Source: Limisphaerales bacterium (GTDB lineage: Bacteria > Verrucomicrobiota > Verrucomicrobiia > Limisphaerales > UBA1100). Taken from it: DNA of 64,000 nt. Both the position numbers and the translations under genes were made by a program. The notes below the pieces were generated by a model. It did no database searches, was not told the DNA's origin, and worked only from the letters and a program-made list of their open reading frames with translations. The stretch covers positions 1,876 to 65,875 of the forward strand of contig CBFHWX010000001.1 in assembly GCA_965659445.1 (NCBI GenBank). Reading direction: 5' to 3'. Each line of letters begins with the position of its first letter. Position 1 is the stretch's first letter. Shown one piece after another: positions 1 through 64,000 of the stretch.

Positions 1-1214
1 TCCTTGGACACGCCCAGGTTTTCCTCCGCGCATTTCATGGTGACGGGCAGGGTGGCGCCGCTGCTACTGGTGGAAAATGCCAGCAACTGTGCCTGCCCGA
101 TGCCATTAAAAAATTGCTTGATCGAAAGCGGCGTGATGGCTTTCAGCAAGCCAAGGTAAACAATGCTAGCATGCAGCAATAGGCCGATGATTACGGCGAG
201 GCAGTACCAGCCCAGTGAGCCGAGTAGCGTAAGAATTTGTCCCGGGTCATCCTTGGCCAGCATAATGATGGTGTTGGCCAGCAGGGCAAACACGCCAATG
301 GGTGCGATGAACATGATCAAGTGCACGGTCTTGATGACTACTTCCTGAAGCCCCAGGAAAAGGTCGAGCACGGGCCGGCGTTTTTTATCCTCCACCATCA
401 CCAGCGCCGCGCCGAAGAGCAGACTCACAAAAACCACCTGCAGCATGTATTTGTTGTTACTGGCTGACCCAAAAAAATTCTCGGGCACCATGTTTTCAAA
501 AGGCTCCAACGGGCCGCGGGACTTCACCTGCTGAACCGTTGCATCCCGGTCGCTGGCTTTCGATTCGTACTGCGCCATCAGGTCTTTCTTGGTGGACTCG
601 GGGAATCCATCGCCCGGTTTCATGGCGTTGACCACCAGCAGCCCGATGGTCACCGCCACGGCCGTGGTGGCGAGATAGATGCCGATGGTCTTTCCGCCCA
701 AACGTGAGAGCTTTTTGAAATCCGAAAGCGACGCCACGCCACACACCAGAGAGGCTAGCACCAGCGGCACCGCGATGAGCTTAAGCAGGTTCATGAAAAT
801 ATTTCCAAACGGACTCACCCAGTGGCTGGTGAATTGCCGCATGGAGGCACGGTACACCTTCACTGGAGTGGTGTTGCTCACCTTGTTCGTTATGCCGTCA
901 ATGGCGATGGCGAATTGGTCCGGCGGCAAAGTAGCATTTCCGTCCTTGAGCTTCACCGGGAAAATGGTGCCGGGCTTCAATACATTGCGCAGGGTTTTGT
1001 TTTGATCGGCGGCAGAGGCGAAGGATATCGGCGCGCCCTCGCTCAACCCGTGATCGGGAAGGGTGATGATGATTCCCTTACTACCTTGGGTGATAGTGCC
1101 GGGCTCAAGGGTTTGCGTGGTCGCCGCGTCGCGCTTCACACCGACGATTCCAAACACCAATCCCAGCACCATGCCGAGAATGATTTGCCAGTGTAGTTTT
1201 CGGTACCAAGGCAT
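1..1214 (-). CDS. Dicarboxylate/amino acid:cation symporter (DAACS/GltP family), C-terminal end runs off the window
   Basis: Missing from the ORF track because its stop lies outside the window. My reverse-strand translation from the ATG at 1214-1212 reads MPWYRKLHWQIILGMVLGLVFGIVGV and stays open to position 1. It includes PFGNIFMNLLKLIAVPLVLASLV and the family-typical AFSTSSSGATLPVTMKCAEENLGVSK. The + strand ORFs at 163-1196 are antisense to it. Confidence 0.8.
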   Translation of the reverse strand, partial: MPWYRKLHWQIILGMVLGLVFGIVGVKRDAATTQTLEPGTITQGSKGIIITLPDHGLSEGAPISFASAADQNKTLRNVLKPGTIFPVKLKDGNATLPPDQFAIAIDGITNKVSNTTPVKVYRASMRQFTSHWVSPFGNIFMNLLKLIAVPLVLASLVCGVASLSDFKKLSRLGGKTIGIYLATTAVAVTIGLLVVNAMKPGDGFPESTKKDLMAQYESKASDRDATVQQVKSRGPLEPFENMVPENFFGSASNNKYMLQVVFVSLLFGAALVMVEDKKRRPVLDLFLGLQEVVIKTVHLIMFIAPIGVFALLANTIIMLAKDDPGQILTLLGSLGWYCLAVIIGLLLHASIVYLGLLKAITPLSIKQFFNGIGQAQLLAFSTSSSGATLPVTMKCAEENLGVSK

Positions 1215-1314
1215 GACGGCGTAAGTATGCGGGCGGGAGGGCCTCAGCAAAAGGGCAAAAATCTTGAGTAATAAATCTTTTGGAGGCATGCTCCCGCGCC
1301 CTCAAGGGAATGAT

Positions 1315-2613
1315 ATGCGAACGGTTAATATAGGCATTATTGGCGGCGGCACGGTGGGTGGCGGCGTGGTGCAGGCCTTGCGGCGCAATGGCGCGCTGAT
1401 GGCCTCCCGCCTCGGCGTGCGCCTGCGTGTGGGTCGCATTGCCGTGCGCAGCCCGCGTAAAAAACGGCCAGTCAAACTGCCTAAGGCCGCGCTGACGACC
1501 AATTGGAAGGGGGTTGTCAACGATCCCAAGATTGATCTCGTGGTTGAGCTTATTGGCGGTATCACCACGGCTAAAGAAGTCGTGATCGCTGCCCTGCGCG
1601 CAGGCAAGCCAGTGGTCACCGCAAATAAGGCGCTACTTGCGTTCCATGGCGAGCGTTTATTTGCAGCCGCAGATAAGTACGGTGCGAATCTTTATTATGA
1701 AGCCAGTGTGGCCGGCGGGGTGCCGATCATCAAGGTGCTGCGTGAGGCGTTTGTAGGCAACCGTGTAACCCGCCTCTACGGTATTCTCAACGGCACTTGT
1801 AACTTTATCCTCACCAAAATGGGTGAGGGCATGGATTTTGAAGCTGCGTTGAAGATTGCTCAGCAGGAGGGCTACGCAGAGGCTGATCCAAGCCTTGATG
1901 TAGATGGCCACGATGCCGCGCATAAGGTTGGTATTCTCGCCTCGCTTGCGCATGGGTTTTGGGTGAAGCCGGAAAAGGTGTACACCGAAGGCATTCGTCA
2001 CGTGGCACCATTGGATTTGGAATTTGCCAGCAAACTCGGCTATACCATCAAATTGTTGGGCATTGTCAAAACCTCAAAGACAGGTCCAGTGCAGGTGAGC
2101 ATGTTTCCATCCTTAATTCCAAATGATCATGTGCTTGCCAACGTCAGTGATGTGTATAATGGCATTCTCGTACGGGGAGATGTGGTAGGTGACACATTGT
2201 ATTACGGTCAGGGTGCGGGGCAGGATGCCACAGCCAGCGCAGTATTAAGCGATATTGGTGACGCGATTTTGGATTTAGCACATGGTGCCACCGAGCGGAT
2301 AAAGGCTTTCAATTCGCATGAAGCAAACGGCGAGGTGCGGCCGATTGATGATGTGACTAGTTGCTATTATCTCCGGCTCAATGTAATTGATCGGCTTGGT
2401 GTTCTGGCGAAGGTGTCGACCATTTTAGCAAAGAACAAGATCGGTATTTCATCAGTGATCCAGCCTGAAGGGCACGAGGGCAAAAGTGTGCCGCTGATTT
2501 TAATGCTGCACTATGCCAGGAATGGCGCAATGACTCGGGCACTGAAGGCGATCAACAAGTTAGCTTCGGTGAAGGCCAATTCGGTGATGATTCGAGTGGA
2601 GAATTTTGAATGA
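1315..2613 (+). CDS. hom: Homoserine dehydrogenase
   Basis: MRTVNIGIIGGGTVGGGVVQAL is a Rossmann N-terminus. Core segments follow (GANLYYEASVAGGVPII, NGTCNFILT, EADPSLDVDGHDAAHK) and a C-terminal ACT-like region. I chose the ATG at 1315, preceded by AAGGGA, over the TTG at 1264. Confidence 0.9.
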   Translation: MRTVNIGIIGGGTVGGGVVQALRRNGALMASRLGVRLRVGRIAVRSPRKKRPVKLPKAALTTNWKGVVNDPKIDLVVELIGGITTAKEVVIAALRAGKPVVTANKALLAFHGERLFAAADKYGANLYYEASVAGGVPIIKVLREAFVGNRVTRLYGILNGTCNFILTKMGEGMDFEAALKIAQQEGYAEADPSLDVDGHDAAHKVGILASLAHGFWVKPEKVYTEGIRHVAPLDLEFASKLGYTIKLLGIVKTSKTGPVQVSMFPSLIPNDHVLANVSDVYNGILVRGDVVGDTLYYGQGAGQDATASAVLSDIGDAILDLAHGATERIKAFNSHEANGEVRPIDDVTSCYYLRLNVIDRLGVLAKVSTILAKNKIGISSVIQPEGHEGKSVPLILMLHYARNGAMTRALKAINKLASVKANSVMIRVENFE

Positions 2614-3692
2614 GCACGGGACAACATGATGCGGCCCAATGGCGGGGAGTGATTCGGCAATATCGATCCTACCTTCCAGTGGGCGAGGCCACACCGGTAA
2701 TTTCGCTGATGGAGGGAAATACGCCGCTGGTGCGTGTGCCTAATTTTGTGGAGGCCATTAATGGGCAGTTTGAGTTATACCTCAAGTACGAGGGGCTAAA
2801 CCCAACCTGCTCCTTCAAGGATCGTGGCATGACACTTGCCGTTTCCAAGGCTAAGGAGAACGGCGCGCAAATTATTGTATGCGCCAGCACGGGTAATACC
2901 AGTGCCGCCGCCGCCGCTTATGCCGCGCGTGCAAAGCTCATGAGTGTGGTGCTGATTCCCGAAGGAAGTATCGCGCTTGGCAAGCTTGCGCAGTCTCTGA
3001 TGTACGGTGCGCAAACACTGCAGGTGCAGGGCAATTTTGATCACGCCCTTGAGATTGTCCGGCAACTCGGTGAGACCGGAGCTGTTGAGGTGGTGAACAG
3101 CATTAATCCCATTCGGATTGAAGGCCAGAAAACGGCAGCTTTCGAAATATGTGACGCTTTGGGTGATGCGCCGGATATGCATTTTCTTCCAGTGGGCAAC
3201 GCCGGCAACATCACCGCTTACTGGAAGGGTTACCGGGAATATCAAGAAGCGGGCAAAAGTGATACGTTGCCTCGTATGATGGGGATTCAGGCCAATGGCG
3301 CCGCGCCGATTGTTGATGATGCTCCTGTAGAAAACCCACAGACTATTGCCAGCGCCATACGAATTGGCAATCCCGCCAGTTGGCAGCCGGCGAAGGCGGC
3401 CCTACAATTTTCCGGGGGTGCAATCGACAAGGTGACGGATGAGGAAATTCTGGCCGCCCACAAGCTTGTCGCGTCAAAGGAAGGAATTTTTATAGAACCG
3501 GCGTCCGCCACAGCCTTGGCGGGCATCATCAAGGAGCATCAGGTCGGAGGCCTTCCGGAAGGCAGCCTCGTGGTGGCTACAATGACGGGTCACGGGCTAA
3601 AGGATCCGGAAAACGCGGTGGCCAATGCTGGAGTGGAACCGGTGACTGTACCTGCGGAATTGGAGGCGGTGAAGGCCGTAATTGGATTGTAA
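2610..3692 (+). CDS. thrC: Threonine synthase
   Basis: PLP-lysine motif NPTCSFKDRGMT, then ASTGNTSAAAAAYA and a tryptophan-synthase-beta-like fold pattern. The start overlaps the hom stop as ATGA. Confidence 0.9.
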   Translation: MSTGQHDAAQWRGVIRQYRSYLPVGEATPVISLMEGNTPLVRVPNFVEAINGQFELYLKYEGLNPTCSFKDRGMTLAVSKAKENGAQIIVCASTGNTSAAAAAYAARAKLMSVVLIPEGSIALGKLAQSLMYGAQTLQVQGNFDHALEIVRQLGETGAVEVVNSINPIRIEGQKTAAFEICDALGDAPDMHFLPVGNAGNITAYWKGYREYQEAGKSDTLPRMMGIQANGAAPIVDDAPVENPQTIASAIRIGNPASWQPAKAALQFSGGAIDKVTDEEILAAHKLVASKEGIFIEPASATALAGIIKEHQVGGLPEGSLVVATMTGHGLKDPENAVANAGVEPVTVPAELEAVKAVIGL

Positions 3693-3695
3693 CTG

Positions 3696-4922
3696 ATGGC
3701 ATTGATTGTACAGAAATTCGGGGGCACATCCGTCCTCGATACCGATCGCATCAAGAATGTGGCGAGTCGCGTAGGCAAACATCGTCTACGTGGCGACCAA
3801 GTGGTGGTGGTAGTGTCAGCAATGGGTGGTGTGACGGATAATCTCATCCGCCTAGCCGGGGAGATCAACCCGTTACCTAGCGAGCGCGAGATGGATATGT
3901 TGTTGGCCACAGGCGAGCAGACAACCATCGCGTTGCTGGCCATGGCACTGCATTCTCTGGATTTGCCAGCAGTTTCGTTGACGGGGGCACAAGCAGGCAT
4001 CGTGACCGATGGCGTGCACTCAAAGGCAAAGATACAGAACATCACCCCAAAACAAGTGCACGTGATGCTTGATGAGGGCAATGTGGTGATCGTGGCCGGA
4101 TTTCAAGGGCAAACGCCAGACGGGCGAATCACTACGCTCGGGCGTGGTGGGTCTGACTTGACGGCCATCGCGTTAGCCTCGGCATTGAAGGCGGATCTTT
4201 GTCAGATTTATACTGATGTCGATGGTGTATATACCTCAGATCCACGCATTGTGAAGGATGCGAGCAAGATAGATGAGATTTCATACGACGAGATGCTTGA
4301 ATTGGCTGCGACCGGCGCGAAGGTTATGCAGAGTCGGTCGGTTGAATTTGCCAAAAAATTTGATGTGAAATTTGAAGTGCGCTCCAGTTTAAATAATAAT
4401 CCAGGAACCATTGTGACACAAGAATCAGATAGCATGGAGGCCGTGGTTGTCCGCGGCGTGGCATTGGACAAGAATCAAGCGAAGGTGACACTTGTTGGTG
4501 TTCCCGATCAGCCGGGCATGGCTGCGCGGGTGTTCAGCACACTTGCAGGTGCCTCGATTAATATCGACATGATTGTGCAGAACATTAGTCACGGCACGGC
4601 AACGCCGGCAACTGACCTATCCTTTACCGTGGATAAACCTGAACTTGCCAAGGCGCAAAAGGTCATTGATGAGCTGCAGGTGAAAGTGAAGTTTTCCCAG
4701 GTCATTGCCGACGAAGATATTGCAAAGGTGTCCGTGGTGGGTGTGGGTATGCGCACACACTCGGGGGTGGCGGCAAAGGTGTTTGAGACGCTAGGTGAAA
4801 ACAATATCAACATTGAGATGATTTCAACCAGTGAGATAAAAATATCCGTGGTGGTTGAGGGGGGGGATGGAGAAGAAGCTACACGTGCTCTTCACGCGAA
4901 GTTTTTTGATGAGGAAACATGA
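3696..4922 (+). CDS. lysC: Aspartate kinase with tandem ACT domains
   Basis: MALIVQKFGGTSV, VVVVSAMGGVTD, GRGGSDLTA and IYTDVDGVYTSDPR, plus two ACT-like repeats (AKVTLVGVPDQPG and AKVSVVGVGMRTHSG). It starts 3 nt after the thrC stop. Confidence 0.9.
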   Translation: MALIVQKFGGTSVLDTDRIKNVASRVGKHRLRGDQVVVVVSAMGGVTDNLIRLAGEINPLPSEREMDMLLATGEQTTIALLAMALHSLDLPAVSLTGAQAGIVTDGVHSKAKIQNITPKQVHVMLDEGNVVIVAGFQGQTPDGRITTLGRGGSDLTAIALASALKADLCQIYTDVDGVYTSDPRIVKDASKIDEISYDEMLELAATGAKVMQSRSVEFAKKFDVKFEVRSSLNNNPGTIVTQESDSMEAVVVRGVALDKNQAKVTLVGVPDQPGMAARVFSTLAGASINIDMIVQNISHGTATPATDLSFTVDKPELAKAQKVIDELQVKVKFSQVIADEDIAKVSVVGVGMRTHSGVAAKVFETLGENNINIEMISTSEIKISVVVEGGDGEEATRALHAKFFDEET

Positions 4923-5893
4923 GTGGTCCTATCAGCGAGTTTATCCGACAACATTACCGTCATTTCAACGCGGCAACGTTGGTGGACGCGGCTGAGGGCT
5001 ACGAGAAACTACTTGATGGTGGAGGGAGGATGTTTGTTACTGTGGCTGGGGCCATGAGTACGGCCGAATTGGGTCTCTCACTTTCAGAGATGATCCGTCA
5101 GGACAAAGTGCATGGCATCTGCTGTACTGGAGCTAACCTTGAGGAGGATGTCTTCAATCTTGTTGCGCATAATCAATACGAGCGTGTGCCCGATTACCGT
5201 GATCTATCGCCAAGTGATGAGCAGGCCTTGCTCGACAGGCAGCTAAATCGCGTAACCGACACCTGCATCCCGGAAGAAGAAGCCATGCGCCGACTGGAAT
5301 ATAAGATTCTTCCTCGATGGAAAGCAGCTGAGCAAGCGGGTGATCGAAAATTTCCACATGAGTATTTGTATGACTCGCTGTTGAGCGGTGAATTGGAAGA
5401 GTATTATGAGATTGATCCCAAGCACAGTTGGGTTTTTGCTGCAGCCCAAAAAAAAATACCACTCTTCGTGCCCGGTTGGGAGGACAGCACATTGGGCAAC
5501 ATGTTTGCCGGCGAGATTATTTTGGGCAAAATGAACAATGCTGGTATTATTAGGAGTGGTATTGAATACATGATCGAATTGGCTCGATGGTATGAAGAGA
5601 TTACGGCCAACACACCGCTGGGATTTTTTCAGATTGGCGGTGGGATTGCGGGTGATTTCCCAATATGTGTAGTGCCGATGCTCGAACAGGATGTGATGCG
5701 TCCAAAGGTGAATAAATGGGCCTATTTCTGCCAAATCAGCGATTCTACTACTAGCTATGGTAGCTACTCTGGTGCTGTGCCAAACGAGAAAATCACTTGG
5801 GGGAAACTTGAAGTTGGTACGCCCAAGTATGTCATCGAAAGCGATGCCACCATTGTCGTCCCGCTCATCTTCGCACACGTGCTGGGCTGGTGA
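4919..5893 (+). CDS. Deoxyhypusine synthase-like / homospermidine synthase-like protein
   Basis: Family-typical segments: FVTVAGAMSTAELG, GICCTGANLEEDVFNLV and FQIGGGIAGDFP. The C-terminal VPNEKITWGKLE retains the WGK lysine that corresponds to the catalytic lysine region of eukaryotic DHS (from memory). ATGA overlap with the lysC stop. Confidence 0.75.
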   Translation: MSGPISEFIRQHYRHFNAATLVDAAEGYEKLLDGGGRMFVTVAGAMSTAELGLSLSEMIRQDKVHGICCTGANLEEDVFNLVAHNQYERVPDYRDLSPSDEQALLDRQLNRVTDTCIPEEEAMRRLEYKILPRWKAAEQAGDRKFPHEYLYDSLLSGELEEYYEIDPKHSWVFAAAQKKIPLFVPGWEDSTLGNMFAGEIILGKMNNAGIIRSGIEYMIELARWYEEITANTPLGFFQIGGGIAGDFPICVVPMLEQDVMRPKVNKWAYFCQISDSTTSYGSYSGAVPNEKITWGKLEVGTPKYVIESDATIVVPLIFAHVLGW

Positions 5894-5995
5894 GGAAACA
5901 CAGGTCAGCAGCCCAAGCTTCATTGCGCTGCGACACTGTCAGCTGCAAGATATTTACCGCCCATATACAGCAATGTCTTGTCCGCCGATTGATCT

Positions 5996-6220
5996 TTAAA
6001 ATTCTGTAGAGTTGTCACGCGCACCATTGCGCCGCTCCAGCTTGATGACGCGCTTCTTGATAATCTCCAGTTGCTTGGTTAATTCATAGCTAGCTTCAAA
6101 TAACGCCTCTTGTGTCTCTGAGTCGTCCAGTGATGTAATGGCTGGGTTTAATTCCATCATCTCAAGGGCGATGGTTTTGCAGTGGGCTTTGATTTTCTCG
6201 CTGGCTTCGGCTCGGTCCAT
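5996..6220 (-). CDS. Small helical hypothetical protein (74 aa)
   Basis: The ORF lies 8 nt downstream of the SDR gene on the same strand. It is acidic and helical with a coiled-coil-like C-terminus (ELTKQLEIIKKRVIKLERR). I recognise no family. Confidence 0.35.
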   Translation of the reverse strand: MDRAEASEKIKAHCKTIALEMMELNPAITSLDDSETQEALFEASYELTKQLEIIKKRVIKLERRNGARDNSTEF

Positions 6221-6228
6221 TAAAAAAC

Positions 6229-6981
6229 CTAGTAGGTGGCGCGACCGCCGGAAAGGTCAAATACTCCCCCTGTAGTAAACGAACACTCCTCACTTGCTAG
6301 CCAAGCGACCAGTGATGCGGCCTCGTCCACCTCGCCGAAGCGGCCCATCGGGATTTTGCTAAGCATGTAATCTATATGCTGCTGGGATATTTGTTTAAGG
6401 ATATCGGTTTGGATGACAGCCGGTGTGAAGCAGTTTACGAGGATACCGTCTTGCGCTAGCTCCTTACCTAGGCTTTTAGTTAGCCCGATCACGCCAGCCT
6501 TGGCTGCGCTGTAGGCGCTGGCGTTAGGGTTGCCTTCCTTGCCGGCGATGGAGGCGGTGTTGATGATGCGACCCCAGCCATTTGTAAGCATATGCGGTAC
6601 AACTGCACGGCAGCAGATAAACACCGCGTTCAGGTCCACATCGATGACGCGGCGGAATTCTTCCACGGGATATTCCCACGTCTTATAATTGCCACCCGCG
6701 ATCCCGGCATTATTGCAGAGTATATCGATGCCGCCCAGAGCAGCAACAGTGGCCTTGGTTGCGGCGGTTACGGCATCGGTGTCGGTGAGATCCACGGTTT
6801 GTATCTCAACCTTACCGTGCTCGGCCAACACGGTCTTGGCCTCGGTCGCCGCCTCGGCATCCACATCCCACAGGCTTACGTTGGCGCCAGACTGCAGCAG
6901 TCGTTGCGAAATGGCATACCCAATTCCACGCGCGCCCCCGGTGATGACCGCATTTCGGCCGGAAAGATTGATCTGGTTCAT
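6229..6981 (-). CDS. Short-chain dehydrogenase/reductase (FabG / 3-hydroxybutyrate dehydrogenase-like)
   Basis: TGGARGIGYAI, NNAGIAG and the catalytic YSAAKAGVIGLTK. I chose the ATG at 6981 (MNQINLSGRNAVITGG) over the upstream M at 7056. Confidence 0.85.
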   Translation of the reverse strand: MNQINLSGRNAVITGGARGIGYAISQRLLQSGANVSLWDVDAEAATEAKTVLAEHGKVEIQTVDLTDTDAVTAATKATVAALGGIDILCNNAGIAGGNYKTWEYPVEEFRRVIDVDLNAVFICCRAVVPHMLTNGWGRIINTASIAGKEGNPNASAYSAAKAGVIGLTKSLGKELAQDGILVNCFTPAVIQTDILKQISQQHIDYMLSKIPMGRFGEVDEAASLVAWLASEECSFTTGGVFDLSGGRATY

Positions 6982-7062
6982 GGCCGCAGAGAATAGCGAG
7001 GTGGGGCGGTAATGTCCAATTTGAGATTTGGCGAAAAGCCTGCCAGACGTTAACACTCGCCC

Positions 7063-7392
7063 ATGATCAAAACGACCCAGTACATCGTAGTGCTTGTCAC
7101 TGCGCCCAAGCTCACCGTGGCTCGCAAGTTGGCTCGGGGAATTCTCAAGAACCGTCTCGCTGCGTGCGCCAATCTCATATCAGGTGTGGAATCGCATTAT
7201 TGGTGGGAAGGGAAAATGTGCCGCGATGTTGAGATGCTGATGGTGATGAAAACCTCGAGAGCCAAGCTCAAGGTGTTAGAGGAATTTGTGCTTGCTGAGC
7301 ATCCTTACGATACTCCAGAAATTGTGGTGCTTCCCATTGACTCGGGCAATCGTAGATATTTGAAATGGGTTGGGGAAAGTGTGAAGGACTGA
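7063..7392 (+). CDS. cutA: Divalent-cation tolerance protein CutA
   Basis: 109 aa. RLAACANLISGVESHYWWEGKM and EHPYDTPEIVVLPI are typical CutA1 segments. Confidence 0.85.
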   Translation: MIKTTQYIVVLVTAPKLTVARKLARGILKNRLAACANLISGVESHYWWEGKMCRDVEMLMVMKTSRAKLKVLEEFVLAEHPYDTPEIVVLPIDSGNRRYLKWVGESVKD

Positions 7393-7477
7393 TCATCTCA
7401 AAAGTGAATTGCTATTTATTCAATGTTGCTTTTCGGTTGATGAGCCGTCCTTGACATGTGTTATTGGCTTGCTAAAC

Positions 7478-8425
7478 ATGTTCCACATGAAAGGGATTGT
7501 TTGGGTGGTATTAGGGGTTCTGGGTTCGGCAAGCTTATGGGCGCAACCGGTGCCGGAAGGTAAAGGATCAGTGGTGGTGAACCGGGTGTTGGCTGTGGTC
7601 GGTGGAACTCGGGTGATTACCCTACACGATATTCCCCCTAATAGCGAAGAAAGGGAGTCGATTCTGGCCGACCTGATCAATGATGCTTTGCTGGTTCAAG
7701 AAGTGCGTACTCGTAAGGGGTTTGTTATGCCAGCAGGTTTGGGTGAGCGATTACTGGCCAGTCATATAAGGAGAGAGAAAAAACGCCAGCCCGACTATAG
7801 CCGAGCCATCCTGATCAGGGATTTACAGCGGGACGGGATTGCTCTTGAGCAGTTTGAGGAGCAGTTGATTGATAAAGCATTTTTACAACTCACATTGGAT
7901 CCCATTCGCGAATCAGTTCAAGTTTCCCCCCGTGCCGTTAGCGAATTTTCAAAGAACGGACTGAAACAATTGAATCGCGGCCCGTATTCGGATTTTATGG
8001 CATTCCAAATTCCATCGAGTGAGGAAGGTGCTAACGAGTCTGCGGTAAAGGCCTTAGTTGGCAGCATTAAGACAGCAGATGACTTCAAAAAATTAACCAA
8101 GAAACGCAAAGTTGCCGGAGGTGGGCTAAAGGGAAGGGTTTATATTGATCTTGAGAAGACCTGGTACATTGATGCAGAAGTAACGGCAACCTTGTCTGAG
8201 ATCGAAGCAGGGAAAGCCGGATTTCATCTATCCGGTGAAACCTACCATGTGATGTTTGTGACGGAGCGAGGAGAACAGGAGAAACCTGACTTGAACAATC
8301 CTCGTGACCGAGAGATGATCAGGAGGGTACTCTCAGGTCGGCAATTCAACGACCGCCTTCAGCTCAAGATCCAGAGGTTGAAGCAGGAAATCAATGTTTA
8401 CCGGCCGGGTATTGACAACAATTAA
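7478..8425 (+). CDS. Secreted SurA-N-terminal-domain-like chaperone candidate
   Basis: Signal peptide MFHMKGIVWVVLGVLGSASLWA. VVNRVLAVVGGTRVITLHDI and LINDALLVQEV resemble the SurA N-terminal chaperone domain. I saw no PPIase signature. The start could be 7478 or 7487. Confidence 0.5.
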   Translation: MFHMKGIVWVVLGVLGSASLWAQPVPEGKGSVVVNRVLAVVGGTRVITLHDIPPNSEERESILADLINDALLVQEVRTRKGFVMPAGLGERLLASHIRREKKRQPDYSRAILIRDLQRDGIALEQFEEQLIDKAFLQLTLDPIRESVQVSPRAVSEFSKNGLKQLNRGPYSDFMAFQIPSSEEGANESAVKALVGSIKTADDFKKLTKKRKVAGGGLKGRVYIDLEKTWYIDAEVTATLSEIEAGKAGFHLSGETYHVMFVTERGEQEKPDLNNPRDREMIRRVLSGRQFNDRLQLKIQRLKQEINVYRPGIDNN

Positions 8426-8435
8426 AAGGATACCT

Positions 8436-10607
8436 GTGCTGCATCGAATTCTAGCTTGTTTGGTGTTGCCCTTCTCATTGGGTGCGTTTGACCGTGAGGT
8501 TCTTGAGAAGCGGGCGGCGGCAGGCGATTCCGGGGCGCAGTATCAACTGGCTGAGGCGCTCTTTTGGGGGACAGGTGGTAATCAGAATTTGAATCAGGCG
8601 GCTGTTTGGTCACGGGCTTCGGCCAAACAAGGCAACGCCAAAGGAGAATACCGACTCGCAGTGCAGCTTATTCTCGGACAAGGAATAGAATCTAACAACG
8701 AGAACGATAAGGAGGGGTTCGAGTGGTTGGCGAAGGCATCGGAAGGCCTTCAAAAATTGGCGGATCAAGGCGATCACGATGCTCAACACAAGCTTGCGCT
8801 GTTGTACTTGTCAGGGCTGATAAAGGGCAAGGAAGACAATCCCTATAATATTGACGGGGAAAAAGTTGTCGACCTTGTTAAAAAAGCAGCCAATGGAGGG
8901 AATGTGTCTTCACAGTCTCGGTTAGGCCTGATTCACCGGGATGGCCTTACAGGCAAGCGATCCTACAAAAAGTCCATCGAGTGGCTCAGAAAGGCGGCTG
9001 ACAATGGCTCGGCATATGCGGCTCTTGAAATATGGGCGTTGTTTCTGCAATCAAAGGGAGAACTGGTGAAAATTGAAGAGTCAAGGCCGTATCTGAAGTC
9101 TGCAGCGGAGGCAGGCTTGGCCGAAGCACAATATCAATACGGAATCGCATTGGGCAAGAGTTTGCTGGGAGAGATTGACCAAGAGGCCGGAATTGAATGG
9201 GTGAAAAAGGCGGCCGAGCAAGGGTTAGACTCGGCTCAACTGCTTCTCGGAGCAACACTTGCCACTGATAGAATCCTCGACAAAGACCTTGAGAAGTCTT
9301 TTGTGTGGCTGTCTTTGGCGTCCAAAAGCCAGTCCAGAGAAATTCAGACCAAGGCAACCCGCCCCCTGGCAAGAGTTCGCGGTCAAATTTCTCCAGCGAA
9401 GCGACTGGACTTGCAGCAGCAAGTAAAGAAATTCAAGCCGAAGGAATCCATCGTGACCAGGAATTTCGGTTTGGGATTGCAGGGTGCTGGAAGCGCCATC
9501 ACTGTGCCGATGCGGATTGACCTCCTCACGGCGCTTGCCCATAAGGGTAACGTGGCCGCAATGGGCATATTGGGGGAGTTTTATAGGAAGTCTGGGAAAA
9601 TAGCAGAATCCATTGACTGGTTTGAAATGGCAGCAGAGAAGAAAAATAAAGATGCAAGTGCCATATTGGCTCGAATCCTCCTTACTGGATACAATGGAAA
9701 GATGGAGCCTGATATGACCGGAGGTATCAAGTGGTTGCGTAAGGCGGCTGAGTTGGGCGATGTGCGCAGCATGAACGGATTGGGTGAATACATCATCAAG
9801 GGGGAGGTTAAGGGCATAAAACCTGAGGAAGCTGTGAAGTGGATCAAGAAGGCGGCGACAAACGGACATGCAGGTGCTCAAACAAATTTAGGGGGGGTAT
9901 ATATCGATGGAGAGTTGGTGGAGCAGGATTTTTCAAAAGCCAAACAGTGGTTCACAATCGCTGCTGGCCAGAATTATGCGCGTGCTCAATCCTTATTGGG
10001 TCAGTATTATAGAGAGGGTCACGAAAAGGGAAAACCCAACTTCGAAGAAGCCATTAAATGGTACCGGCTTGCGGCCAGACAAGGTGAAGGACCGGCGCAA
10101 TTTGCATTGGGGATGATGCATATGGATGGCGATGGGGTGGAACAGAGCTTTAAGGACGGTTATAAATGGCTGAAAATTTCGCAACGTTATGGCATGCCGG
10201 GAATTGGTAAATCTTTGGCGAGATGTGCGAAGGAATTGACCCCGACTGAGATAAGGAGAGCTGATAACGAGGTAGAACAGTTTCGCGCCCAGAATTATTA
10301 CCAACCTGATGCAGTCGCTGAAAAAAATGCAGAACCATCCGGTAAACCGGATATTGAAACGCTCCAATTTAGGGCAAACCAAGGAGATGCGGATGCTCAG
10401 TTTCAGCTTGGTAAACGGCACGCAGCAGGAGATGGCGTGAAGTTGGATCCTGTTCGGTCGTACAAATGGTTTAAGCTCGCACAGAATAGTGGGCACGATA
10501 AATCAGAAGAGGCGCTCGAAAAAATGATCAAGGCGCAAGGGATGAAAATTAAGCAGGTTTTAGCCGCGCGAAAACTGGTCAGGGAGTTCAAGCCAAAGGA
10601 CAAGTAG
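8436..10607 (+). CDS. Secreted Sel1-like repeat (SLR/TPR) protein, about 720 aa
   Basis: Many repeats of the Sel1 pattern (AAxGdxxAQyxLaxxYxxGxGVxxDxxkAxxWyxkAA), for example AAAGDSGAQYQLAEALFWG and ARQGEGPAQFALGMMHMDGDGV. I prefer the GTG at 8436, preceded by AAAGGA, giving signal peptide MLHRILACLVLPFSLGA. The track start at 8394 overlaps the upstream gene. Confidence 0.8.
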   Translation: MLHRILACLVLPFSLGAFDREVLEKRAAAGDSGAQYQLAEALFWGTGGNQNLNQAAVWSRASAKQGNAKGEYRLAVQLILGQGIESNNENDKEGFEWLAKASEGLQKLADQGDHDAQHKLALLYLSGLIKGKEDNPYNIDGEKVVDLVKKAANGGNVSSQSRLGLIHRDGLTGKRSYKKSIEWLRKAADNGSAYAALEIWALFLQSKGELVKIEESRPYLKSAAEAGLAEAQYQYGIALGKSLLGEIDQEAGIEWVKKAAEQGLDSAQLLLGATLATDRILDKDLEKSFVWLSLASKSQSREIQTKATRPLARVRGQISPAKRLDLQQQVKKFKPKESIVTRNFGLGLQGAGSAITVPMRIDLLTALAHKGNVAAMGILGEFYRKSGKIAESIDWFEMAAEKKNKDASAILARILLTGYNGKMEPDMTGGIKWLRKAAELGDVRSMNGLGEYIIKGEVKGIKPEEAVKWIKKAATNGHAGAQTNLGGVYIDGELVEQDFSKAKQWFTIAAGQNYARAQSLLGQYYREGHEKGKPNFEEAIKWYRLAARQGEGPAQFALGMMHMDGDGVEQSFKDGYKWLKISQRYGMPGIGKSLARCAKELTPTEIRRADNEVEQFRAQNYYQPDAVAEKNAEPSGKPDIETLQFRANQGDADAQFQLGKRHAAGDGVKLDPVRSYKWFKLAQNSGHDKSEEALEKMIKAQGMKIKQVLAARKLVREFKPKDK

Positions 10608-10608
10608 C

Positions 10609-12069
10609 GTGTATCGGTTTCTCCTCATTCTCCTCACTGGTTGCTGCATTTTCCCATTAGTCCGTGGAGCGGACTTGGGTGCACTGGAAAAAAAAGCTGA
10701 GGCCGGTGATGCTGAAGCGCAGTATCAGCTGGGGGAAATATATTTCGAGGCCTTGAAAGTGAAACGGGATTTGGCGGCGGCAAGGAAATGGATTGAGAAA
10801 GCGGCCGCACAAAAATACCCGAAGGCAGTATATCGACTGGCTTCCATGCGGTTCACGGGAGTGGGATTAAAGGCGGATCCTGTTGAGGGTAGAAAATTAT
10901 TTACACAATCCCTGTCGGGCTTAAAAAAATTGGCGGAGGAAGGTGATGCAGATGCCCGGGGAAAATTAGGGGTTTTATATGTAATGGGAGTGGCGGTGGG
11001 ACAGGATTTTACGAAGGCTGTGACACTGTTTAAAAAGGCGGCGGAGGCCGGTAATACCAAGGCGCAGTATGATCTTGCCGGCTCTTATCTGGCAGGGAAA
11101 TCGGTGGCAAGTAACCCAACCTTGGCGGGGGAATGGTTTGAAAAAGCGGCCCAAGCGGGTCATGGACCGGCGCAAATTCAACTCGGGATCTTGAGTATCC
11201 AAGCTCGCGGTATACGGCAGGATATTGAGGCTGGTATCGAATGGATTGAGATCGCCTCACGGTCCGGCCATCCGGACTCTGCCAAGAACGCGAAAGACTT
11301 ACTGGTGCGTCTGAAAAAGTTTCCGCCTCTTCCCGCGCGGGATATAGATCGATTGATCATAAAGGCAAAAGCGGGCGATTTGAAATCTCAAACCCAACTG
11401 GCCAAGCGGCATCAAACAGGGAATGGACTGAGGATGGACTTGAAGGAAGCGGCTCGTTGGTTGCGTCATGCGGCACGTCAGGGCGATGGAGAATCATGTT
11501 ACCGGCTGGGTGGTTATTTGTTGTTGGACCAAGCAGACAAGCGGGATGCCGCACAAGCCGCGCGGTTGTGGCGACTTGCATGCGCGCTGGGTCATTCCGG
11601 TGCGCAGGTGGACTTTGCGGTGATGTGTGCCAAGGGCGATGGAATCCCACATTCGTTGAAGGAGGCATATTTTTGGATGCTCATTGCCCGTCGTTCTCTT
11701 CAGGCTCCGCAACAAATGCAGAGGTTGGATATATTGCAGGAAATGATCGCCCGTGAGTTAGGTCCAGATTTAATTTTTGCCGGCTTGGGGGATGCTCGGA
11801 AATTTCAGGCACCCGAGACAGCCGAGGCTCGCCGAGTCGTTGCCGATGCGGCGTTTGGTGTTGGAAAGGCGCAATTGGCTCGAGGTAAAATTATTGCGAA
11901 GACATTTCCTGTCGAGGCTCTGATGTGGCTGCGGCTGGCGGAGACGCAAAATGTGAAGACCGCATCAACAGAAGCAGATGCATTGACCCAGACCTTGTCC
12001 AAAGCGCAATTGATCGAGGTTTCGAAACGGGTGAAAGCGTTTGTGCCGCTAGTGGAACCCTCACACTAG
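10609..12069 (+). CDS. Secreted Sel1-like repeat protein, 486 aa
   Basis: Signal peptide MYRFLLILLTGCCIFPLVRGA, then Sel1 repeats (AEAGDAEAQYQLGEIYFE, AEEGDADARGKLGVLYVMGVAV, AAQAGHGPAQIQLG). Starts 1 nt after the previous Sel1 gene. Confidence 0.8.
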   Translation: MYRFLLILLTGCCIFPLVRGADLGALEKKAEAGDAEAQYQLGEIYFEALKVKRDLAAARKWIEKAAAQKYPKAVYRLASMRFTGVGLKADPVEGRKLFTQSLSGLKKLAEEGDADARGKLGVLYVMGVAVGQDFTKAVTLFKKAAEAGNTKAQYDLAGSYLAGKSVASNPTLAGEWFEKAAQAGHGPAQIQLGILSIQARGIRQDIEAGIEWIEIASRSGHPDSAKNAKDLLVRLKKFPPLPARDIDRLIIKAKAGDLKSQTQLAKRHQTGNGLRMDLKEAARWLRHAARQGDGESCYRLGGYLLLDQADKRDAAQAARLWRLACALGHSGAQVDFAVMCAKGDGIPHSLKEAYFWMLIARRSLQAPQQMQRLDILQEMIARELGPDLIFAGLGDARKFQAPETAEARRVVADAAFGVGKAQLARGKIIAKTFPVEALMWLRLAETQNVKTASTEADALTQTLSKAQLIEVSKRVKAFVPLVEPSH

Positions 12070-14546
12070 CGGCGGGAGGCCAAATTGAGAGTGCGCCAGA
12101 ATTGCGCGGCCGGCTCCACTTTCATAGGATCGAGGGAATCGTAATGATACGAGATGCGCTTGAGTTTCGGTAGATTCTTCAGGAACCCGATTTCCCCGTG
12201 TTTTTGTGGCAACGTGAGTACTTCCAGATTTGTGCATTGTGCCAGTGGGGTAAGGTCGTGCAATTGCTCGCAGCCATCCAGTCGCAGTTCTCGAATGGGA
12301 AGGCCAGTCAATGCCTTCAGATTCGTGATCGGCGTGCGATCCAAGTGCAGTGTTTGTAGTGGCATTTTTTCCAGTGGCGAAAGATCCTTTACCCGGGTGC
12401 TACTCAAGATAAGGTGCACGAGGGGTGCGCCAGCTAGGGGCTCAATGCTTTCCACAGGCGAAAAGGCAACGGTCAACGTGCGCAAGGGTCGCGTGTGAAG
12501 GGGAGTCAAATCGCGCACGGAGGAATAGGACAAATGCAGTTCACGTAGTGGCATCCGGGCTAGCGCGCTGAGGTCCTCTACTTGGGTTTGCCTGAGGTTC
12601 AGACTGTTAATAGGCAGACGTGCGAAAGGTTTTAAGTTGCTGGTTTTGGTGCCGGCAAAATTCAGATCTAGGTAGCCGTGTGCATCTCTTTTGAGGCGAC
12701 CAGAGAGTCCGAGGTGTTTCACTTCGGCTTGGGCATTTCGCCAAGCGTTAGTTTTTTCCGTTTCGATCATGAACAGCGTATAGCGTGTGTCCATATCCAT
12801 GCCACGCCGGTATTGCCAGTGGCACACTTCTATCATGCCGTGAAGCGGAAGTTTTTCCGCCCCATACTTCTTGGTCAAGCGGTCGCAAAGTTGGCTGGCT
12901 TGGGTTGTGAATTTGTTTTCGCTACCTACTTTTCCGCCTCGTTTCAGAGCCTGCAGGGAGTCGGCGGGATTCTGCAGGGCCAAATGTATGCGAGCTAGTC
13001 GATGCCAGTGTTTCGGCTTGTTCGGATCCAGTTCAGTGGCCAGCTTTGATGAGGCAAGGGCTTCCATGAATCGCCCTTGGGACATGAGTTGTCCGGCAGC
13101 CTTATAACTGGTGGGGGCTGCCTGTCGGAAGTAGGCCACGGTCTCGGCTTGTTTGCGATTTTTCAAATGCGCATGGACACCGAAGCCAATGATTAGCAAA
13201 GCAATGACGCTGGTTGCGGCGGTGAGAGTGGCATTGCGCCGGAGAGTGAGGCGAAACTGTCGGAAAGCACCGGCGTGCTCTGCAACGGGCGCATAACCGG
13301 CGGCGTAGGCGGCAATATCATGCTTAAGCTCGGATACATCGTGGTAACGACGAGAGGTTTCGCGGGCCAATGCCTGCATAGCCACAGCGGAGATTGCCTC
13401 GGGAATCTGCCGATCGGGACAGTGCAGCAGCACGGCGGCATTCCCAGTGTCCGCATTGAACACGGTAGGCGGGGTGATTTGCCCAGCCTTCACACGCTCC
13501 ATCATTTCCGCATTCGTGCCCTCACCGGTGATGGGTGGGCGGAGTGTCAGGATGTTATATAAAATTGCTCCAAGTGAATAGATATCCGTACGTTCGTTTA
13601 TGGCATCTAGTCGTCCCTCAGCCTGCTCAGGCGCCATGAAGCTGGGAGTGCCCATCACGGTGCCGTATTGAGTGCCACTGCCAGTACCAAAAGTGCCGGT
13701 GGGGGAGTCGGTTTCGGATTGGTTAAGGATCTTGGCGATACCCCAGTCCATGACCATTACTTCGCCAAATTCACCGATCATGATGTTCGCGGGCTTGAGG
13801 TCACGATGGATGATACCTTTGGAATGCGCGTTGCTGACGGCGTCACAGATTTTCTGAAAAATTTCCAATAACCTTGCGAGGGGATAGCGGTTGACAATCT
13901 TGGATTGACCCTTGCGCAAACCGGTGAGCACTTCCTTGAGGGTGGTGCCGCGCACGAATTTCATGGCATAATAGTTGTGTCCCTGTGCGTCGGTGCCAAG
14001 ATCGTGAATGGGAACGATATGAGGATGATCCAGCCGACCCAGTACGATGGCTTCCTGAGTGAACCGTGCTGACAACTCAGGTGAAGCGGCGATTTCAGAC
14101 GTCATCACTTTGATGGCGACATGTCTCTGGAGCTGGTGGTCAAAGGCTAGATGTACTTCGCCCATACCTCCCTTGGCCAGTTGACGCACGCGTTCGTAAC
14201 GCTCGGGTTGTGTATTTGGCATGCTCGCCTCTGAAAGTGAGGGATCAATGGGGTGCAACTCGAGGGTGGTACGGCCAAGCGTTATGGTTTGTCCGGGTTG
14301 AATGTTGACCGCGCCAACGATTTGCCGGCCATCGAGTTGAGTGCCGAATCGTCCACCGACATCCTCGATGGAAAAATGGGTCTGAGCGACATGGAGCTGG
14401 GCGTGCTTCCGTGAAATCTCAGGGCTGTCGAGTGTGATCGGGCACGAGGGATCGCGGCCGATGAGGTAATCGCCCGGTTCGAGTTCAAAATTGGCTAAGA
14501 CTTGATCGCCTTTTCGGGCCACCAACTGGATGACGGATTTCGTCAT
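12066..14546 (-). CDS. Ser/Thr protein kinase with N-terminal FHA domain, TM segment, TPR-like region and C-terminal leucine-rich repeats
   Basis: - FHA: YLIGRDPSCPITLDSPEISRKHAQL
- Kinase: GGMGEVHLAFD, VAIKVM, HRDLKPANIM, DWGIAK, GTPSFMAPEQ
- TM: ATLTAATSVIALLIIGFGVHA
- LRR: repeated LxxLxLxxTxVxDLSPL units (LRELHLSYSSVRDLTPL, LQTLHLDRTPITNLKAL)
- Start at 14546 (MTKSV), preceded by AAGGAG. Confidence 0.85.
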   Translation of the reverse strand: MTKSVIQLVARKGDQVLANFELEPGDYLIGRDPSCPITLDSPEISRKHAQLHVAQTHFSIEDVGGRFGTQLDGRQIVGAVNIQPGQTITLGRTTLELHPIDPSLSEASMPNTQPERYERVRQLAKGGMGEVHLAFDHQLQRHVAIKVMTSEIAASPELSARFTQEAIVLGRLDHPHIVPIHDLGTDAQGHNYYAMKFVRGTTLKEVLTGLRKGQSKIVNRYPLARLLEIFQKICDAVSNAHSKGIIHRDLKPANIMIGEFGEVMVMDWGIAKILNQSETDSPTGTFGTGSGTQYGTVMGTPSFMAPEQAEGRLDAINERTDIYSLGAILYNILTLRPPITGEGTNAEMMERVKAGQITPPTVFNADTGNAAVLLHCPDRQIPEAISAVAMQALARETSRRYHDVSELKHDIAAYAAGYAPVAEHAGAFRQFRLTLRRNATLTAATSVIALLIIGFGVHAHLKNRKQAETVAYFRQAAPTSYKAAGQLMSQGRFMEALASSKLATELDPNKPKHWHRLARIHLALQNPADSLQALKRGGKVGSENKFTTQASQLCDRLTKKYGAEKLPLHGMIEVCHWQYRRGMDMDTRYTLFMIETEKTNAWRNAQAEVKHLGLSGRLKRDAHGYLDLNFAGTKTSNLKPFARLPINSLNLRQTQVEDLSALARMPLRELHLSYSSVRDLTPLHTRPLRTLTVAFSPVESIEPLAGAPLVHLILSSTRVKDLSPLEKMPLQTLHLDRTPITNLKALTGLPIRELRLDGCEQLHDLTPLAQCTNLEVLTLPQKHGEIGFLKNLPKLKRISYHYDSLDPMKVEPAAQFWRTLNLASRR

Positions 14547-14640
14547 GATTCTCCTTTGCCCGCACCAAATCCCCATCGCGCGCAGCCGTGGGAACCTACT
14601 GGAAAAACACGAGAATGTCGAGTTTCAAGGAGGGTTTCAG

Positions 14641-14669
14641 TTTGCATTGGGGCTGGTTTTCCGTATGAT
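14641..14669 (+). promoter_or_regulatory. Candidate sigma70-type promoter for the 14696-27885 gene block
   Basis: TTTGCA (14641-14646), a 17-nt spacer, then TATGAT (14664-14669), 26 nt upstream of the ATG at 14696. Pattern match by eye only. Confidence 0.25.
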
Positions 14670-14695
14670 GCGCGCCCTTTTACCCGACAGGCGCA

Positions 14696-16618
14696 ATGCG
14701 GCAAATCTCAATCATTGCAATCAATGCATTCATGGAACTGGTACGCCAGCCAGTTTTCCTGCTGCTGTTCACATTGTCGCCGATGCTTTGCGTGGGGCTG
14801 GCACTTTTCGATTATTTCGGTTTTGGAGGCACCTCAACCGGCCCTGTGAATTTCGACATTAAGATGGTGAAGGACGGTGCCCTGACGGTGACATTATTTT
14901 CTGGTTTGGCCGCAGCTGTGCTGTGCGCCACCTCGTCCATTTCCCGAGAAATAGAAACCGGCACGGCGTTGGCGGTGCTTTCCAAACCGGTCGGGCGCCT
15001 TCATTTTTTATTAGGCAAATATCTGGGCATCATAGGCGCACTCTCGGTGGGAACCTATCTCAACCTGATTAGCGTGCTGCTGGCCAGTCGCATGGCATCC
15101 GATGCGTACGGCAATTTTGACATTGTCGGCACCTTTACTTTTTTGATTTTTATATCATTGGCCTACCTTGCCGGCGCCCTTGTGAACTATTTTTTGCACA
15201 AGCCGTTTGTGCCGATTACAGTGGGATATCTAACAATAGCATTGACGGTAGGATTTTTTGTGATTTGCGCACAGGACAAAACAACAGCCTTTTACTGGGT
15301 GGATAGTGGAGCGGGGATTGATGCCTCTTTTTGGGATATTTGGAAATTTACTGATGGCGGAGGTATGAGGGGTAGTGAGGTGTTGCAGAAACTGGATATA
15401 GACAAAAATATGTGGGAGTACGTCGACTTTGGCATGATCCAGTTGACTGTGCTGGTTCTCTTCGCCCTTTGGGTTTTGGCCGCGTTGGCCGTGGCCTGTT
15501 CCACACGTCTTTCTTGGATGCCGACCATGATGATTTGCACCAGCGTATTCCTGATCGGAATGATGTCGGATTATTTGCTGGGAGAAGCGGCCGAAGGCGG
15601 AGGGTTGATCCGACAAGGTGAGTATGTGGAATACCGCCCGCTCGAGAACCAGCGAGGGATGCAAAAGGCCTTTTTTCTAGAGCCGAAGGGTATTCGCCGG
15701 TTGGAGTCCCTGCAATACCGTGTACGCGTGAATTTCTCAACCACTCTACACGAGGGCGAGGTGTTTGAGAATAACGTGATCACGTACGATGCGGGCACGA
15801 ACAAGGTGGCCACAATTGATTATGACTTTCTGCGCGAACTGTTGAATAACGAATTCAAGTTGCAATGGAACCGGCCTTTGAACAATGCGATGATTATAGT
15901 GGGGCGCGAGTTGATGCCAGCCGAGTTTCCTCAGGAAACATGGGAGACGTCAGTCTTTCTACAGTCTGATGAATTCCAAAATCGAAAAAAAGAAAAAGTG
16001 GCCACTTGGCAGGTCAAGGCTGACAAGGAGGGATGGGATTTCAGTGAGCGAGAGTCTGAATTGACGCGGAACCTGGTGGAAACCATTCGTCTGGAAAAAG
16101 AACAGGAACTGGTCAACCGAATGATGCTTGAGATGGATGCCAACTCGGGGAAGTTTGAATTGGGTGAGTTCGGGCTTGAAGACGGTGATGAAGACTTGTC
16201 GTTAGAGGTGCAGGCAGAGCGGAAGAAAAAGCAAAAGGAAAAATTCAAGCAGTTCCAGTACATTCGTACCCAATCCGAGATGGAAACTCTGCCTGGCCAA
16301 TTGTCTTTTTGGATTCGCCCGCAGAACGGCACTATTCACAAATGGGACAATGGAAAAGGGGTGTTAAGCGAGGTGACTCAAGGCTCAGCGGTTGCGAAAA
16401 TTCTTTACGTATTGCTGCCGAACTGGCAGCTTTTCTGGCTCTCCGATGCTGTCTCTCCTGAAGAAGTGGAATTGAAGGTGCTTCTTGGGGATATGAAGTA
16501 TCGGGAGGGCCACGTGCCTTGGAAATACGTGTTCACATCACTGTTTTATGTGTTCATGTACGTGTGTCTTGTGCTTTCGGCAGCATTATGGCTGTTTGAA
16601 AAACGTGAGCTAAACTGA
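14696..16618 (+). CDS. ABC-2-type permease-like membrane protein with a large charged insertion (640 aa)
   Basis: The N-terminal polytopic region carries the ABC-2/NosY-like signature SREIETGTALAVLSKPVGRLHFLLGKYLG. About 285 aa of soluble, K/E-rich sequence follows (EKEQELVNRMMLEMD, AERKKKQKEKFKQF) before LLPNWQLFWLSDAV and a final TM (VFTSLFYVFMYVCLVLSAALWLF). Confidence 0.6.
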   Translation: MRQISIIAINAFMELVRQPVFLLLFTLSPMLCVGLALFDYFGFGGTSTGPVNFDIKMVKDGALTVTLFSGLAAAVLCATSSISREIETGTALAVLSKPVGRLHFLLGKYLGIIGALSVGTYLNLISVLLASRMASDAYGNFDIVGTFTFLIFISLAYLAGALVNYFLHKPFVPITVGYLTIALTVGFFVICAQDKTTAFYWVDSGAGIDASFWDIWKFTDGGGMRGSEVLQKLDIDKNMWEYVDFGMIQLTVLVLFALWVLAALAVACSTRLSWMPTMMICTSVFLIGMMSDYLLGEAAEGGGLIRQGEYVEYRPLENQRGMQKAFFLEPKGIRRLESLQYRVRVNFSTTLHEGEVFENNVITYDAGTNKVATIDYDFLRELLNNEFKLQWNRPLNNAMIIVGRELMPAEFPQETWETSVFLQSDEFQNRKKEKVATWQVKADKEGWDFSERESELTRNLVETIRLEKEQELVNRMMLEMDANSGKFELGEFGLEDGDEDLSLEVQAERKKKQKEKFKQFQYIRTQSEMETLPGQLSFWIRPQNGTIHKWDNGKGVLSEVTQGSAVAKILYVLLPNWQLFWLSDAVSPEEVELKVLLGDMKYREGHVPWKYVFTSLFYVFMYVCLVLSAALWLFEKRELN

Positions 16619-16619
16619 A

Positions 16620-18623
16620 ATGGAAAAGCATGATGTCAAGGGCGGTTTCTGGAACCTGCTAATTAGTCTTGTGGCGTTGGGTGGTGGCGTGGTGCTGGTG
16701 ACCTCCACCAAAACCGGCACGGCATACGCATTGTTGTTCTTCGGTATAGTGGGCGTGTTGATTGCTGCCGTCAGTTGGGTGCATATGTTGCTCAGCAATC
16801 GCGAACAGCTTGAGCAGTTGGAATTGGAGGAGGTTCGTCGAGGTCGTGCCGGCGAGGCTCTGTTCTCCGAAGGCGACGTTTTGCCTGCAAGGCGTTCCCG
16901 GGAACAATTTGAAAAATGGGGTGTGCTGGGTGTGGCCCTAACCATTTTGGCGGTTCAGGTGGTTGGTGTTGGTTATCTCAGCTTTTTCAAACTGCTCGAT
17001 CTCTTTAATAAAATTGAGGCGGACAAGAATGCCATCTTCATGCACCCGCTTGCGCAGTACACGGCACTCATAGTTACGGCTCTGGTGGGATTGATCCTCT
17101 TTATTCGAGGTCAGTTTGCCTCGAACTATTCGCGCATTGAAAAGCAGCGACTGTTGCAGCCGGCCTCGGATTATGTGCTCTTCGGGGCTTATCTCAATTT
17201 TGCGATGGCCGCCATGGTGGCGGTTAGTTTCAAGGATCAACGAGTCGATGCCTATGTCGGCTGCGTGCTTGCGTTTTTGATCGGATTCATGGCTCTTGAA
17301 AATTTCCTGAGCATGATATTTGAGTTTTTCCGGCCGCGTGTGGCCGGTCGGCCCGCCCGGTTGCTCTACCAGAGCCGGCTTGTGGGACTAATTGCTAAGC
17401 CGGAGAACCTGTTTACGACCGCGGGCGATGTGTTGAATTACCAGTTCGGCTTCAAGGTTTCCGAGACGTGGGGTTACCGGTTTCTTCGGGAAAGGCTGGG
17501 GGTGTTGATTGGAATTCAGATCATTCTGTTATGGCTTTCCACCAGCATTGTGGTGATCCAGCCCTCTGAGGTGGGAATGAAAGTGAATGTCCTGGGTGGA
17601 GCCGCCAAGTCAGAACCCCTGAAGTCCGGTTTTCACCTTAAAATGCCATGGCCGTTTGCATCAGTGGATCGTTATTATCCAGGTCAGGTTCATAGTTTCA
17701 TCGTGGGGCTGCAGCCTTCCGAAGCTTTTGACAAGCTGGGCGCACCCAAGTTGTGGGCGGCTAAGGTTGGGAAGGACTATGATCCCCTCCGGGAATCCGG
17801 TTTTCTGTATTTCATGGCTGGCGGCAGTAAGACGGGTGCGGCTTCCCAGACTCCTAACATCCTGGTAGCGAGTGTTCCGGTGCATTATAAAATTCGGGAT
17901 GACAAGAAGATGCCGCTAGAGAAGGGGTGGCTGAGATTCGCCAACCCAGAAAAGTTACTGGAAAATATAGCCTACCGGGAAATCTCATCTTTTTTTCTGG
18001 GGAGTAACCTTGAAAAGCTGTTGAAAACGCAAGGGAGTGACGCGAATAAACAGGTGAAGCTCGCCATTCAGAATCGGGCCGATAAGAGGGAGTTGGGTGT
18101 GACCATTTTATTTGTAGGGTTGGGGGATATCCGCCCGCCGGCGGAATCTCCCAGCAATATAAAAGGAGAGTTTTCTGAAGAGGCGGGAGGCCCACAAGAA
18201 ACAGGAGGTGGGCCAGGGTTGGAACTCAGCCCCACGACCATGGTGCAAGCGGTGGAGACGCGTTTTGCCAACTTTGTTGAGTCCAAGGCAAATCTTGAAA
18301 GTGCCGAGGAGTTTAGAAAAGCGGAGGCGATTAAAAAGGCTGCCGGTGTGGAGCAGGAAAAGGGTCTGGCCAAGGTAGAAATAGATCTTGCCGAGGTTCG
18401 TGCTAAGGGGGAAACGAAACGCATGGAAAGTGAGACCGGTCCTTACCGTGCGGCGCCGGAGGTCTACCGACAATGGCGTTATCTTGAGTCCTTCCAGAAA
18501 GCCATAGCTAATGCGCGCAAGTTTGTAATTGCCGTTGGCAAGGGAGTTGATGTCCATGTGGATTTGGATCTTCAGGAATCTCTTCGAAGGGAGATGTATG
18601 AGGTTAAGGGGGGCAACAAATAA
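16620..18623 (+). CDS. Polytopic membrane domain fused to an HflK/HflC-like SPFH (band 7) domain (667 aa)
   Basis: The first 330 aa or so contain about 6 hydrophobic helices. Then comes an anchor helix (LGVLIGIQIILLWLSTSIVVI) and SPFH-like segments: QPSEVGMKVNVLGG, GFHLKMPWPFASV and VPVHYKIRD. The C-terminal YRAAPEVYRQWRYLESFQKAI parallels the HflK tail motif. Confidence 0.65.
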   Translation: MEKHDVKGGFWNLLISLVALGGGVVLVTSTKTGTAYALLFFGIVGVLIAAVSWVHMLLSNREQLEQLELEEVRRGRAGEALFSEGDVLPARRSREQFEKWGVLGVALTILAVQVVGVGYLSFFKLLDLFNKIEADKNAIFMHPLAQYTALIVTALVGLILFIRGQFASNYSRIEKQRLLQPASDYVLFGAYLNFAMAAMVAVSFKDQRVDAYVGCVLAFLIGFMALENFLSMIFEFFRPRVAGRPARLLYQSRLVGLIAKPENLFTTAGDVLNYQFGFKVSETWGYRFLRERLGVLIGIQIILLWLSTSIVVIQPSEVGMKVNVLGGAAKSEPLKSGFHLKMPWPFASVDRYYPGQVHSFIVGLQPSEAFDKLGAPKLWAAKVGKDYDPLRESGFLYFMAGGSKTGAASQTPNILVASVPVHYKIRDDKKMPLEKGWLRFANPEKLLENIAYREISSFFLGSNLEKLLKTQGSDANKQVKLAIQNRADKRELGVTILFVGLGDIRPPAESPSNIKGEFSEEAGGPQETGGGPGLELSPTTMVQAVETRFANFVESKANLESAEEFRKAEAIKKAAGVEQEKGLAKVEIDLAEVRAKGETKRMESETGPYRAAPEVYRQWRYLESFQKAIANARKFVIAVGKGVDVHVDLDLQESLRREMYEVKGGNK

Positions 18624-18632
18624 TATTTACTC

Positions 18633-19613
18633 ATGAAAAAGACAATCAACATCATCATATTTGGGCTGTTAATTCTCATCTTCGGCTCCTACATGTTCAC
18701 CTTTCAGGTGAGGCAGGATCAAGTGGCCTTCTTATCGAAAAGCGGCAGCGCGGGCAAACCCATCGAGAAAACCGGGCTGCATTTCAAGTTGCCTTGGCCG
18801 TTCATGCAAAAATATATCTTCGATAAGCGTATTCGACTGGAAACCAATGATTATGAGGAGATGACCACCAAGAATGACACGGCCGTGGTGGTGCAGATAT
18901 ATTTCGGATGGAAAATTGATGAGGGTGGCGCCCAAAAGTTTTTTGAAGCCTACAAAGGTACTGATGATGAGGAGCAATTGAAAACCGCACGCAAACAAAT
19001 CAAGGATGCTGTTCAGGAAACCGGCAAGGAAGTAATCAAGGACTATGTAACCAGCGTTGGCTATTTCATTTCGAACGATGAAAACCCGGAAGATTCACAA
19101 ACTGAAGGAAGCGAGGACCGTCAGACTTTTAAAGAAACAGAAGATAAAATTCTGGAAAATGCCAACAAGCGTGTCACCAGTCAGGGAGTGAAAATTACTT
19201 TTGTGGGAATCCGTCGGGTGGGTGTGCCACAAAGAAACCTGGACGTGGTGTTGGATGCCATGGTCACCGAATGGATGAGTAAAGCGGAAACGGAAAAGGT
19301 GAAGGCCGATTCCATGGCGGCCACAATCAAGAGCAACGCGCTGAACGAACGAATTGCGGCGATCAATACGGCGAAGATCCAGGCGGCCAGTCAGGTAAGT
19401 GAGGCACAGGAGAAGGCCAAGAAACAATTTGAGTCATTTAAGAAAGATCCGGAGTTGGCGTCATTTCTGATGCAATTGGACGCGCTTGAAAAATCAGTCA
19501 AGGACCAGACTACGCTGATACTTGATGAAACGATGGGGCCTTTCCCAATTTTACGCGGTCTCAAACCCTATCTTAAATCCGGAGAAACCGGCTCCCCGAT
19601 TAAGCCTGAATAA
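18633..19613 (+). CDS. HflC-like SPFH-domain protein (326 aa)
   Basis: N-terminal anchor INIIIFGLLILIFGSYMF, then VRQDQVAFLSK, GLHFKLPWPFMQKYIFDKRI, GVKITFVGIRRVGVP, a coiled-coil region and KKDPELASFLMQLDALEKS. This matches the HflC layout as I remember it (GLHFKIPF ... KDPDFYAFIRSLRAYE). Confidence 0.7.
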   Translation: MKKTINIIIFGLLILIFGSYMFTFQVRQDQVAFLSKSGSAGKPIEKTGLHFKLPWPFMQKYIFDKRIRLETNDYEEMTTKNDTAVVVQIYFGWKIDEGGAQKFFEAYKGTDDEEQLKTARKQIKDAVQETGKEVIKDYVTSVGYFISNDENPEDSQTEGSEDRQTFKETEDKILENANKRVTSQGVKITFVGIRRVGVPQRNLDVVLDAMVTEWMSKAETEKVKADSMAATIKSNALNERIAAINTAKIQAASQVSEAQEKAKKQFESFKKDPELASFLMQLDALEKSVKDQTTLILDETMGPFPILRGLKPYLKSGETGSPIKPE

Positions 19614-20830
19614 TGCGCATGAGCGACCCCGAAGAAAAACAGTCGGAGATGGAGCCGGTAGATATCGGTAATGAGGCCAGTTCACAGGCCATGGATGCTG
19701 CTTTGCAGAGCAGCTTTGTGATTCTCAAGGTTGTTATCGCAGTGCTCGCCGTGTATCTGGTTTTTTCCAACACTTTTTCCGTCGTGGAGGGTAAGCAAGG
19801 TGCGATTATTTTACGTTTTGGTGAGTCTCGAACCAGTACAGAAGATGTGTGGAAACCCGGCATTCGTTTTGCCTGGCCCTTTCCGATTGAGGAAAGGGTT
19901 ATCATAGACGCGGTAAGTCCGGTAACTACGGCTTTTGCCTGGACCCAATATCCGAAAGTCGATGATGGCATGCCCGATGATGATCCCGGTAAATACCCTA
20001 ATATTGTAGCGCGGGACCCTCGTCAGGGATATCTGCTAACCAAGGATAACAAAGCCATTCATCTCAAAGCAGAGATGAGATATGAGGTCACTGATTTTGA
20101 TCGGTTTGTGTTCGGGTTTTATAAAAAAGATGAAAACAAGGATGAACCAACTGATGCTGAAAGGACTCTGGAACACATGTTGGAAAGTGCTCTTACGCAT
20201 GCGGCTTACGAACGCACACTGGAGGAGATTCTGAATCCCAATCGTATTCCCAAGGAGGCAAGTGACCGCGATACCTTTCAGAAGAAAGTTGAAAAACGCG
20301 TCGCAATCTTGATGGAGCAATATGACCTGGGAGTGAAGTTGAAAGACCGGGTCACCATCAGTTTTGGAAACAGCGAAGAAATGGAATCCATTCCCGTAGG
20401 TCGAGGTGTGGAAGACCCGGCCTCGCCGGAAGCCCAACCGGGAGCCCGCAAGAGCCGAAAGAAGTTCACAGAGCAAGCCAGTGATACGGTTAAAAGAATC
20501 AAGGACGCCGAGCGCGAGGCTCGAATGCGCTACCCATTACCAAGCAAAAGCGGGGAATTGGCCATCATTGCTAAACAGGCGGAGAATGAAAAGAAAGCCC
20601 TGCTCCAATCTCTGGAAGCGACTGCTAAACGTTTTGACAGTATTTATGAGAAATTTTCCGACCCCGCCGCCCGCCACCGGCACATGGAGGAACTGTATTA
20701 CCAAACCATTACGCGCATTGCCCAGGACACAGACGTGAAAATATATCTCGTTCCCAAAGGAGATGAGAACCAACCCACGCGTCTGCGATTACAAATCAAC
20801 CAACCGCCACCCAAGCGTAACAATAATTAA
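19613..20830 (+). CDS. HflK-like SPFH-domain protein (405 aa)
   Basis: Anchor helix VILKVVIAVLAVYLVF, then VVEGKQGAIILRFGE, GIRFAWPFPIEERVIIDAV, IHLKAEMRYEVTDFDRF and the C-terminal HMEELYYQTITRIAQDTDVKIYLVP (compare HflK RERLYIETMEKVL). The ATG shares one base with the upstream TAA. Confidence 0.65.
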   Translation: MRMSDPEEKQSEMEPVDIGNEASSQAMDAALQSSFVILKVVIAVLAVYLVFSNTFSVVEGKQGAIILRFGESRTSTEDVWKPGIRFAWPFPIEERVIIDAVSPVTTAFAWTQYPKVDDGMPDDDPGKYPNIVARDPRQGYLLTKDNKAIHLKAEMRYEVTDFDRFVFGFYKKDENKDEPTDAERTLEHMLESALTHAAYERTLEEILNPNRIPKEASDRDTFQKKVEKRVAILMEQYDLGVKLKDRVTISFGNSEEMESIPVGRGVEDPASPEAQPGARKSRKKFTEQASDTVKRIKDAEREARMRYPLPSKSGELAIIAKQAENEKKALLQSLEATAKRFDSIYEKFSDPAARHRHMEELYYQTITRIAQDTDVKIYLVPKGDENQPTRLRLQINQPPPKRNNN

Positions 20831-20839
20831 ACGGTCATT

Positions 20840-22813
20840 ATGCCTGCTGAGGAAAACGAAAATAACGAGGTCGAATTGAACCAGGCCGCAACGACGGTGA
20901 AGTTCATGTTCGCCGGTATTTTGTTTGTAATCAACGGCTTCCTTGCGGATGTGTTTTTAGGTAAGGAATCCAATGTAGGCGATTTCAGCGCAATGATTGG
21001 CGCGTTAATACTCGGAGTCCGTGTGTTTCGCACCACGATTAAGGATCTTCAGCAAGGCCTTCTTACCACAAACGAGCTTGTGGCTATTGCTGTGTTGGCA
21101 ACATTCAGTTATGGCCAGTATCACGCGGCCGGATTGGTGGCGTTCTTCATGTTGCTGGCCGAAATGATTGAATCACGCACGGCCTCGGGTGCGCAGGAGG
21201 CCATTCGCCGCCTGATGAAGATGACGCCGACCAAGGCGCACCGCATCACTTCGGACGGGGAAGAGGAGGTTTCGGCCAATGACCTCGCAGTAGGTGACCG
21301 TATTCGCGTGCGGCCCGGAGACAACATTCCTGCGGATGGTGAGATTCTTACGGGTACCGGCTCAATTAATCAGGCTAATATCACAGGGGAATCGTTACCT
21401 GTTGAGAAGCGGCCCGGAGACATGGTCTTTCAGGGTACCATCAATAATGATGGGGTACTGGAAGTTAAGATTACCAAGGTGGGAGTGGAGACAGAGTTTG
21501 GCCGCGTGCGCGAATTGATTATTCAAGCGGCTCAATCCAAGACACGGTTTGAAAAAATCGTCGACCAGTACATGGGATTTTATACGCCGCTGGTCCTGGT
21601 AATTGGAGCGCTCGTGTGGGCGTTTACACAGGACTTGGAGCGGGTGATTTCAGTCTTCATTGTTTCAAGCCCGGTGGCGTTTATTTTGGCGACCCCCACG
21701 GCGATGGTGGCCGCAGTGGCCACAGCCTCACGACTGGGCATTCTCATTAAACAGGTTAGTGATATTGAATTGGCGGCGCGGATTAATGCGTTTGTTTTTG
21801 ATAAAACCGGAACCATAACAACTGGTACGTTGAAGGTGAGCCAGTTACGCCCGGAGGGTGATGTGAAGCCGGCAGAGCTGCTTTTGGCCACAGCTACTGC
21901 AGAGCAATACAGCAATCACCCCACCGCCAAGGCTATTATGACCTTGGCGAACGAAGCTGGGTTGCCACTTTCTGAGCCGGAGGATTTCAATGAGACCGCC
22001 GGTAAAGGTGTGCGGGCAAAGGTGGACGGCGCAGAGGTGTTGGTGGGCCGCGAAATGTGGCTTGAGGAAAACAAAATCAGTGGTGACTTCAAGCAATCAG
22101 TGGATTTGGATGAGGCGGAAGGTTATAGTTTGGTTTATGTGGCCCGCGATGGAAAGTTTATTGGCTGGATAGGAATGACTGATGAGATTCGAGAGGAGGC
22201 CGCAGAGTCCCTTGAGGAACTTCGTTTGGAAGGCGTGCGGCGGCTGATGATTGTTTCCGGCGATCGCACACCTGTTTCTGAGCGAGTGGCCGCTGAAGTG
22301 GGATGTGAAGAGGTGAAGGCGGATTGTTTCCCCGGCGACAAGGTGGATCACGTGCAAGCCATGCGTAAGAAAGGTTACAAGGTTGCCTTTGTGGGTGATG
22401 GTGTGAACGATGCTCCCGCTTTAAAGGCCGGTGATATCGGCATTGCGATGGGCGCAGCCGGTAGTGATGTTGCGGTGGATTCTGCGACCATTGCGCTGAT
22501 GAACAATGATCTCAGGCGCCTGCCTTTCCTGATGCACCTTTCGCGTATGACCCGTTCAGTGATTAACCAGAATTTTATTTTTGGGGTGCTCTTTGTGATT
22601 GTTGGTCTGGTCATGGCCGCCTTTAAATGGATTAACCCGGTTAGCGCAGCCGTCCTCAATGTAATGGGATCGTTGATTGTTGTGTTTAATAGCGCGCGAT
22701 TGGTGCGTGAAGGTGAAGAGTTCGAAGTTTTCGAGGAAGGCGAAGAGGAACAAGAAATATCCGGTGCAGCCGAGATTACGGAAACATCCAGAATGGCCAC
22801 CGAGGCCGTATGA
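20840..22813 (+). CDS. P-type ATPase, P1B-like core, no N-terminal metal-binding domain and no CPC motif
   Basis: ITGESLPVEK (TGE), FVFDKTGTITTG (phosphorylated Asp), SNHPTAKAI (HP dipeptide typical of P1B) and VGDGVNDAPALKAGDIGIAMG. The helix that normally carries CPC reads VSSPVAFILATPTAM. Confidence 0.85.
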   Translation: MPAEENENNEVELNQAATTVKFMFAGILFVINGFLADVFLGKESNVGDFSAMIGALILGVRVFRTTIKDLQQGLLTTNELVAIAVLATFSYGQYHAAGLVAFFMLLAEMIESRTASGAQEAIRRLMKMTPTKAHRITSDGEEEVSANDLAVGDRIRVRPGDNIPADGEILTGTGSINQANITGESLPVEKRPGDMVFQGTINNDGVLEVKITKVGVETEFGRVRELIIQAAQSKTRFEKIVDQYMGFYTPLVLVIGALVWAFTQDLERVISVFIVSSPVAFILATPTAMVAAVATASRLGILIKQVSDIELAARINAFVFDKTGTITTGTLKVSQLRPEGDVKPAELLLATATAEQYSNHPTAKAIMTLANEAGLPLSEPEDFNETAGKGVRAKVDGAEVLVGREMWLEENKISGDFKQSVDLDEAEGYSLVYVARDGKFIGWIGMTDEIREEAAESLEELRLEGVRRLMIVSGDRTPVSERVAAEVGCEEVKADCFPGDKVDHVQAMRKKGYKVAFVGDGVNDAPALKAGDIGIAMGAAGSDVAVDSATIALMNNDLRRLPFLMHLSRMTRSVINQNFIFGVLFVIVGLVMAAFKWINPVSAAVLNVMGSLIVVFNSARLVREGEEFEVFEEGEEEQEISGAAEITETSRMATEAV

Positions 22814-22829
22814 CTTACGTTATCGTCCT

Positions 22830-24053
22830 ATGACCGAGAATGATTTAGAGGAAACCATCACAGCCCCCGCTGAAACGGATGAGATCACGGAGGTGGTGCA
22901 GGTGCGCGGGCTGGTAAAAGTGTTCGAGGATTTCTGGGGTCGCCCAAAGGCTAAGGCGGTGAATGATGTGGACTTTGAAGTGCGACAGGGTGAAGTGTTT
23001 GGTTTGCTGGGTCCGAATGGCTCCGGTAAATCTACAACCATCAAAATATTACTCGGCCTGTTGAATCCAACGCGCGGGTTTATTCGCATTTTTGACCAAT
23101 CCCCCCGTGATGTGAAAACCAAGGAGCGTATCGGATATCTTCCTGAGGAATCCTACCTATACAAATATCTGAACTCCGAAGAAACTCTTGATTTTTTTGG
23201 TGGATTATTTGCGCTGGATCCCAAAGAGAAAGCCCGCCGAGAAGAGCAACTGCTCGAGATGGTGGGATTGAAAGCGGTGCAATTGCGAACGGTGGGTGAG
23301 TTTTCCAAAGGTATGCAACGACGCATTGGTTTGGCGCAGGCGCTGATCAATGATCCGGATTTGGTGATCCTTGATGAGCCGACCAGTGGTTTGGATCCGG
23401 TGGGCTGTCGGGAAATTAAGGACCTTATCCTCAACCTCAAGGCACGCGGTAAAACAGTGATTCTCTCAAGTCATCTGCTGGCTGATGTGGAAGATGTTTG
23501 CGATCGGGCCGTTATTTATTACGGCGGAAAGATCCAACAATATGGTACCCTTGATGAATTGCTCACCGAACGCGATTCTATTCGGTTCACCATGCCGGCC
23601 CTCTCAGAAGAGGCGCAGCATGAAGTGTTGAGCGTGATCAATAAACATGTCAAAAGTGAAGACGTGCACGTGGATAATCCCACACAGAATCTTGAGAGCT
23701 TTTTCCTCAATGTTGTGGAGGATGCCATCACCAAGGATGAGGAAACTTCCGGGTCCACTTCCGGCCATGAAGTTGCCGAGTTTTTGCGAAGCGATGCGCC
23801 GGTGCAATCGCAGGCTGAGAAGATGTTGGATCGACTGGCTGACAAGGAAGCCTCCAAACCGAAACCCAAGATTGAGAAGGAAGTGCCGGAGTTCGAACAA
23901 CCCAAGGTGGACGAGAAGAAGCTTGAGTCCCTCTCGGAAGCTGAGAAGTCCGCCTCGCCAAAAGTGAAAGCGCCAACGAACAAGAGTACTCAAGAGCAAA
24001 AGAAAATGGATGAGGCCGATGATAAACTATCCGACCTGTTGGGCGGGGATTAG
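22830..24053 (+). CDS. ABC transporter ATP-binding protein with an acidic/lysine-rich C-terminal tail
   Basis: Walker A GPNGSGKSTT, Q-loop, signature FSKGMQRRIGLAQAL, Walker B LVILDEPTSGLD and H-loop SSHLL. The last 110 aa or so are low-complexity (KPKPKIEKEVPEFEQPKVDEKK). I chose the ATG at 22830 (MTENDLEE) because the track start at 22677 overlaps the ATPase gene. Confidence 0.85.
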   Translation: MTENDLEETITAPAETDEITEVVQVRGLVKVFEDFWGRPKAKAVNDVDFEVRQGEVFGLLGPNGSGKSTTIKILLGLLNPTRGFIRIFDQSPRDVKTKERIGYLPEESYLYKYLNSEETLDFFGGLFALDPKEKARREEQLLEMVGLKAVQLRTVGEFSKGMQRRIGLAQALINDPDLVILDEPTSGLDPVGCREIKDLILNLKARGKTVILSSHLLADVEDVCDRAVIYYGGKIQQYGTLDELLTERDSIRFTMPALSEEAQHEVLSVINKHVKSEDVHVDNPTQNLESFFLNVVEDAITKDEETSGSTSGHEVAEFLRSDAPVQSQAEKMLDRLADKEASKPKPKIEKEVPEFEQPKVDEKKLESLSEAEKSASPKVKAPTNKSTQEQKKMDEADDKLSDLLGGD

Positions 24054-24064
24054 GAGGGTTCGCC

Positions 24065-26200
24065 ATGAAACAATCTAAGCTTCTACTTGTTGTCATATTG
24101 GCGATTTTGTCTCTCGTAGCGGTTGTTGTCTTGTACCAAATTTACCCTTCAAGATGGATAATATATTCATATGTGGGGATTCTTATAGCAGGCATTTTCT
24201 TCTCAGTGGTCAGTTCGACTTACCAGAGGCAGTCTGAAACACTCATTTTACATACCGCAGGGCTAATTGGGCTGGTGGCCATTGTAACTGTTGTTAGTTA
24301 TTTCGGGGGTGGGCTGTGGTTGGGGGCCCTGGGATTGCTCGCCCTGATCGCGTTGATTGTCTACTGTATTTTAGATTCCCGCACGCGCACCATCTCGCGT
24401 CTCACTTGGAAAGCCGCCTTTCGGTTTCGTTTCTTCTGGGTTATGGCAATTCTGCTGCTTTTTTCCGTGGTGGGTTTGCCTATGATGATCAAGGGCGATG
24501 GCACGGCTGAGGGGTTAACTCAAATCCTTATTACTTACACGCTCAGCACGATATTTTTCATCCTTGGCACAGGCACTCTTTGGCTTTCAGCAGGCACCAT
24601 GGCGCGTGATATCGAAGATTCACAAATGCAAATGATAGCCACCAAGCCAATTGCCCGGTGGCAGATCTGGATGGGCAAATGGATTGGCATCATGGCCTTA
24701 AACGTGACATTGCTGGTGATGGTTGGTGTGGCGGTTTTCGGAGTGGTGGAATACCGGGCCTATCGACTGACTAATGAGGAATTTAACCGCATAAAGGATC
24801 AATCTGATAAAGAGGTTTTTAAAACAGCGCTCAAAGCGGGTATTGATGTTTTCCAGCGCGATGAGGCAACTCTTGGATTCGTTAAGGCTTCGAAGGATCA
24901 ACCGTTGCTGGAACAATCCAGAAGTACATTCTTCGGGACTCGAGAGGGTTTCATGATCAAGGAGTTTATTGATAAAAATAAAGTCCAACCTTTGCTGAAG
25001 CCAATGGAGGAATTACGGCGTGAAGTAGCGGGACTGGAAGAGAAGAGATTACGGAAGCAAGTGCTGATCGGTCGTGCAAAAATGACATTGAAAGAAGTGA
25101 AATTTGCCCGGACACCGGAAACAGTGGTTCCGCTGAAGGAAAGCTATGAATCGCAGATTGAGGAGGAGGTACGGTTCCAAATCGAGCAGGAAATGGCCGA
25201 TCGCCTGGAGGTGCAGCGGCGCATACAATCTGAGGGGGGTTCGTTCGAAGTGCCAAAGGAACTTTCGGAGGCTGAAATGAATGTCTTTCAGGCACGTGCA
25301 GAATTGATGTTGAGGACTAGAATGCAGGTGTTGGAACCAGGTCGTGGGTTTCAATTCCAGTTTACCAAGCCATTAGGGTTTGATTTGCCGGAAGATCAAC
25401 GTCTCATATTACAATTCCAATTTACAGACGCTCGCCAGCCTACCAGTGATGAGGAATATGGAGTCATGTACATGTATGGACCCGAAAGTCGTCCAGATGT
25501 GGAATTAGTTCCTCGTCAATTGACTGCCCGAAGGACTCATCAAGTCTACCTGCATGGGCACACGGTGGATACGAACAATGTAATACAGAGTATATTCGGC
25601 GACGACCAAACGTTTTGTGTCACATTAGTCAATGCCACTCATCGCTCGGGCCAGTATCCACGGCCAGCTTTATTGAAGCTTCCTTTCATTAACGAGATGA
25701 CCGGGGAAATTGATCCCTCCAAAGTGCAACTAATGTATCGCGAGTCTGGATTTGCCATCAATTTTATACGGGCTCTTGGTATTCTTTTAGCGTGGCTTGG
25801 GATTTTTGCGGCTTTGGGATTGTTCGCAGCTGGTTTCATGTCTTTCCCCATGGCGGCATTCTCTTGTCTGGCAGTGCTGGGTATCTCCTTATTTAGCCCG
25901 GTGATGAAGGAAGTTTTGGATGATGGCACCATTATGAATACTTATACCCTTGGTGAGCGAGATAGATCTGTTGTGGATTGGTATGCGATACCAGCGTTTA
26001 CTCTGCTGGTTACACTTATAGATCCGGTGAAGGATTACTCACCGATTAGTAGTTTGGCAGAAGGCGAGAGTGTCACGTGGGGTGAATTAGCCAAGGCCTA
26101 TTCCTTCATATGGGGTGTTTCCGGCTGGCTGTTGGGGCTTTTCGGTGCGATTATATTCTCAAGAAGACAGCTGGCCATCAACGGAGCACAAGCCCCATGA
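24065..26200 (+). CDS. ABC-2-type permease-like membrane protein with extra N-terminal helices and a large soluble insertion (711 aa)
   Basis: GGAGGG lies upstream of the ATG. About 4 extra N-terminal helices precede the ABC-2-like signature ARDIEDSQMQMIATKPIARWQIWMGKWIG. A soluble insertion of about 330 aa follows (coiled-coil-like EELRREVAGLEEKRLRKQ), then C-terminal helices. Confidence 0.55.
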   Translation: MKQSKLLLVVILAILSLVAVVVLYQIYPSRWIIYSYVGILIAGIFFSVVSSTYQRQSETLILHTAGLIGLVAIVTVVSYFGGGLWLGALGLLALIALIVYCILDSRTRTISRLTWKAAFRFRFFWVMAILLLFSVVGLPMMIKGDGTAEGLTQILITYTLSTIFFILGTGTLWLSAGTMARDIEDSQMQMIATKPIARWQIWMGKWIGIMALNVTLLVMVGVAVFGVVEYRAYRLTNEEFNRIKDQSDKEVFKTALKAGIDVFQRDEATLGFVKASKDQPLLEQSRSTFFGTREGFMIKEFIDKNKVQPLLKPMEELRREVAGLEEKRLRKQVLIGRAKMTLKEVKFARTPETVVPLKESYESQIEEEVRFQIEQEMADRLEVQRRIQSEGGSFEVPKELSEAEMNVFQARAELMLRTRMQVLEPGRGFQFQFTKPLGFDLPEDQRLILQFQFTDARQPTSDEEYGVMYMYGPESRPDVELVPRQLTARRTHQVYLHGHTVDTNNVIQSIFGDDQTFCVTLVNATHRSGQYPRPALLKLPFINEMTGEIDPSKVQLMYRESGFAINFIRALGILLAWLGIFAALGLFAAGFMSFPMAAFSCLAVLGISLFSPVMKEVLDDGTIMNTYTLGERDRSVVDWYAIPAFTLLVTLIDPVKDYSPISSLAEGESVTWGELAKAYSFIWGVSGWLLGLFGAIIFSRRQLAINGAQAP

Positions 26201-27885
26201 GCAAGGAACGAGCTACTATTTTCAACAACCTGCCCAAGCCCGCCCTGATTGGTGTCATGCTGGCCTCCTTGGTTGGGGTTTTTCTGATGCAGGGCAAGCT
26301 CAACGAGGAACGCGGTAAACTAAGCCCCACCCATCTTGAGCCGCTGCAGGACGCTCCTCCCATGCTGGCACTCGTCACTCAGTCCATAGCAGGCTTCCGT
26401 GGCATCATCACCTCCTATTTATGGCTGCGTTCCAATGCAATGCAGCAAAAGAAAAATTATCCCGAGCAAATGCAGTTGGCCGAGTGGATTACTCAGCTTC
26501 AGCCTCAAGTGCCCAACGGCTGGGCGAACCGGTCATGGAATATGGCCTACAATATTTCACGTAATTATGAAGATCCGGAAACCCGGTGGAAATACATACA
26601 TGACGCGGTGAAATTGTTGCGTGATCAGGGCATTAAGTACAATCCACAGGAACCCTTGGTATACGATGAACTGTGCCGCCTTTTTCAACATAAGATAGGT
26701 CATAACATGGATAGCCATCACCGCTACTACAAATTCAGATGGATGCAAGCCATGGAAGGAGTGCTGTGGGACAGCCCTACGGCTGGCCATCTGGCAGGAG
26801 GGGTGCCGGATTTTGAATCGCTGATCAAGCCGGATGAAAACAACAAGAAACTTGTGGAACGGGCTAAACGCCTGCGTCAGGAGTATGGATTGGATCCACG
26901 TGAAATGCAGGCTGTTCACAAGAAGTATGGTTTGGCGCGCGATCATACGGGAGAGGTGATCCGGGACAAGGATGGGAAGACGATCAATTGCCTGGACTGG
27001 CGGATGGCGGAAACTCATTCCCTATATTGGGCAAATCTAGGTCTCAAGCGTTGCAGTCTCACCCCCGGACGCGAAAAACGCCTCCACGTGCTCGAGAAGA
27101 AAGTTTATGTGTCCATGATGTACGGCTTTCAGCGTGGTCGATTAAACGTTCCGTCAGCAACGATGAAAAACATGGGGGTACGCATCAATTACCACTTTGG
27201 AAAGGATATGAACGCGTTCAGTGAATATAGCAGTGGATTTATTTCAGCTCCCAATTTGGATAGTGGGGGAGCAGTGCATAAAGCATATATGGACATGATT
27301 AAACATGCTCAAGATAACCGGACAATACACTACACCGGTGGTACATCAGAGATGGGGCACATACACTTTCTTCGCCGACTGATGGAGTGGCTTTACTTTT
27401 ATAATCGAGAGGAAGAAGCCATGGAGTGGCTGAAGGTGGCCATTAAATTATATCCAACAAAAATGTCTTACTTCCCCGGGTATAACAGTGAGACAGATAC
27501 GTATAGGCTGGATGATATTGTTAACGATAAAATGAAGGATGATGTGCAACGCGGGAGTGATTCTAAAACGCAGGCGTTATTGTGGGGAATTTTTACCAAA
27601 CATTATTTCTATCTGGCCAGCGGGGATGAGGAAAGGGCGGACAATTATTATGACATGGCCAAACAAATTCATGACCATTATACTGACAAATTCAAGAATT
27701 CCCCGGAACGAATGGGTATTGCACCTTTTGAACAATATAGGATAACACGGCTACGCGCATTTCTTATGGAGGAGGATTCTGTGGTGACAGGTGCCCTTCG
27801 TACCCAACTAGGGTTGGGTAAGGAAGAAATGCCCGAGGTGCCTAAAATACAGGGTCCCCAACCACAGCCCGGGCCCGAACAATAA
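26197..27885 (+). CDS. Membrane-anchored protein of unknown family (562 aa), Trp/Tyr-rich helical ectodomain
   Basis: ATGA overlap with the upstream stop. Single N-terminal TM PALIGVMLASLVGVFLM. Conserved-looking blocks FRGIITSYLWLRSN, WANRSWNMAYNISRNYEDPETRWKYIHDAVKLLRDQG and HSLYWANLGLK. Pro/Gln-rich tail. Confidence 0.5.
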   Translation: MSKERATIFNNLPKPALIGVMLASLVGVFLMQGKLNEERGKLSPTHLEPLQDAPPMLALVTQSIAGFRGIITSYLWLRSNAMQQKKNYPEQMQLAEWITQLQPQVPNGWANRSWNMAYNISRNYEDPETRWKYIHDAVKLLRDQGIKYNPQEPLVYDELCRLFQHKIGHNMDSHHRYYKFRWMQAMEGVLWDSPTAGHLAGGVPDFESLIKPDENNKKLVERAKRLRQEYGLDPREMQAVHKKYGLARDHTGEVIRDKDGKTINCLDWRMAETHSLYWANLGLKRCSLTPGREKRLHVLEKKVYVSMMYGFQRGRLNVPSATMKNMGVRINYHFGKDMNAFSEYSSGFISAPNLDSGGAVHKAYMDMIKHAQDNRTIHYTGGTSEMGHIHFLRRLMEWLYFYNREEEAMEWLKVAIKLYPTKMSYFPGYNSETDTYRLDDIVNDKMKDDVQRGSDSKTQALLWGIFTKHYFYLASGDEERADNYYDMAKQIHDHYTDKFKNSPERMGIAPFEQYRITRLRAFLMEEDSVVTGALRTQLGLGKEEMPEVPKIQGPQPQPGPEQ

Positions 27886-27909
27886 GTTGCTCTTGCCGGT
27901 TCGCCTTTT

Positions 27910-29571
27910 GTGACACACCGTACCGAAACCGTGGCCTTTAGAATATTACTTCCAATTTTTGTTTTCTGCCTTGGGATAATATTGGCGGGATGCAAAAAAG
28001 AATCCTCTCAAGCTGGAAAAAACGGCGAATCTTCGAGCGATACGACACCATCTGAAAAACAAGTACTTCGCCTTGGAAATGGGGCAGAGCCGGAGGGGCT
28101 CGACCCTCAAATTGTTACCGGTGTGCCCGAACACTTCATTCTAGCAGCGTTGTTGGAAGGTTTGCTTAGTGAACATCCCAAGACTCTTGCGCCAGAGCCC
28201 GGCGTGGCGGAGCAATGGCAGATTTCTGAAGACGGTCGGGAGTACACATTCAAATTGCGTTCCAATGCTAAATGGACCAATGGCGACGCGGTTAAAGCAA
28301 GCGATTTTGCCTACTCCTATCAAAGAATGCTAACCCCGGCGCTAGGAGCAAAATACGCCTACATGCTGCATGTACTAAAAAACGCAAAAGCTTTTAACGC
28401 GGGTACACTGGAGGATTTTTCTGAGGTGGGAGTGAAGGCTGTGGACGATCGCACACTGGTGCTCATTCTGGAGGAACCCACGCCTTATTTTCTCCAGTTA
28501 ATTAACCACTATTCGTGGTATCCAGTGCACCCACCTACCATCAAGAAGTTTGGCGGTATGACCCAGCGCGATTCCAAATGGACCCAGCCTGAAAATTTTG
28601 TGGGTAATGGTAGTTTTCGACTTAAGGAATGGAAGCTGAATGAGCACGTGCTTGTGGAGAAAAGCGCTACCTATTGGGACGCCGCAAAGGTGAAACTGGA
28701 AAAGATTTATTTTTTGCCCATTACCAGCGCAGAAACGGAAGAAAAAATGTTTCGTGACAACCAGTTGCACGCCACCCAAACCATCCCGTCAACCCGCATC
28801 GAGCACTACCAAAAAAAGGATTCTAATGTCCTGCGAGTGGATCCGTACCTCGGCACTTATTTTTATCGGGTGAACGTGAATCACAAAGCGCTAAAGGACA
28901 AGCGTGTGCGACATGCCCTGGCAATGTCCATCAATCGTCATGAGATTACTCGTTTTGTGCTCAAGGCTGGCCAGATTCCCGCCTATCATATTACTCCGCC
29001 AAATACCGCAGGCTACACTGCACGAGCCAAGTTTGAATTTAATCCCGAGCGAGCTCGAGAGTTACTGTCAGAAGCAGGCTTTCCAGATGGTCGCGGCTTT
29101 CCCAAGTTTGATATTTATTACAACACCAGCGAAGACCACAAAAAGGTTGCTGAGGCCATTCAGCAAATGTGGAAAAAGACGCTCAATATTGACGTGGGTC
29201 TGTTTAATCAGGAATGGAAAGTGTACCTCGATACAGTCAACAAGGTAAATTACGATGTGGCACGTGCCGGCTGGATTGGCGACTACAACGACCCCAACAC
29301 ATTTCTGGACATGTGGCTCACTGGCGGTGGCAACAACCAGACAGGCTGGTCTAATGCTCGCTACGACCAGCTCATCAAGGAGGCCGCAAAGGCCGGTGAC
29401 CCAAAAGAGCGCTTTGAGAAATTCCAGGAAGCCGAGGCTATCCTAATCGATGAAATGCCCGTTATTCCCATTTATTTTTATGTGAGTCTCTCACTGGTGA
29501 AACCAAACGTGCGTGGTTGGTATCCGAATATTCTCGATCATCACCCCTACAAGTATATCCACCTCGAATAG
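27910..29571 (+). CDS. Peptide/nickel ABC transporter substrate-binding lipoprotein (SBP family 5, OppA/DppA/GsiB-like)
   Basis: Lipobox ILAGC. Family-5 segments EGLLSEHPKTLAPEPGVAEQWQISEDGREYTFKLRSNAKWTNGDAVKASDFAYSYQR and WIGDYNDPNTFLDMW. GTG start at 27910. Confidence 0.85.
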   Translation: MTHRTETVAFRILLPIFVFCLGIILAGCKKESSQAGKNGESSSDTTPSEKQVLRLGNGAEPEGLDPQIVTGVPEHFILAALLEGLLSEHPKTLAPEPGVAEQWQISEDGREYTFKLRSNAKWTNGDAVKASDFAYSYQRMLTPALGAKYAYMLHVLKNAKAFNAGTLEDFSEVGVKAVDDRTLVLILEEPTPYFLQLINHYSWYPVHPPTIKKFGGMTQRDSKWTQPENFVGNGSFRLKEWKLNEHVLVEKSATYWDAAKVKLEKIYFLPITSAETEEKMFRDNQLHATQTIPSTRIEHYQKKDSNVLRVDPYLGTYFYRVNVNHKALKDKRVRHALAMSINRHEITRFVLKAGQIPAYHITPPNTAGYTARAKFEFNPERARELLSEAGFPDGRGFPKFDIYYNTSEDHKKVAEAIQQMWKKTLNIDVGLFNQEWKVYLDTVNKVNYDVARAGWIGDYNDPNTFLDMWLTGGGNNQTGWSNARYDQLIKEAAKAGDPKERFEKFQEAEAILIDEMPVIPIYFYVSLSLVKPNVRGWYPNILDHHPYKYIHLE

Positions 29572-29580
29572 CCGCGTGCT

Positions 29581-30759
29581 ATGGTTCGGTACATTTTTCA
29601 AAGGCTGATTGTCTTTATCCCGGTGCTCTGGATGATTGCGACCATCACTTTTTTCATGGTGCGCCTGGCTCCGGGTGATCCGTTCAGTGACGAAAAGGAA
29701 ATGCCTGAGGAAGTGCGGGACCGCATCAAGGCCTACTATGGGCTGGACTTGCCGTTGAGACAACAATACCTCATCTATCTAGGGGTGAAGTCAAAGGAGA
29801 CGGACAAGCATCGAGTGAAACTTGGTGCGGATGAAAACGCTAGGGAATATCGGCATGAAGATGCTAATGCAACCCTGCGGGTCACATCCAACGGTGGATC
29901 TATTGCTGTGGAGAAATTGAACGGGCAAGGTGAGTGGCATGTCCGTCTTGTTGATAACAACGCCACCACAGCCACCCGTGAAGTGGATGTATATCGCCGA
30001 GGTGAGCGATCGGGTCTATTGCAGGGTAACCTCGGGCCTTCCTTAAAGCATAAGGGGAAAAGTGTGAGTGATATCATCCGCGAGGCGTTTCCCAAAAGTC
30101 TTGAGCTGGGTCTCTATGCCATGACTATCGCATTGCTGCTTGGCATAGCCGCCGGTTCCATCGCGGCTCTTAAACAGAATTCTATTCTGGATTATGCCCC
30201 AATGTCGTTGGCGATGATGGGTATCTGCCTACCCACTTTTGTCATGGGCCCGTTGCTGGTACTTGTGTTTGGGCTTTGGCTGGAATGGTTTCCTGTGGCT
30301 GGGTGGTCGGCCTGGGGTGGGGAGGGATTTTTCCCTGAGGGATGGCCAAACGATCGCGTGCTGCCAGCCTGCACTCTCGGATTTTTTTACGCCGCTATGG
30401 TTGCCCGTCTTACCCGCGGTGGCATGCTCGAGACGCTCAACCAGGACTTTATTAAGACTGCCCGTGCCAAGGGCCTCTCCGAGACAAGTGTGGTGGTGAA
30501 GCACGCTCTGCGCGGCGGGATTCTTCCCACGGTGAGCTTTCTGGGTCCTGCTTTTGCCGGAATAATCAGTGGTTCATTTGTCATCGAAACCATCTTCAAC
30601 ATTCCTGGTTTGGGGCGGCATTTCATCGAGGCGGCTACTAACCGCGACTACACACTTGTACTCGGAACTGTGATCTTTTATGCCACGCTCATTTTGGCGC
30701 TCAACCTCATTGTCGATGTCCTCCAAGTTTGGCTCAATCCTCGGATGAGAATTCAATGA
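29581..30759 (+). CDS. Peptide ABC transporter permease (OppB/DppB/GsiC-like) with an insertion of about 85 aa in the first periplasmic loop
   Basis: MVRYIFQRLIVFIPVLWMIATITFFMVRLAPGDPF and GLDLPLRQQY. An atypical insert precedes LLQGNLGPSL. EAA-loop region FIKTARAKGLSE. Confidence 0.85.
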   Translation: MVRYIFQRLIVFIPVLWMIATITFFMVRLAPGDPFSDEKEMPEEVRDRIKAYYGLDLPLRQQYLIYLGVKSKETDKHRVKLGADENAREYRHEDANATLRVTSNGGSIAVEKLNGQGEWHVRLVDNNATTATREVDVYRRGERSGLLQGNLGPSLKHKGKSVSDIIREAFPKSLELGLYAMTIALLLGIAAGSIAALKQNSILDYAPMSLAMMGICLPTFVMGPLLVLVFGLWLEWFPVAGWSAWGGEGFFPEGWPNDRVLPACTLGFFYAAMVARLTRGGMLETLNQDFIKTARAKGLSETSVVVKHALRGGILPTVSFLGPAFAGIISGSFVIETIFNIPGLGRHFIEAATNRDYTLVLGTVIFYATLILALNLIVDVLQVWLNPRMRIQ

Positions 30760-31751
30760 ACCGCGATCTTTTGGCTGATGTTCAGTTGGACGAGGGCAAC
30801 TCCCTTTGGAAGGACGCTCGGCGTCGTTTGTTTCAAAACAAGATGGCGGTGTTTGGTTTGTGTGTATTTTCAATGATCTCTCTGCTCAGCCTCGTTGGAC
30901 CCTATTTCCTTCCCTATGAACACGAGACCATCGATCTGCCGTATCAGGCCAAGCCTCCCTTGGCAGAAAAGAATCCTCTTGTCTGTCCGAAACACGAGGA
31001 TGTACGCCTCTATTCTGCGAGTGAAAACTGTTACATTTGCAACTCACCATTAGAGCCGGTAAAGGAACAACCCGCCCGCCACCTGATGGGTACCGATAAG
31101 CTGGGTCGGGATCTCTGTGCGGCTGTATTGAAGGGCGGGCGTGTGTCACTGGCCGTAGGCTTTGCGGCTACAGCTGTATCTCTCGTTATTGGCGTCATCT
31201 GGGGCGCGGTGGCCGGGTACTTTGGCGGCCGCGTGGATCAGTTTTTAATGCGCATTGTAGACGTTCTATACGCGCTACCTTTCCTCATTTTCGTGGTGTT
31301 GCTTATGGTGATGTTTGAGCGCAACTTCATGCTATTGTTCTTCGCCATTGGATTCGTCGAATGGCTTACCATGTCTCGTATCGTTCGGGCGCAGGTGATG
31401 GCATTGAAAACTCAGGAATTTGTTGAAGCTGCCGTGGCCCTTGGCTATGGACGCCTGCGGATTATTTTTCGCCACTTGCTTCCCAATCTCCTTGGGCCGG
31501 TGATTATTTATACCACTCTTACTGTGCCGGCGGTGATGTTGCTCGAGTCAGTACTCAGCTTTCTCGGTTTGGGAGTGCAAGCGCCGGACACCTCATGGGG
31601 CTTGCTCATTAAGCAAGGCGCTGAGGGGATGGAGGATTATCCGTGGTTACTTCTGTTTCCTGCGGCGTTTTTTTCCATCACGTTGTTCAGTCTAAACTTT
31701 ATCGGGGACGGCCTGCGTGATGCGCTGGATCCGAAATCTGCTGATGATTGA
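30756..31751 (+). CDS. Peptide ABC transporter permease (OppC/DppC/GsiD-like) with a Cys/His-containing loop insertion
   Basis: ATGA overlap with the OppB-like stop. HLMGTDKLGRDLCAAVLKGGRVSLAVG, FVEAAVALGYGRLRIIFRHLLPN and a C-terminal GDGLRDALDPK. The insert is CPKHEDVRLYSASENCYIC. Confidence 0.85.
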   Translation: MNRDLLADVQLDEGNSLWKDARRRLFQNKMAVFGLCVFSMISLLSLVGPYFLPYEHETIDLPYQAKPPLAEKNPLVCPKHEDVRLYSASENCYICNSPLEPVKEQPARHLMGTDKLGRDLCAAVLKGGRVSLAVGFAATAVSLVIGVIWGAVAGYFGGRVDQFLMRIVDVLYALPFLIFVVLLMVMFERNFMLLFFAIGFVEWLTMSRIVRAQVMALKTQEFVEAAVALGYGRLRIIFRHLLPNLLGPVIIYTTLTVPAVMLLESVLSFLGLGVQAPDTSWGLLIKQGAEGMEDYPWLLLFPAAFFSITLFSLNFIGDGLRDALDPKSADD

Positions 31752-33501
31752 TATACCACTACTTAAGGTTGACAATTTAAAGACCTCCTTTCACACGCGT
31801 AATGGTGTGGTGAAGGCGGTGGATGATATTTCCTTTACGTTAAAGAAGGGTGAGATTCTAGGCATTGTGGGTGAATCCGGTTCAGGCAAATCTGTGACAG
31901 TGCACTCGCTCATGGGCTTGGTGCCTCAGCCGCCCGGACGCATTGAAGGGGGGACGGCCAAATTTGACGGGAGCAATTTGCTGACAGCCGATGATTCAGC
32001 CTTGCGTGCACTGCGAGGTAAGCGCATCGCGATGATCTTTCAGGATCCGATGACCTCACTCAATCCATATCTTCGGATTTCAGAGCAGCTTATTGAGCCG
32101 TTATTGATTCATGAGAAAGTCAGTCGTCCAACCGCTCTGGAACGTGCAATTGAAATGTTGGAGAAAGTGGGCATTCAAGATGCGGCCGAGCGAGTACACT
32201 CGTATCCGCACGAGTTTTCCGGTGGCATGCGCCAACGAGTGATGATCGCAATGGCGTTGATTACAAATCCTGAGGTGCTCATTGCCGATGAGCCCACCAC
32301 GGCGTTGGATGTCACTGTCCAGGCACAAATCCTGAAATTGCTCAAGGAACTTCGGGAGAACCTAAGCGTGTCGGTGATCTTTATCACCCATGACCTTGGA
32401 GTGATCGCTGAATTAGCCAACCGCGTGGCGGTGATGTATCGGGGCCATATTGTGGAGCAAGGAAGTGTGCTTTCAATTTTTGAGAATCCGCAGCATCCAT
32501 ACACGAAAGGTCTCCTCGCTTGCCGGCCCCGCCTCGAGTCAAAGTTTAACGTGTTGCCAACTGTTTCTGATTATCTTGATGAAAGAGAAGTGGATGGGCG
32601 GATGGAACTCTCCGAAAATCCCAATGCCGTAAAGAGGATTGAGGAATTGCAGAAGGCGGGGGCGGATCCTGTGTTTGATAAAACCGATGTTCTTTTGGAA
32701 GTGTCAGAGCTGAAGGTGTATTTCCCGGAGCGAAGTGGGTTTTTCAGCGGACCGAAAGGTTGGGTGAAAGCGGTGGATGGCATCAGCCTTGAAGTGCCTC
32801 GGGGCAGTACGCTGGGGCTGGTGGGGGAATCGGGCTGCGGCAAGACCACCACCGGCAGGGCTATCCTGAATCTCGTGCCACCCACCAGCGGCAGCGTGAA
32901 ATTTGGCGACAAGGAAATTGCAGGCTTCGGAGCGCAGGCAATGTTGCCACTACGCAAGAAGATGCAGATTGTGTTTCAGGATCCGTATTCCTCGCTCAAT
33001 CCGCGACTTACCATCGAGCAGGCGCTCACCGAGCCCATGGCGGTACATGGCATTGGTGATAGTCGGGGTGATCGACGCGATCGTGCTGTGGCGTTGCTGG
33101 AGGAGGTGGATTTGGAGTCGCGATTTTTGAGGCGTTACCCGCATGAGTTTTCCGGCGGACAACGGCAGCGCATTTGCGTTGCGCGAGCATTGGCACTGGA
33201 GCCGGAGTTCATCGTGTGCGACGAGGCGGTGAGTGCGATGGACGTGTCCGTTCAGGCGCAGGTTTTGAATTTGTTGAAGGAACTACAGTCGCGCCGCGCG
33301 CTCACATATATTTTCATCAGCCACGACCTCAGCGTGGTGAAGTTCATGGCTGATACCATGGCCGTAATGCGCACGGGAATAATTGTAGAGCAGGGAGTCT
33401 CTGAGGAGATTTATTCCAATCCGAAGGCGGATTACACAAAGCACCTTATCGAGGCGATTCCGTGTGACAGCGTGGAGTCGATCAGGAAACGCGTGACGTA
33501 G
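31744..33501 (+). CDS. Fused two-domain peptide ABC transporter ATPase (OppD-OppF fusion, GsiA-like)
   Basis: Two complete ABC cassettes. The first has GESGSGKSVT, FSGGMRQRVMIAMAL and LIADEPTTALD. The second has GESGCGKTTT, FSGGQRQRICVARAL and IVCDEAVSAMD. The start at 31744 overlaps the upstream stop. Confidence 0.85.
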   Translation: MIDIPLLKVDNLKTSFHTRNGVVKAVDDISFTLKKGEILGIVGESGSGKSVTVHSLMGLVPQPPGRIEGGTAKFDGSNLLTADDSALRALRGKRIAMIFQDPMTSLNPYLRISEQLIEPLLIHEKVSRPTALERAIEMLEKVGIQDAAERVHSYPHEFSGGMRQRVMIAMALITNPEVLIADEPTTALDVTVQAQILKLLKELRENLSVSVIFITHDLGVIAELANRVAVMYRGHIVEQGSVLSIFENPQHPYTKGLLACRPRLESKFNVLPTVSDYLDEREVDGRMELSENPNAVKRIEELQKAGADPVFDKTDVLLEVSELKVYFPERSGFFSGPKGWVKAVDGISLEVPRGSTLGLVGESGCGKTTTGRAILNLVPPTSGSVKFGDKEIAGFGAQAMLPLRKKMQIVFQDPYSSLNPRLTIEQALTEPMAVHGIGDSRGDRRDRAVALLEEVDLESRFLRRYPHEFSGGQRQRICVARALALEPEFIVCDEAVSAMDVSVQAQVLNLLKELQSRRALTYIFISHDLSVVKFMADTMAVMRTGIIVEQGVSEEIYSNPKADYTKHLIEAIPCDSVESIRKRVT

Positions 33502-33503
33502 AG

Positions 33504-33935
33504 CTACTTCTTTTCCGCCTCGGGCTCCTTGTCTTTTGTCTCGCTGGTCTTCTTGGGTGTGGTTGATGAGTTGGTGTCCAGGATTTCCGCCGGGTCCGTC
33601 CCAGAGCCTTGTCCCGGTTTACTCTGGATTGGCTGCCTTGTACCACCTGCTTTGATTGAAGAGCCTTCCCCCTCCTTGAGCCTCTGCGGGTTCATGCATT
33701 CCAGTGACAGCACAAGGCACAACACGAGGAACAATATGGCACACCACTTGGTGAGCTTGGTGAGTACGTTGCCGGCGCCGGCGCCGAAGAGTGCATCCGT
33801 CGCGCCACCCCCGAAGGCGGTGCCGAGGCCGGCTTCTTTCTTGGGCAACTGCACGAGCACGAGCAGGATCATGAATATACAGTTCAAAAATAAAATGACT
33901 GTGAGAAATTTATTGAGAATCTCGTAGGAGTTCAT
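33504..33935 (-). CDS. secG: Preprotein translocase subunit SecG with an extended C-terminal tail
   Basis: FMILLVLVQLPKKEAGLGTAFGGGATDALFGAGAGNVLTKLT is the SecG core, followed by a second TM. About 70 extra low-complexity residues follow. It is the last gene of the conserved pgk-tpiA-secG order. Confidence 0.75.
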   Translation of the reverse strand: MNSYEILNKFLTVILFLNCIFMILLVLVQLPKKEAGLGTAFGGGATDALFGAGAGNVLTKLTKWCAILFLVLCLVLSLECMNPQRLKEGEGSSIKAGGTRQPIQSKPGQGSGTDPAEILDTNSSTTPKKTSETKDKEPEAEKK

Positions 33936-33944
33936 GCAATTATC

Positions 33945-34712
33945 TTAGTTGAGCGTGTTGGTGATGATTTCGGTAAAACTGCGGCTTTCAAGTGAAGCAC
34001 CGCCAACCAGGGCCCCGTCCACATCTGGTTGGCTGAGGAGTTCGCGGGCATTGGCAGGCTTCACGCTGCCACCATACTGGATGCGAACCACTTTGGCGAT
34101 ATCTTCCCCATGGCTCTTGGCAATTTCGCCACGGATGAAGGCGTGAACTTCCTGTGCCTGCTCAGTGGAGGCGGTTTTGCCGGTACCGATAGCCCAGACG
34201 GGTTCATAGGCGATAACCATATCCTTGAGTTGGTTGTCATCTAAATCGGCAAGACTGCCTGCGATTTGCTCACCGACGACAGTATCGGTCTGGCCGGCTT
34301 CCCGTTGTGCTAGTGTTTCACCCACACACACGATCGGTTTTAGACCGGCAGTCAAAGCCGCCTTGATTTTGGCATTTACAAGCGCATCGAATTCCTTGTG
34401 GTATTCGCGCCGCTCGGAATGGCCTAGAATGACGTAATGCACGAGTAAATCCCGCAGCATACCGGCGGTTATTTCACCGGTAAAGGCGCCATAACCATGC
34501 TCACTCATGTTTTGTGCACCGAGCTGGATGCGACTATCCTTGAGAGCTAAGGAAACCGTGCTCAACGCCGTGAACGGAGGGCAGACAATGACATCCACTT
34601 CGGTTTGCGTACCCAAGTCGCGTTCGAGGGTCTCGACAAGTTCCGCAGCTTCGCCCACGGTTTTATTCATCTTCCAGTTGCCGGCGATGATGAGTTTACG
34701 TTCCTTGTTCAT
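33945..34712 (-). CDS. tpiA: Triosephosphate isomerase
   Basis: IIAGNWKMN, ILGHSERR, VCVGE, IAYEPVWAIGTGKTAS and YGGSVKPAN. Confidence 0.92.
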   Translation of the reverse strand: MNKERKLIIAGNWKMNKTVGEAAELVETLERDLGTQTEVDVIVCPPFTALSTVSLALKDSRIQLGAQNMSEHGYGAFTGEITAGMLRDLLVHYVILGHSERREYHKEFDALVNAKIKAALTAGLKPIVCVGETLAQREAGQTDTVVGEQIAGSLADLDDNQLKDMVIAYEPVWAIGTGKTASTEQAQEVHAFIRGEIAKSHGEDIAKVVRIQYGGSVKPANARELLSQPDVDGALVGGASLESRSFTEIITNTLN

Positions 34713-34721
34713 GCAGAAAAA

Positions 34722-35948
34722 TTATTTGTCGGTCAATATTGCGACGCCGGGCAACTCGTTTCCTTCGAGAAATTCCAAGCTTGCACCCCCACCAGTGCTC
34801 ATGAAAGTGACTTGGTCACCGAGATCAGCCATGTTTAACGCCTTCACGCTGTCACCTCCTCCAATTATGCTTTGTGCGCCGTTTCGCGTGGCTTCGCATA
34901 TGGCATTGGCTACACTAAATGTGCCCTCAGCAAATCGAGGATCTTCAAAAATACCCATCGGGCCGTTCCAGAGAATCGTCTTTGCTTTGGCGATAACCTT
35001 CGAAAATTCCGTAATTGCTTTCGGGCCAATATCCACTCCACCTGCATCGTCTGGTATGTTGTTGCTATCACCCACTCGGTGATTCTCCAGTTGATTGGTC
35101 ACTCCAAGCGTGGCGACAATATGATCGTTGGGAATAAGAAATTGAACGTTAAGTTCGCTTGCCTTGTCAAGCGCAGCTTGGGCGACATGCACCGCTTCCG
35201 GCTCTACAAGCGATTTGCCGACCGTGAGACCCATGGCGAGCATAAATGTGTAGGCCATCGCGCCGCCGATGAGGATTGTGTCGGCCCTTTCTAGCAGCCG
35301 ATCGATCACCTTAATTTTATCGGATACCTTTGCCCCGCCTAGGATCACCACGAACGGGCGATCGGGATCAGCCAGTTCATCTTGAAGAAATTGCAGTTCG
35401 CGTTCCATCAGCAAACCTGCGGCGCATAGTCCGCCGCGGTTGTTGATCACCTTGGCCACACCGGCGGTGGAGGCATGTGCGCGGTGAGCCGCACCGAAGG
35501 CGTCATTCACATAGGCATCGGCCATGGCTGCCAACTGCTCAGCAAAGGCCGGGTCATTGTCAACTTCCTCAGTGTGGTAGCGGACGTTTTCCAAAAGCAG
35601 CAGCCCGCCGTTTTCGAGGTCATTCACAGCCTCGGCGACGGGATCACCCACACATTGTTCGCAGAACGCTACTGGTTGGCCGATGAGTTTGGCAAGTTTG
35701 CCGGCTACTGGGCGAAGGCTCATCGAAGGCTCGCGCATGCCCTTGGGACGACCAAGATGGGCGACGAGGATGATCTTTGCGCCTTTATTGGTCATTGCCT
35801 TGAGGGTCGGGAGGGTGGCACGAATGCGGGTGTCGTCATTAATCACCATCATACCGTTCCGTTCAGCCATGGGCACATTGTAATCTACACGCGTGAGCAC
35901 ACATTTCCCCTGCAAATCAATGTCGTGAACGGTCAGTTTAGCCATCAA
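34722..35948 (-). CDS. pgk: Phosphoglycerate kinase
   Basis: VLTRVDYNVPM, ILVAHLGRPKG, LENVRYH, DAFGAAHRAHAST, ILGGAKVSDKI, NGPMGIFE and STGGGASLEFLEG. Confidence 0.92.
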   Translation of the reverse strand: MMAKLTVHDIDLQGKCVLTRVDYNVPMAERNGMMVINDDTRIRATLPTLKAMTNKGAKIILVAHLGRPKGMREPSMSLRPVAGKLAKLIGQPVAFCEQCVGDPVAEAVNDLENGGLLLLENVRYHTEEVDNDPAFAEQLAAMADAYVNDAFGAAHRAHASTAGVAKVINNRGGLCAAGLLMERELQFLQDELADPDRPFVVILGGAKVSDKIKVIDRLLERADTILIGGAMAYTFMLAMGLTVGKSLVEPEAVHVAQAALDKASELNVQFLIPNDHIVATLGVTNQLENHRVGDSNNIPDDAGGVDIGPKAITEFSKVIAKAKTILWNGPMGIFEDPRFAEGTFSVANAICEATRNGAQSIIGGGDSVKALNMADLGDQVTFMSTGGGASLEFLEGNELPGVAILTDK

Positions 35949-36013
35949 ATAGGGCGCGGAGAATAGCGCAGGGGTAGGGGTGATAAAAGCAGAAAACAGG
36001 GTATTTTTGGCTT

Positions 36014-36952
36014 TTAACGGGTCTTGAGGGAACTTATTGCATCGACGAAATCTTCCGGCAGAGGGGTTTCAATGGTAAGTTTTTTTCCGGATACCGGATG
36101 GATGAATCCAAGAGCAGTGGAATGTAGCATTTGCCGTGGTGCCTTATAGCCTGTTGTTTGTTCAAAGTTGCGCACCAATCGGCCGCCGTAGACTGGATCG
36201 CCAACCAACGGGCAGCCCAAATGCTGGAGATGCACGCGGATTTGGTGGGTGCGACCAGTATGCAGTGTGGCCTCCACGAGCGCGGCCTTGTTAAGCACCT
36301 CCACCACGTGGAGATCGGTGTGCGAAGGTCGACCGCTTTCTACGACGGCCATTTTTTTCCGATGCACCGGATGCCGCGCAATCGGTGCATTCACCGTGCA
36401 CTTTGTCTTGGGCGGATGCCCGCACACGAGCGCTTGATAAATTTTGGTGGTTTTGCGATCAGCAAACTGAGTTGAAAGTGCCAGATGAGTCGAATCGTCC
36501 TTTGCTACCACCAGACAGCCGCTGGTGTCCTTATCCAGTCGATGTACAATGCCCGGCCGTGCTACGCCACCAATGCCGCTTAGTTTGCCCGCACAATAAT
36601 GGAGCAGGGCATTCACCAGCGTACCAGTTGCATGGCCAGCGGCGGGGTGCATCACCATCCCAGCTGGCTTATTGAGCACGATCAGCTGTTCATCCTCAAA
36701 GAGAATATTGAGTGGAATATTCTCCGGTTGTGCATCGGGGGTCACGGGTTCCGGCCATTGGATAATAATTTTTTCGCCGGCTTGAGGATGATGAGTGGAC
36801 TTGGTTGGCTGGTTGTCTACTAATACATCACCACTCTCGATCAGGCGTTGGAATGTGCCGCGCGAAGTGTCTGGAAATTTCATTTTTAGAAACTTGTCCA
36901 GCCGTGTCCTGGGTTCAGACGTTTCCACGTGCAGAATTATGTCCCGAGTCAT
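36014..36952 (-). CDS. rluD: RluA-family 23S rRNA pseudouridine synthase (RluD-like) with an S4 domain
   Basis: S4-like RLDKFLKMKF...GDVLVDNQ, the catalytic HRLDKDTSGCLVVAK, and GRTHQIRVHLQHLGCPLVGDPVYG. I chose the ATG at 36952, which overlaps the lgt stop as ATGA. Confidence 0.85.
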   Translation of the reverse strand: MTRDIILHVETSEPRTRLDKFLKMKFPDTSRGTFQRLIESGDVLVDNQPTKSTHHPQAGEKIIIQWPEPVTPDAQPENIPLNILFEDEQLIVLNKPAGMVMHPAAGHATGTLVNALLHYCAGKLSGIGGVARPGIVHRLDKDTSGCLVVAKDDSTHLALSTQFADRKTTKIYQALVCGHPPKTKCTVNAPIARHPVHRKKMAVVESGRPSHTDLHVVEVLNKAALVEATLHTGRTHQIRVHLQHLGCPLVGDPVYGGRLVRNFEQTTGYKAPRQMLHSTALGFIHPVSGKKLTIETPLPEDFVDAISSLKTR

Positions 36953-37722
36953 GCTTCCTCTTGCGCTGCTTGAAGCTGGTTGCGTTCCTTCAATTTCCAC
37001 CAAAGGAAGCCGCCGCCAATCAGCAACAGAATGGAGATGCCTTGGCCAGAGGTGAGGATCTCAAACCACAAGTGTCCGCGGCTATCGTCACGGAGAAATT
37101 CCATCATGAACCGCACACTGGCATAGCCTAACAAGTAGGCTGTAAAGATTTGCCCATCAAATTTGCGTTTTCGGAACAGCCACGCGAGGGCACCATAAAG
37201 GGCGATGTTCAATAGGCACTCATAAATTTGGGTGGGATGTATATGTGAAGGGTGCGAGGTGTGGCCGTCCGGGAATTGAACAGCCCACGGCAGAATGCAA
37301 ACTTTTCCGTAACAACAACCGGTCATGAAACAGCCGATGCGTCCAAAGGCATGGCCGAGGGCAAAGCTGGGGGCAAGAGAGTCGAATGTCGCCCAGAGCG
37401 GCATTTTTTTTATGCGTGTGAAAATCCAGATGGCTACGGATGCGCCAATGAGAGCGCCGTGAAACACCATCCCGGATCGTTGGAGGAAAAGCTTCATCAC
37501 TGACTCTTTGCCGTCCCAGTGGTTTATGACGAAGAGAATCTTTGCCCCCGCGACGCCCCCCACAAATATCCAGATCACAAGATTGGAGAGGTCCTCCGGA
37601 TTGATACCAATCCGCATGCCCCGGCGGCCGGCAGTCCAGAGGCCCACCATGAACCCTGTGGCCAGCAAAATACCGTACCAATGGATTGTTACTCCGCCGA
37701 TGGTAAAGGCAACCGGATGCAC
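36949..37722 (-). CDS. lgt: Prolipoprotein diacylglyceryl transferase
   Basis: IHWYGILLATGFMVGLW, FHGALIGA, GRIGCFMTGCCYG and HPTQIYE. Confidence 0.88.
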   Translation of the reverse strand: MHPVAFTIGGVTIHWYGILLATGFMVGLWTAGRRGMRIGINPEDLSNLVIWIFVGGVAGAKILFVINHWDGKESVMKLFLQRSGMVFHGALIGASVAIWIFTRIKKMPLWATFDSLAPSFALGHAFGRIGCFMTGCCYGKVCILPWAVQFPDGHTSHPSHIHPTQIYECLLNIALYGALAWLFRKRKFDGQIFTAYLLGYASVRFMMEFLRDDSRGHLWFEILTSGQGISILLLIGGGFLWWKLKERNQLQAAQEEA

Positions 37723-37807
37723 TCCACACCCTATGCGAGAGGCAGGGAAGAGGCAAGTCCGGCTTATTTGGCTTCAAGCTGGCCCGGTTTTGGGTTAATC
37801 ACGCGGG

Positions 37808-40573
37808 GTGGCAAAGTTTGTTGAGGAAGTAAAGGCACGCGCAAAGGAGCAATTGGTTTTGCCGGAAGGCAAGGCCCCGGCCAACGAATTGGCCCGGTAC
37901 AAACGGTTCCTCAAGCATGAAGCGACCAGGCTGAAAAAACTGCATCGCAGCAGTGGCTTGGGTCGTGAAGTATGTATGGCTAGAGCGGCGGTGATCGATG
38001 CTTTGCTTAAACATTTGCTGCGAACCGCCATTGGGCTTGCGCCATTGGGCAAGTTCAAAAAAGTGCCGTCCCTCGCCGTCATCGCGCTGGGCGGATACGG
38101 TCGGGGCGAGCTCAATCCGCATAGCGATATTGATATTCAGTTTCTGTGTGAAGATCGATTGCTTAATGGTGCCAAGCCACATGAGTTTTTAAAGAGTGTG
38201 ACGGATGCAGTGCTATATACGCTTTGGGATGTGGGCTTGAAGATCGGTCATTCCGTGCGACGGGTGAGGGATTGCGTGGAGGAGGCCAACAAGGATATGC
38301 AATCCAAAACGGCGTTGATTGAGGCACGCTGTGTGACGGGTGATGAGGCGTTATTTAAAAAGATGGAAAAGGTGGTGCATGCGAAATGTGTGAAGCCCTA
38401 TATTGATGAATACATCGTTGCTCGTCTGGAAGATCAGGCTTCGCGCCACGCTAGGTACGGCAACGCGGTGACGATGCAGGAACCGGATATCAAGAATGGT
38501 TGCGGTGGCTTGCGCGATTATCAAAACCTCTGCTGGTTGATGCATTTCAAGCTCGGTTATCGCTCGGTGGAGGATCTTGAGGGGCAAAAAGTGATCAGTA
38601 AGGTTGATGCCGAGCGGTTAGAGGCTGGGTATTCATTTCTGTTGCGCGCACGCAATGAACTGCATTATCAGATGGACCGGCCGATGGAGGTGCTCACCAA
38701 ATCTGTGCAACCCAAGATTGCTTGGCAGCTCGGCTACACGAATCGTTCTCCGGCAAAACGACTGGAATCGTTCATGGGTGACTACTATCGCCACGCGCGT
38801 AATATAGATCTCATTGTGCGCTCGGTTGAGCGCCGACTTGCGCTGGTGCCGCGGCCTGCTTGGCAGCAGGCGATCGGTCGCTGGGTTGGCGGCCGCAAGG
38901 AACAGATCATAGATGGTTTCCGTATCATAGATGGCGAGATCAGTTTTGTGAATCGCCGTGTTTTTCGGGATCAACCTCGGAAACTCATGCGTGTTTTTCT
39001 GCTCATGCAACGCCATAGCGTTCGGTTGCATCCCGATCTTGCACAACGCATTCGTGATCAGGTGTGGTTGGTAAACCGAAAGTTTCGGGAAGATATGCAT
39101 ATTCATGAAACTTTTTTAGAAATTTTAAATCAACCCGGCGCAGTGGGGTATGTTTTGAGGCGTATGCATGAGCTAGATTTTTTGGGCAAGTACCTGCCGG
39201 AATTCGGCCGTCTAACATGCCTCGTGCAGCACGAATTTTATCACCAATATACCGTGGACGAACACACCCTCGTTTGCCTCGAGAAACTCGATGGATTGTG
39301 GGAGGAAAAGTGGGCTCGATACCGGCGGTATCACGAGGTGTTTGAGGAGATTGACCGGCCCTCTACACTGTATCTCGCGTTGCTGTTGCATGATGCTGGG
39401 AAAGGAATAGAAACTGACCGTCACGAACGCGAAGGAGCACGAGTGGCTGATCACGTGGCGGATAGGTTAGGGCTCGATGAAGCGGCATCGGACAGTCTGC
39501 AATTGGTCATTCGACATCACCTAACCATGGTGCAAGTGGCCCAGCGCCGTGATCTTGGTGACCCTCAAGTCATCCGGCAATTTGCAGAATCAATTGGGAC
39601 AGAGGAAAACCTGAATCTACTCATGCTGCACACCCTTGCCGACTCATTGGGCACGGCGGAAACCCTTTGGAATGACTTCAAGGACACGGCTCAGTGGGCC
39701 CTTTATCTGAGGACTCATTCATTATTTCGACAGGATACGAATGTGGCGCGGGCCGAAGAGATACAGCGGGCTGAAATTGAGGAGGAAGTTGTCAAGGCTC
39801 TCAACGGCAAAATTCCAAAGGAAGAAATTGGCGCGCACTTTTCCAACTTGCCATCACGCTATTTTCGAACATTGCCGGCCGATGAAATTGCTGAAGATGT
39901 TGAACTCGTGCATCAGTTTATGAAACTGCAGGTGCTGTATGAGCATCGGATGCTCGAGCCTGCCGTGGCTTGGCAGCGAGACCATGACCGCGGCTGCTCA
40001 ATGACTGGTATTTGTACGTGGGATCGCCCTGGACTCTTCGCTCGAGTTGCGGGAGTGATGGCAGTTTGTGGGTTGAATATTCTGAGCGCGCAGATTTTTA
40101 CCCGCGACGACTCCATTGTGTTGGACCGGTTTTTCCTGACCGATGCGCGCACCGGCAGTCTGCCAAGTTCTGATCAGCGGGAAATGTTTTCTGTGCGGTT
40201 GAAAGAAGCTCTTGCTGCCACCGAAGACCTGGATCTAAATATTTCGAAACTGCCTGATTCCACGGTCGAGTATACCTCGTTGACGGGCGAACTCATCCCG
40301 ACTCAAATATACTTCGACAACCGGTCCAGTGAGGAGTTCACCGTGCTTGATCTTGAAACAGAGGATCACGTAGGCCTACTGTACGCCGTGACCCATACGC
40401 TTTCTACCTTGGGATTGACCATTGAGCTGGCGCGCATCAACACTGCGAAAGGAGGTGCGAATGATAGCTTTTATCTCGTGGATGAGAATAGAGAAAAAAT
40501 TGAAAACCGAGTGCGCCAACAATTCATCGAGACAATGCTTCGGCACGTCATCGCTGCGCTTCACGAGGAGTAA
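37808..40573 (+). CDS. glnD: Bifunctional [protein-PII] uridylyltransferase / uridylyl-removing enzyme
   Basis: NTase motif ALGGYGRGELNPHSDIDIQFL, HD domain LALLLHDAGKG, and two C-terminal ACT-like regions (GICTWDRPGLFARVAGV and TEDHVGLLYAVTHTL). GTG start at 37808. Confidence 0.85.
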   Translation: MAKFVEEVKARAKEQLVLPEGKAPANELARYKRFLKHEATRLKKLHRSSGLGREVCMARAAVIDALLKHLLRTAIGLAPLGKFKKVPSLAVIALGGYGRGELNPHSDIDIQFLCEDRLLNGAKPHEFLKSVTDAVLYTLWDVGLKIGHSVRRVRDCVEEANKDMQSKTALIEARCVTGDEALFKKMEKVVHAKCVKPYIDEYIVARLEDQASRHARYGNAVTMQEPDIKNGCGGLRDYQNLCWLMHFKLGYRSVEDLEGQKVISKVDAERLEAGYSFLLRARNELHYQMDRPMEVLTKSVQPKIAWQLGYTNRSPAKRLESFMGDYYRHARNIDLIVRSVERRLALVPRPAWQQAIGRWVGGRKEQIIDGFRIIDGEISFVNRRVFRDQPRKLMRVFLLMQRHSVRLHPDLAQRIRDQVWLVNRKFREDMHIHETFLEILNQPGAVGYVLRRMHELDFLGKYLPEFGRLTCLVQHEFYHQYTVDEHTLVCLEKLDGLWEEKWARYRRYHEVFEEIDRPSTLYLALLLHDAGKGIETDRHEREGARVADHVADRLGLDEAASDSLQLVIRHHLTMVQVAQRRDLGDPQVIRQFAESIGTEENLNLLMLHTLADSLGTAETLWNDFKDTAQWALYLRTHSLFRQDTNVARAEEIQRAEIEEEVVKALNGKIPKEEIGAHFSNLPSRYFRTLPADEIAEDVELVHQFMKLQVLYEHRMLEPAVAWQRDHDRGCSMTGICTWDRPGLFARVAGVMAVCGLNILSAQIFTRDDSIVLDRFFLTDARTGSLPSSDQREMFSVRLKEALAATEDLDLNISKLPDSTVEYTSLTGELIPTQIYFDNRSSEEFTVLDLETEDHVGLLYAVTHTLSTLGLTIELARINTAKGGANDSFYLVDENREKIENRVRQQFIETMLRHVIAALHEE

Positions 40574-40951
40574 TCACACTTCCAGTAACGCCATGGCTGC
40601 CGCTTGGCCTTCACTATGGCTGAGGGTTATATGCACCGTTTTGCCGCCTAATTCTATGAGCATCAACTGTGCGCTGCCGTGAAGCTTGACGCTTGGCCGG
40701 CCGCTTTCATGATGTACAATTTCGAGGTCATGCCAGTTGAGTCTTTCGCCAATTCCGGTGCCGAATGCTTTGCTTATGGCTTCCTTGCCGGCAAACCGAA
40801 CCGCAATGCTGGGTGCCGGATCATTGAGGGAAAGACAGTACTCAATCTCCCCGGTGCGCATAAACTTCACGAGAAACTTGTCGCCCCAGCGCGAGTGAAT
40901 CTTGCGGATGCGGTCCACATCGATGATGTCCAGCCCGATTCCAAAAATCAT
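40574..40951 (-). CDS. acpS: Holo-[acyl-carrier-protein] synthase
   Basis: MIFGIGLDIIDVDRI, FAGKEAISKAFGTG and SLSHSEG, in 125 aa. Lies immediately downstream of pdxJ. Confidence 0.85.
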   Translation of the reverse strand: MIFGIGLDIIDVDRIRKIHSRWGDKFLVKFMRTGEIEYCLSLNDPAPSIAVRFAGKEAISKAFGTGIGERLNWHDLEIVHHESGRPSVKLHGSAQLMLIELGGKTVHITLSHSEGQAAAMALLEV

Positions 40952-40955
40952 GGAC

Positions 40956-41696
40956 TTATCCGCGGTAGCCTTTCATGAGCTTCAACATTTCCTTCACCGC
41001 TTTGGGCAAACCCACGCACATGGAGCGGCTTATAATACAGTGGCCAATATTCAATTCCTCCAAATGTGGTACTGCGAGCAGGTCGACAATGTTGTCATAG
41101 TTCAATCCGTGTCCGGCATTCACTCGTAAGCCCAGCCCATGGGCGTGCTCGGCAGCGGCTATGAGTCGGTTTAGTTCGCGTTTGCGATTTCGCATGTTGC
41201 CGAAGTGCTTCGCATACTGGCCGGTGTGCAGTTCAATAAATTGCGCGCCGGACTTGGCCGCGGCGTCCACCTGCTTGGCGTCTGGATTGATAAACAGGCT
41301 CACTTCGATATCGGCTTTGTTCATGCGTTTACAGACACTAATGATCGCACGCAACTGGCCAGCCACATCCAGTCCGCCTTCGGTGGTGACTTCCTCCCGA
41401 TTTTCCGGAACAAGGCAAACGATGCCTGGCTGCAGCTTAAGTGCAAACCGAACGATCTTCGGGGCGATGGACATTTCCAAATTCAGGCGGGTGCTGACCA
41501 GTTTGCGAAGTGACTTCACATCGGCATCCAGAATGTGTCGGCGATCTTCGCGCAGATGTGCCGTTATGCCGTGCGCGCCCGCTGCCTCACAGGTGAGTGC
41601 GGCATCCACCGGACTGGGCTCGCCATTTCTCATCCCGCGATATCGCGCCTCTCGCAGGGTTGCCACGTGGTCAATGTTCACACCAAGTTTGAGCAC
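40956..41696 (-). CDS. pdxJ: Pyridoxine 5'-phosphate synthase
   Basis: LGVNIDHVATLREAR, GITAHLREDRRHI, LNLEM, ELHTG, VNAGHGLNY and LNIGHCII. Confidence 0.9.
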   Translation of the reverse strand: MLKLGVNIDHVATLREARYRGMRNGEPSPVDAALTCEAAGAHGITAHLREDRRHILDADVKSLRKLVSTRLNLEMSIAPKIVRFALKLQPGIVCLVPENREEVTTEGGLDVAGQLRAIISVCKRMNKADIEVSLFINPDAKQVDAAAKSGAQFIELHTGQYAKHFGNMRNRKRELNRLIAAAEHAHGLGLRVNAGHGLNYDNIVDLLAVPHLEELNIGHCIISRSMCVGLPKAVKEMLKLMKGYRG

Positions 41697-41757
41697 GGGG
41701 TACGTTACGCAAAAATCCCATGGCTTGCCAACCTCATCTTCATTAGTCAGAATTTAA

Positions 41758-44238
41758 TTGATGAAACACCCCATGTTGATCTTGGCGGGCTTGTATGTGC
41801 TGGGAGTGTTGCTGGGGGAATGGCTGCCATTACCGATACCACTGTTGCTTGGCGTGGCCTTAGCCGTCGGAATATGCACGTTTGCGGTGGGCTGGCTGGC
41901 TACGCGCTGCTCAGGTGCGATGTCCAGGAACTTGGGGTATTTATGTGATCACCTCAACATGGTTGCGGGTTTGGCTTCCAGTGCGCGAACCGTTTTGCTT
42001 GCCGTTCTGTTGATTTTGATTGGCGAGAGCAATTTCATCCGGCAAACGGCGATCATTTCCCCACACGATTTAAGGCTCTTGATCCCTTCAGAAGGGGCTA
42101 TCGTCACGATTCGAGGCAAAATGGTATCCTCCCCTGATCAGCGGCGGACAGGATTTGTTGAACGAACGCTGGTGCAGGTGAATGCTGAGTCAATCCTGCT
42201 GGAGGATCAGTGGCAACCAGCTTTCGGGCGCGCACTGATCAGCACAACCAATCAGCTTAGTGCTGAATATTTTTCCGGTCGAATGATCCAGGTTGATGGC
42301 GTTTTGGCTCCGCCGGAAACAACATCTTCGCCGGGTCTATTTGATTATCGGAACAACCTCTATCGCCGAGGCATCCATCATGAGTTGCGTGCCGATGAGT
42401 TTTCTAACTGGAAACTGTTGCCACAACCTTCCACGCCGACCCGGCCTTTGGCCGACGTATTTCGCAATTGGGCCAGACAAAACTTTCGCAAAGGCCTGCC
42501 GGAACAAGATGAAGCGCTGGAATTGCTATGGGCCATGTCTCTCGGCTGGCGCACGGCCCTCACGGGGGACGTGGCGGCGCCGTTCATGCAATCGGGCACG
42601 ATGCATTTATTCGCCATTAGCGGTCTTCACATCGCTTTGGTCGCAGGGATTCTTGTGGCGTTGTTGAGGGTGACTCGATTGTCTCGCAGCTGGGCCGGAG
42701 GCGTGGCTATCCCTTTGTTGTGGTTTTATACAGCCGCAACAGGTTGGCAACCCTCTGCTGTGCGTGCTTCGGTGATGATGACTCTGGTTCTCGGAGCTTG
42801 GGCCCTGAAACGACCTGTCAACATCTTGAATTCGTTGGGCGCAGCGGCGTTTCTCATTCTACTGTGGGATCCCCAACAGCTGTTCCGAGCGAGCTTTCAG
42901 TTGTCGTTTGTGGTTGTCTTCAGTCTTGCTCTAGTGATGCCACCAGTTGTCGAATGGTTGCAGGCGCGGGTTAGTCCGGATCCCTACCTGCCGCGCCAGC
43001 TTTGGCCGCGTTGGCGCCGCTGGATTCTTGAGCCGTCTTACTGGCTTGTGGGTGCGCTGTCAGTTTCCTGCAGCGCTTGGCTAGCATCGGCTCCGTTGGT
43101 GGCGCATCACTTTCATTTATTCAATCCCGTCGCCTTGCTGGCCAATGTTCCCGTGGTGTTGTGCGGAATTCTTGCTCTGGCCAGTTGCATGGGTAGTTTA
43201 TTGTGTGGCGAATGGCTGGAGCCGGTAACCATATTGTTTAACCATTCGGCTTGGTTTTTTATGCGCTGCATGATGGGTCTCAGCAATTGGGCGGCGTCTT
43301 TGCCAAACGCTTGGCAGTATGTGCGATCACCGGAGCCGTGGATGATGACTGGATGGTATGCACTTTTATTCGGATTGGGAACAAGATGGTTTTTACGTCC
43401 GCAGATTCGGCGATGGGCGATGGGTGGTGGCATCGTTTTTACGATTGTCTTGATTGTGACTTTGCAAATAGAACGGCAAACGATCCGTCTCACTTTCCTT
43501 TCTAATACTCCCGTGATTCATTTCGAGGGAGCAGAGAAAATACTTATTGATTGTGGGAATGAGCAGGTTGCTAAATTCAATGTGACTAGGCATTTACGGT
43601 CGCGCGGAGTGGACAAAATTCAAAACTTGATACTCACCCATGGAGTGCGCCATCACGTGGGCGGATTCCCGTACATTTTGGATTCTCAAACGTTACAACG
43701 AGTGTTTTTGAGTCACGCTAAATCCTCATCCAAATATCACCATCAAATTTTCTCCAAATTGGCCGATTCTCCAGTAGTCAAAATAGTGGTGTCGAGTGGT
43801 GAAACAATCGGGCCATGGAAAGTACTGCATCCAGCTAAAGACGATGATTTTTCCAGTAGCACGGATGACGCATTGGCTTTGCTTGGGGAATTTCATGGCG
43901 TCCGTATTTTGCTGATTTCCGATCTTGGATCAAGGGGGCAACAAGCGTTATTATCTGCGTGGGATGATTTGAAAGCGGATGTGGTGGTGACATCTATTGC
44001 TGACCGGGGGCAAACGTTAGGTCCTGGTTTGCTTCAGGCTGTTGCCCCTCGTGTCATTGTGATGCAAGACAGCCAATTTCCGGTAGTAGAACGTGCCTCT
44101 AAAAAATTGCTGGCACGCTTGCGTAAAAGCGGGGCAGCGGTATTTTCAATTCGTGAGAAAGGAGGCATCCGGTTGTCCATACATCCTAACGGATGGAATC
44201 TAGAAAATGCCAAGGGAACTCTTTGGCCAAGCCTTTAA
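41758..44238 (+). CDS. ComEC/Rec2-family DNA internalization protein with a C-terminal metallo-beta-lactamase-like domain
   Basis: Polytopic core with MQSGTMHLFAISGLHIALVAG. The C-terminal region has LTHGVRHHVGG and ALLGEFHGVRILLISDLG, typical of the ComEC MBL domain. Confidence 0.8.
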   Translation: MMKHPMLILAGLYVLGVLLGEWLPLPIPLLLGVALAVGICTFAVGWLATRCSGAMSRNLGYLCDHLNMVAGLASSARTVLLAVLLILIGESNFIRQTAIISPHDLRLLIPSEGAIVTIRGKMVSSPDQRRTGFVERTLVQVNAESILLEDQWQPAFGRALISTTNQLSAEYFSGRMIQVDGVLAPPETTSSPGLFDYRNNLYRRGIHHELRADEFSNWKLLPQPSTPTRPLADVFRNWARQNFRKGLPEQDEALELLWAMSLGWRTALTGDVAAPFMQSGTMHLFAISGLHIALVAGILVALLRVTRLSRSWAGGVAIPLLWFYTAATGWQPSAVRASVMMTLVLGAWALKRPVNILNSLGAAAFLILLWDPQQLFRASFQLSFVVVFSLALVMPPVVEWLQARVSPDPYLPRQLWPRWRRWILEPSYWLVGALSVSCSAWLASAPLVAHHFHLFNPVALLANVPVVLCGILALASCMGSLLCGEWLEPVTILFNHSAWFFMRCMMGLSNWAASLPNAWQYVRSPEPWMMTGWYALLFGLGTRWFLRPQIRRWAMGGGIVFTIVLIVTLQIERQTIRLTFLSNTPVIHFEGAEKILIDCGNEQVAKFNVTRHLRSRGVDKIQNLILTHGVRHHVGGFPYILDSQTLQRVFLSHAKSSSKYHHQIFSKLADSPVVKIVVSSGETIGPWKVLHPAKDDDFSSSTDDALALLGEFHGVRILLISDLGSRGQQALLSAWDDLKADVVVTSIADRGQTLGPGLLQAVAPRVIVMQDSQFPVVERASKKLLARLRKSGAAVFSIREKGGIRLSIHPNGWNLENAKGTLWPSL

Positions 44239-44275
44239 TCAACAAGTTGGATCAATTGGGAGGAAAGTAAACATT

Positions 44276-44304
44276 TTGGCAAGAATAGTGTAAGGGTCTA
44301 TACT
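44276..44304 (+). promoter_or_regulatory. Candidate promoter implying a leaderless or near-leaderless transcript for the 44311 gene
   Basis: TTGGCA (44276-44281), a 17-nt spacer, then TATACT (44299-44304), only 6 nt before the ATG at 44311. No Shine-Dalgarno sequence fits in between. Confidence 0.3.
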
Positions 44305-44310
44305 CCCGCT

Positions 44311-45006
44311 ATGTCAGGGCCATTTCTCACCGCTGCTTGGCGCGATTTGCTGTTACTGAATTGGCGTGTGGATGCGTCATTGCTGCAAAACTATGTGCCG
44401 GCGGGCACGCAGTTGGATTCGTGGGGAGGAGATAATTGGGTGAGTCTTGTGGGTTTTCGGTTTTTAGATTTGGCGGTGAAAGGGATACCGGCATTGGGGC
44501 ATCGGGATTTCCCGGAAATCAATCTGCGCTTCTATGTGCGGCGCAAGGGGGCGGGCAAAATCCGGCGTGGTGTGGTGTTCCTGCGCGAGTTGACGCCACA
44601 CCATATCGTCGAGTGGGTCGCCCGCGCTGTTTACAGTGAGCCGTATAAGACGTTGCCCATGCGTAGTGCCGTGAACGAAACACACACGCAATATGAATTG
44701 AAACAAGCCGGAGAATGGCAGGGCATGGCGGCGAATCCAACGAATGATTGGCATGTTCCAAATTCGATGGAAGAATTTTTAGTTGAACATTACTGGGGCT
44801 ACAACCAGCAGCCAAACGGTAGTACGATGGAGTACGAGGTGACGCATCCCAAATGGCGCACGCGATCGGGGGAACTAATGCGTTTCGACTTGGATGTGGA
44901 GGCGTTGTATGGGCAGGACTGGGCGGAGGTGCTGGGCGGCGTGCCGGATTCCATCGTGCTTGCCGAAGGTTCGGCGGTGAAAGTGTTTTCCGGCGCGCGG
45001 ATTTAA
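44311..45006 (+). CDS. DUF2071 (YqjF-like) family protein
   Basis: FLTAAWRDLLLLNWRVDASLLQNYVPAG, WVSLVGFRF and FPEINLRFYVRR match the DUF2071 pattern as I remember it. Confidence 0.6.
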   Translation: MSGPFLTAAWRDLLLLNWRVDASLLQNYVPAGTQLDSWGGDNWVSLVGFRFLDLAVKGIPALGHRDFPEINLRFYVRRKGAGKIRRGVVFLRELTPHHIVEWVARAVYSEPYKTLPMRSAVNETHTQYELKQAGEWQGMAANPTNDWHVPNSMEEFLVEHYWGYNQQPNGSTMEYEVTHPKWRTRSGELMRFDLDVEALYGQDWAEVLGGVPDSIVLAEGSAVKVFSGARI

Positions 45007-45012
45007 CCTTAA

Positions 45013-46455
45013 CTATGCTAGGATTTTCTTCACCACGCCGGCAGGCCGGTCGTTGGTCAGCTTTTGAGTTTTTCCACCGTGATGGTAAACTAGTTGATTG
45101 TGGTCGAGGCCGAACTGGTGGAGCAGGGTGGCTTGGTAGTCGTTGGCGGTGACTTTGTTGACGGTGGCGCGATGGCCGACTTCGTCAGTTTCACCATAAA
45201 TGGTGCCTGGCTTGAAGCCGCCGCCGGCAAGCCAGGTGCTGAAGCCTTGGCCATTGTGGTCTCGGCCGGGTTTGCTGCGTGATTGTACGACTGGCAGCCG
45301 ACCAATCTCACCGCCCCAATGGACCACGGTGGAGTCCAGTAATCCGCGTTGTTTCAAATCGGTGACAAGTGCGGCTGCAGGCTTGTCAGTGCGTCGGCAG
45401 ATGGAGGGAAGGGTGCTGTGAATATTCTCGTGGTTGTCCCAAGGCTGGCCGGCCATGAAAAGCTGCACAAAACGCACGCCGCGCTCAACGAGTCGGCGCG
45501 CGATTAGGCAACGGGTTCCGTATTCCTTGGTTTCCTTTTGGTCGATGCCATAAAGTTTCTTTGTGGCTTCAGTTTCCCCATTGATATCCAGTGCCTCCTT
45601 GGCCGCGGTTTGCATGCGTGCGGCCAGCTCGAAGCTGGCGATTCGTGATTCCAGTGCGTCTTCGCCCGGAAGCACTTTGGCTTGATCTGCATTGAGAGCG
45701 CCAAGAAAACTCAAAAAATTGCGCTGCGGCGCGCCGCGCAAATTGGAGGGAGTATCGAGGTTTAATATGCGCGGTTCTCTTGCACGAAGGACGGTGCCTT
45801 GATAGAGGCTTGGTAGCCATCCGTTGCTCCAGTTGTGGATGGTGTCCACAGGATAACCTGCAGGATCGGACAGAACCATGTATGCTGGAAGTTCATCGCT
45901 CTCGCTGCCAAGAGCATAGGTTAGCCACGCACCAAGGCTGGGGCGGCCAAGAACCCCGGGTATGCCGGCATTAATATATCGGATGGAAACCTCGTGTCCG
46001 TTGTGGCCAGTGTGCATGCTGCGAATCATGCAGATGTCATCGGCAATTTTGGCGGTGTGGGGTAGAAGCTCAGAGAAATCCATGCCGCATTGACCATGCT
46101 TTTTGAATTTCCACGGGCTTCCGAGGAGCTTTCGGCTGGCTTCGTTGGCAAAGCTATAATCCACGCTGCCTGAATAATCCATGCCATCAAATAGCTGCAG
46201 TTCAGGTTTGGGGTCAGTGAGGTCCATATGGCTTGGGCCGCCATGCATGAAGAGCGAAATCATTGAAGTGGCTTTGGGCGCAAAATGCGGCCGCTTTGGT
46301 CGCAGATTAAAACTACGCTGATCGCGGGGAAGCTCCTTTGGTGTAGCGAGTAGTTTTTCTTGATTAAGGAGCCAAGCCAGTGCCACACCCCCGATACCCA
46401 TCGTGTTACGGGCGAGAAATTGGCGGCGGGTATTTCTGGCAATGAAATCGTTCAT
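45013..46455 (-). CDS. DUF1501 (sulfatase-fold) protein with a twin-arginine signal, paralog 2
   Basis: MNDFIARNTRRQFLARNTMGIGGVALAWLL (Tat-type), GGPSHMDLTDPKP, MIRSMHTGHNGH, GRDHNGQGFSTWLAGGG. The ATG at 46455 overlaps the upstream stop as ATGA. The 73-aa Arg-rich extension in the track is rejected. Confidence 0.85.
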   Translation of the reverse strand: MNDFIARNTRRQFLARNTMGIGGVALAWLLNQEKLLATPKELPRDQRSFNLRPKRPHFAPKATSMISLFMHGGPSHMDLTDPKPELQLFDGMDYSGSVDYSFANEASRKLLGSPWKFKKHGQCGMDFSELLPHTAKIADDICMIRSMHTGHNGHEVSIRYINAGIPGVLGRPSLGAWLTYALGSESDELPAYMVLSDPAGYPVDTIHNWSNGWLPSLYQGTVLRAREPRILNLDTPSNLRGAPQRNFLSFLGALNADQAKVLPGEDALESRIASFELAARMQTAAKEALDINGETEATKKLYGIDQKETKEYGTRCLIARRLVERGVRFVQLFMAGQPWDNHENIHSTLPSICRRTDKPAAALVTDLKQRGLLDSTVVHWGGEIGRLPVVQSRSKPGRDHNGQGFSTWLAGGGFKPGTIYGETDEVGHRATVNKVTANDYQATLLHQFGLDHNQLVYHHGGKTQKLTNDRPAGVVKKILA

Positions 46456-47891
46456 GCCAAAATTTCCCTCACGACGCGGGCCTTTTGACCGTCGGTGAGG
46501 GTCTGCTCTTGTGCGGCACGTTTGTACGTGAGCTGGGTGTGGTTGAGGCCGAATAGATGTAGCAGAGTCGCATGGTAATCGTAATGGTTTACTACGTTCT
46601 CCACGGCGTGGTGGCCCCATTCGTCGGTAGCGCCGTGGATGTGCCCACCCTTGAAGCCGCCTCCGGCAAGCCACATGGAAAAACCATAAGTATTGTGGTC
46701 GCGCCCCGGGTTTTTTTCATTCTGCACTACCGGCAGGCGGCCCATTTCGCCGCCCCAGTGGACGACAGTGCTATCAAGCAAGCCGCGGCTCCTCAAGTCC
46801 TTTACTAGTGCGCCAATAGGCCGGTCAATTTTTTTGCATGAGGCGGGTAGTGAATTGTTGATATTGCCATGGTGGTCCCAGTATTGGTTTTTAGTGAATA
46901 TTTGCACAAAACGAACTCCTCGCTCGACCAGTCGCCTTGCAATAAGGCATCGCGTACCAAAATCCTTTGTGGCTTCATCACCGATGCCATACATCTTCTT
47001 GGTGGCTTTGCTTTCGCCGGAGATGTCCATCACGTCCGCGGCGGAGGTCTGCATGCGGGCAGCCAATTCAAAACTCGCGATGCGCGCCTCAAGGTCCAGC
47101 TCTCCGTTGCTTTTGCCATTTCGATTCAGTTCACCGAGGAAATCCAAAAAATTTTCTTGTGGCTTTCCGCGAAGGCGTGGTGGTGGGTCGAGATTTAAAA
47201 TCCGCGGCTCACGTGCGCGTACCACGGTGCCTTGATACAGGCTTGGCAACCATCCAGCTGACCAATTGAACGTTCCCAGAACCGGAAGGCTTGAGGGGTC
47301 ACGTAATACCATGTAGGCGGGCAGGTTTTGGTTTTCCGTGCCCAATCCGTAGGTAAGCCAGCTTCCCAGCGCGGGACGACCGGCAATGGTTCTACCACTG
47401 TTGAGTGCGTGAATGGATTGGCCGTGATTATTCACACCGGTGTGCATGCTTCGAATCAGGCAAAGCTCATCGGCCACCTCGCTGAAGCCTGGAACCAGTT
47501 CAGAAAAGTCCATGCCGCATTGTCCGTGTTTTTTAAACTTCCACTTGCTCGCGAGCACCTTGCTACTCGCTTGCGCGGCGTTGTCATATTTGATCTTCTC
47601 GGGAAAATCGCGTCCGGCCCATTCATCGAGCATCGGCTTGGGATCACAAATGTCCATCTGGCTCGGGCCGCCCTGCATGAAACAGGAAATCATTGCCTTG
47701 GCGCGCGGTGGGTGATGCGGCTGCTTGAGCAATAGGCTGTGTGTGGTCGTCTCGAGGTCCGGTTTCACTGACTTGGCCAGCAATCCTTCGCGCTGCAAAA
47801 GCCACGCCAAAGCCACCCCGCCGATCCCCATCGCGTTTTCGGCGAGAAAATGCCGACGGCTTGAAAGAAGTTGAGTGTTGTCAGTCGACAT
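46452..47891 (-). CDS. DUF1501 (sulfatase-fold) protein with a twin-arginine signal, paralog 1
   Basis: SSRRHFLAENAMGIGGVALAWLL, GGPSQMDICDPKP, LIRSMHTGVNNH, GRDHNTYGFSMWLAGGG. Roughly two-thirds identical to the downstream paralog by eye. Confidence 0.85.
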   Translation of the reverse strand: MSTDNTQLLSSRRHFLAENAMGIGGVALAWLLQREGLLAKSVKPDLETTTHSLLLKQPHHPPRAKAMISCFMQGGPSQMDICDPKPMLDEWAGRDFPEKIKYDNAAQASSKVLASKWKFKKHGQCGMDFSELVPGFSEVADELCLIRSMHTGVNNHGQSIHALNSGRTIAGRPALGSWLTYGLGTENQNLPAYMVLRDPSSLPVLGTFNWSAGWLPSLYQGTVVRAREPRILNLDPPPRLRGKPQENFLDFLGELNRNGKSNGELDLEARIASFELAARMQTSAADVMDISGESKATKKMYGIGDEATKDFGTRCLIARRLVERGVRFVQIFTKNQYWDHHGNINNSLPASCKKIDRPIGALVKDLRSRGLLDSTVVHWGGEMGRLPVVQNEKNPGRDHNTYGFSMWLAGGGFKGGHIHGATDEWGHHAVENVVNHYDYHATLLHLFGLNHTQLTYKRAAQEQTLTDGQKARVVREILA

Positions 47892-50709
47892 AAATGAAAC
47901 GATTTGCGCTCATCAATGCTTGGCAATAGTTGGCCATCGCAGTCAACTCGGGGGTCTTGTCCTTACGTTCTTTAAAGAGAGCGGTTTGTTTCTGGACGAA
48001 CTCGCGCGAGCTGGACAGCTCGGTGCCGGAGGGCTCGTAGGCGAAGGCGTGTTCCCAGCCGGCGGTGAGTTGGCCATCGAGATCATCGCCGGCAAGTTTC
48101 CTAAGGCGTTCGGCCATCACGCGACTCTGATCGACCACAAACTGATTGTTCATGAAAATCAATGCCTGAGGGGCTACGGTAGAGACAGGGCGCTTGGCGC
48201 AGTTGGGCTCCATGGTGGGTGCGTCAAAGGCGTCCAAAAAAGAAAGCTTTAGCGACCGTCGCACCTGCACATATAGACTCCGTCTGAATTCGTCTCCCTT
48301 AAGGTCGACTTTTTTTCCCGTCGGTCGGTTGGCGCTGTCGGTGGTGTTGACTCCAATAATTACCTGCCCTTCATCATTTTCCGATACGGGCACCGGTTTC
48401 CCATGCATCCTCAAGTTGATGCGCCCACTTAATACGAGTATGGCATCACGAATGGTTTCGGCCTCCATGCGGCGGATATTCATGCGGCCGAGCAGGCGGT
48501 TGTCCGGATCGATCTTATCCTGTTTGGCGTTGCGGCGTGAAACCTGTCGGTAAGCGTTACTGGTCATAATGAGCTTGTGGAGGCGCTTAAGGTTCCAGCC
48601 GTGTTTCATGAAATCATTCGCGAGCCAGTCGAGCAGTTCAGGATGGCTGGGCAATTCGCCGAGACGGCCAAAGTCACCGGGTGTGTCTACGATGCCACGG
48701 CCAAAGTGATGCAGCCAAAATCGGTTTACCAATACTCGCGCGGTCAGCGGGTGTTTACCGTCAGTGAGATGCTTGGCAAATGCGGTGCGGCGGCCAGTAG
48801 AGGGTAGGGTATTGTCGTTATCCGGGATAGTTTTGGATGATACTACCGTCAGACCAGCAGGCTTGACGGCATCCTTGGGTTGATCATGGTTACCTCGAAA
48901 GAGTACGTGTGTCGTTGGAACTTTGCCGGGCTTTTCGGTGAGCGCGCGGATAAACGGCTCCTCAGGTTTGGTGGCACGCATTTCCTGAGCCTTTTTGTTC
49001 AAGTCATCCAACACTTTTTTGCTCAGAGCATCCTTGAAAAACTTGATACGTGCATCGATTGCCTTGAGTTCCTTAAATCCTTCCGGATCTAATTTTTCCA
49101 GCGACTTTTCGTCTGCCAACATGCCCGTATGTTCTGATAGCAGCTTCTTTTGCTCATCAGTGCGTTTCTTGGATTCGGCTTTGGCGGCGGCTTCAATTTG
49201 GGTGCGTATATCTTCGGGTGCTGCAGCAAGGGTCTTTTTGCGGCAGTTCTCCAGACATGCTGTTAGCTTTTCCTTCCGATTCTTGTTTAGCTTGCTGATT
49301 TCAATATTGTATTCACGGTCGTAAAGGTAGAGTGAGCCTGAGCTGATTTGCCGGACACTTGGGTATTGTTTCAAGATCGCATTCTGAGCGTCGTTCCGCT
49401 TCTTGGCATGGTATGCTTCCCTCAACTTCTTGCGATCTTTCTCTGGTACGGACTCGAGTTTCCACTTGAGGGTGAGTTCAATGAAGTTTTCAATTTTCTT
49501 TTTTCGTTCGGCATCTACCTTTTTTGCCTTGGTTTCAATCTCGGCAGATTTTTTCCTGTCTCCATCTGTGTAGAGAGTGATCCGGCGGCTGTTGGGTGCG
49601 CGCCAATTCTTTGGATCCAGCCCCGGCTCGAATACTGCCCGCATACGATAATAGTCTACCTGAGGAATGGGGTCATAACGGTGGTCATGACATTGAGCGC
49701 AACCTACGGTTATTCCCATCAGGGACGTGGATACAATCTTGAGGGTCTCAGCCATCACTTGATTGCGTGCAGCGGCATTATTTGAATTACCTGTGCCATC
49801 AGGGGCCATTCGGAGGTATCCGGTGGCGGTGAGTTTATCTATTTGATTGGGTTTTAGATTGGTATACGGCGGCTTCACCATTTCGTCGCCGGCGAGTTGT
49901 TCATGTATGAAGCGGTCCCAAGGCATATCATCATTAAAGGCTTGTACGACGTAGTCGCGGTAGCGCCATGCCCATGCTCGTTCGACATCGCTCTCATTGT
50001 AGCCTTCAGAGTCAGCGTAACCTGCTACGTCCAACCAATGCCGGCCCCAGCGCTCTCCGTACTGTGGTGAGGCCATCAGACGGTCGAGTAGTTGTTCATA
50101 GGCTTTCGGTGACTTGTCCTCGATAAATTTTTTAATCTCCTCTGGTGTTGGAGGTAATCCTGTCAGATCGAATGTAGCGCGGCGTATTAATGTACGTCTA
50201 TTTGCCTGTTCAGAGAAACCTAGTTCTTTGGCTTTCAAGGTGCGCAATAAAAAAGCGTCGACGGGGTTTTTAGCGATTTTTGGCACATGAGGATTCGTGA
50301 TTGGTTGAAATGCCCAGAAGCTACGTTCCTCCTCAGTGATACCCACGGCATCGGGATCCTCCGGCTCGGGCCGCGCGGTTTTTGCTCCTTGGGCAATCCA
50401 GTTGTGAATCAACTCAATTTCATTGGCATTCAGTTTCTTTTGGTCTTTCGGCATCTTGCCGGAAAGCACCTTCTTATAGAGGAAACTATTGTTAGGTTTG
50501 CCGGGCACAATCGCTGGTCCGTGTTCGCCACCCTCCAGTAGTAGTCGCGTGAGGCGCACATCAAGGTCACCTTTTTCCCGGCCGTCTTCGCCGTGGCACT
50601 GAAAACAATGCGCTTTGAGAATCGGCCTAATGTCCTTTTCAAATAAAACCGGCGCGGCCGTTAATTGCACGACGGCAACGTTCAAAAAAATTGTGGTGTA
50701 AAACTTCAT
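47881..50709 (-). CDS. PSCyt1 / DUF1549 / DUF1553 protein (planctomycete-type cytochrome c domain protein)
   Basis: N-terminal signal peptide and heme-binding CFQCHG. DUF1549-like NPVDAFLLRTLKAKELGFSEQANRRTLIRRATFDLTGLPPT and CAQCHDHRYDPI. DUF1553-like FDAPTMEPNCAKRPVSTVAPQALIFMNN. Confidence 0.85.
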   Translation of the reverse strand: MKFYTTIFLNVAVVQLTAAPVLFEKDIRPILKAHCFQCHGEDGREKGDLDVRLTRLLLEGGEHGPAIVPGKPNNSFLYKKVLSGKMPKDQKKLNANEIELIHNWIAQGAKTARPEPEDPDAVGITEEERSFWAFQPITNPHVPKIAKNPVDAFLLRTLKAKELGFSEQANRRTLIRRATFDLTGLPPTPEEIKKFIEDKSPKAYEQLLDRLMASPQYGERWGRHWLDVAGYADSEGYNESDVERAWAWRYRDYVVQAFNDDMPWDRFIHEQLAGDEMVKPPYTNLKPNQIDKLTATGYLRMAPDGTGNSNNAAARNQVMAETLKIVSTSLMGITVGCAQCHDHRYDPIPQVDYYRMRAVFEPGLDPKNWRAPNSRRITLYTDGDRKKSAEIETKAKKVDAERKKKIENFIELTLKWKLESVPEKDRKKLREAYHAKKRNDAQNAILKQYPSVRQISSGSLYLYDREYNIEISKLNKNRKEKLTACLENCRKKTLAAAPEDIRTQIEAAAKAESKKRTDEQKKLLSEHTGMLADEKSLEKLDPEGFKELKAIDARIKFFKDALSKKVLDDLNKKAQEMRATKPEEPFIRALTEKPGKVPTTHVLFRGNHDQPKDAVKPAGLTVVSSKTIPDNDNTLPSTGRRTAFAKHLTDGKHPLTARVLVNRFWLHHFGRGIVDTPGDFGRLGELPSHPELLDWLANDFMKHGWNLKRLHKLIMTSNAYRQVSRRNAKQDKIDPDNRLLGRMNIRRMEAETIRDAILVLSGRINLRMHGKPVPVSENDEGQVIIGVNTTDSANRPTGKKVDLKGDEFRRSLYVQVRRSLKLSFLDAFDAPTMEPNCAKRPVSTVAPQALIFMNNQFVVDQSRVMAERLRKLAGDDLDGQLTAGWEHAFAYEPSGTELSSSREFVQKQTALFKERKDKTPELTAMANYCQALMSANRFIYVD

Positions 50710-50814
50710 TCTCTACACTCTATTGACCCTACCCCAGTGACTCAAATTCAACAATTTCAAAGACAAATGATTCTTTCCATACACGTACAGTGGACTATCG
50801 TAGCCGCATTAACT

Positions 50815-51015
50815 ATGAAAATGAGAAGCTTTTTCTTCTTAAGTGCCATTTTTTTAGGTGCTGAACTTTTTGCCACGAAACCTCCCGTGGTTGATCCTGT
50901 TGAGACACAATCGTTGGCGGAACAAGTGAAACGACTGGTAACCGCGATGGATTTACTTGGCAAGCAGCTGAATGCAAAAACAAAGAACGCTATTTTAAAA
51001 TGCAAACACCACTAA
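50815..51015 (+). CDS. Small putative secreted protein (66 aa), possibly a gene remnant
   Basis: MKMRSFFFLSAIFLGAELFA is signal-like. No family recognised. Its end overlaps the start of the adjacent pseudogene remnant. Confidence 0.25.
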   Translation: MKMRSFFFLSAIFLGAELFATKPPVVDPVETQSLAEQVKRLVTAMDLLGKQLNAKTKNAILKCKHH

Positions 51016-51361
51016 TCCTTTGCCTATTCCTCGTTGGCTTCGTTTCAAACGCCTCCGCTGCTTGGAAATCGGCTGCTGCTAAGGCGCTCATCATGCCAAT
51101 GTAAAAAACCTTTGGTCGACTACTCACCTAAAACGCGAACTTGGAAAGAATCGCGATGTGTAGGTGGCCGGCTATTCCAACGATGTGATGGCCTACATAC
51201 CAAGCCTGCGTGTCCTGCGGGAAGGCGGCTACGAGGGAGGAGCCGCCAGGCGTTACATCCGTAGTATGCCACACCCGGGTCCTTGGGTAGTAACGGTAGA
51301 AAGACATCTAATTGATCGAATCCACTCGCTGATCAACCGATTGCATCTTAAGCTTGATTGA
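51000..51361 (+). pseudogene. Decayed remnant of a neutral/alkaline-ceramidase-like (non-lysosomal ceramidase N-terminal domain family) gene
   Basis: The 34-codon ORF at 51000-51104 encodes a signal peptide plus AAWKSAAAKALIMPM, resembling the family N-terminus. A different frame then reads LKRELGKNRDV-TAG(51161-51163)-VAGYSNDVMAYIPSLRVLREGGYEGG, resembling the family C-terminus with a stop where I would expect Trp. The roughly 350 aa normally in between are absent. Confidence 0.5.
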
Positions 51362-51465
51362 TCCGTTCATAGTAAAACCTTGCCTCAAGAACCACTCATG
51401 TTAGGATGACTTTGATGGGTCGGGCTGATTGTTTCTTTATTGCCTGACTTAATTTAAATTTATTC

Positions 51466-51972
51466 ATGTCTGCGCCATCTGCACAAAAGAAACCAACCGT
51501 GCGTATTGGACTGCCACCAAAGCCGGATGCAAAGCAGACCATTCGTGTTGACCTTCCTGCAAAGGCAGCGGCACCCGTTCCCGCAGTGGCACCCGTTCCC
51601 GCAGCGGCACCCGTTCCCGCAGCGGCACCCGTTCCCGCAGCGGCACCCGTTCCCGCAGCGGCACTTGATCAAGGAGTTCCTACATCAAATGTGGCACCAG
51701 TACCAACTCCTGGTGCTGTGGCTCCTTTGTCGGTTGCTCCCGCTCCGGGACCGATGCCAGGTGCGAATCCAGGTGAGGAAACTATGCCTCCCGGCTCCGT
51801 TCCTGGGGCTCCCGCTCCGGCACCGATGCCGGGTGCTACAGGGGTTCCTTTGGCGGCGACTATGCCGCCGGGTGCTGATGCTCCGGACAAGATTGAAATG
51901 ATTCTTGCGGTGGTGGCGTTTCTGATCACTATCGGCTGCGTGGTGGTTCTGGCAATTATGTCGGTTGAATAA
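51466..51972 (+). CDS. Pro/Ala-rich tail-anchored protein (168 aa)
   Basis: Basic N-terminus KKPTVRIGLPPKPDAKQTIRVDLP, then (APVPAA)n repeats and further P/A/G-rich sequence. A single C-terminal TM, MILAVVAFLITIGCVVVLAIM. The antisense ORFs are repeat artefacts. Confidence 0.5.
   Translation: MSAPSAQKKPTVRIGLPPKPDAKQTIRVDLPAKAAAPVPAVAPVPAAAPVPAAAPVPAAAPVPAAALDQGVPTSNVAPVPTPGAVAPLSVAPAPGPMPGANPGEETMPPGSVPGAPAPAPMPGATGVPLAATMPPGADAPDKIEMILAVVAFLITIGCVVVLAIMSVE
51571..51664 (+). repeat. Perfect in-frame tandem repeat, 5 copies of an 18-bp unit
   Basis: The unit GCACCCGTTCCCGCAGCG occurs at 51571, 51589, 51607, 51625 and 51643. Copy 1 has a single C-to-T change. A partial GCAC follows. The repeat encodes (APVPAA)5. 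Confidence 0.9.
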
Positions 51973-52015
51973 TCAGCTTTCCCTTCCGTTGCTACCTGTT
52001 TACTCTTCGGCCGTT

Positions 52016-52357
52016 ATGGCATCTGAAAATGTAATCGTTGTTTCCGCTGAAAATTTTGAAAGTGAAGTCCTCCAAAGTGACGTGCCAGTACTCGTCGATT
52101 TCTGGGCGCCTTGGTGTGGTCCCTGTAAAATGCTAGGGCCGGTGATCGATCAGCTTGCCGACGATTACTCCGGCAAGGCAAAGGTGGCCAAAATCGATAT
52201 CGATGCCGACGACTCCACCAAGCAGCTGGCTGTTCAGCAGGGGGTTTCCAGTATTCCAGCGCTTATGGTTTTCAAGGGTGGCGAAAAGGTGGATGAAACC
52301 ATCGGTGCCCAAGGCAAGCCTATCTTGGCCGACATGATCGATAAGGCATTGGCCTAA
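52016..52357 (+). CDS. trxA: Thioredoxin
   Basis: VLVDFWAPWCGPCKMLGP active site, with IPALMVFKGG. I chose the ATG at 52016 (MASENVIVV) over the track start at 51965. Confidence 0.9.
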   Translation: MASENVIVVSAENFESEVLQSDVPVLVDFWAPWCGPCKMLGPVIDQLADDYSGKAKVAKIDIDADDSTKQLAVQQGVSSIPALMVFKGGEKVDETIGAQGKPILADMIDKALA

Positions 52358-52360
52358 TTC

Positions 52361-53512
52361 GTGCAGGGGATGAAACTCCCCGGTTTCCAGAATAACGAAG
52401 CGCTTAGGCAGCGCGAGTTTCCTGTGTGCGCCGGCAAGGTGTACCTTGCCCACGCCGGAGTGTCACCGTTGCCTGCCCGCGTAACCCAAGCAATTCATGA
52501 AGCTGCCTCCTCCGCTGGGTTGGATGACCAGGAAGTGGGCTTTGGCGATCTGTTGCGTACCGCTCGCGCTCGCGCCGCCAAGATGCTTGGCGCGGATACC
52601 GGGGAAGTTGCCCTCATCGGTCCCACCACCACCGGCCTTAGCGCCGTGGCCGCTGGGCTCGATTGGCAAACCGGTGGCGAAGTACTCATTTATCAGGATG
52701 ACTTTCCCGTCAACGTTTACCCGTGGCTGTCGCTGGAAAAACGTGGTGTCACCGTGCGCCGCCTGCAAACACCTTCGCTGGGACAGATCACGCCGGAGTT
52801 AGTGCTTGAACAACTCACTGACCAAACGCGCCTTGTTGCACTGGCCTCGTGCCATTTTGTTTCCGGTTGGCGCATTGATCATGATGCCATCGGGCGCGTT
52901 CTGCGTGCGCGCGATATTTTATTTTGCCTCGATGCCATTCAAACGTTGGGAGCCTTTCCCACCACGGTGGAGCATGTGGACTTCCTCGCGGCTGACTCCC
53001 ACAAATGGCTGCTCGGCCCGTGCGCGGCCGGTGTATTTTATGTGCGACGTGAATTGCAAGACCGCCTTGCGCCTACAACTTTTGGCTGGAACAACGTGCG
53101 ATGCCCCAACTACATCGCTCAGGAGGAGATGACGTTTCGCACCGATGTCCGTCGTTATGAGGCTGGCAGTTTCAACATCCTCGGTATCGCCGGTCTTAAT
53201 GCCGCACTAGGGTTGCTGCTGGAGGTCGGAATTGACACCATCGCTTCCGATTTAGCTGCAAAACGCGTGTGGTTGGTGGATGCGTTGCAGGCAAAGGGGT
53301 TTGAGGTGTTTTATCCTGAGGGCGAAAATATCAGTGGCATCACCTCCTGCTGGCGTGAAGGCGAGGACATGCAGACCTTGCGCGAGAAATTGGCCGCTGC
53401 CGACATTGTGGTTTCCGTGCGGGGTGACCGTAACGGATGTGATTATCTTCGCTTTTCGCCACATATATACAATACCTACGCCGAGCTTGAGCGGGCGGTG
53501 GCATTGCTCTGA
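52361..53512 (+). CDS. Class V aminotransferase-fold PLP enzyme (cysteine desulfurase / NifS-like family)
   Basis: FLAADSHKWLLGPCAAGVFYV carries the PLP lysine in an SHK context. N-terminal VYLAHAGVSPLP. About 380 aa. Substrate unknown. Confidence 0.8.
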   Translation: MQGMKLPGFQNNEALRQREFPVCAGKVYLAHAGVSPLPARVTQAIHEAASSAGLDDQEVGFGDLLRTARARAAKMLGADTGEVALIGPTTTGLSAVAAGLDWQTGGEVLIYQDDFPVNVYPWLSLEKRGVTVRRLQTPSLGQITPELVLEQLTDQTRLVALASCHFVSGWRIDHDAIGRVLRARDILFCLDAIQTLGAFPTTVEHVDFLAADSHKWLLGPCAAGVFYVRRELQDRLAPTTFGWNNVRCPNYIAQEEMTFRTDVRRYEAGSFNILGIAGLNAALGLLLEVGIDTIASDLAAKRVWLVDALQAKGFEVFYPEGENISGITSCWREGEDMQTLREKLAAADIVVSVRGDRNGCDYLRFSPHIYNTYAELERAVALL

Positions 53513-53579
53513 AATTATTCGCAATTTACGATGTCGCTTGCGTTGACTTGGCTCCCTGCGCTTTACTGCCTCGGTTTTC

Positions 53580-55352
53580 ATGGATGTCGATTTATTAGCA
53601 AAGGCAAAGGCTTACGGGTTTTCGGACCGGCAGATTGCTAACCTAACGGGGCGCACGGAGGACGAGGTGCGCGCCGAGCGCAAGGGGGTCGGGTTGATGC
53701 CGAGCTATCGGCTGGTGGATACCTGTGCGGCGGAATTTGAGGCGTACACACCGTATTACTACTCCACGTATGACCGTGGTGATGACGAGATTAATCCGTC
53801 CGACCGCAAGAAGGTGATGATTCTCGGCGGCGGACCGAATCGTATTGGGCAAGGGATCGAGTTTGACTACTGCTGTGTGCATGCGGCGTTTGCGCTCAAG
53901 GAAAACGACTTTGAAACGCTGATGGTAAACTCCAATCCTGAGACCGTTTCCACCGATTACGACACCAGCGATAAGCTCTTTTTTGAACCGCTCACGCTCG
54001 AGGATGTGCTGCACATTTATGAACGCGAGAATTGCTGGGGTGTCATCGCGCAGTTTGGCGGGCAGACTCCGTTGAACCTTGCATTGGGACTGGAAGCAAA
54101 CGGTGTGAACATTCTTGGCACCAGTCCACAGAGTATCGAGTGTGCGGAAGATCGCGAGTTGTTTTCCGCCATGTTGCACAAGCTGGATATCCCGCAGCCG
54201 CCCAATGGTCTGGCTACCAATGAAGCCGAGGCCGTGGTGGAGGCGCACAAGCTTGGCTACCCCGTGCTGGTTCGGCCGTCGTTTGTGCTAGGCGGTCGCG
54301 CGATGCAGATTGTGTATTCGGACACCGAGTTGCATCACTACATGCAGTATGCTGTGGAGGCTTCGCCAGAGCGGCCGGTGCTGGTGGATAAATTTCTGGA
54401 GGATGCCACGGAAGTGGATGTGGACTGCATCGCCGACGCCAAGGAGGACACGATTGTTGTCGGCGGCATGCTTGAGCATGTGGAGTTTGCAGGCGTGCAC
54501 TCGGGCGATGCAGCGATGGTGCTTCCGCCGCACACGCTCTCTAAAAAAGCCATCGACACTATGCGCGAATACACTCATGCCATGGCACGCGAGCTGGAGG
54601 TTACCGGTCTCATGAACGTCCAGTATGCTGTGAAGGATGAGATTGTGTATGTGCTTGAAGTTAATCCGCGCGCATCGCGCACGATACCCTTTGTCAGTAA
54701 GGCTATTGGCGTGCCTCTCGCCAAACTCGCTGCGCAAGTGATGGCTGGTGCCAAACTCAGTAAGTTGGGTTTCACTGAGGAGATTTGGCCAAAGTATTGG
54801 GCGGTGAAGGAATCGGTATTTCCGTTCAACAAATTTATTGGTCAGGACATTATCCTCAGCCCCGAAATGCGGTCCACCGGTGAGGTAATGGGGCTGGACG
54901 CCGACCTTGGAGTGGCTTATGCAAAGAGCCAGATGGCGGCGAGTTCGCCCTTGCCGCTCGAGGGTAAGGTGTTCATCAGCGTAAGCGACGCGCATAAAGA
55001 TGAAGTGCCTGTGTTGGCAAAGGATTTCGTGGAGTTAGGCTTTGAGCTCGTCGCCACAGGGGGCACCGCCAAGGTCATTGAAGAAGCCGGCCTGCAAGTC
55101 GAGCGAATCAACAAGCTTTCCGAAGGTCGGCCCAATTCGCTGGATCTTTTAAAGAACAACGAATTGCAACTTGTTGTGAACACTCCCTCCGGCGAAGTGC
55201 CACGTAGTGATGAAGTGCAAATTCGCACCAGTGCCGTTTACACCGCCACTCCCATTATGACCACCCTCAGCAGCGCCAAGGCCGCCGTGAATGGCATCCG
55301 CGCCATCAAGAAGGCAGGATACGGGGTGCAGACAGTGCAGGAGTATCACTGA
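53580..55352 (+). CDS. carB: Carbamoyl-phosphate synthase large subunit, C-terminal half only (split CarB)
   Basis: Starts in the oligomerisation-domain region (AKAYGFSDRQIANL, VDTCAAEFEAYTPYYYSTY). It continues through the second ATP-grasp (ILGGGPNRIGQGIEFDYCCVH, VRPSFVLGGRAM, EVNPRASRTIPFVSKA) and the MGS-like allosteric domain. An in-frame TGA at 53544-53546 blocks any upstream extension. Confidence 0.88.
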   Translation: MDVDLLAKAKAYGFSDRQIANLTGRTEDEVRAERKGVGLMPSYRLVDTCAAEFEAYTPYYYSTYDRGDDEINPSDRKKVMILGGGPNRIGQGIEFDYCCVHAAFALKENDFETLMVNSNPETVSTDYDTSDKLFFEPLTLEDVLHIYERENCWGVIAQFGGQTPLNLALGLEANGVNILGTSPQSIECAEDRELFSAMLHKLDIPQPPNGLATNEAEAVVEAHKLGYPVLVRPSFVLGGRAMQIVYSDTELHHYMQYAVEASPERPVLVDKFLEDATEVDVDCIADAKEDTIVVGGMLEHVEFAGVHSGDAAMVLPPHTLSKKAIDTMREYTHAMARELEVTGLMNVQYAVKDEIVYVLEVNPRASRTIPFVSKAIGVPLAKLAAQVMAGAKLSKLGFTEEIWPKYWAVKESVFPFNKFIGQDIILSPEMRSTGEVMGLDADLGVAYAKSQMAASSPLPLEGKVFISVSDAHKDEVPVLAKDFVELGFELVATGGTAKVIEEAGLQVERINKLSEGRPNSLDLLKNNELQLVVNTPSGEVPRSDEVQIRTSAVYTATPIMTTLSSAKAAVNGIRAIKKAGYGVQTVQEYH

Positions 55353-56788
55353 ACTGCGGTCGGCAGCGGATAAGGAGCGAGCTTGAGCGCGGCCTCAAAC
55401 CCGGCGGCCTTTACCAGTGTTTCGCTATACTCCATTTCCGGATCCGAATCGGCCACGATACCGGCACCCACTTGGAACCATACATGTTCTTGGCGTACGA
55501 TGGCGGTACGGATGGCGATATTGAACTGGCTTTCTCGATTGAAACCAAGATAGCCGATACTGCCGGTGTACGGTCCTCGTGTGACGGGTTCGAGTTCATC
55601 GATGATTTCCATCGCCCGAAACTTCGGTGCGCCGGAGATGCTTCCGCCTGGAAAACACGCGCGCAACGCGTCGAGATGTGATAGTTCCGGCCGCAGCCGG
55701 CCTTCGACGGTCGAGGCGAGGTGCTGCACTTGCGGGAATTTTTCCAGCCGCATCAGCTCGGGTACGGCAATACTGCCGAATTCGCACACGCGGCCGAGGT
55801 CGTTGCGCAAGAGATCGGTAATCATCACCAGCTCCGCGCATTCCTTTTCACTGGACTGCAACTCCTCGGCAAGTTGGGCGTCGTGTTTAGGATTGGCATC
55901 GCGAGGCCTGGTGCCCTTGATGGGCCGAGTTTGGATGTGTTGTCCACTTAGGCGCAGAAAACGTTCCGGGCTGGAGCAGGCAATCTGGAAATTGCCGGCA
56001 TCAATGAAGGCTGCGAATGGCGCGGGACTGGCTGTGTGCAACGCACGATGGAATTCCCAGCCATCGCTGGCCCATGGCGCGGAGAGGCGCTGGGAGAGGT
56101 TTACCTGATAGATGTCGCCGGAGCGGATGTACTCAAGTACGCCGCGTGTAGCGGCGATGAATGATTCACGGGTGAAGTTGGATGTGGGAGGGGCAGGTTC
56201 CAATTCGTTCCTTTTTTCAAATTGATTTGGGCTGACATGAAAGTTACCACCCTCCAGTTGTTCATGCCACCAGTCGGCCTGCTGCCGGGCACGCGCCTCA
56301 TTGCGGTTGCCATCGGCACCGAGACCAGTGGCCACAAGCCAAGTTTTGCCGAGGTGATGGTCAAAGATGGCAAGACTGTCATAAAATCCAACGCAACAGT
56401 CGGGTAGTTCGAGATCGTTTACCGTGCGCGCACGCAGGCGGGGCTCAGTAAAGTTTTTCAGATCGTAGCCCCAATAGCCGAAGCAGCCGCCGAGTGGGAA
56501 GGGTAGGTCAATCTCGTCGATGAGTTCGTAACGCGCGAGCAGGCGGTCAAGGATGTGCCATGGGTTGCCATATTGCATGCGGGTTTGGCCGTTCGCCTGG
56601 GTTTCGCAACGACAGCCCCAAGTGCGCAGTGTGAGAAAAGGCCGCGCAACAACAAACGAATACCGCGCCTGACTTGTCCTCTCACCATTGCTGCGTAGCA
56701 GCATCAGCCCAGGCATACCACGGATGCTTTCCGTAAGCGTCTCCGGAGTGTGACACGTCTGCGCGTGCTCGATGATCGGACGCATCAA
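55346..56788 (-). CDS. pabB: Chorismate-utilising enzyme, aminodeoxychorismate synthase component I-like
   Basis: IYQVNLSQR, RPIKGTRPR, EKECAELVMITDLLRNDLGRV, GGSISGAPKFRAMEIIDELE and RGPYTGSIGYLGF. I cannot fully separate PabB from TrpE by eye. Confidence 0.75.
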   Translation of the reverse strand: MMRPIIEHAQTCHTPETLTESIRGMPGLMLLRSNGERTSQARYSFVVARPFLTLRTWGCRCETQANGQTRMQYGNPWHILDRLLARYELIDEIDLPFPLGGCFGYWGYDLKNFTEPRLRARTVNDLELPDCCVGFYDSLAIFDHHLGKTWLVATGLGADGNRNEARARQQADWWHEQLEGGNFHVSPNQFEKRNELEPAPPTSNFTRESFIAATRGVLEYIRSGDIYQVNLSQRLSAPWASDGWEFHRALHTASPAPFAAFIDAGNFQIACSSPERFLRLSGQHIQTRPIKGTRPRDANPKHDAQLAEELQSSEKECAELVMITDLLRNDLGRVCEFGSIAVPELMRLEKFPQVQHLASTVEGRLRPELSHLDALRACFPGGSISGAPKFRAMEIIDELEPVTRGPYTGSIGYLGFNRESQFNIAIRTAIVRQEHVWFQVGAGIVADSDPEMEYSETLVKAAGFEAALKLAPYPLPTAVQ

Positions 56789-57483
56789 GCGTAGGCCGGT
56801 GGCGGTGAGGTCTGATGACCGGTTCGGTTGTGGTATTCGTTGATGATCTGTATGGCTTTGACTGGGCTATCGGTTACTGTCACGAGATCGGGGTCATCGG
56901 GGCTGATATATTTGCCGCGTTTGAGAGTGCCATTGGCCCACTTGAGCAGGCCGTTCCAGTAGCTGCGGCCAAAGCAGATCATGGGATAACGCGGCGTTTT
57001 ACGGGTTTGCACTAGCGTGAGAATTTCAAAAAACTCATCCATGGTGCCAAAGCCACCCGGCATGAAAATGAACGCTGTGCTGTATTTGGCTAAGCACACT
57101 TTGCGAGCAAAGAAATAGTGAAAATCAACAGCGATGTTGGAGTATTTGTTGCCGCTTTGCTCGTAGGGAAGTTTGATGTTGAGGCCAACCGAGCGTCCAC
57201 CACCTGCTGCTGCGCCACGATTGGCGGCTTCCATGATGCCGGGGCCTCCACCGGTGATTACGGCAAAATTGTTCTCAGCTAGCCGGCGTGAGAGGTCCAC
57301 CGTGGCCTTGTAAAATCGGTCGCGCGGCTTGGTGCGCGCAGAGCCAAAAATGGTGACGGCTGGTCCGATGTGAGACATCTCGTCGAAGCCCTCCACAAAT
57401 TCCGACATGATTCGGAATACGCGCCAAGGATCCTCGTGAACAAAACGGCTGGTCGGTTTCTTGGGTTTCTTTGCTCTTGCCAT
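56785..57483 (-). CDS. LOG-family (TIGR00730) nucleotide phosphoribohydrolase
   Basis: TGGGPGIMEAANRGA and PGGFGTMDEFFE motifs. Overlaps the pabB start by 4 nt. Confidence 0.85.
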   Translation of the reverse strand: MARAKKPKKPTSRFVHEDPWRVFRIMSEFVEGFDEMSHIGPAVTIFGSARTKPRDRFYKATVDLSRRLAENNFAVITGGGPGIMEAANRGAAAGGGRSVGLNIKLPYEQSGNKYSNIAVDFHYFFARKVCLAKYSTAFIFMPGGFGTMDEFFEILTLVQTRKTPRYPMICFGRSYWNGLLKWANGTLKRGKYISPDDPDLVTVTDSPVKAIQIINEYHNRTGHQTSPPPAYA

Positions 57484-57550
57484 GCGGAGAGGTTAGGCAT
57501 CGGCACTAAACGGTCAATGACGGGTTGCTGACAAGAACGATTGCGGAAGT

Positions 57551-58999
57551 TTATTTACTGTATTTACGAATCGGTTTTATGGACTTGGGCCGATGCTTCA
57601 AGAGTAACCGCAGTGGGCAGCCCTCAAAGCCAAAGGCCTTCCGGAGATGGCGCGTGAGGTATTTGGTGTAATGGTCAGTGCATGCGTCGGGCGCATTGAC
57701 AAAGAGAGTGAAGGTTGGCGGTGATTGTTTGGTCTGCGTGGCATAGTAGAGCTTAAACCGTTTGCCAGACTTGTTGGGCGGTTGGCGGTGCTCGATGGCG
57801 TCCTGAAGTACGCGATTGATAACCGGTGTCGGGATTTGCTGCTGCCATTGATCGGCTACGTATCGGATGGCCTCAAGCAATCGATCGAGATGAAAGCCGG
57901 ATGTGGCGCTGGTGAAAATCACAGGAGCATAATCCAAAAAGAACAACTGTTCCTGCACCCAGTCACCGAACTCCGAGAGCATGGTAAGCCGTTTTGTGCG
58001 GTCATCGCGATGGCGATTTTTTTTGCGGCGGTGTTCGATCTCTTCCTTGCGGGCTTTTTTTACCGCCTCGGTGGTGAGGTCCCACTTGTTGATTACCACG
58101 ATGCAGGCACGATGGTTCTTGGTGATGAGGTCGGCAATCTTCTTGTCCTGCTCCACTATGCCGGTCTCGGCGTCGACCACGAGCACGGTAATGTCACAGC
58201 GTTTGATGGCCGCAGCGGAGCGGGTGACGCTGAAGTATTCAAGGCTGTCCTTCACGCGGCGTTTTTTGCGTAGGCCGGCGGTATCAATGAGCAGGCAGTG
58301 TTGCTCGCGGCCATCGGTCTCGATGGTGAACGGGACATCTACTGCATCACGTGTAGTGCCTGGAATGTCGCTAACGATGACGCGATCGCTTTGGGTGAGC
58401 GCGTTGATAATGGAGGATTTGCCTACATTCGGCCGACCCACTATGGCGAGGTTTAGCACATCCTCATCATTTGATTTGTCCGGGGCAGATGTATCATGGA
58501 GATGGGGAAGAACCGACTCCATCAAGGTACTAATCCCCCGATCATGCAAGGCACTAACAGGAAAAAATTGCCCGACTCCAAGTGCCGCAAATTCCACGGC
58601 ATTATCTTCCATACCTCCGTGATCAGATTTATTAACGGCGATTAAGGTGGGTTTGCCGCTTTGGCGGAGGTGCTGGGCAACCTCCTCATCCAGTGGCACG
58701 ATGCCTTCCTGAACATTTACCACAAAAATAATGGCATCCGCGGCTTCGATGGCAAGATTCACCTGATCCACGGTGGCGGTGGCGATGATATCCTTCGATT
58801 TTTCGCCTGGAATTAGGCCAATTCCGCCCGTATCGATCAGGGTAAAATGCTTCCCGATCCATTCGGCATCCGCCACCACGCGGTCGCGTGTGACGCCGGG
58901 CTGATCGTGCACAATCGCAATCCGACGCCCAGAAATCCGGTTAAAAAGCGCAGATTTCCCGACATTTGGGCGTCCGACAATAGCGATGGTTCCGGGCAT
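57551..58999 (-). CDS. der: Ribosome-assembly GTPase Der (EngA), two G domains plus a KH-like domain
   Basis: G1 motifs GRPNVGKSALFN and GRPNVGKSSIIN, DTGG and DTAG, NKSD and NKWD. C-terminal KLYYATQTKQSPPTF. Confidence 0.9.
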   Translation of the reverse strand: MPGTIAIVGRPNVGKSALFNRISGRRIAIVHDQPGVTRDRVVADAEWIGKHFTLIDTGGIGLIPGEKSKDIIATATVDQVNLAIEAADAIIFVVNVQEGIVPLDEEVAQHLRQSGKPTLIAVNKSDHGGMEDNAVEFAALGVGQFFPVSALHDRGISTLMESVLPHLHDTSAPDKSNDEDVLNLAIVGRPNVGKSSIINALTQSDRVIVSDIPGTTRDAVDVPFTIETDGREQHCLLIDTAGLRKKRRVKDSLEYFSVTRSAAAIKRCDITVLVVDAETGIVEQDKKIADLITKNHRACIVVINKWDLTTEAVKKARKEEIEHRRKKNRHRDDRTKRLTMLSEFGDWVQEQLFFLDYAPVIFTSATSGFHLDRLLEAIRYVADQWQQQIPTPVINRVLQDAIEHRQPPNKSGKRFKLYYATQTKQSPPTFTLFVNAPDACTDHYTKYLTRHLRKAFGFEGCPLRLLLKHRPKSIKPIRKYSK

Positions 59000-59047
59000 T
59001 TCCTAATTCCAAGCGAAGTGGCATGGAGTGACTAATGACTTAAATTG

Positions 59048-59079
59048 GCCATTTTATGCTAAAAAACACATAAAATGGC
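59048..59079 (-). other. 11-bp perfect inverted repeat with a 10-nt loop, incorporating the GCCA 3' end of tRNA-Glu
   Basis: GCCATTTTATG (59048-59058) and CATAAAATGGC (59069-59079) are exact reverse complements. On the - strand the first arm begins at the discriminator base plus CCA of the tRNA. No U-run follows. Confidence 0.4.
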
Positions 59080-59150
59080 GACCCCTACGGGACTCGAACC
59101 CGTGTTGCCGGCGTGAAAGGCCGGAGTCCTAACCACTAGACGAAGGGGTC
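59076..59150 (-). tRNA. tRNA-Glu (anticodon UUC), CCA encoded
   Basis: The reverse complement reads GACCCCTTCGTCTAGTGGTTAGGACTCCGGCCTTTCACGCCGGCAACACGGGTTCGAGTCCCGTAGGGGTCGCCA. The acceptor stem pairs. The anticodon arm is CCGGC-CTTTCAC-GCCGG. The T-loop is GGTTCGAGTCC. Confidence 0.85.
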
Positions 59151-59169
59151 AACCTGGCTAGGGCGGGGA

Positions 59170-59197
59170 AATATACGAATGCGTACTCGAATGTCAC
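59170..59197 (-). promoter_or_regulatory. Candidate promoter of tRNA-Glu
   Basis: On the - strand: GTGACA, a 16-nt spacer, TATATT, then TCCCCGCCCTAGCCAGGTT up to the mature 5' end. The GC-rich discriminator shares CCGCCCT with the tRNA-Asp promoter. Confidence 0.35.
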
Positions 59198-59286
59198 GGG
59201 AAATCTTTCCCCGAAGGACCTTTAGTTGAATCGTCAGTTGACATTTGGGCCATACTTTGTCAGATTGCCCTGACACCGACTTTCTT

Positions 59287-59366
59287 TGATTCGGGCGACA
59301 GAACGTTTCTTCAGAGGGGTTCTCCACCCCCACCTCCTTGGCGTCTGTTGCCCGAATCACTTTTTG
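59287..59366 (+). terminator. Orphan terminator-like long hairpin followed by a T5 run; candidate 3' end of a small RNA
   Basis: 59287-59302 pairs with 59344-59359 over 16 bp, with one G-U pair at 59297/59349. An inner GGGGT/ACCCC hairpin lies at 59316-59330. ACTTTTTG follows at 59359-59366. The wobble becomes a C-A mismatch on the - strand, which favours a + strand RNA. No + strand gene lies upstream. Confidence 0.3.
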
Positions 59367-59370
59367 TCCA

Positions 59371-59399
59371 TTGACGGAGGTGGCGACATGTCTTAATTT
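59371..59399 (+). promoter_or_regulatory. Candidate promoter of tRNA-Asp
   Basis: TTGACG (59371-59376), a 17-nt spacer, TAATTT (59394-59399), then TCCGCCCTCCCAATC up to the mature 5' end at 59415. Confidence 0.4.
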
Positions 59400-59414
59400 T
59401 CCGCCCTCCCAATC

Positions 59415-59491
59415 GGGGGTGTAGCTCAATTGGTTAGAGCGCTGGCCTGTCACGCCAGAGGTCGCGAGTTCGAGTCTCGTCACTCCCGCCA
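59415..59491 (+). tRNA. tRNA-Asp (anticodon GUC), CCA encoded
   Basis: GGGGGTGTAGCTCAATTGGTTAGAGCGCTGGCCTGTCACGCCAGAGGTCGCGAGTTCGAGTCTCGTCACTCCCGCCA. The anticodon arm is CTGGC-CTGTCAC-GCCAG. The acceptor stem pairs with one G-U. A T7 run follows. Confidence 0.85.
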
Positions 59492-59743
59492 TTTTTTTAA
59501 TCTGCTTATTCAGTGCTTTTCTTATCAACACTGCCGTGCAGTCCAGCGAACTATCTATGATTTAACACAGATCGATGAGGAGAGTTCGCCATGCAAGACG
59601 GGTCACCCGTTTAGTTTAGGAAAAGCTTCTGTAAGATTACCATTTATGCACCGACAAAGGTGCTTCCATATATTACCGACTCTGTTACCGGAAAGGCGGT
59701 AAGCGCTACCAGTGCACGCGCAAGACATATGAGGAGGATTGAG

Positions 59744-60178
59744 TTACCTCTTGGGGTTGCTGTAGATTCTGCAGTTCGGCAACGCCTTTTGCAGCTTGTC
59801 AATCTCTACCTTGGTGAGGTTTGGGTTAAACAAGAGACTTAGCGACTTTAACTGGGTCAATCCCATTAAGGGACTGATATCCATGAGCTGGTTGTTATCT
59901 AGATAAAGCGTTTTCAGGTTTTTGAGCCCTGCCAAGGAACTGACATCGGTAAGTTGATACTCGGCGATATCAAGCTGTGTCACCTCCGTCAAGAATTCCT
60001 TGTTGAGTTGACCTCTGGGCCTATTGACTGCCTTGCGAATCTCCTTCTCGATGACATCGGCCGACTCCTCAGCAGTAAGAGCAACGCCCTCCAGTCGCCT
60101 TTGATCGGAAGATTTGTTTTCTAACGACGCACAACCAACCGACGCCACCAATGTAATCATCAAAAAGGTTGCTTTCAT
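59744..60178 (-). CDS. Small lipoprotein with leucine-rich repeats
   Basis: I chose the ATG at 60178. MKATFLMITLVASVGC is a lipobox. LRR units LKNLKTLYLDNNQLMDISPLMGLTQLKSLSLLFNPNL. Confidence 0.6.
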   Translation of the reverse strand: MKATFLMITLVASVGCASLENKSSDQRRLEGVALTAEESADVIEKEIRKAVNRPRGQLNKEFLTEVTQLDIAEYQLTDVSSLAGLKNLKTLYLDNNQLMDISPLMGLTQLKSLSLLFNPNLTKVEIDKLQKALPNCRIYSNPKR

Positions 60179-60340
60179 GTGTGCTACTCTAGGTTTCCCG
60201 CCACCTCTCGGCAAACCTGAATTAAAAGACCACCGCACTGTCGCAGAAAGCTGCCCTATTCGTTACTGATTCGTCGGGAAACACCCTAAACGTCATGCTG
60301 ATATGGGAATTATGACGGGAGAGGATAGACTGCTATGGTT

Positions 60341-61264
60341 TTACTTTTTTTCCGGTGGAAAATCCTTGGTATTGGTCTCCATGGTCAAGTCCAGTTTGCC
60401 TGGCAATTCCATGCCATTGGCCTCGAAGGTCATGTCGCCCTTGATTTGAATAAGGGATTTCATCTCAATAAACCGCCCAAGCTTGCGGTCGAAGAAAATT
60501 TCCAAACTGGACCTAGCGGGCTTCAACTCGCTGTTCTTCACCTTCAATGGCCCAGGCGCCTCGCCTTCCTGATCGTAGGTCACGTCGGTGACCTTGCCGG
60601 TAATGCGATCGAGCTCACGGCCGTTTAGTTTTACCATCCCTTCATATTTATAATCGATTCGAAAGGTCATCACTTGGCCGCCGCCGAGATTCGACTTTTG
60701 GTCGCGCACCCAAGTGTCGCCCTTGGAGACCGCCTTATCAGGCAGAATCGCCTGCAGCTCCTTGAGTTCGGCGGTGATCTTTTTAGGGCTCAGTTCATGT
60801 TTGAATTCCTTGGGCAAATCCTCCGCGGCACCCTCGGGCACCTCCACGGTTTTCACTGAGCCATCCTTGTTAAAAACCTGGGTGATGGGCGTCTTGAGCA
60901 TGATGCGTACGACCTCAAGAACCGGCTCCAGTTGAGTGATGGGCGCCTTGCGGTTGGGCACCTCAGAGTCGAACTCCATCGCGATGCCGCCGGGGAACTC
61001 CCATTTCCCGATCCATTTTTTAATCTTCGCCGTGGTATGCAATGTATCGTCATCGGCACGGTCTCCGGTAGCGTGCTCGGTGAAGATGACCTGTGCATTC
61101 TTGGTGATGATTTCCTGCCCCATCAACTGCAAGGTTTGCGCCACCTTAATGTCTGTCCGGGTGGTGTAGGTTGTTTTCTCCTGTTGTTTGATTTCCAGGG
61201 TGACCTGCGCGGCAACTGCAGGAACAAACGCCACCGCCATAACGATCAAAATGAAGTGCTTCAT
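60341..61264 (-). CDS. Secreted hypothetical protein (307 aa), beta-rich
   Basis: I chose the ATG at 61264. Signal peptide MKHFILIVMAVAFVPAVAAQ. Alternating polar/hydrophobic pattern. No family recognised. Confidence 0.45.
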   Translation of the reverse strand: MKHFILIVMAVAFVPAVAAQVTLEIKQQEKTTYTTRTDIKVAQTLQLMGQEIITKNAQVIFTEHATGDRADDDTLHTTAKIKKWIGKWEFPGGIAMEFDSEVPNRKAPITQLEPVLEVVRIMLKTPITQVFNKDGSVKTVEVPEGAAEDLPKEFKHELSPKKITAELKELQAILPDKAVSKGDTWVRDQKSNLGGGQVMTFRIDYKYEGMVKLNGRELDRITGKVTDVTYDQEGEAPGPLKVKNSELKPARSSLEIFFDRKLGRFIEMKSLIQIKGDMTFEANGMELPGKLDLTMETNTKDFPPEKK

Positions 61265-61396
61265 GCCCCTCACTCTATGCCTCCTGCTACACCTGCGCAA
61301 ACTTGAAGTGGCAATTGAGGTTTGAAACGGTAAGGTGGGCACGTGGAAATTCCCGGCCATGTTGGAAATGCAGCAGTCTGCCTTCTGTTATAGAAA

Positions 61397-62179
61397 ATGA
61401 GTATTCTCGACCGCTTTCGTCTCGACGGCAAACGGCTGTTTATCACTGGTGGTAGCCGTGGCCTAGGCCGCGAAATGGCGATGGCCATTGCTGAGGTGGG
61501 GGCGGATGTCATCCTCACCGGGCGCGATGAGTCGAGCCTTAAGAAAACCGCTGGAGACATTCGCGCACTGGGGCGCGAGGCGGTTTCCATCACAGCGGAT
61601 ATTGGTGATCCTGCCGGTTGCGAGATAGCGTGTAAAAAGGCACTCGCCGACCATGGCCCCATCGATATTCTAATCAACAACGTCGGCGGCCGACGCGTGC
61701 CGACTCCCACCACAGAGATGCCACTGGAGACTTGGCGCGAGATGATTGACCTTAATCTCACCAGCGTTTTCCTGTGCACCAAGTTCATCGGCGGAGCGAT
61801 GGTGGACCGCGGAGCAGGCGGGCGTATTATCAATATTGGCAGCGTGAACAGCTTCGTCGCCACGGAGGGAATCGGAGGGCGTCATTACGAGGCGGCGAAG
61901 GCAGCCGTGGTCAACTTCACGCGGGCTACGGCAGTCGATTGGGCATCACACGCCATCACCGTCAACGCCATCTGCCCCGGCGGCTTTATGACAGAACCCA
62001 ACCGACGCTGGGCCCAGGAGAAGCCTGAGGTCATTGAAGGGTTTAAAAGTAAGGTTCCACTCGGTGACTTCGGTGAACCGGAGGACCTCGGGCCCCTGGC
62101 GCTCTATCTGGCCAGTGATGCTGCCCGCTATATCACAGGGGCCGCCATCCTCATCGACGGCGGCTACACCGCTAGGTAA
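61397..62179 (+). CDS. Short-chain dehydrogenase/reductase (gluconate 5-dehydrogenase / KduD-like)
   Basis: ITGGSRGLGREMA, NNVGG, YEAAKAAVVNFTR and YITGAAILIDGGYT. Confidence 0.85.
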   Translation: MSILDRFRLDGKRLFITGGSRGLGREMAMAIAEVGADVILTGRDESSLKKTAGDIRALGREAVSITADIGDPAGCEIACKKALADHGPIDILINNVGGRRVPTPTTEMPLETWREMIDLNLTSVFLCTKFIGGAMVDRGAGGRIINIGSVNSFVATEGIGGRHYEAAKAAVVNFTRATAVDWASHAITVNAICPGGFMTEPNRRWAQEKPEVIEGFKSKVPLGDFGEPEDLGPLALYLASDAARYITGAAILIDGGYTAR

Positions 62180-62195
62180 AACTACACTCGCCACT

Positions 62196-64000
62196 TTATT
62201 CTCCTCCTTTTCCCTCCCGATCCCGCGCGCGCTTGCGGGCCATCGATAGTGCGTCATAGGTGTTGCCAGTGGCATCCAATGAGGATGGCTGAATCACCGG
62301 TGGTATATCGCCCTCATCATCTCCCATCATCGGTGGGGCAACAACGGGCGGCGCCTCGTCCAGCTGTTGTTTGCGGTGCTTGCGTTTGCGCTTGGGTGGC
62401 TGGAATGCTTTTTGTTCATCCGTAGGTTCCGTGGCCGAAGGTTGACGGGCTTGCGCTAGTGGTTCGCGTCTCTTATGGGTGGAAGTGCCCGGCATCTCTT
62501 CGCCGGTTGAGATTTTGCGTTTACCAAAACTAAAGAAGCCGGTTCGGCGTTGGAGGACCTCGAGCAGGAATAGGATTAGCGCTGCGATTACCAACCAGAT
62601 GGAGAACTGTACATAACGGAGCTGCCGAGGCAGAGTGGTCCAAATCTCTGCCAGGTTCAGCCTGTCTCTACCACCTGTTGTTTTCCCTATGCCGGCCAGT
62701 ACCGTACGTCCGCGATCCGCACGGTCTGGAGCGAACTCCGGCGAATACGGCAGGCAAACCGGAGGCAGACTTTGGCTGATATTTGGGCCAATGGTGACGG
62801 CATTCAAGATGGTCTCCGCGCCTTCCATCGGGAGGGTAGCCTCCATCATATCTGCCGTTTTCCATTTGAGCGGCAACGTTTCTTTTCTCGTTTCCTGTCC
62901 CGCCTGATTACGCAGCACTGTCACCTGCGGGATTTGAGTAAATTTTTCGCCAGACCGGTCAGGATCCAGGTGGAGTTGCACGAAGCAAACTCCCTCGCGG
63001 ACCTCTTGGGTAAGTAGCATTTTGTCGGGCAGTGCCGATTGCTCTCCGGCTGCCCAGCGCGCCAGTGTGGCATAAAAATCCCCGGCCTCTTTCCATTGCG
63101 AAAACGCCCCGGCATAGGTGCCATCGGCTTCACCTGAGAAACAAGCCACCCGGCCATTGCCCGCCTGCCAAAATGCCACCACAGGCGCGCGATATTCATC
63201 GCGTGACACCATCCCTACGCTAGCATGGTCGCGTTTGTATGTGAGGTTATATCCGCCTACCGCCGGTGGTTTCCATTGGCTTGTCACTCCGAGTGTATTT
63301 AGTGTCCCGGTGATTTCCAGTGCGGTGGTTTCCTTGATGAACGTGTTTCGTGCCACGGCAAAGGTGTCCTGCGCAAAGATGCGTGGGATCTCTGTCGGCC
63401 GATCAGTGAAATAGATATTGCCCTCCCCACGTTTGGCGATGTCTTTGAGCAGGTTGGCGTCTACATCCTTATCGGTGCCCAGCCCGATGACGCTGATCGT
63501 GATGCCGGCCTTGCGCATGGTCGCCACGAGTTGTTTATAATTGCCGGGCACCTCAGAATCCTGCGCGTCGGAAAAGAGGATCACATGCTTATTAGCAGCC
63601 TTGGCTTGCTGCAGCATTTTGGCTGTCGCCTCGAGGGCAGCATAGATATAGATGCCACCGCCCATGGATTGAATGCCAAGAATTTTGTTTCGAAAAACAG
63701 CGTTCTGTTGTTTGTCTGCTGAGGCGAGTTTCAGAATTGTATGCGGGGAACTGTCCACGGCGATTACGCCGAACTCATCGGTGGGCGAAAGCAAATCCAG
63801 CACCTGCGCAGTGCCGAGGTTGGCGAGGTCCATCTTTGTTTTTCCGCCGGGGACACCCATGCTCATTGAGCCGGATCGGTCGAGCACAACGACAATGGCG
63901 GTCTGCAATTTTCGGATTTCGTTTCGGCGCTCCATCGAGACCGGCAGGATTTCCTCAAGCGGAGAACCGTAGTATCCCCCGGGCGCATACGATTTTTCGC
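62196..64000 (-). CDS. von Willebrand factor A domain membrane protein, N-terminal end runs off the window
   Basis: MIDAS motif VVVLDRSGSMS, with ILFSDAQD and TISVIGLG. C-terminal TM FSIWLVIAALILFLLEVL, then a basic Pro-rich tail. The frame stays open upstream of the M at 63935 through position 64000 (EKSYAPGGYYGSPLEEILPVS), so the true start is outside the window. Confidence 0.7.
   Translation of the reverse strand, partial: EKSYAPGGYYGSPLEEILPVSMERRNEIRKLQTAIVVVLDRSGSMSMGVPGGKTKMDLANLGTAQVLDLLSPTDEFGVIAVDSSPHTILKLASADKQQNAVFRNKILGIQSMGGGIYIYAALEATAKMLQQAKAANKHVILFSDAQDSEVPGNYKQLVATMRKAGITISVIGLGTDKDVDANLLKDIAKRGEGNIYFTDRPTEIPRIFAQDTFAVARNTFIKETTALEITGTLNTLGVTSQWKPPAVGGYNLTYKRDHASVGMVSRDEYRAPVVAFWQAGNGRVACFSGEADGTYAGAFSQWKEAGDFYATLARWAAGEQSALPDKMLLTQEVREGVCFVQLHLDPDRSGEKFTQIPQVTVLRNQAGQETRKETLPLKWKTADMMEATLPMEGAETILNAVTIGPNISQSLPPVCLPYSPEFAPDRADRGRTVLAGIGKTTGGRDRLNLAEIWTTLPRQLRYVQFSIWLVIAALILFLLEVLQRRTGFFSFGKRKISTGEEMPGTSTHKRREPLAQARQPSATEPTDEQKAFQPPKRKRKHRKQQLDEAPPVVAPPMMGDDEGDIPPVIQPSSLDATGNTYDALSMARKRARDREGKGGE

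What the first reader, a model, noticed from the sequence alone, without database searches (positions are those of the whole stretch)
16620..20830. Three consecutive HflK/HflC-type SPFH paralogs, the first fused to a polytopic domain of about 330 aa, with no FtsH or NfeD nearby
All three ORFs show the SPFH layout. Each has an anchor helix and an early G(L/F/I)(H/R)F(K/A)(L/M/W)PWPF strand (GFHLKMPWPF, GLHFKLPWPF, GIRFAWPFPI). Each also has a long coiled-coil region and an HflK/C-type C-terminal motif (YRAAPEVYRQWRYLESF, KDPELASFLMQLDALE, MEELYYQTITRIA).

HflK/C is known to form a large hetero-oligomeric cage. A three-paralog set, one carrying about six extra TM helices, suggests a more elaborate or asymmetric assembly. 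The junctions (+9 nt and a shared base) imply stoichiometric co-expression.
Basis: partly seen in the sequence, partly recalled or inferred. Interest (0 to 1): 0.6.

Follow-up and report, generated by a model that had tools for sequence, protein, structure and literature searches.

The report
SPFH trio wired to metal pump
Three membrane-scaffold (SPFH, HflK/HflC-type) genes are real, and they form the fixed core of an eight-gene operon, conserved across Verrucomicrobiota, that also encodes a metal-pumping P-type ATPase and an ABC transporter; the extra membrane domain on the first protein is a degenerate zinc-transporter (CDF) fold, which makes this a natural test case for what SPFH cages do to their clients.

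Summary
ORFs 16620-18623 (S1, 667 aa), 18633-19613 (S2, 326 aa) and 19613-20830 (S3, 405 aa) all pass Pfam Band_7. S2 is HflC-like; S1 and S3 are HflK-like. All three score below the NCBIfam equivalog cut-offs.

S1's fused six-helix N-terminal domain is not a frameshift: more than 1000 cluster representatives share the domain at their N-terminus. Three methods identify it as a divergent cation-diffusion-facilitator (CDF) membrane domain that lacks the canonical metal site and the cytoplasmic domain.

The trio sits in a collinear operon: ABC-2 permease-like A, S1, S2, S3, a P1B-type ATPase, an ABC ATPase, permease-like B, and an alpha-solenoid protein C (14696-27885).
- From S1, in 80 GTDB genomes, the ATPase is adjacent in 61/61 loci.
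- From the ATPase, in 80 metagenome loci, S1 is adjacent in 38/38.

In the window's marine subclade the ATPase has SPV in place of CPC and Asn in place of the M6 His.

Best reading (about 0.5): an HflK/C-like heteromeric ring dedicated to the co-encoded metal-export machinery. Main rival: it is the lineage's ordinary FtsH modulator. No publication on this operon or fusion was found. I rate it a new variant of a known kind.

The parts
14696..16618 (+). A: ABC-2-type permease-like membrane protein (640 aa). It carries an insert of about 320 aa relative to the ~320-aa orthologs.
   Evidence: Pfam ABC2_membrane_2 scores 31.5 bits against a cut-off of 27.2. It lies immediately upstream of S1 in 76/76 GTDB loci and 31/31 metagenome loci. 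Its stop codon is 1 nt before the S1 start.
16620..17321 (+). S1 residues 1-234: six-helix CDF-like (cation diffusion facilitator) transmembrane domain with a degenerate metal site.
   Evidence: TM helices by hydropathy; AF2 pLDDT about 90. Foldseek hits to YiiP, ZnT3 and ZnT1. Pfam Cation_efflux matches 8 of 72 family members, best 27.2 bits above GA 26.6. hhalign against FieF+ZitB gives Prob 85.5%, E 5.6e-6 over 199 collinear columns, while controls give at most 2.5%. The site-A positions are F41, G45, Y185 and G189.
17322..17501 (+). S1 residues 235-294: cytoplasmic linker, the most conserved stretch of the family (E(I/F)(Y/F)RPR ... L(D/N)YQFGFKVSETW). It stands where a CDF would have its C-terminal domain.
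   Evidence: Invariant columns R238, P239, S252, Y274-G277 and S281 across 72 to 100 representatives. It holds 10 K/R residues, consistent with a cytoplasmic location.
17502..18623 (+). S1 residues 295-667: anchor helix, SPFH domain (312-509), 89-residue helix (541-629) and HflK-type C-terminal motif YRAAPEVYRQWRYLESF (609-625).
   Evidence: Pfam Band_7 37.8 bits. AF2 model. Foldseek top hit is HflK 7vhq_E, E 3e-10. The C-terminal stretch aligns to E. coli HflK 298-350.
18633..19613 (+). S2: HflC-like SPFH protein (326 aa) with one N-terminal anchor helix.
   Evidence: Band_7 38.8 bits. TIGR01932 hflC 90.9 bits, below the 134.4 cut-off, covering 7-301. Full-length phmmer match to E. coli HflC 7vhq_G, E 5.5e-15. 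Present in 74/74 and 51/51 loci.
19613..20830 (+). S3: HflK-like SPFH protein (405 aa) with an anchor helix at 33-51.
   Evidence: Band_7 46.4 bits. TIGR01933 hflK 57.6 bits, below the 159.4 cut-off, covering 56-379 of the protein and 2-247 of the 261-position profile. No PDB hit by phmmer. Present in 66/68 and 61/64 loci.
20840..22813 (+). P1B-type P-type ATPase (657 aa) without an N-terminal metal-binding domain. M4 reads SPV (21665-21697) where orthologs read CPC, and M6 has Asn where orthologs have His.
   Evidence: TIGR01525 scores 545.7 against a cut-off of 346; TIGR01512 scores 458.4 against 313.5. DKTGT, TGES and GDGVNDAP are intact. The LpCopA alignment places CPC opposite SPV. Adjacent to the trio in 61/61 loci.
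22830..24053 (+). ABC transporter ATPase (407 aa from ATG 22830; the ORF list's TTG start at 22677 is too early).
   Evidence: Pfam ABC_tran E 8e-32. Best NCBIfam matches are of the DrrA/GldA/RbbA type. Orthologs are about 400 aa. Adjacent in 52/55 and 52/56 loci.
24065..26200 (+). B: second ABC-2 permease-like polytopic protein (711 aa), with a large insert relative to the ~460-aa orthologs.
   Evidence: ABC2_membrane_2 22.3 bits, below the cut-off. Shares the ABC-2 signature stretch with A. Orthologs hit PF12679. Present in 51/54 loci.
26197..27885 (+). C: membrane-anchored all-alpha solenoid protein (562 aa). Its start ATG overlaps the stop codon of B (ATGA).
   Evidence: The start was set from orthologs and the ATG checked. 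No Pfam or NCBIfam family. AF2 pLDDT 82, pTM 0.80. Only weak TPR-like Foldseek matches. Present in 48/51 loci.

Best explanation
**What it is.** S1, S2 and S3 are three genuine, very divergent HflK/HflC-type SPFH proteins.
- S1 is HflK-like with an N-terminal six-helix domain derived from a cation-diffusion-facilitator (CDF) transporter.
- S2 is HflC-like.
- S3 is HflK-like.

They are the invariant core of an eight-gene operon conserved across Verrucomicrobiota: A-S1-S2-S3-P1B ATPase-ABC ATPase-B-C.

**How I think it works.**
- By analogy with HflK/HflC, the three proteins co-assemble into a ring or cage on the periplasmic face of the inner membrane, anchored by their N-terminal helices.
- This assembly is a dedicated scaffold for the co-encoded export machinery.
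- It corrals, stabilises or gates the P1B metal pump, and probably the ABC-2 transporter, in a private membrane patch. That would make it a hard-wired 'metal efflux platform'.
- S1's pseudo-CDF domain has lost the canonical metal site. It most likely serves as the membrane-embedded adaptor that recruits the pump, not as a transporter itself.

**Shown.**
- SPFH identity of all three proteins.
- CDF ancestry of the S1 domain.
- Topology: N-terminus inside, SPFH domain outside.
- Strict two-way synteny between the trio and the ATPase.

**Inferred.**
- Co-assembly of the three proteins.
- A client relationship with the pump.
- The metal specificity.
For: **SPFH identity.**
- Band_7 above cut-off in all three.
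- HflC and HflK are the best NCBIfam and PDB relatives.

**The fusion is real.**
- 367 homologs were found; the 120 listed are typically 620-670 aa and mostly cover more than 90% of the query.
- 1028 cluster representatives carry the N-terminal domain. The full-length ones are 580-830 aa with the domain at residues 1 to about 300.

**CDF ancestry of the S1 domain.**
- Foldseek matches YiiP and ZnT structures.
- Pfam Cation_efflux is the only recurrent non-SPFH family, in 8 of 72 members, with the best hit above GA.
- hhalign gives Prob 85.5% against at most 2.5% for controls.
- About a third of the family keeps the CDF TM2 motif S-x-A-x-x-A-E-x-W-H.

**Topology.** K/R counts are 24 on the inside against 6 on the outside.

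**Linkage to the pump.**
- The gene order is collinear in 80/80 GTDB loci. A is present in 76/76, S2 in 74/74, S3 in 66/68, the ATPase in 61/61 and the ABC ATPase in 52/55.
- The order is kept in a clade only 26% identical in S1.
- The reverse sampling, seeded with the ATPase, finds S1 in 38/38, S2 in 51/51 and S3 in 61/64 loci.

**Metal link.** ATPase orthologs carry CPC, an M6 His and His/Cys-rich N-termini, and they pass TIGR01512/TIGR01525.

**Precedents.**
- Operon-encoded scaffold PacL1 is needed for the stability of the P1B ATPase CtpC in 'metal efflux platforms' (PMC9374683).
- SPFH cages have been seen with enclosed clients: HflK/C-FtsH, and stomatin-aquaporin 9zd2.
Against: - There is no direct evidence of physical interaction, and no multimer modelling was possible.
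- Conserved synteny could reflect co-regulation only.
- Canonical hflKC in E. coli is also unlinked to ftsH. The absence of ftsH here therefore does not exclude the classical FtsH-modulator role.
- I could not test whether these genomes carry another hflKC pair.
- In the window's own subclade the ATPase has lost CPC and the M6 His, reading SPV and Asn.
- S1 in the window has no CDF-site ligands, so 'metal' is least certain for this very locus.
- The substrate of the ABC-2 module is unknown.
- The ABC ATPase-B-C module can live apart from the trio.
Confidence: 0.5

Rival explanations
1. The trio is simply this phylum's version of HflK/HflC, with HflK duplicated and one copy fused to a membrane domain. 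It forms the usual cage around FtsH to control membrane-protein quality. The neighbouring transporter genes are at most FtsH substrates or co-regulated cargo.
For: - S2 aligns end to end with E. coli HflC.
- S1 keeps the HflK C-terminal motif.
- HflK/HflC are the top structural matches.
- Source annotations call the orthologs 'protease modulator HflK'.
- hflKC and ftsH are unlinked in E. coli too (established knowledge).
Against: - All three proteins score well below the HflK/HflC equivalog cut-offs: 39.8 and 57.6 against 159.4, and 90.9 against 134.4.
- A housekeeping FtsH modulator has no obvious reason to be locked in strict two-way synteny with one particular P1B ATPase subfamily across the phylum.
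- It also has no obvious reason to carry a CDF-derived domain.
Confidence: 0.25
2. S1 is still an active CDF-type cation/proton antiporter that uses a non-canonical site, for example the invariant intramembrane E227. The SPFH parts (S1 C-terminus, S2, S3) gate or cluster it, so the operon combines two pumps under one regulator.
For: - The six-helix CDF fold is retained and confidently modelled.
- E227 is 70/72 Glu and 2/72 Asp, and D/E235 is nearly invariant.
- A third of the family keeps the E and H of the CDF TM2 motif.
Against: - Three of the four site-A positions are non-ligands throughout the family: Gly predominates at D49, aromatic residues at H153, and a mix of Asn, Gly, Ser, Cys and others at D157.
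- All four positions are non-ligands in the window protein.
- The CDF cytoplasmic domain is absent.
- The window protein itself has no Pfam Cation_efflux match.
Confidence: 0.1
3. The trio is a generic membrane-microdomain or envelope-stress scaffold without a specific client. Its position in the operon is historical.
For: - Many bacterial SPFH proteins have pleiotropic, ill-defined roles.
- The ABC ATPase-B-C module is separable from the trio.
Against: - Adjacency to the ATPase and to A holds in every informative locus in two independent samplings, and in a clade with only 26% S1 identity.
- The CDF-derived fusion points to the same functional theme as the pump.
Confidence: 0.1

Closest known systems
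E. coli HflK/HflC-FtsH complex (PDB 7VHP/7VHQ, 7WI3, 9CZ2)
   Same: - The architecture matches: N-terminal anchor helix, periplasmic SPFH domain, long helix, and K- and C-type C-terminal motifs.
- S2 aligns to HflC over its full length, and S1's best structural match is HflK.
- The genes are adjacent and co-oriented.
   Different: - There are three subunits instead of two.
- All three fall below the equivalog cut-offs.
- One subunit carries a six-helix CDF-like domain.
- The genes are embedded in a transporter operon.
- An FtsH partnership is untested.
PacL1-CtpC 'metal efflux platforms' of Mycobacterium tuberculosis (PMC9374683)
   Same: An operon-encoded membrane scaffold sits next to a P1B-type ATPase. 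In that system the scaffold is required for pump stability and clustering. This is the closest functional model for what I propose.
   Different: - PacL1 is a small DUF1490 protein with Glu/Ala repeats and a metal-binding motif, not an SPFH protein.
- Its foci exclude flotillin.
- No ABC-2 module is involved.
Cation diffusion facilitators (YiiP/FieF, ZitB, ZnT; Pfam PF01545)
   Same: - Six-helix transmembrane fold, collinear from TM1 to TM6, including the post-TM6 'LLD..P'-like turn.
- The TM2 signature is partly retained in a third of the family.
   Different: - There is no cytoplasmic CTD.
- The site-A ligands are largely (family) or completely (window) replaced.
- The C-terminus is fused to a seventh helix and an HflK-like ectodomain.
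- The window protein has no Pfam match.
Stomatin/flotillin-NfeD operons (QmcA-YbbJ, PH1511-PH1510, FloA-NfeD)
   Same: An SPFH gene in a conserved operon with a dedicated membrane partner (PMC2636767).
   Different: - No NfeD is present in the window or in any locus examined.
- These proteins belong to the HflK/C branch, not the stomatin or flotillin branch.
P1B-2/P1B-4 ATPases (ZntA 4UMV, sCoaT 7QBZ) and CopA (3RFU)
   Same: - The operon ATPase has the eight-helix P1B layout and intact catalytic motifs.
- It passes TIGR01525 and TIGR01512.
- Orthologs have CPC, an M6 His at the ZntA D714 position (the D714 equivalence is my hand alignment from the remembered ZntA sequence, not a tool result), and His-rich N-termini.
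   Different: - The motif set CPC + H(N/V)xGS does not match a classical subgroup that I can name.
- The window's subclade has SPV + N(V)xGS and no His-rich N-terminus.

Membership tests
SPFH / Band 7 superfamily (PF01145) | SPFH domain match above Pfam's gathering score | tested here: met
   S1 37.8, S2 38.8 and S3 46.4 bits against a cut-off of 23.6. 71 of 72 S1-family representatives also match.
SPFH / Band 7 superfamily (PF01145) | N-terminal membrane anchor followed by the SPFH domain and a long helical (coiled-coil) region | tested here: met
   Anchor helices by hydropathy. The S1 model has helix 541-629. S2 aligns through the HflC helical region. S3 covers TIGR01933 positions 2-247.
HflK (TIGR01933 equivalog) | Score at or above the curated cut-off of 159.4 bits | tested here: not met
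   S1 39.8 bits and S3 57.6 bits. They are HflK-like, not HflK equivalogs.
HflC (TIGR01932 equivalog) | Score at or above the curated cut-off of 134.4 bits | tested here: not met
   S2 scores 90.9 bits with near full-length coverage. E. coli HflC gives E 5.5e-15.
HflK/HflC-FtsH system | Physical and functional partnership with FtsH | not testable with these tools
   There is no ftsH in the 64-kb window, but ftsH is unlinked in E. coli as well. Whole genomes could not be searched.
Cation diffusion facilitator (PF01545 Cation_efflux) | Six-helix CDF transmembrane fold or homology | tested here: met
   Foldseek matches YiiP and ZnT (TMt about 0.5). hhalign gives Prob 85.5%, E 5.6e-6, against controls of at most 2.5%. 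8 of 72 family members hit PF01545, one of them above GA.
Cation diffusion facilitator (PF01545 Cation_efflux) | Pfam match of the window protein itself | tested here: not met
   No Cation_efflux hit even at E <= 10. The profile also finds nothing in PDB sequences.
Cation diffusion facilitator (PF01545 Cation_efflux) | Site-A metal ligands in TM2 and TM5 (FieF D45, D49, H153, D157) | tested here: not met
   The window has F41, G45, Y185 and G189. In the family, H occupies the first position in 23 of 72 members, and the other three positions are predominantly non-ligands.
Cation diffusion facilitator (PF01545 Cation_efflux) | Cytoplasmic C-terminal dimerisation domain (ZT_dimer, PF16916) | tested here: not met
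   There is no such match in S1 or in 72 relatives. The region is replaced by a 60-aa conserved linker plus TM7.
P1B-type ATPase (TIGR01525) | Score above cut-off, with the catalytic DKTGT, TGES and GDGVNDAP motifs | tested here: met
   545.7 bits against a cut-off of 346. The motifs were located.
P1B-type ATPase (TIGR01525) | CPx-type motif (CPC/CPH/SPC) in M4 | tested here: not met
   The window and its subclade have SPV. Most orthologs have CPC.
SPFH-NfeD operon | Adjacent NfeD gene | tested here: not met
   No NfeD Pfam hit in the window ORFs or among the called genes of related loci.
PacL-P1B 'metal efflux platform' | PacL (DUF1490) scaffold gene next to the ATPase | tested here: not met
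   No DUF1490 hit in any operon protein. The resemblance is functional only.
Anti-phage defence systems (PADLOC) | Match to a defence-system model | tested here: not met
   No hits for A, S1, S2, S3, B or C.

The most novel reading that the evidence does not exclude
A three-subunit SPFH cage forms a closed periplasmic chamber over genetically hard-wired transporter clients: a P1B pump, a pseudo-CDF domain built into the cage wall, and possibly an ABC-2 exporter. The chamber would be a private metal-handling compartment for detoxification or metalloprotein loading. The window's marine subclade would have retuned the pump, changing CPC/His to SPV/Asn, towards a different ion. This would be the first bacterial SPFH assembly whose client is specified by operon structure and by domain fusion.
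Probability: 0.2. Interest if true: 0.85.

Novelty: new variant of a known kind. Interest (0 to 1): 0.62.

Why it matters
The function of most bacterial SPFH proteins is unknown. The field's open question is what the recently visualised SPFH cages actually do to the membrane proteins they enclose.

Here evolution names the probable client.
- A specific P1B ATPase subfamily is locked to an HflK/HflC-like trio in every informative locus, in both directions of sampling.
- One cage subunit carries a transporter-derived domain of the same functional theme.

This gives a tractable, phylum-wide system. Cultured carriers appear to exist in Limisphaera and Pedosphaera. It can be used to test scaffold-client coupling and three-subunit cage assembly, and to ask how a CDF fold is repurposed as a structural module.

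The locus also flags an undescribed P1B variant (SPV / Asn) that remains 76-85% identical within its subclade despite losing all three presumed metal ligands.

Tried and rejected
- **Frameshift or mis-assembly origin of the S1 fusion.** Rejected. Full-length relatives are listed, and 1028 cluster representatives carry the domain at the N-terminus.
- **Stand-alone N-terminal domain.** The short hits begin or end at the protein's end, as contig-end fragments would. No complete stand-alone version was evident.
- **Anti-phage defence system.** No PADLOC hits.
- **Horizontally acquired island.** GC and skew are flat across the cluster, and the surroundings are housekeeping genes.
- **Protein C as a NosD-like or solute-binding partner that would reveal the substrate.** The AF2 model is an all-alpha solenoid with only weak TPR-like matches.
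- **A and B as NosY or GldF equivalogs.** Only weak GldF similarity, E 0.003.
- **Promoter and terminator scan.** Counts equal the shuffle expectation, so it is uninformative.
- **Two cluster copies in one MAG (L007, L008).** They are 86% identical and collinear over 17 kb including the flanks. This fits strain mixture in the bin better than paralogy.
- **Literature.** Searches for this operon, for Verrucomicrobial HflK/C and for CDF-SPFH fusions found nothing relevant.
- **CDF profile diversity.** The FieF homolog search returned only near-identical enterobacterial sequences, so the CDF profile used for hhalign is shallow.

Full report
**1. Observation**

The three ORFs are present as described: S1 at 16620-18623 (667 aa), S2 at 18633-19613 (326 aa) and S3 at 19613-20830 (405 aa).
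- The S1/S2 spacer is 9 nt, and the S2 stop shares one base with the S3 start (TAATG).
- Pfam Band_7 is matched above its gathering score by all three: 37.8, 38.8 and 46.4 bits against 23.6.
- Hydropathy finds six N-terminal helices in S1 plus an anchor helix at 295-313. S2 and S3 each have a single anchor helix.
- An AlphaFold2 model of S1, built on 32 homologs, has a mean pLDDT of 78. It shows a confidently packed six-helix bundle (pLDDT about 90), an SPFH alpha/beta domain and one 89-residue helix at 541-629.
- K/R counts are 24 in the predicted cytoplasmic segments against 6 outside. This puts the N-terminus inside and the SPFH domain in the periplasm, as in HflK/C.
- No FtsH or NfeD is encoded in the 64-kb window. 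The window is otherwise housekeeping: thr genes, pgk/tpi, lgt, glnD, pdxJ, comEC, and PSCyt/DUF1501 pairs typical of the PVC group.

**2. Which SPFH branch**

- S2 aligns over its whole length to E. coli HflC (E 5.5e-15). It scores 90.9 bits on TIGR01932.
- S3 scores 57.6 bits on TIGR01933 (hflK).
- S1 scores 39.8 bits on TIGR01933 through its C-terminal YRAAPEVYRQWRYLE motif, which aligns to HflK 298-350.
- All three are below the curated equivalog cut-offs, so they are HflK/C-like rather than HflK/C.
- Foldseek on the S1 model ranks HflK first (7vhq_E, E 3e-10), followed by HflC, erlin, prohibitin, stomatin and flotillin.
- The three proteins are almost unalignable to each other by BLASTP. 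The paralogy is ancient.

**3. The fusion is real and has an identity**

*The fusion is conserved.*
- A homolog search returned 367 proteins; among the 120 listed, full-length members are 620-670 aa and cover 90-100% of S1.
- An exhaustive profile search with the N-terminal 294 residues found 1028 cluster representatives. The full-length ones are all 580-830 aa with the domain at residues 1 to about 300.

*Sequence libraries do not name the domain.* Pfam, NCBIfam and the PDB sequences give nothing for the window domain.

*Three independent lines identify it as a CDF transmembrane domain.*
- After the SPFH hits, the only high-probability Foldseek matches are YiiP, ZnT3 and ZnT1. For example, 8f6h_B has a TM-score of 0.52 and rmsd 5.5 Å over 222 columns.
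- When 72 full-length family representatives were scanned one by one, Cation_efflux (PF01545) was the only recurrent family besides Band_7. It appeared in 8 members, with the best at E 3.9e-6 and 27.2 bits, above GA 26.6. Every other family was a singleton.
- hhalign of the 72-sequence N-domain alignment against a FieF+ZitB alignment gives Prob 85.5% and E 5.6e-6. The 199 aligned columns are collinear from TM1 to the post-TM6 'LLD..P' turn.
- In the hhalign controls, eleven unrelated polytopic proteins gave 0.1-1.6% and the reversed CDF alignment gave 2.5%.

*The domain is degenerate.*
- The four site-A ligands of FieF (D45, D49, H153, D157) correspond to F41, G45, Y185 and G189 in the window protein.
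- About a third of the family keeps the CDF TM2 motif as S-x-A-x-x-A-E-x-W-H.
- The CDF cytoplasmic domain is replaced by a 60-residue linker, which is the most conserved part of the protein (E-I-Y-R-P-R ... L-D-Y-Q-F-G-F-K-V-S-E-T-W). A seventh helix follows.
- An intramembrane Glu (E227) is invariant or Asp in 72/72 members.

**4. The real unit is an eight-gene operon**

The genes on either side are tightly packed on the same strand.
- A, an ABC-2 permease-like protein (14696-16618).
- A P1B-type ATPase (20840-22813).
- An ABC ATPase. Its true start is ATG 22830.
- B, a second ABC-2-like membrane protein (24065-26200).
- C (26197-27885).

Orthologs only 33-35% identical in S1 have the same order.

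*Sampling from S1.* A scan of one genome per GTDB species found at least 595 carriers. Nearly all are labelled Verrucomicrobiota, chiefly Limisphaerales/Pedosphaeraceae and Verrucomicrobiales. In the 80 loci kept, the order is collinear in 80/80:

| Gene | Present / informative loci |
|---|---|
| A | 76/76 |
| S2 | 74/74 |
| S3 | 66/68 |
| ATPase | 61/61 |
| ABC ATPase | 52/55 |
| B | 51/54 |
| C | 48/51 |

*Deep conservation.* A clade with only 26% S1 identity still has all eight genes.

*Sampling from the ATPase.* This used 80 metagenome loci at 61-95% identity to the window ATPase.

| Gene | Present / informative loci |
|---|---|
| S1 | 38/38 |
| S2 | 51/51 |
| S3 | 61/64 |
| A | 31/31 |

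*Two sub-modules can be seen.*
- A-S1-S2-S3-ATPase occurs without an adjacent ABC ATPase-B-C in Limisphaera.
- ABC ATPase-B-C occurs alone in a Kiritimatiellae MAG.

*Protein C.* It has no family. Its model (pLDDT 82, pTM 0.80) is a membrane-anchored alpha-solenoid with only weak TPR-like matches.

**5. The ATPase**

- It passes TIGR01525 (545.7 against 346) and TIGR01512 (458.4 against 313.5). DKTGT, TGES and GDGVNDAP are intact.
- Most orthologs have CPC in M4, H(N/V)xGS in M6 and His/Cys-rich N-termini. By my hand alignment with the ZntA M6 sequence recalled from memory (not checked with a tool), that His falls at the position of ZntA D714.
- The window and its nearest relatives (L007-L013 and L015; those with source labels are marine or oceanic Verrucomicrobiales/Verrucomicrobiota MAGs) have SPV and N(V)xGS and no His-rich N-terminus. 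They remain 76-85% identical to one another.
- So the ancestral pump looks like a divalent transition-metal exporter. This lineage has replaced all three presumed ligands while staying under strong constraint.

**6. Mechanism**

*Shown.*
- Three HflK/C-type proteins with the SPFH domain facing the periplasm.
- One of them carries a CDF-derived membrane domain.
- Obligate two-way linkage to a P1B ATPase subfamily and to an ABC-2 permease-like gene.

*Inferred.*
- The three proteins co-assemble like HflK/HflC into a ring or cage.
- That assembly acts as a dedicated scaffold that holds, stabilises or gates the co-encoded pump(s).
- The pseudo-CDF domain of S1 acts as the membrane adaptor.

*Closest functional precedent.* PacL1 of M. 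tuberculosis is an operon-encoded scaffold needed for CtpC (P1B) stability in 'metal efflux platforms'. It is not an SPFH protein (PMC9374683).

*Structural precedents for clients inside SPFH cages.* HflK/C-FtsH and stomatin-aquaporin-1 both appear among the Foldseek hits.

*Confidence and rivals.* I put about 0.5 on this reading.
- Main rival (0.25): the trio is the phylum's ordinary FtsH modulator. I could not test whether carrier genomes hold another hflKC pair. The lack of a nearby ftsH is uninformative, because E. coli hflKC is unlinked to ftsH as well.
- Lesser rival: S1 is still an active transporter using a non-canonical site.
- Lesser rival: a generic scaffold with no specific client.

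**7. Novelty**

Full-text searches found no description of this operon, of Verrucomicrobial HflK/C, or of a CDF-SPFH fusion. The 2009 survey of prokaryotic SPFH operons mentions neither ATPases nor Verrucomicrobia.

Each component belongs to a known family. The combination has not been described:
- a three-gene SPFH set;
- a CDF-derived fusion;
- strict coupling to a P1B pump and an ABC-2 module.

I therefore class it as a new variant of a known kind. Interest is moderate to high, because it offers a genetically defined client for an SPFH cage.

Noticed in passing
window 21665-21697 and 22655-22672 (ATPase M4 and M6): The operon's P1B ATPase has SPV where orthologs have CPC, and Asn where they have the M6 His. 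It also lacks their His-rich N-terminus. The same triple change is shared by L007-L013 and L015, which stay 76-85% identical to the window ATPase. This looks like a retuned or non-canonical ion site under purifying selection.
   Followed up: partly
window 12066-14576 (-) and 10609-12069 (+): An FHA-Ser/Thr kinase-TPR-LRR protein is transcribed divergently from the operon, with a Sel1-repeat protein beside it. Both are conserved at the same position in Verrucomicrobiales-type loci (47-66% identity for the kinase in L003, L007-L013, L015, L016, L038 and L075). They were not detected upstream in the other loci, including those labelled Limisphaerales. The kinase is a possible lineage-specific regulator.
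   Followed up: partly
window 14696-16618 and 24065-26200: Both ABC-2 permease-like proteins are much longer here than in distant orthologs: A is 640 aa against about 320, and B is 711 aa against about 460. The difference is large, charged, probably coiled-coil inserts between transmembrane segments. B gives a weak Pfam 'Filament' hit at 311-413.
   Followed up: no
window 22677-24053 and 26110-27885: The mechanical ORF starts are too early. The ABC ATPase most likely starts at ATG 22830, 16 nt after the P-ATPase stop. C starts at ATG 26197, overlapping the stop codon of B (ATGA). Both match the lengths of the orthologs.
   Followed up: yes
window 27910-33501: A complete Opp/Dpp-type peptide ABC importer (SBP_bac_5, two BPD_transp_1 permeases and a fused double ATPase) follows the operon on the same strand. 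An OppA-like gene follows C in several related loci (L009, L011-L013, L016, L018). In L003 the permeases are on the opposite strand.
   Followed up: partly
L007 and L008 (both from MAG PBFV01, Verrucomicrobiales SP3086): Two copies of the whole cluster come from one MAG. They are 86% identical in DNA and collinear over 17 kb including the flanks. This is more likely two strains binned together than a genomic duplication.
   Followed up: yes
L092 (Kiritimatiellae MAG JANWZO010000030.1) 4167-8080: The ABC ATPase-B-C sub-module occurs alone, without the SPFH genes or the P-type ATPase. It is therefore a separable unit with a wider distribution than the trio.
   Followed up: partly
window 45013-50709 (-): Two tandem DUF1501 genes and a PSCyt1/PSCyt2/PSD1 protein form the characteristic PVC-group gene pair. 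The two DUF1501 ORFs overlap by about 220 nt in the mechanical ORF list, so one start is probably mis-set.
   Followed up: no
S1 residue E227 (window 17298-17300) and the linker at 17322-17501: An intramembrane Glu in TM6 is conserved in 72/72 family representatives (70 Glu, 2 Asp). The cytoplasmic linker after TM6 is the most conserved stretch of the whole protein. Neither has a known counterpart in CDFs or in HflK.
   Followed up: partly

Follow-up and report, generated by a model that had tools for sequence, protein, structure and literature searches.

The window, by which we mean the whole 64,000-nucleotide stretch of DNA analysed here, contains an operon encoding, in this conserved order, an ABC-2 membrane protein, three SPFH/Band-7 proteins, a P-type ATPase, an ABC ATPase, a permease and an unassigned protein. 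All features described below lie on the + strand. The first gene, permA (14696..16618), was recognized as an ABC-2-type membrane protein by a PF12679 match and by synteny. It is followed by SPFH1 (16620..18623; Pfam and NCBIfam matches, synteny), in which a multi-TM N-terminal domain precedes a Band_7/HflK-like domain, by the HflC-like SPFH2 (18633..19613; PF01145 match, with a TIGR01932 score of 91 bits that lies under the cutoff) and by SPFH3 (19613..20830), which is HflK-like by family matches and ends 9 nt upstream of the ATPase start. The P-type ATPase gene itself occupies 20840..22813. The ABC ATPase (22830..24053; PF00005) likely starts at the ATG at 22830, 16 nt past the ATPase stop, and its orthologs begin 15 to 18 nt downstream of the pump gene. 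The module is completed by permB (24065..26200), a large ABC-2-like membrane protein identified by a weak PF12679 match and by synteny, and by a TM-anchored helical protein (26197..27885) whose orthologs align across Verrucomicrobiota and Lentisphaera. This last protein had no Pfam or NCBIfam match, and a Pfam search at E values up to 5 returned only noise.

The gene order was identical in Lentisphaera and in lineages whose pump carries SPV, CPV, CPC or CPG in its fourth membrane helix (M4), and it was held in 25 loci with informative flanks (L001-L017, L019-L028), being partial at contig ends. We defined here an "SPFH-linked" P1B ortholog group of PVC bacteria (Planctomycetota-Verrucomicrobiota-Chlamydiota group), which is not a published family, as pumps whose gene stands immediately downstream of three Band_7 genes and a gene for an ABC-2 membrane protein, usually upstream of an ABC ATPase gene, and which share at least 45% identity and carry a C-terminal FNSARLVRxGE motif; the window ATPase shows all of these features. 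A scan of the operon for promoters and terminators gave counts at chance level. We also considered an anti-phage defence module and discarded it, PADLOC having returned only generic ABC-ATPase matches. A literature search on SPFH/P-type ATPase operons, SPV/CPV/CPI motifs, FUPA families and PVC gene clusters found nothing relevant. The operon is undescribed, and its conservation across two phyla, cultured Lentisphaera included, points to an undescribed membrane complex. An earlier note, made from the sequence of the window, had suggested that the pump might work with partners from the same operon, and this idea gains support from the tight packing and broad conservation of these genes.

The ATPase reading frame (20840-22813) is intact and encodes 657 amino acids. 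Membership in the P-type ATPase superfamily was evident from DKTGT at residue 321, TGES at 182, the GDGxNDxP hinge at 519 and both domains, PF00122 (E = 6.6e-50) and PF00702 (E = 1.6e-29). The protein scored 546 bits against TIGR01525 (cutoff 346) and 458 bits against TIGR01512 (cutoff 313.5), the latter being a broad subfamily model. Topology, sequence and fold assign it to the P1B subfamily, with eight helices (MA, MB and M1 to M6) and an HP dipeptide in the N domain. All of the best Foldseek and HMMER matches were P1B; the top sequence matches among solved structures were CopA, sCoaT and ZntA (HMMER), and the TM-scores of the model against P1B structures (CopA, sCoaT, ZntA, HMA4) ranged from 0.62 to 0.79. 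The AlphaFold model, of moderate confidence (AF2; pLDDT 73.8, pTM 0.56), contains eight TM helices, and its M4 is unwound at residues 276-278.

The catalytic core was located in full, as the earlier note had claimed. The dephosphorylation loop of the A domain, TGES (182-185; 21383..21394), the phosphorylation site DKTGT (321-325; 21800..21814), which reads DKTGTIT over residues 321-327, and the N-domain signature HP (360-361; 21917..21922) are invariant in our alignment A1. In the P-domain hinge GDGVNDAPAL (519-528; 22394..22423), every position is invariant except D520, which is conserved in at least 90% of sequences. Together with S473-G-D and K501, the residues D321-K-T-G-T, T182-G-E-S, H360-P361 and GDGVNDAP form a catalytic set that is invariant in A1 except for D520, which is only nearly so. 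The only cysteines of the protein, C489 and C496, lie as the note had described in the cytosolic P-domain segment EVGCEEVKADC (486-496; 22295..22327), leaving the TM helices free of Cys. Across SPV, CPV and CPC relatives, C489 never varies and C496 hardly does, which means that the segment is no peculiarity of the SPV clade. The N terminus likewise lacks the CxxC or His-rich domain whose absence had been remarked upon, with 0 His and 0 Cys in residues 1-70.

We then examined the transmembrane site. The M4 motif SSPVAFILATP (276-286; 21665..21697) aligns to ACPCALGLATP of LpCopA, and the LpCopA segment ACPCAL (C382, C384) matches SSPVAF column for column by HMMER, which places S277 (AGC) and V279 (GTG), on either side of P278 (CCG), in place of both CPC cysteines. 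HMMER alignments to LpCopA and AfCopA agree with the AF2 model, including its unwinding at 276-278; the helix assigned to M4 from the sequence alone was therefore the right one, and a mis-assigned helix was ruled out. In M5, INQNFIFGVLFVIVG (575-589; 22562..22606), F585 and V586 stand opposite CopA Y688/N689 and also at the position of ZntA K693, the ZntA-type representative P0243 putting its Lys opposite V586. In M6, AAVLNVMGSLIVVFNSARL (603-621; 22646..22702), LpCopA M717 aligns to N607 (AAT) and S721 to S611, which is retained (HMMER). Position 607 is where M6 universally provides its ligand, a Met in Cu pumps, an Asp in Zn pumps and a His in Co pumps. H657 of sCoaT sits 10 residues ahead of a conserved Asn, as N607 does; the alignment of M6 to sCoaT is ambiguous by one residue, in that HMMER opens a gap here, while H657 and N607 coincide when residues are counted from that Asn without gaps.

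No Cys, His, Met, Asp or Glu ligand was found at the equivalent M4, M5 or M6 positions of the window ATPase, which bears out the claim that the canonical M5 and M6 ligands are missing. The same claim held that the ligands had been replaced by hydrophobic residues. Replaced they are, but just one of the three substitutes (V279) is hydrophobic, the others being S277 and N607, and S611 is kept. Compared with the closest relatives, the replacements are C277 to S, C279 to V and H607 to N, His being present at position 607 in 104 of 104 CPC relatives. These three are the only positions of the TM site that differ between SPV proteins and CPC relatives; no acidic residue was gained, and no compensating new ligand appeared in the TM domain among the 41 to 46 clade-specific substitutions. 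The entry-path residues E111 (CopA E205) and D242 (CopA D337) are invariant, and within the SPV clade E108, E111 and D242 are all invariant.

The M4 signatures of the P1B subgroups quoted in reviews are CPC, CPH, SPC/APC, PCP, SCA and CSC, each with at least one Cys (PMC13460109, PMC3922081). S277-P278-V279 departs from this Cys-containing CPx/xPC motif and fits no signature quoted for P1B-1 to P1B-7 (PMC13460109, PMC3922081), in agreement with the note, to which no SPV class was known. Of the P1B-1 pattern (CPC, YN in M5, M..SS in M6) S611 alone is kept, beside S/V, F585/V586 and N607, and the TIGR01511 score (394.6 bits) falls below the cutoff of 397. The P1B-2 pattern (CPC, M5 Lys, M6 Asp) is lost at V586 and N607, and ZntA equivalog models gave 319 to 367 bits against cutoffs of 1005 to 1240. 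For P1B-4, with SPC (or APC) in M4 and HEGxT in M6 (PMC3922081), SPV and NVMGS match just the Ser-Pro and the final Ser/Thr. The M4 motifs PCP, SCA and CSC of P1B-5, P1B-6 and P1B-7 are likewise replaced by SPV, and the N-x18-H-N-x-(S/T) motif described for P1B-6-like pumps such as CtpC (PMC13460109) is literally absent; only 1 of 389 family sequences matches N-x18-HN, spuriously. P1A (KdpB) membership was not supported either (TIGR01497, 144.7 bits against 527.9; NF010609, 138 against 1323).

The window ATPase is an ortholog of a CPC-type pump that is spread over Verrucomicrobiota and Lentisphaerota and invariably belongs to the operon described above. It shares 62 to 66% identity with the CPC/His pumps and falls with a CPC representative in one 50%-identity cluster. 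The SPV clade (Verrucomicrobiales, 53 sequence clusters) carries S277/V279/N607 where CPC relatives carry C277/C279/H607, and it is nested inside the CPC/His family with NJ bootstrap values of 97 to 100%. As judged from this phylogeny, the SPV protein is a recent derived clade and no separate deep class. A survey of homologs, as the note had proposed, found S277, P278 and V279 invariant in the 53 SPV-clade clusters and N607 in 52 of 53. The clusters come from many independent metagenomes and assemblies, and the recurrence of the S/V/N state across them indicates that the pattern is not due to chance or sequencing error. The clade is young, however (72 to 100% identity), so that an unvarying residue at any one site says little about a specific role as ligand. 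Its apparent marine provenance is read from MAG names only, the source names of the sequences holding no biome information.

Several lineages lost the second Cys and the His in parallel, giving CPI/Q and CPV/Q in Lentisphaerota, where the variants additionally lack E108 in M2, and CPG/Q, CPV/N and CPV/H elsewhere. Among cultured Lentisphaera, L. araneosa HTCC2155 and L. profundi have a CPV/Q pump within this operon. A path from CPV to SPV by one further step was not supported, since SPV and CPV were monophyletic in 1% of replicates. CPV instead clusters with two CPC proteins, P0061 and P0057 (99% bootstrap); the Cys-to-Val change was therefore probably independent in both lineages. A His-rich tail was present in 78 of 104 CPC+H sequences versus 1 of 157 others. 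In eight loci, three of them SPV or CPV, five operon proteins were compared: none had a His/Cys-rich patch in the SPV/CPV lineages, whereas the CPC-lineage loci had such patches on the pump or its SPFH partners. For instance, the SPFH3 ortholog of the CPC locus L004 has a His-rich N terminus that is missing from the window SPFH3. A C-x12-C pair in permA is conserved across all Verrucomicrobial loci, those adjoining CPC pumps equally.

Purifying selection on the window ATPase is as strong as in its CPC relatives. In the comparison with locus L021, its dN/dS of 0.054 was the lowest of nine genes, and the M3-M4 region showed no amino-acid change (dN = 0 at dS 0.88); the least constrained part of the core was the M5-M6 region (dN/dS 0.16). 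Among SPV-SPV pairs the pump was the most conserved protein of the operon (80%, versus 76% for the ABC ATPase and 34 to 56% for the rest), and in CPC-CPC pairs, too, it was the most conserved (74% versus 71%; 69% versus 64%). Relative to its operon neighbours, the pump thus shows no rate acceleration, and a pseudogene or relaxed selection was ruled out by dN/dS together with this relative-rate comparison. Of the 46 fixed SPV-specific substitutions, 15 cluster in the linkers M2-A, A-M3 and M4-P (4.0 expected; 4 of 56 in a CPV versus CPC control), with linker windows that were picked after the substitution list had been seen.

Taken as a whole, these data are best explained if the SPV protein still functions as an ATPase but does not pump soft metals, a reading to which we assign a probability of roughly 60%. 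All results are consistent with the note's suggestion that the substrate may not be a soft metal. The protein probably does not pump Zn, Cd or Cu, because three metal-binding membrane residues have been replaced. We infer a catalytically competent P1B-fold ATPase that would still run an ATP-driven E1/E2 phosphorylation cycle, while being neither gated by nor transporting a thiophilic metal (Zn, Cd, Co, Cu). In characterized P1B pumps, replacement of the CPC cysteines abolishes activity; an active cycle here would therefore require a changed coupling, at which the linker substitutions hint. A remodelled, uncharged all-oxygen site, formed by the hydroxyls of S277 and S611, the N607 amide and the carbonyls of the unwound M4, might handle a small hard cation, which would be pumped outward with the ATPase working inside an SPFH/ABC-2 membrane assembly. 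For such a carboxylate-free site, monovalent Na+ or H+ would be most plausible, a weak inference as to the specific ion that draws on chemistry and on the apparent marine provenance; we know of no precedent for a carboxylate-free site among P-type cation sites. Most of our confidence lies with the general claim of a working ATPase that is not a soft-metal pump, and not with the identity of the ion. It is possible, although we would not count on it, that this P1B-derived ATPase gave up transition-metal transport to become the ATP-driven partner of a PVC-specific membrane machine made of a cage of three SPFH proteins and an ABC-2 exporter, in which it would either transport some non-metal substrate (Na+/H+ or perhaps a lipid-like molecule) or serve as a conformational motor. 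If true, the series from CPC through CPx/Q to SPV/N would record how a single orthologous pump changed its function adaptively more than once.

The same conservation could be read differently, the protein having kept ATP binding, hydrolysis and cycling while moving nothing through M4-M6 and acting as a regulator or structural subunit of the SPFH/ABC-2 assembly, with the apolar S/V/N site mimicking one that is always empty or always filled. The ligand chemistry has vanished entirely, yet the remaining protein is very strongly constrained; operon membership stays constant over two phyla whatever the M4 motif, the fixed changes fall in linkers between the TM site and the headpiece, which couple the two, and Lentisphaerota variants have also lost E108 of M2. 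However, S277, N607 and S611 remain polar and conserved with no drift among aliphatic residues, the SPV clade shows no variation at the entry-path acids E108, E111 and D242, and to our knowledge no non-transporting P-type ATPase is maintained in bacteria, so we regard this explanation as unlikely.

We consider it quite improbable that the protein still exports a divalent transition metal (e.g., Mn2+, Fe2+ or Zn2+) through a low-affinity O/N-donor site or with ligands from a partner such as the permA Cys pair. Its orthology to CPC/His pumps at 62 to 66% identity, the retention of E111 and D242 at the CopA entry sites along with E108 and M245, the permA C-x12-C pair of all Verrucomicrobial loci and the pipeline annotation as a Cd2+/Zn2+-exporting ATPase would fit such an exporter. 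Against it, the M4, M5 and M6 ligand positions hold no Cys, His, Met, Asp or Glu; every quoted P1B signature keeps at least one M4 Cys; every His-rich patch of the operon disappeared at the same time; and the permA pair, equally present beside CPC pumps, is no compensating gain. An artefact or decaying gene, through a mis-assigned helix, sequencing error or pseudogene formation, has in its favour only the general expectation that a P1B pump deprived of CPC becomes inactive. With an unambiguous M4 alignment that agrees with the model, the S/V/N state in 53 clusters of independent assemblies and an intact frame (dN/dS 0.054, no acceleration against its neighbours), this is hardly credible.

P1B classification and substrate prediction rest on the M4 motif with its Cys and on a small number of ligands in M5/M6. 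The window ATPase, a naturally occurring P1B pump under strong selection, lacks all of these, while close orthologs keep the full set. The series CPC/H, CPV/H, CPI/Q and SPV/N may therefore serve as a test of the P1B scaffold without a thiolate site, and of how the coupling between ion site and phosphorylation is rewired. The pipeline label "Cd2+/Zn2+-exporting ATPase" is probably wrong for the SPV clade. The association with three SPFH proteins and an ABC-2 transporter across Verrucomicrobiota and Lentisphaerota, including cultured Lentisphaera, suggests a complex that would be open to genetic tests.

Among known systems, the CPC/His orthologs of Verrucomicrobiota (e.g., P0085 and P0083), annotated as "Cd2+/Zn2+-exporting" or "cation-translocating" P-type ATPases, are the nearest, sharing the operon and locus, the number of TM helices (eight), every catalytic residue and most residues of the TM region. 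They carry C277, C279 and H607, in many cases also N608, and usually a His-rich/CxC tail at the N terminus, whereas the tailless window protein has S, V and N. P1B-1 CopA (LpCopA 3RFU/4BBJ, AfCopA) is the best sequence and fold match, E205, D337 and S721 being kept as E111, D242 and S611; LpCopA C382, C384, Y688, N689 and M717 are changed to S, V, F, V and N. P1B-4 pumps (sCoaT 7QBZ, CzcP, CtpD) share the Ser-Pro that opens the M4 motif, the lack of a ferredoxin-like metal-binding domain and the M6 ligand position, and sCoaT gave the longest sequence alignment among solved structures; they differ in that the Cys after Pro is Val in the window and the His-Glu of HEGxT is Asn-Val. P3A H+-ATPases ("PV/IxxP") and P4 flippases ("PISL") have an aliphatic residue right after the M4 proline and a non-transition-metal substrate, but belong to other P-type classes with ten TM helices and key residues of their own (e.g., the M6 Asp of H+ pumps). 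These key residues are missing from the window ATPase, and the likeness would lie in the aliphatic residue following the M4 Pro. KdpB (P1A) in KdpFABC is, similarly, a small P1-class P-type ATPase that works only with membrane partners from its own operon, although its sequence is distant (TIGR01497, 145 bits versus 528), its Foldseek matches are weaker and its partners are different. In Mycobacterium tuberculosis, CtpC, CtpG and CtpV with PacL ("effluxosomes") are likewise P1B pumps co-encoded with membrane scaffolds, and some have a non-canonical M4 motif, for example APC in CtpG (PMC13460109). Those scaffolds are small DUF1490 proteins and the Ctp pumps, which export Zn or Cd, retain one Cys or more, whereas the scaffolds of the window are SPFH proteins.

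The P-type ATPase encoded at 20840-22813 (+; 657 aa) carries the Pfam E1-E2_ATPase and HAD domains and was assigned to the heavy-metal P1B subfamily by NCBIfam TIGR01525 (546 bits). With TIGR01512, a broad "cadmium family" model whose cutoff is 313.5, it reached 458 bits; it fell just under the cutoff of the NCBIfam Cu model, and stayed far under those of the ZntA, CopA and KdpB equivalog models. An earlier note on this DNA had described an intact catalytic core, and we indeed found TGES (residues 182-185), DKTGTIT (321-327), HP (360-361) and GDGVNDAPAL (519-528), as well as the reported M4 string SSPVAFILATP (276-286) and two C-terminal helices (575-589 and 603-621). It was also right that the cysteines lie in one segment (C489 and C496 only) and that an N-terminal CxxC or His-rich domain is absent, with no His or Cys within residues 1-70.

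Among all PDB sequences, the best phmmer matches were LpCopA and AfCopA (P1B-1 Cu pumps), sCoaT (7QBZ; P1B-4) and the Zn-type ZntA, with E values of 1e-94 to 1e-79. SSPVAFILATP was aligned opposite LpCopA ACPCALGLATP, so that S277 and V279 corresponded to C382 and C384, F585 and V586 to Y688 and N689, N607 to M717, S611 to S721, and E111 and D242 to the entry-site residues E205 and D337; from the published LpCopA structures, we take these LpCopA residues to be the ligands and the entry site. The M5 Lys of one ZntA-type representative fell opposite V586. In sCoaT, H657 of HEGST lies 10 residues ahead of the conserved Asn in NALRL, the same spacing as between N607 and N617; the HMMER alignment of sCoaT M6 is gapped, which shifts it by one residue relative to this equivalence of H657 and N607. 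Position 607 is thus the common M6 ligand position, where Cu pumps have Met, Zn pumps Asp, P1B-4 pumps His and the window pump Asn. Structure prediction, proposed earlier as a check, gave an AlphaFold2 model (pLDDT 73.8, pTM 0.56) with eight TM helices and M4 broken exactly at 276-278, for which Foldseek ranked P1B structures first (TM-scores 0.62-0.79). A mis-assigned motif helix was ruled out by the phmmer alignment to LpCopA and by this M4 break. The ligands were said to be replaced by hydrophobic residues: they are replaced, but only Val is hydrophobic, the others being Ser and Asn. Similarly, Cu- and Zn-type ligands are missing from the expected positions (S277, V279, V586 and N607), except that the equivalent of CopA S721 is kept as S611.

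The nearest 120 representatives of 90%-identity clusters, of which all those with names belong to Verrucomicrobiota, sort into three groups by M4 motif. SPV proteins (54/120; at least 72% identity to the query) have M6 L-N-V-x-G-S and no His-rich tail, CPV proteins (n = 24; about 65% identity) have L-H-V and likewise no such tail, and CPC proteins (n = 39; 62-66% identity) have L-H-N or L-H-V and an N-terminus that is mostly His-rich or CxC. The closest match in the 50%-identity representative library was a CPC protein (63% identity). Phylogenetic placement, also suggested beforehand, was obtained from a neighbor-joining tree (100 bootstrap replicates) with outgroups of the CPC/H type (CPC in M4, His at 607). 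SPV and CPV were each monophyletic (100%) within a clade that also held three tail-less CPC lineages (97%); CPV joined the CPC proteins P0061 and P0057 (99%), and SPV and CPV formed one clade in 1% of replicates. Since the outgroups are CPC/H, this state is ancestral; SPV/N is derived and recent, and two separate origins are probable for the Cys-to-Val change. Within the TM site, the clade-conserved positions that differ between clades were only 277, 279 and 607, and no acidic residue was gained among the between-clade differences.

Across 261 family members, a His-rich N-terminus was present in 78 of 104 CPC sequences with H607 versus 1 of 157 in any other state. Several independent departures from CPC/H were observed, namely, one large clade of Lentisphaerota that combines CPI or CPV with Gln and the Verrucomicrobial states CPG/Q, CPV/N, CPV/H, CPC/N and SPV/N; both Cys are missing in SPV only. 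Among CPC-lineage operons, the pump N-terminus is His-rich in L004 and L023. Further His-rich patches were seen at the pump C-terminus of L024 (10001-11968; GPGHDHGEPGHAHAH), at the N-terminus of SPFH3 of L004 (8768-9868; MNDHSHPHDEHEHPH) and inside SPFH1 of L026 (5957-7951; HGHSDGHGDSHEKAH), as though any subunit of one complex could carry a metal-binding tail. SPV and CPV operons had no His-rich patch in any of the five proteins examined. This concerted loss of metal features points to a CPC-type module that handles a His/Cys-binding metal and to an SPV lineage that no longer has this function. Cys-less P1B-like proteins are rare, not unique, with a few other such M4 variants (GPS, APT, APA and FPD) among the best 150 50%-identity representatives. 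In that library, P0126 (YPD in M4, HLFDP in M6) and P0168 (FPD) thus have carboxylates, P0136 combines GPS with HN..D, and P0221 has APT; such unusual sets point to additional changes of substrate on the P1B scaffold.

The pump gene is the fifth of eight in a tightly packed operon (14696-27885, +), with intergenic distances of -4 to +16 nt and +24 nt to the next gene, SBP. It follows permA (an ABC-2 membrane protein) and three SPFH/Band_7 proteins, the first with a multi-TM N-terminal domain and the others HflC- and HflK-like, and it precedes an ABC ATPase, permB (a large ABC-2-like membrane protein) and a TM-anchored helical protein to which no family could be assigned. The mechanical ABC ATPase ORF begins at a TTG (22677), with an overlap of 137 nt into the pump gene; judging by its orthologs, the likely true start is the ATG at 22830. 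Gene order was identical in every SPV locus, in the CPV loci L019 and L020, in the CPC loci L004 and L023-L026, in the CPG/Q locus L028 and in cultured Lentisphaera profundi (L027, from the complete genome CP117811); L024 lacks the downstream ABC part, and in L014 and L023 one module side lies off the contig end. The pumps therefore represent orthologs from a single locus rather than paralogs that evolved separately. The eight-gene module is conserved over Verrucomicrobiota and Lentisphaerota, and the searchable literature yielded no account of it.

A C-x12-C motif in permA, ACSTRLxxxPTxxIC (15497-15538, residues 268-281), occurs in all ten Verrucomicrobial loci examined, irrespective of the pump M4 motif, and is absent in Lentisphaera; the two Cys may form a disulfide or bind a metal. 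Divergently upstream lies a gene for an 836-aa FHA, Ser/Thr-kinase and LRR protein (12066-14576, -), which holds this position across nearly all loci of Verrucomicrobiales (59-81% identity), suggesting a regulatory link with the operon. Downstream of the module, most Verrucomicrobiales loci carry an Opp/Dpp-type peptide ABC importer (SBP_bac_5 and two BPD_transp_1 permeases; here at 27910-30759 and beyond), which is inverted in L026. Two MAGs each hold two diverged whole-locus copies with the same flanks, L019 and L022 (GCA_964616045.1) and L012 and L016 (PBFV01), one with CPV and SPV copies and the other with SPV twice; mixed bins or co-assemblies would explain this more readily than true duplications.

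Compared with locus L021, whose pump is 93% identical, the pump had the lowest dN/dS of nine genes (0.054; others, 0.089 to 0.191). M3-M4 showed dN = 0 with dS = 0.88, and M5-M6 was the core segment with least constraint (dN/dS 0.16). The pump was the most conserved operon gene at every locus: in SPV-SPV pairs its identity was 80%, that of the ABC ATPase 76% and that of the remaining operon proteins 34-56%, and the pump-to-ATPase ratio was the same in CPC-CPC pairs (74% versus 71%; 69% versus 64%). Catalytic residues were all invariant or nearly so across SPV, CPV and CPC proteins. The pump is under strong constraint, and decay or artefact is excluded. In the linkers joining the TM domain to the cytoplasmic headpiece (M2-A, 112-128; A-M3, 219-240; M4-P, 288-300), we counted 15 of 46 SPV-specific fixed substitutions versus 4.0 expected (hypergeometric p about 1e-6, an optimistic value because the linker windows were set after the substitution list was seen), and 4 of 56 versus 4.8 expected in the CPV-versus-CPC control, which hints at rewired coupling in the SPV clade.

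Fold and catalytic apparatus are intact, selection and operon context are unchanged, and the thiolate and imidazole donors are all lost. We infer that the pump still cycles and would no longer transport Zn, Cd, Co or Cu. What is left of the site would be uncharged, with oxygen donors only (S277, N607, S611 and the carbonyls of unwound M4); divalent ions would bind poorly to it, and a small monovalent cation (Na+ or H+) would be most plausible, if any ion at all. The entry-path acids E108, E111 and D242 are invariant, which fits continued cation traffic. The protein might instead be a non-transporting, ATP-driven subunit of an SPFH/ABC-2 assembly. Residual low-affinity transport of a divalent metal might also persist, possibly with partner-supplied ligands, for which the conserved permA C-x12-C would be a candidate, but this motif is equally found beside CPC pumps. 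The observation of the earlier note is confirmed, and its interpretation, a substrate other than a soft transition metal or cooperation with operon partners, is partly supported. The pump is a ligand-less P1B ATPase maintained by natural selection; it can be compared directly with CPC orthologs and belongs to an undescribed SPFH/ABC operon that is PVC-wide.

Verifiable P1B signatures comprise CPC with YN and MxxSS, CPC with K and D, SPC/APC with HEGxT, PCP, SCA and CSC (PMC3922081, PMC13460109). The window pump matches none of them, in line with the suspicion that SPV falls outside the described subgroups. It shares the fold and predicted working of the P1B subfamily and lacks the Cys-containing M4 motif that defines it. 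Near conceptual parallels are the M. tuberculosis pumps CtpC/G/V with their PacL scaffolds and KdpB, which depends on partners. P3A and P4 ATPases have an aliphatic residue after the M4 proline, and V279 of the window pump is, by analogy, placed like theirs.
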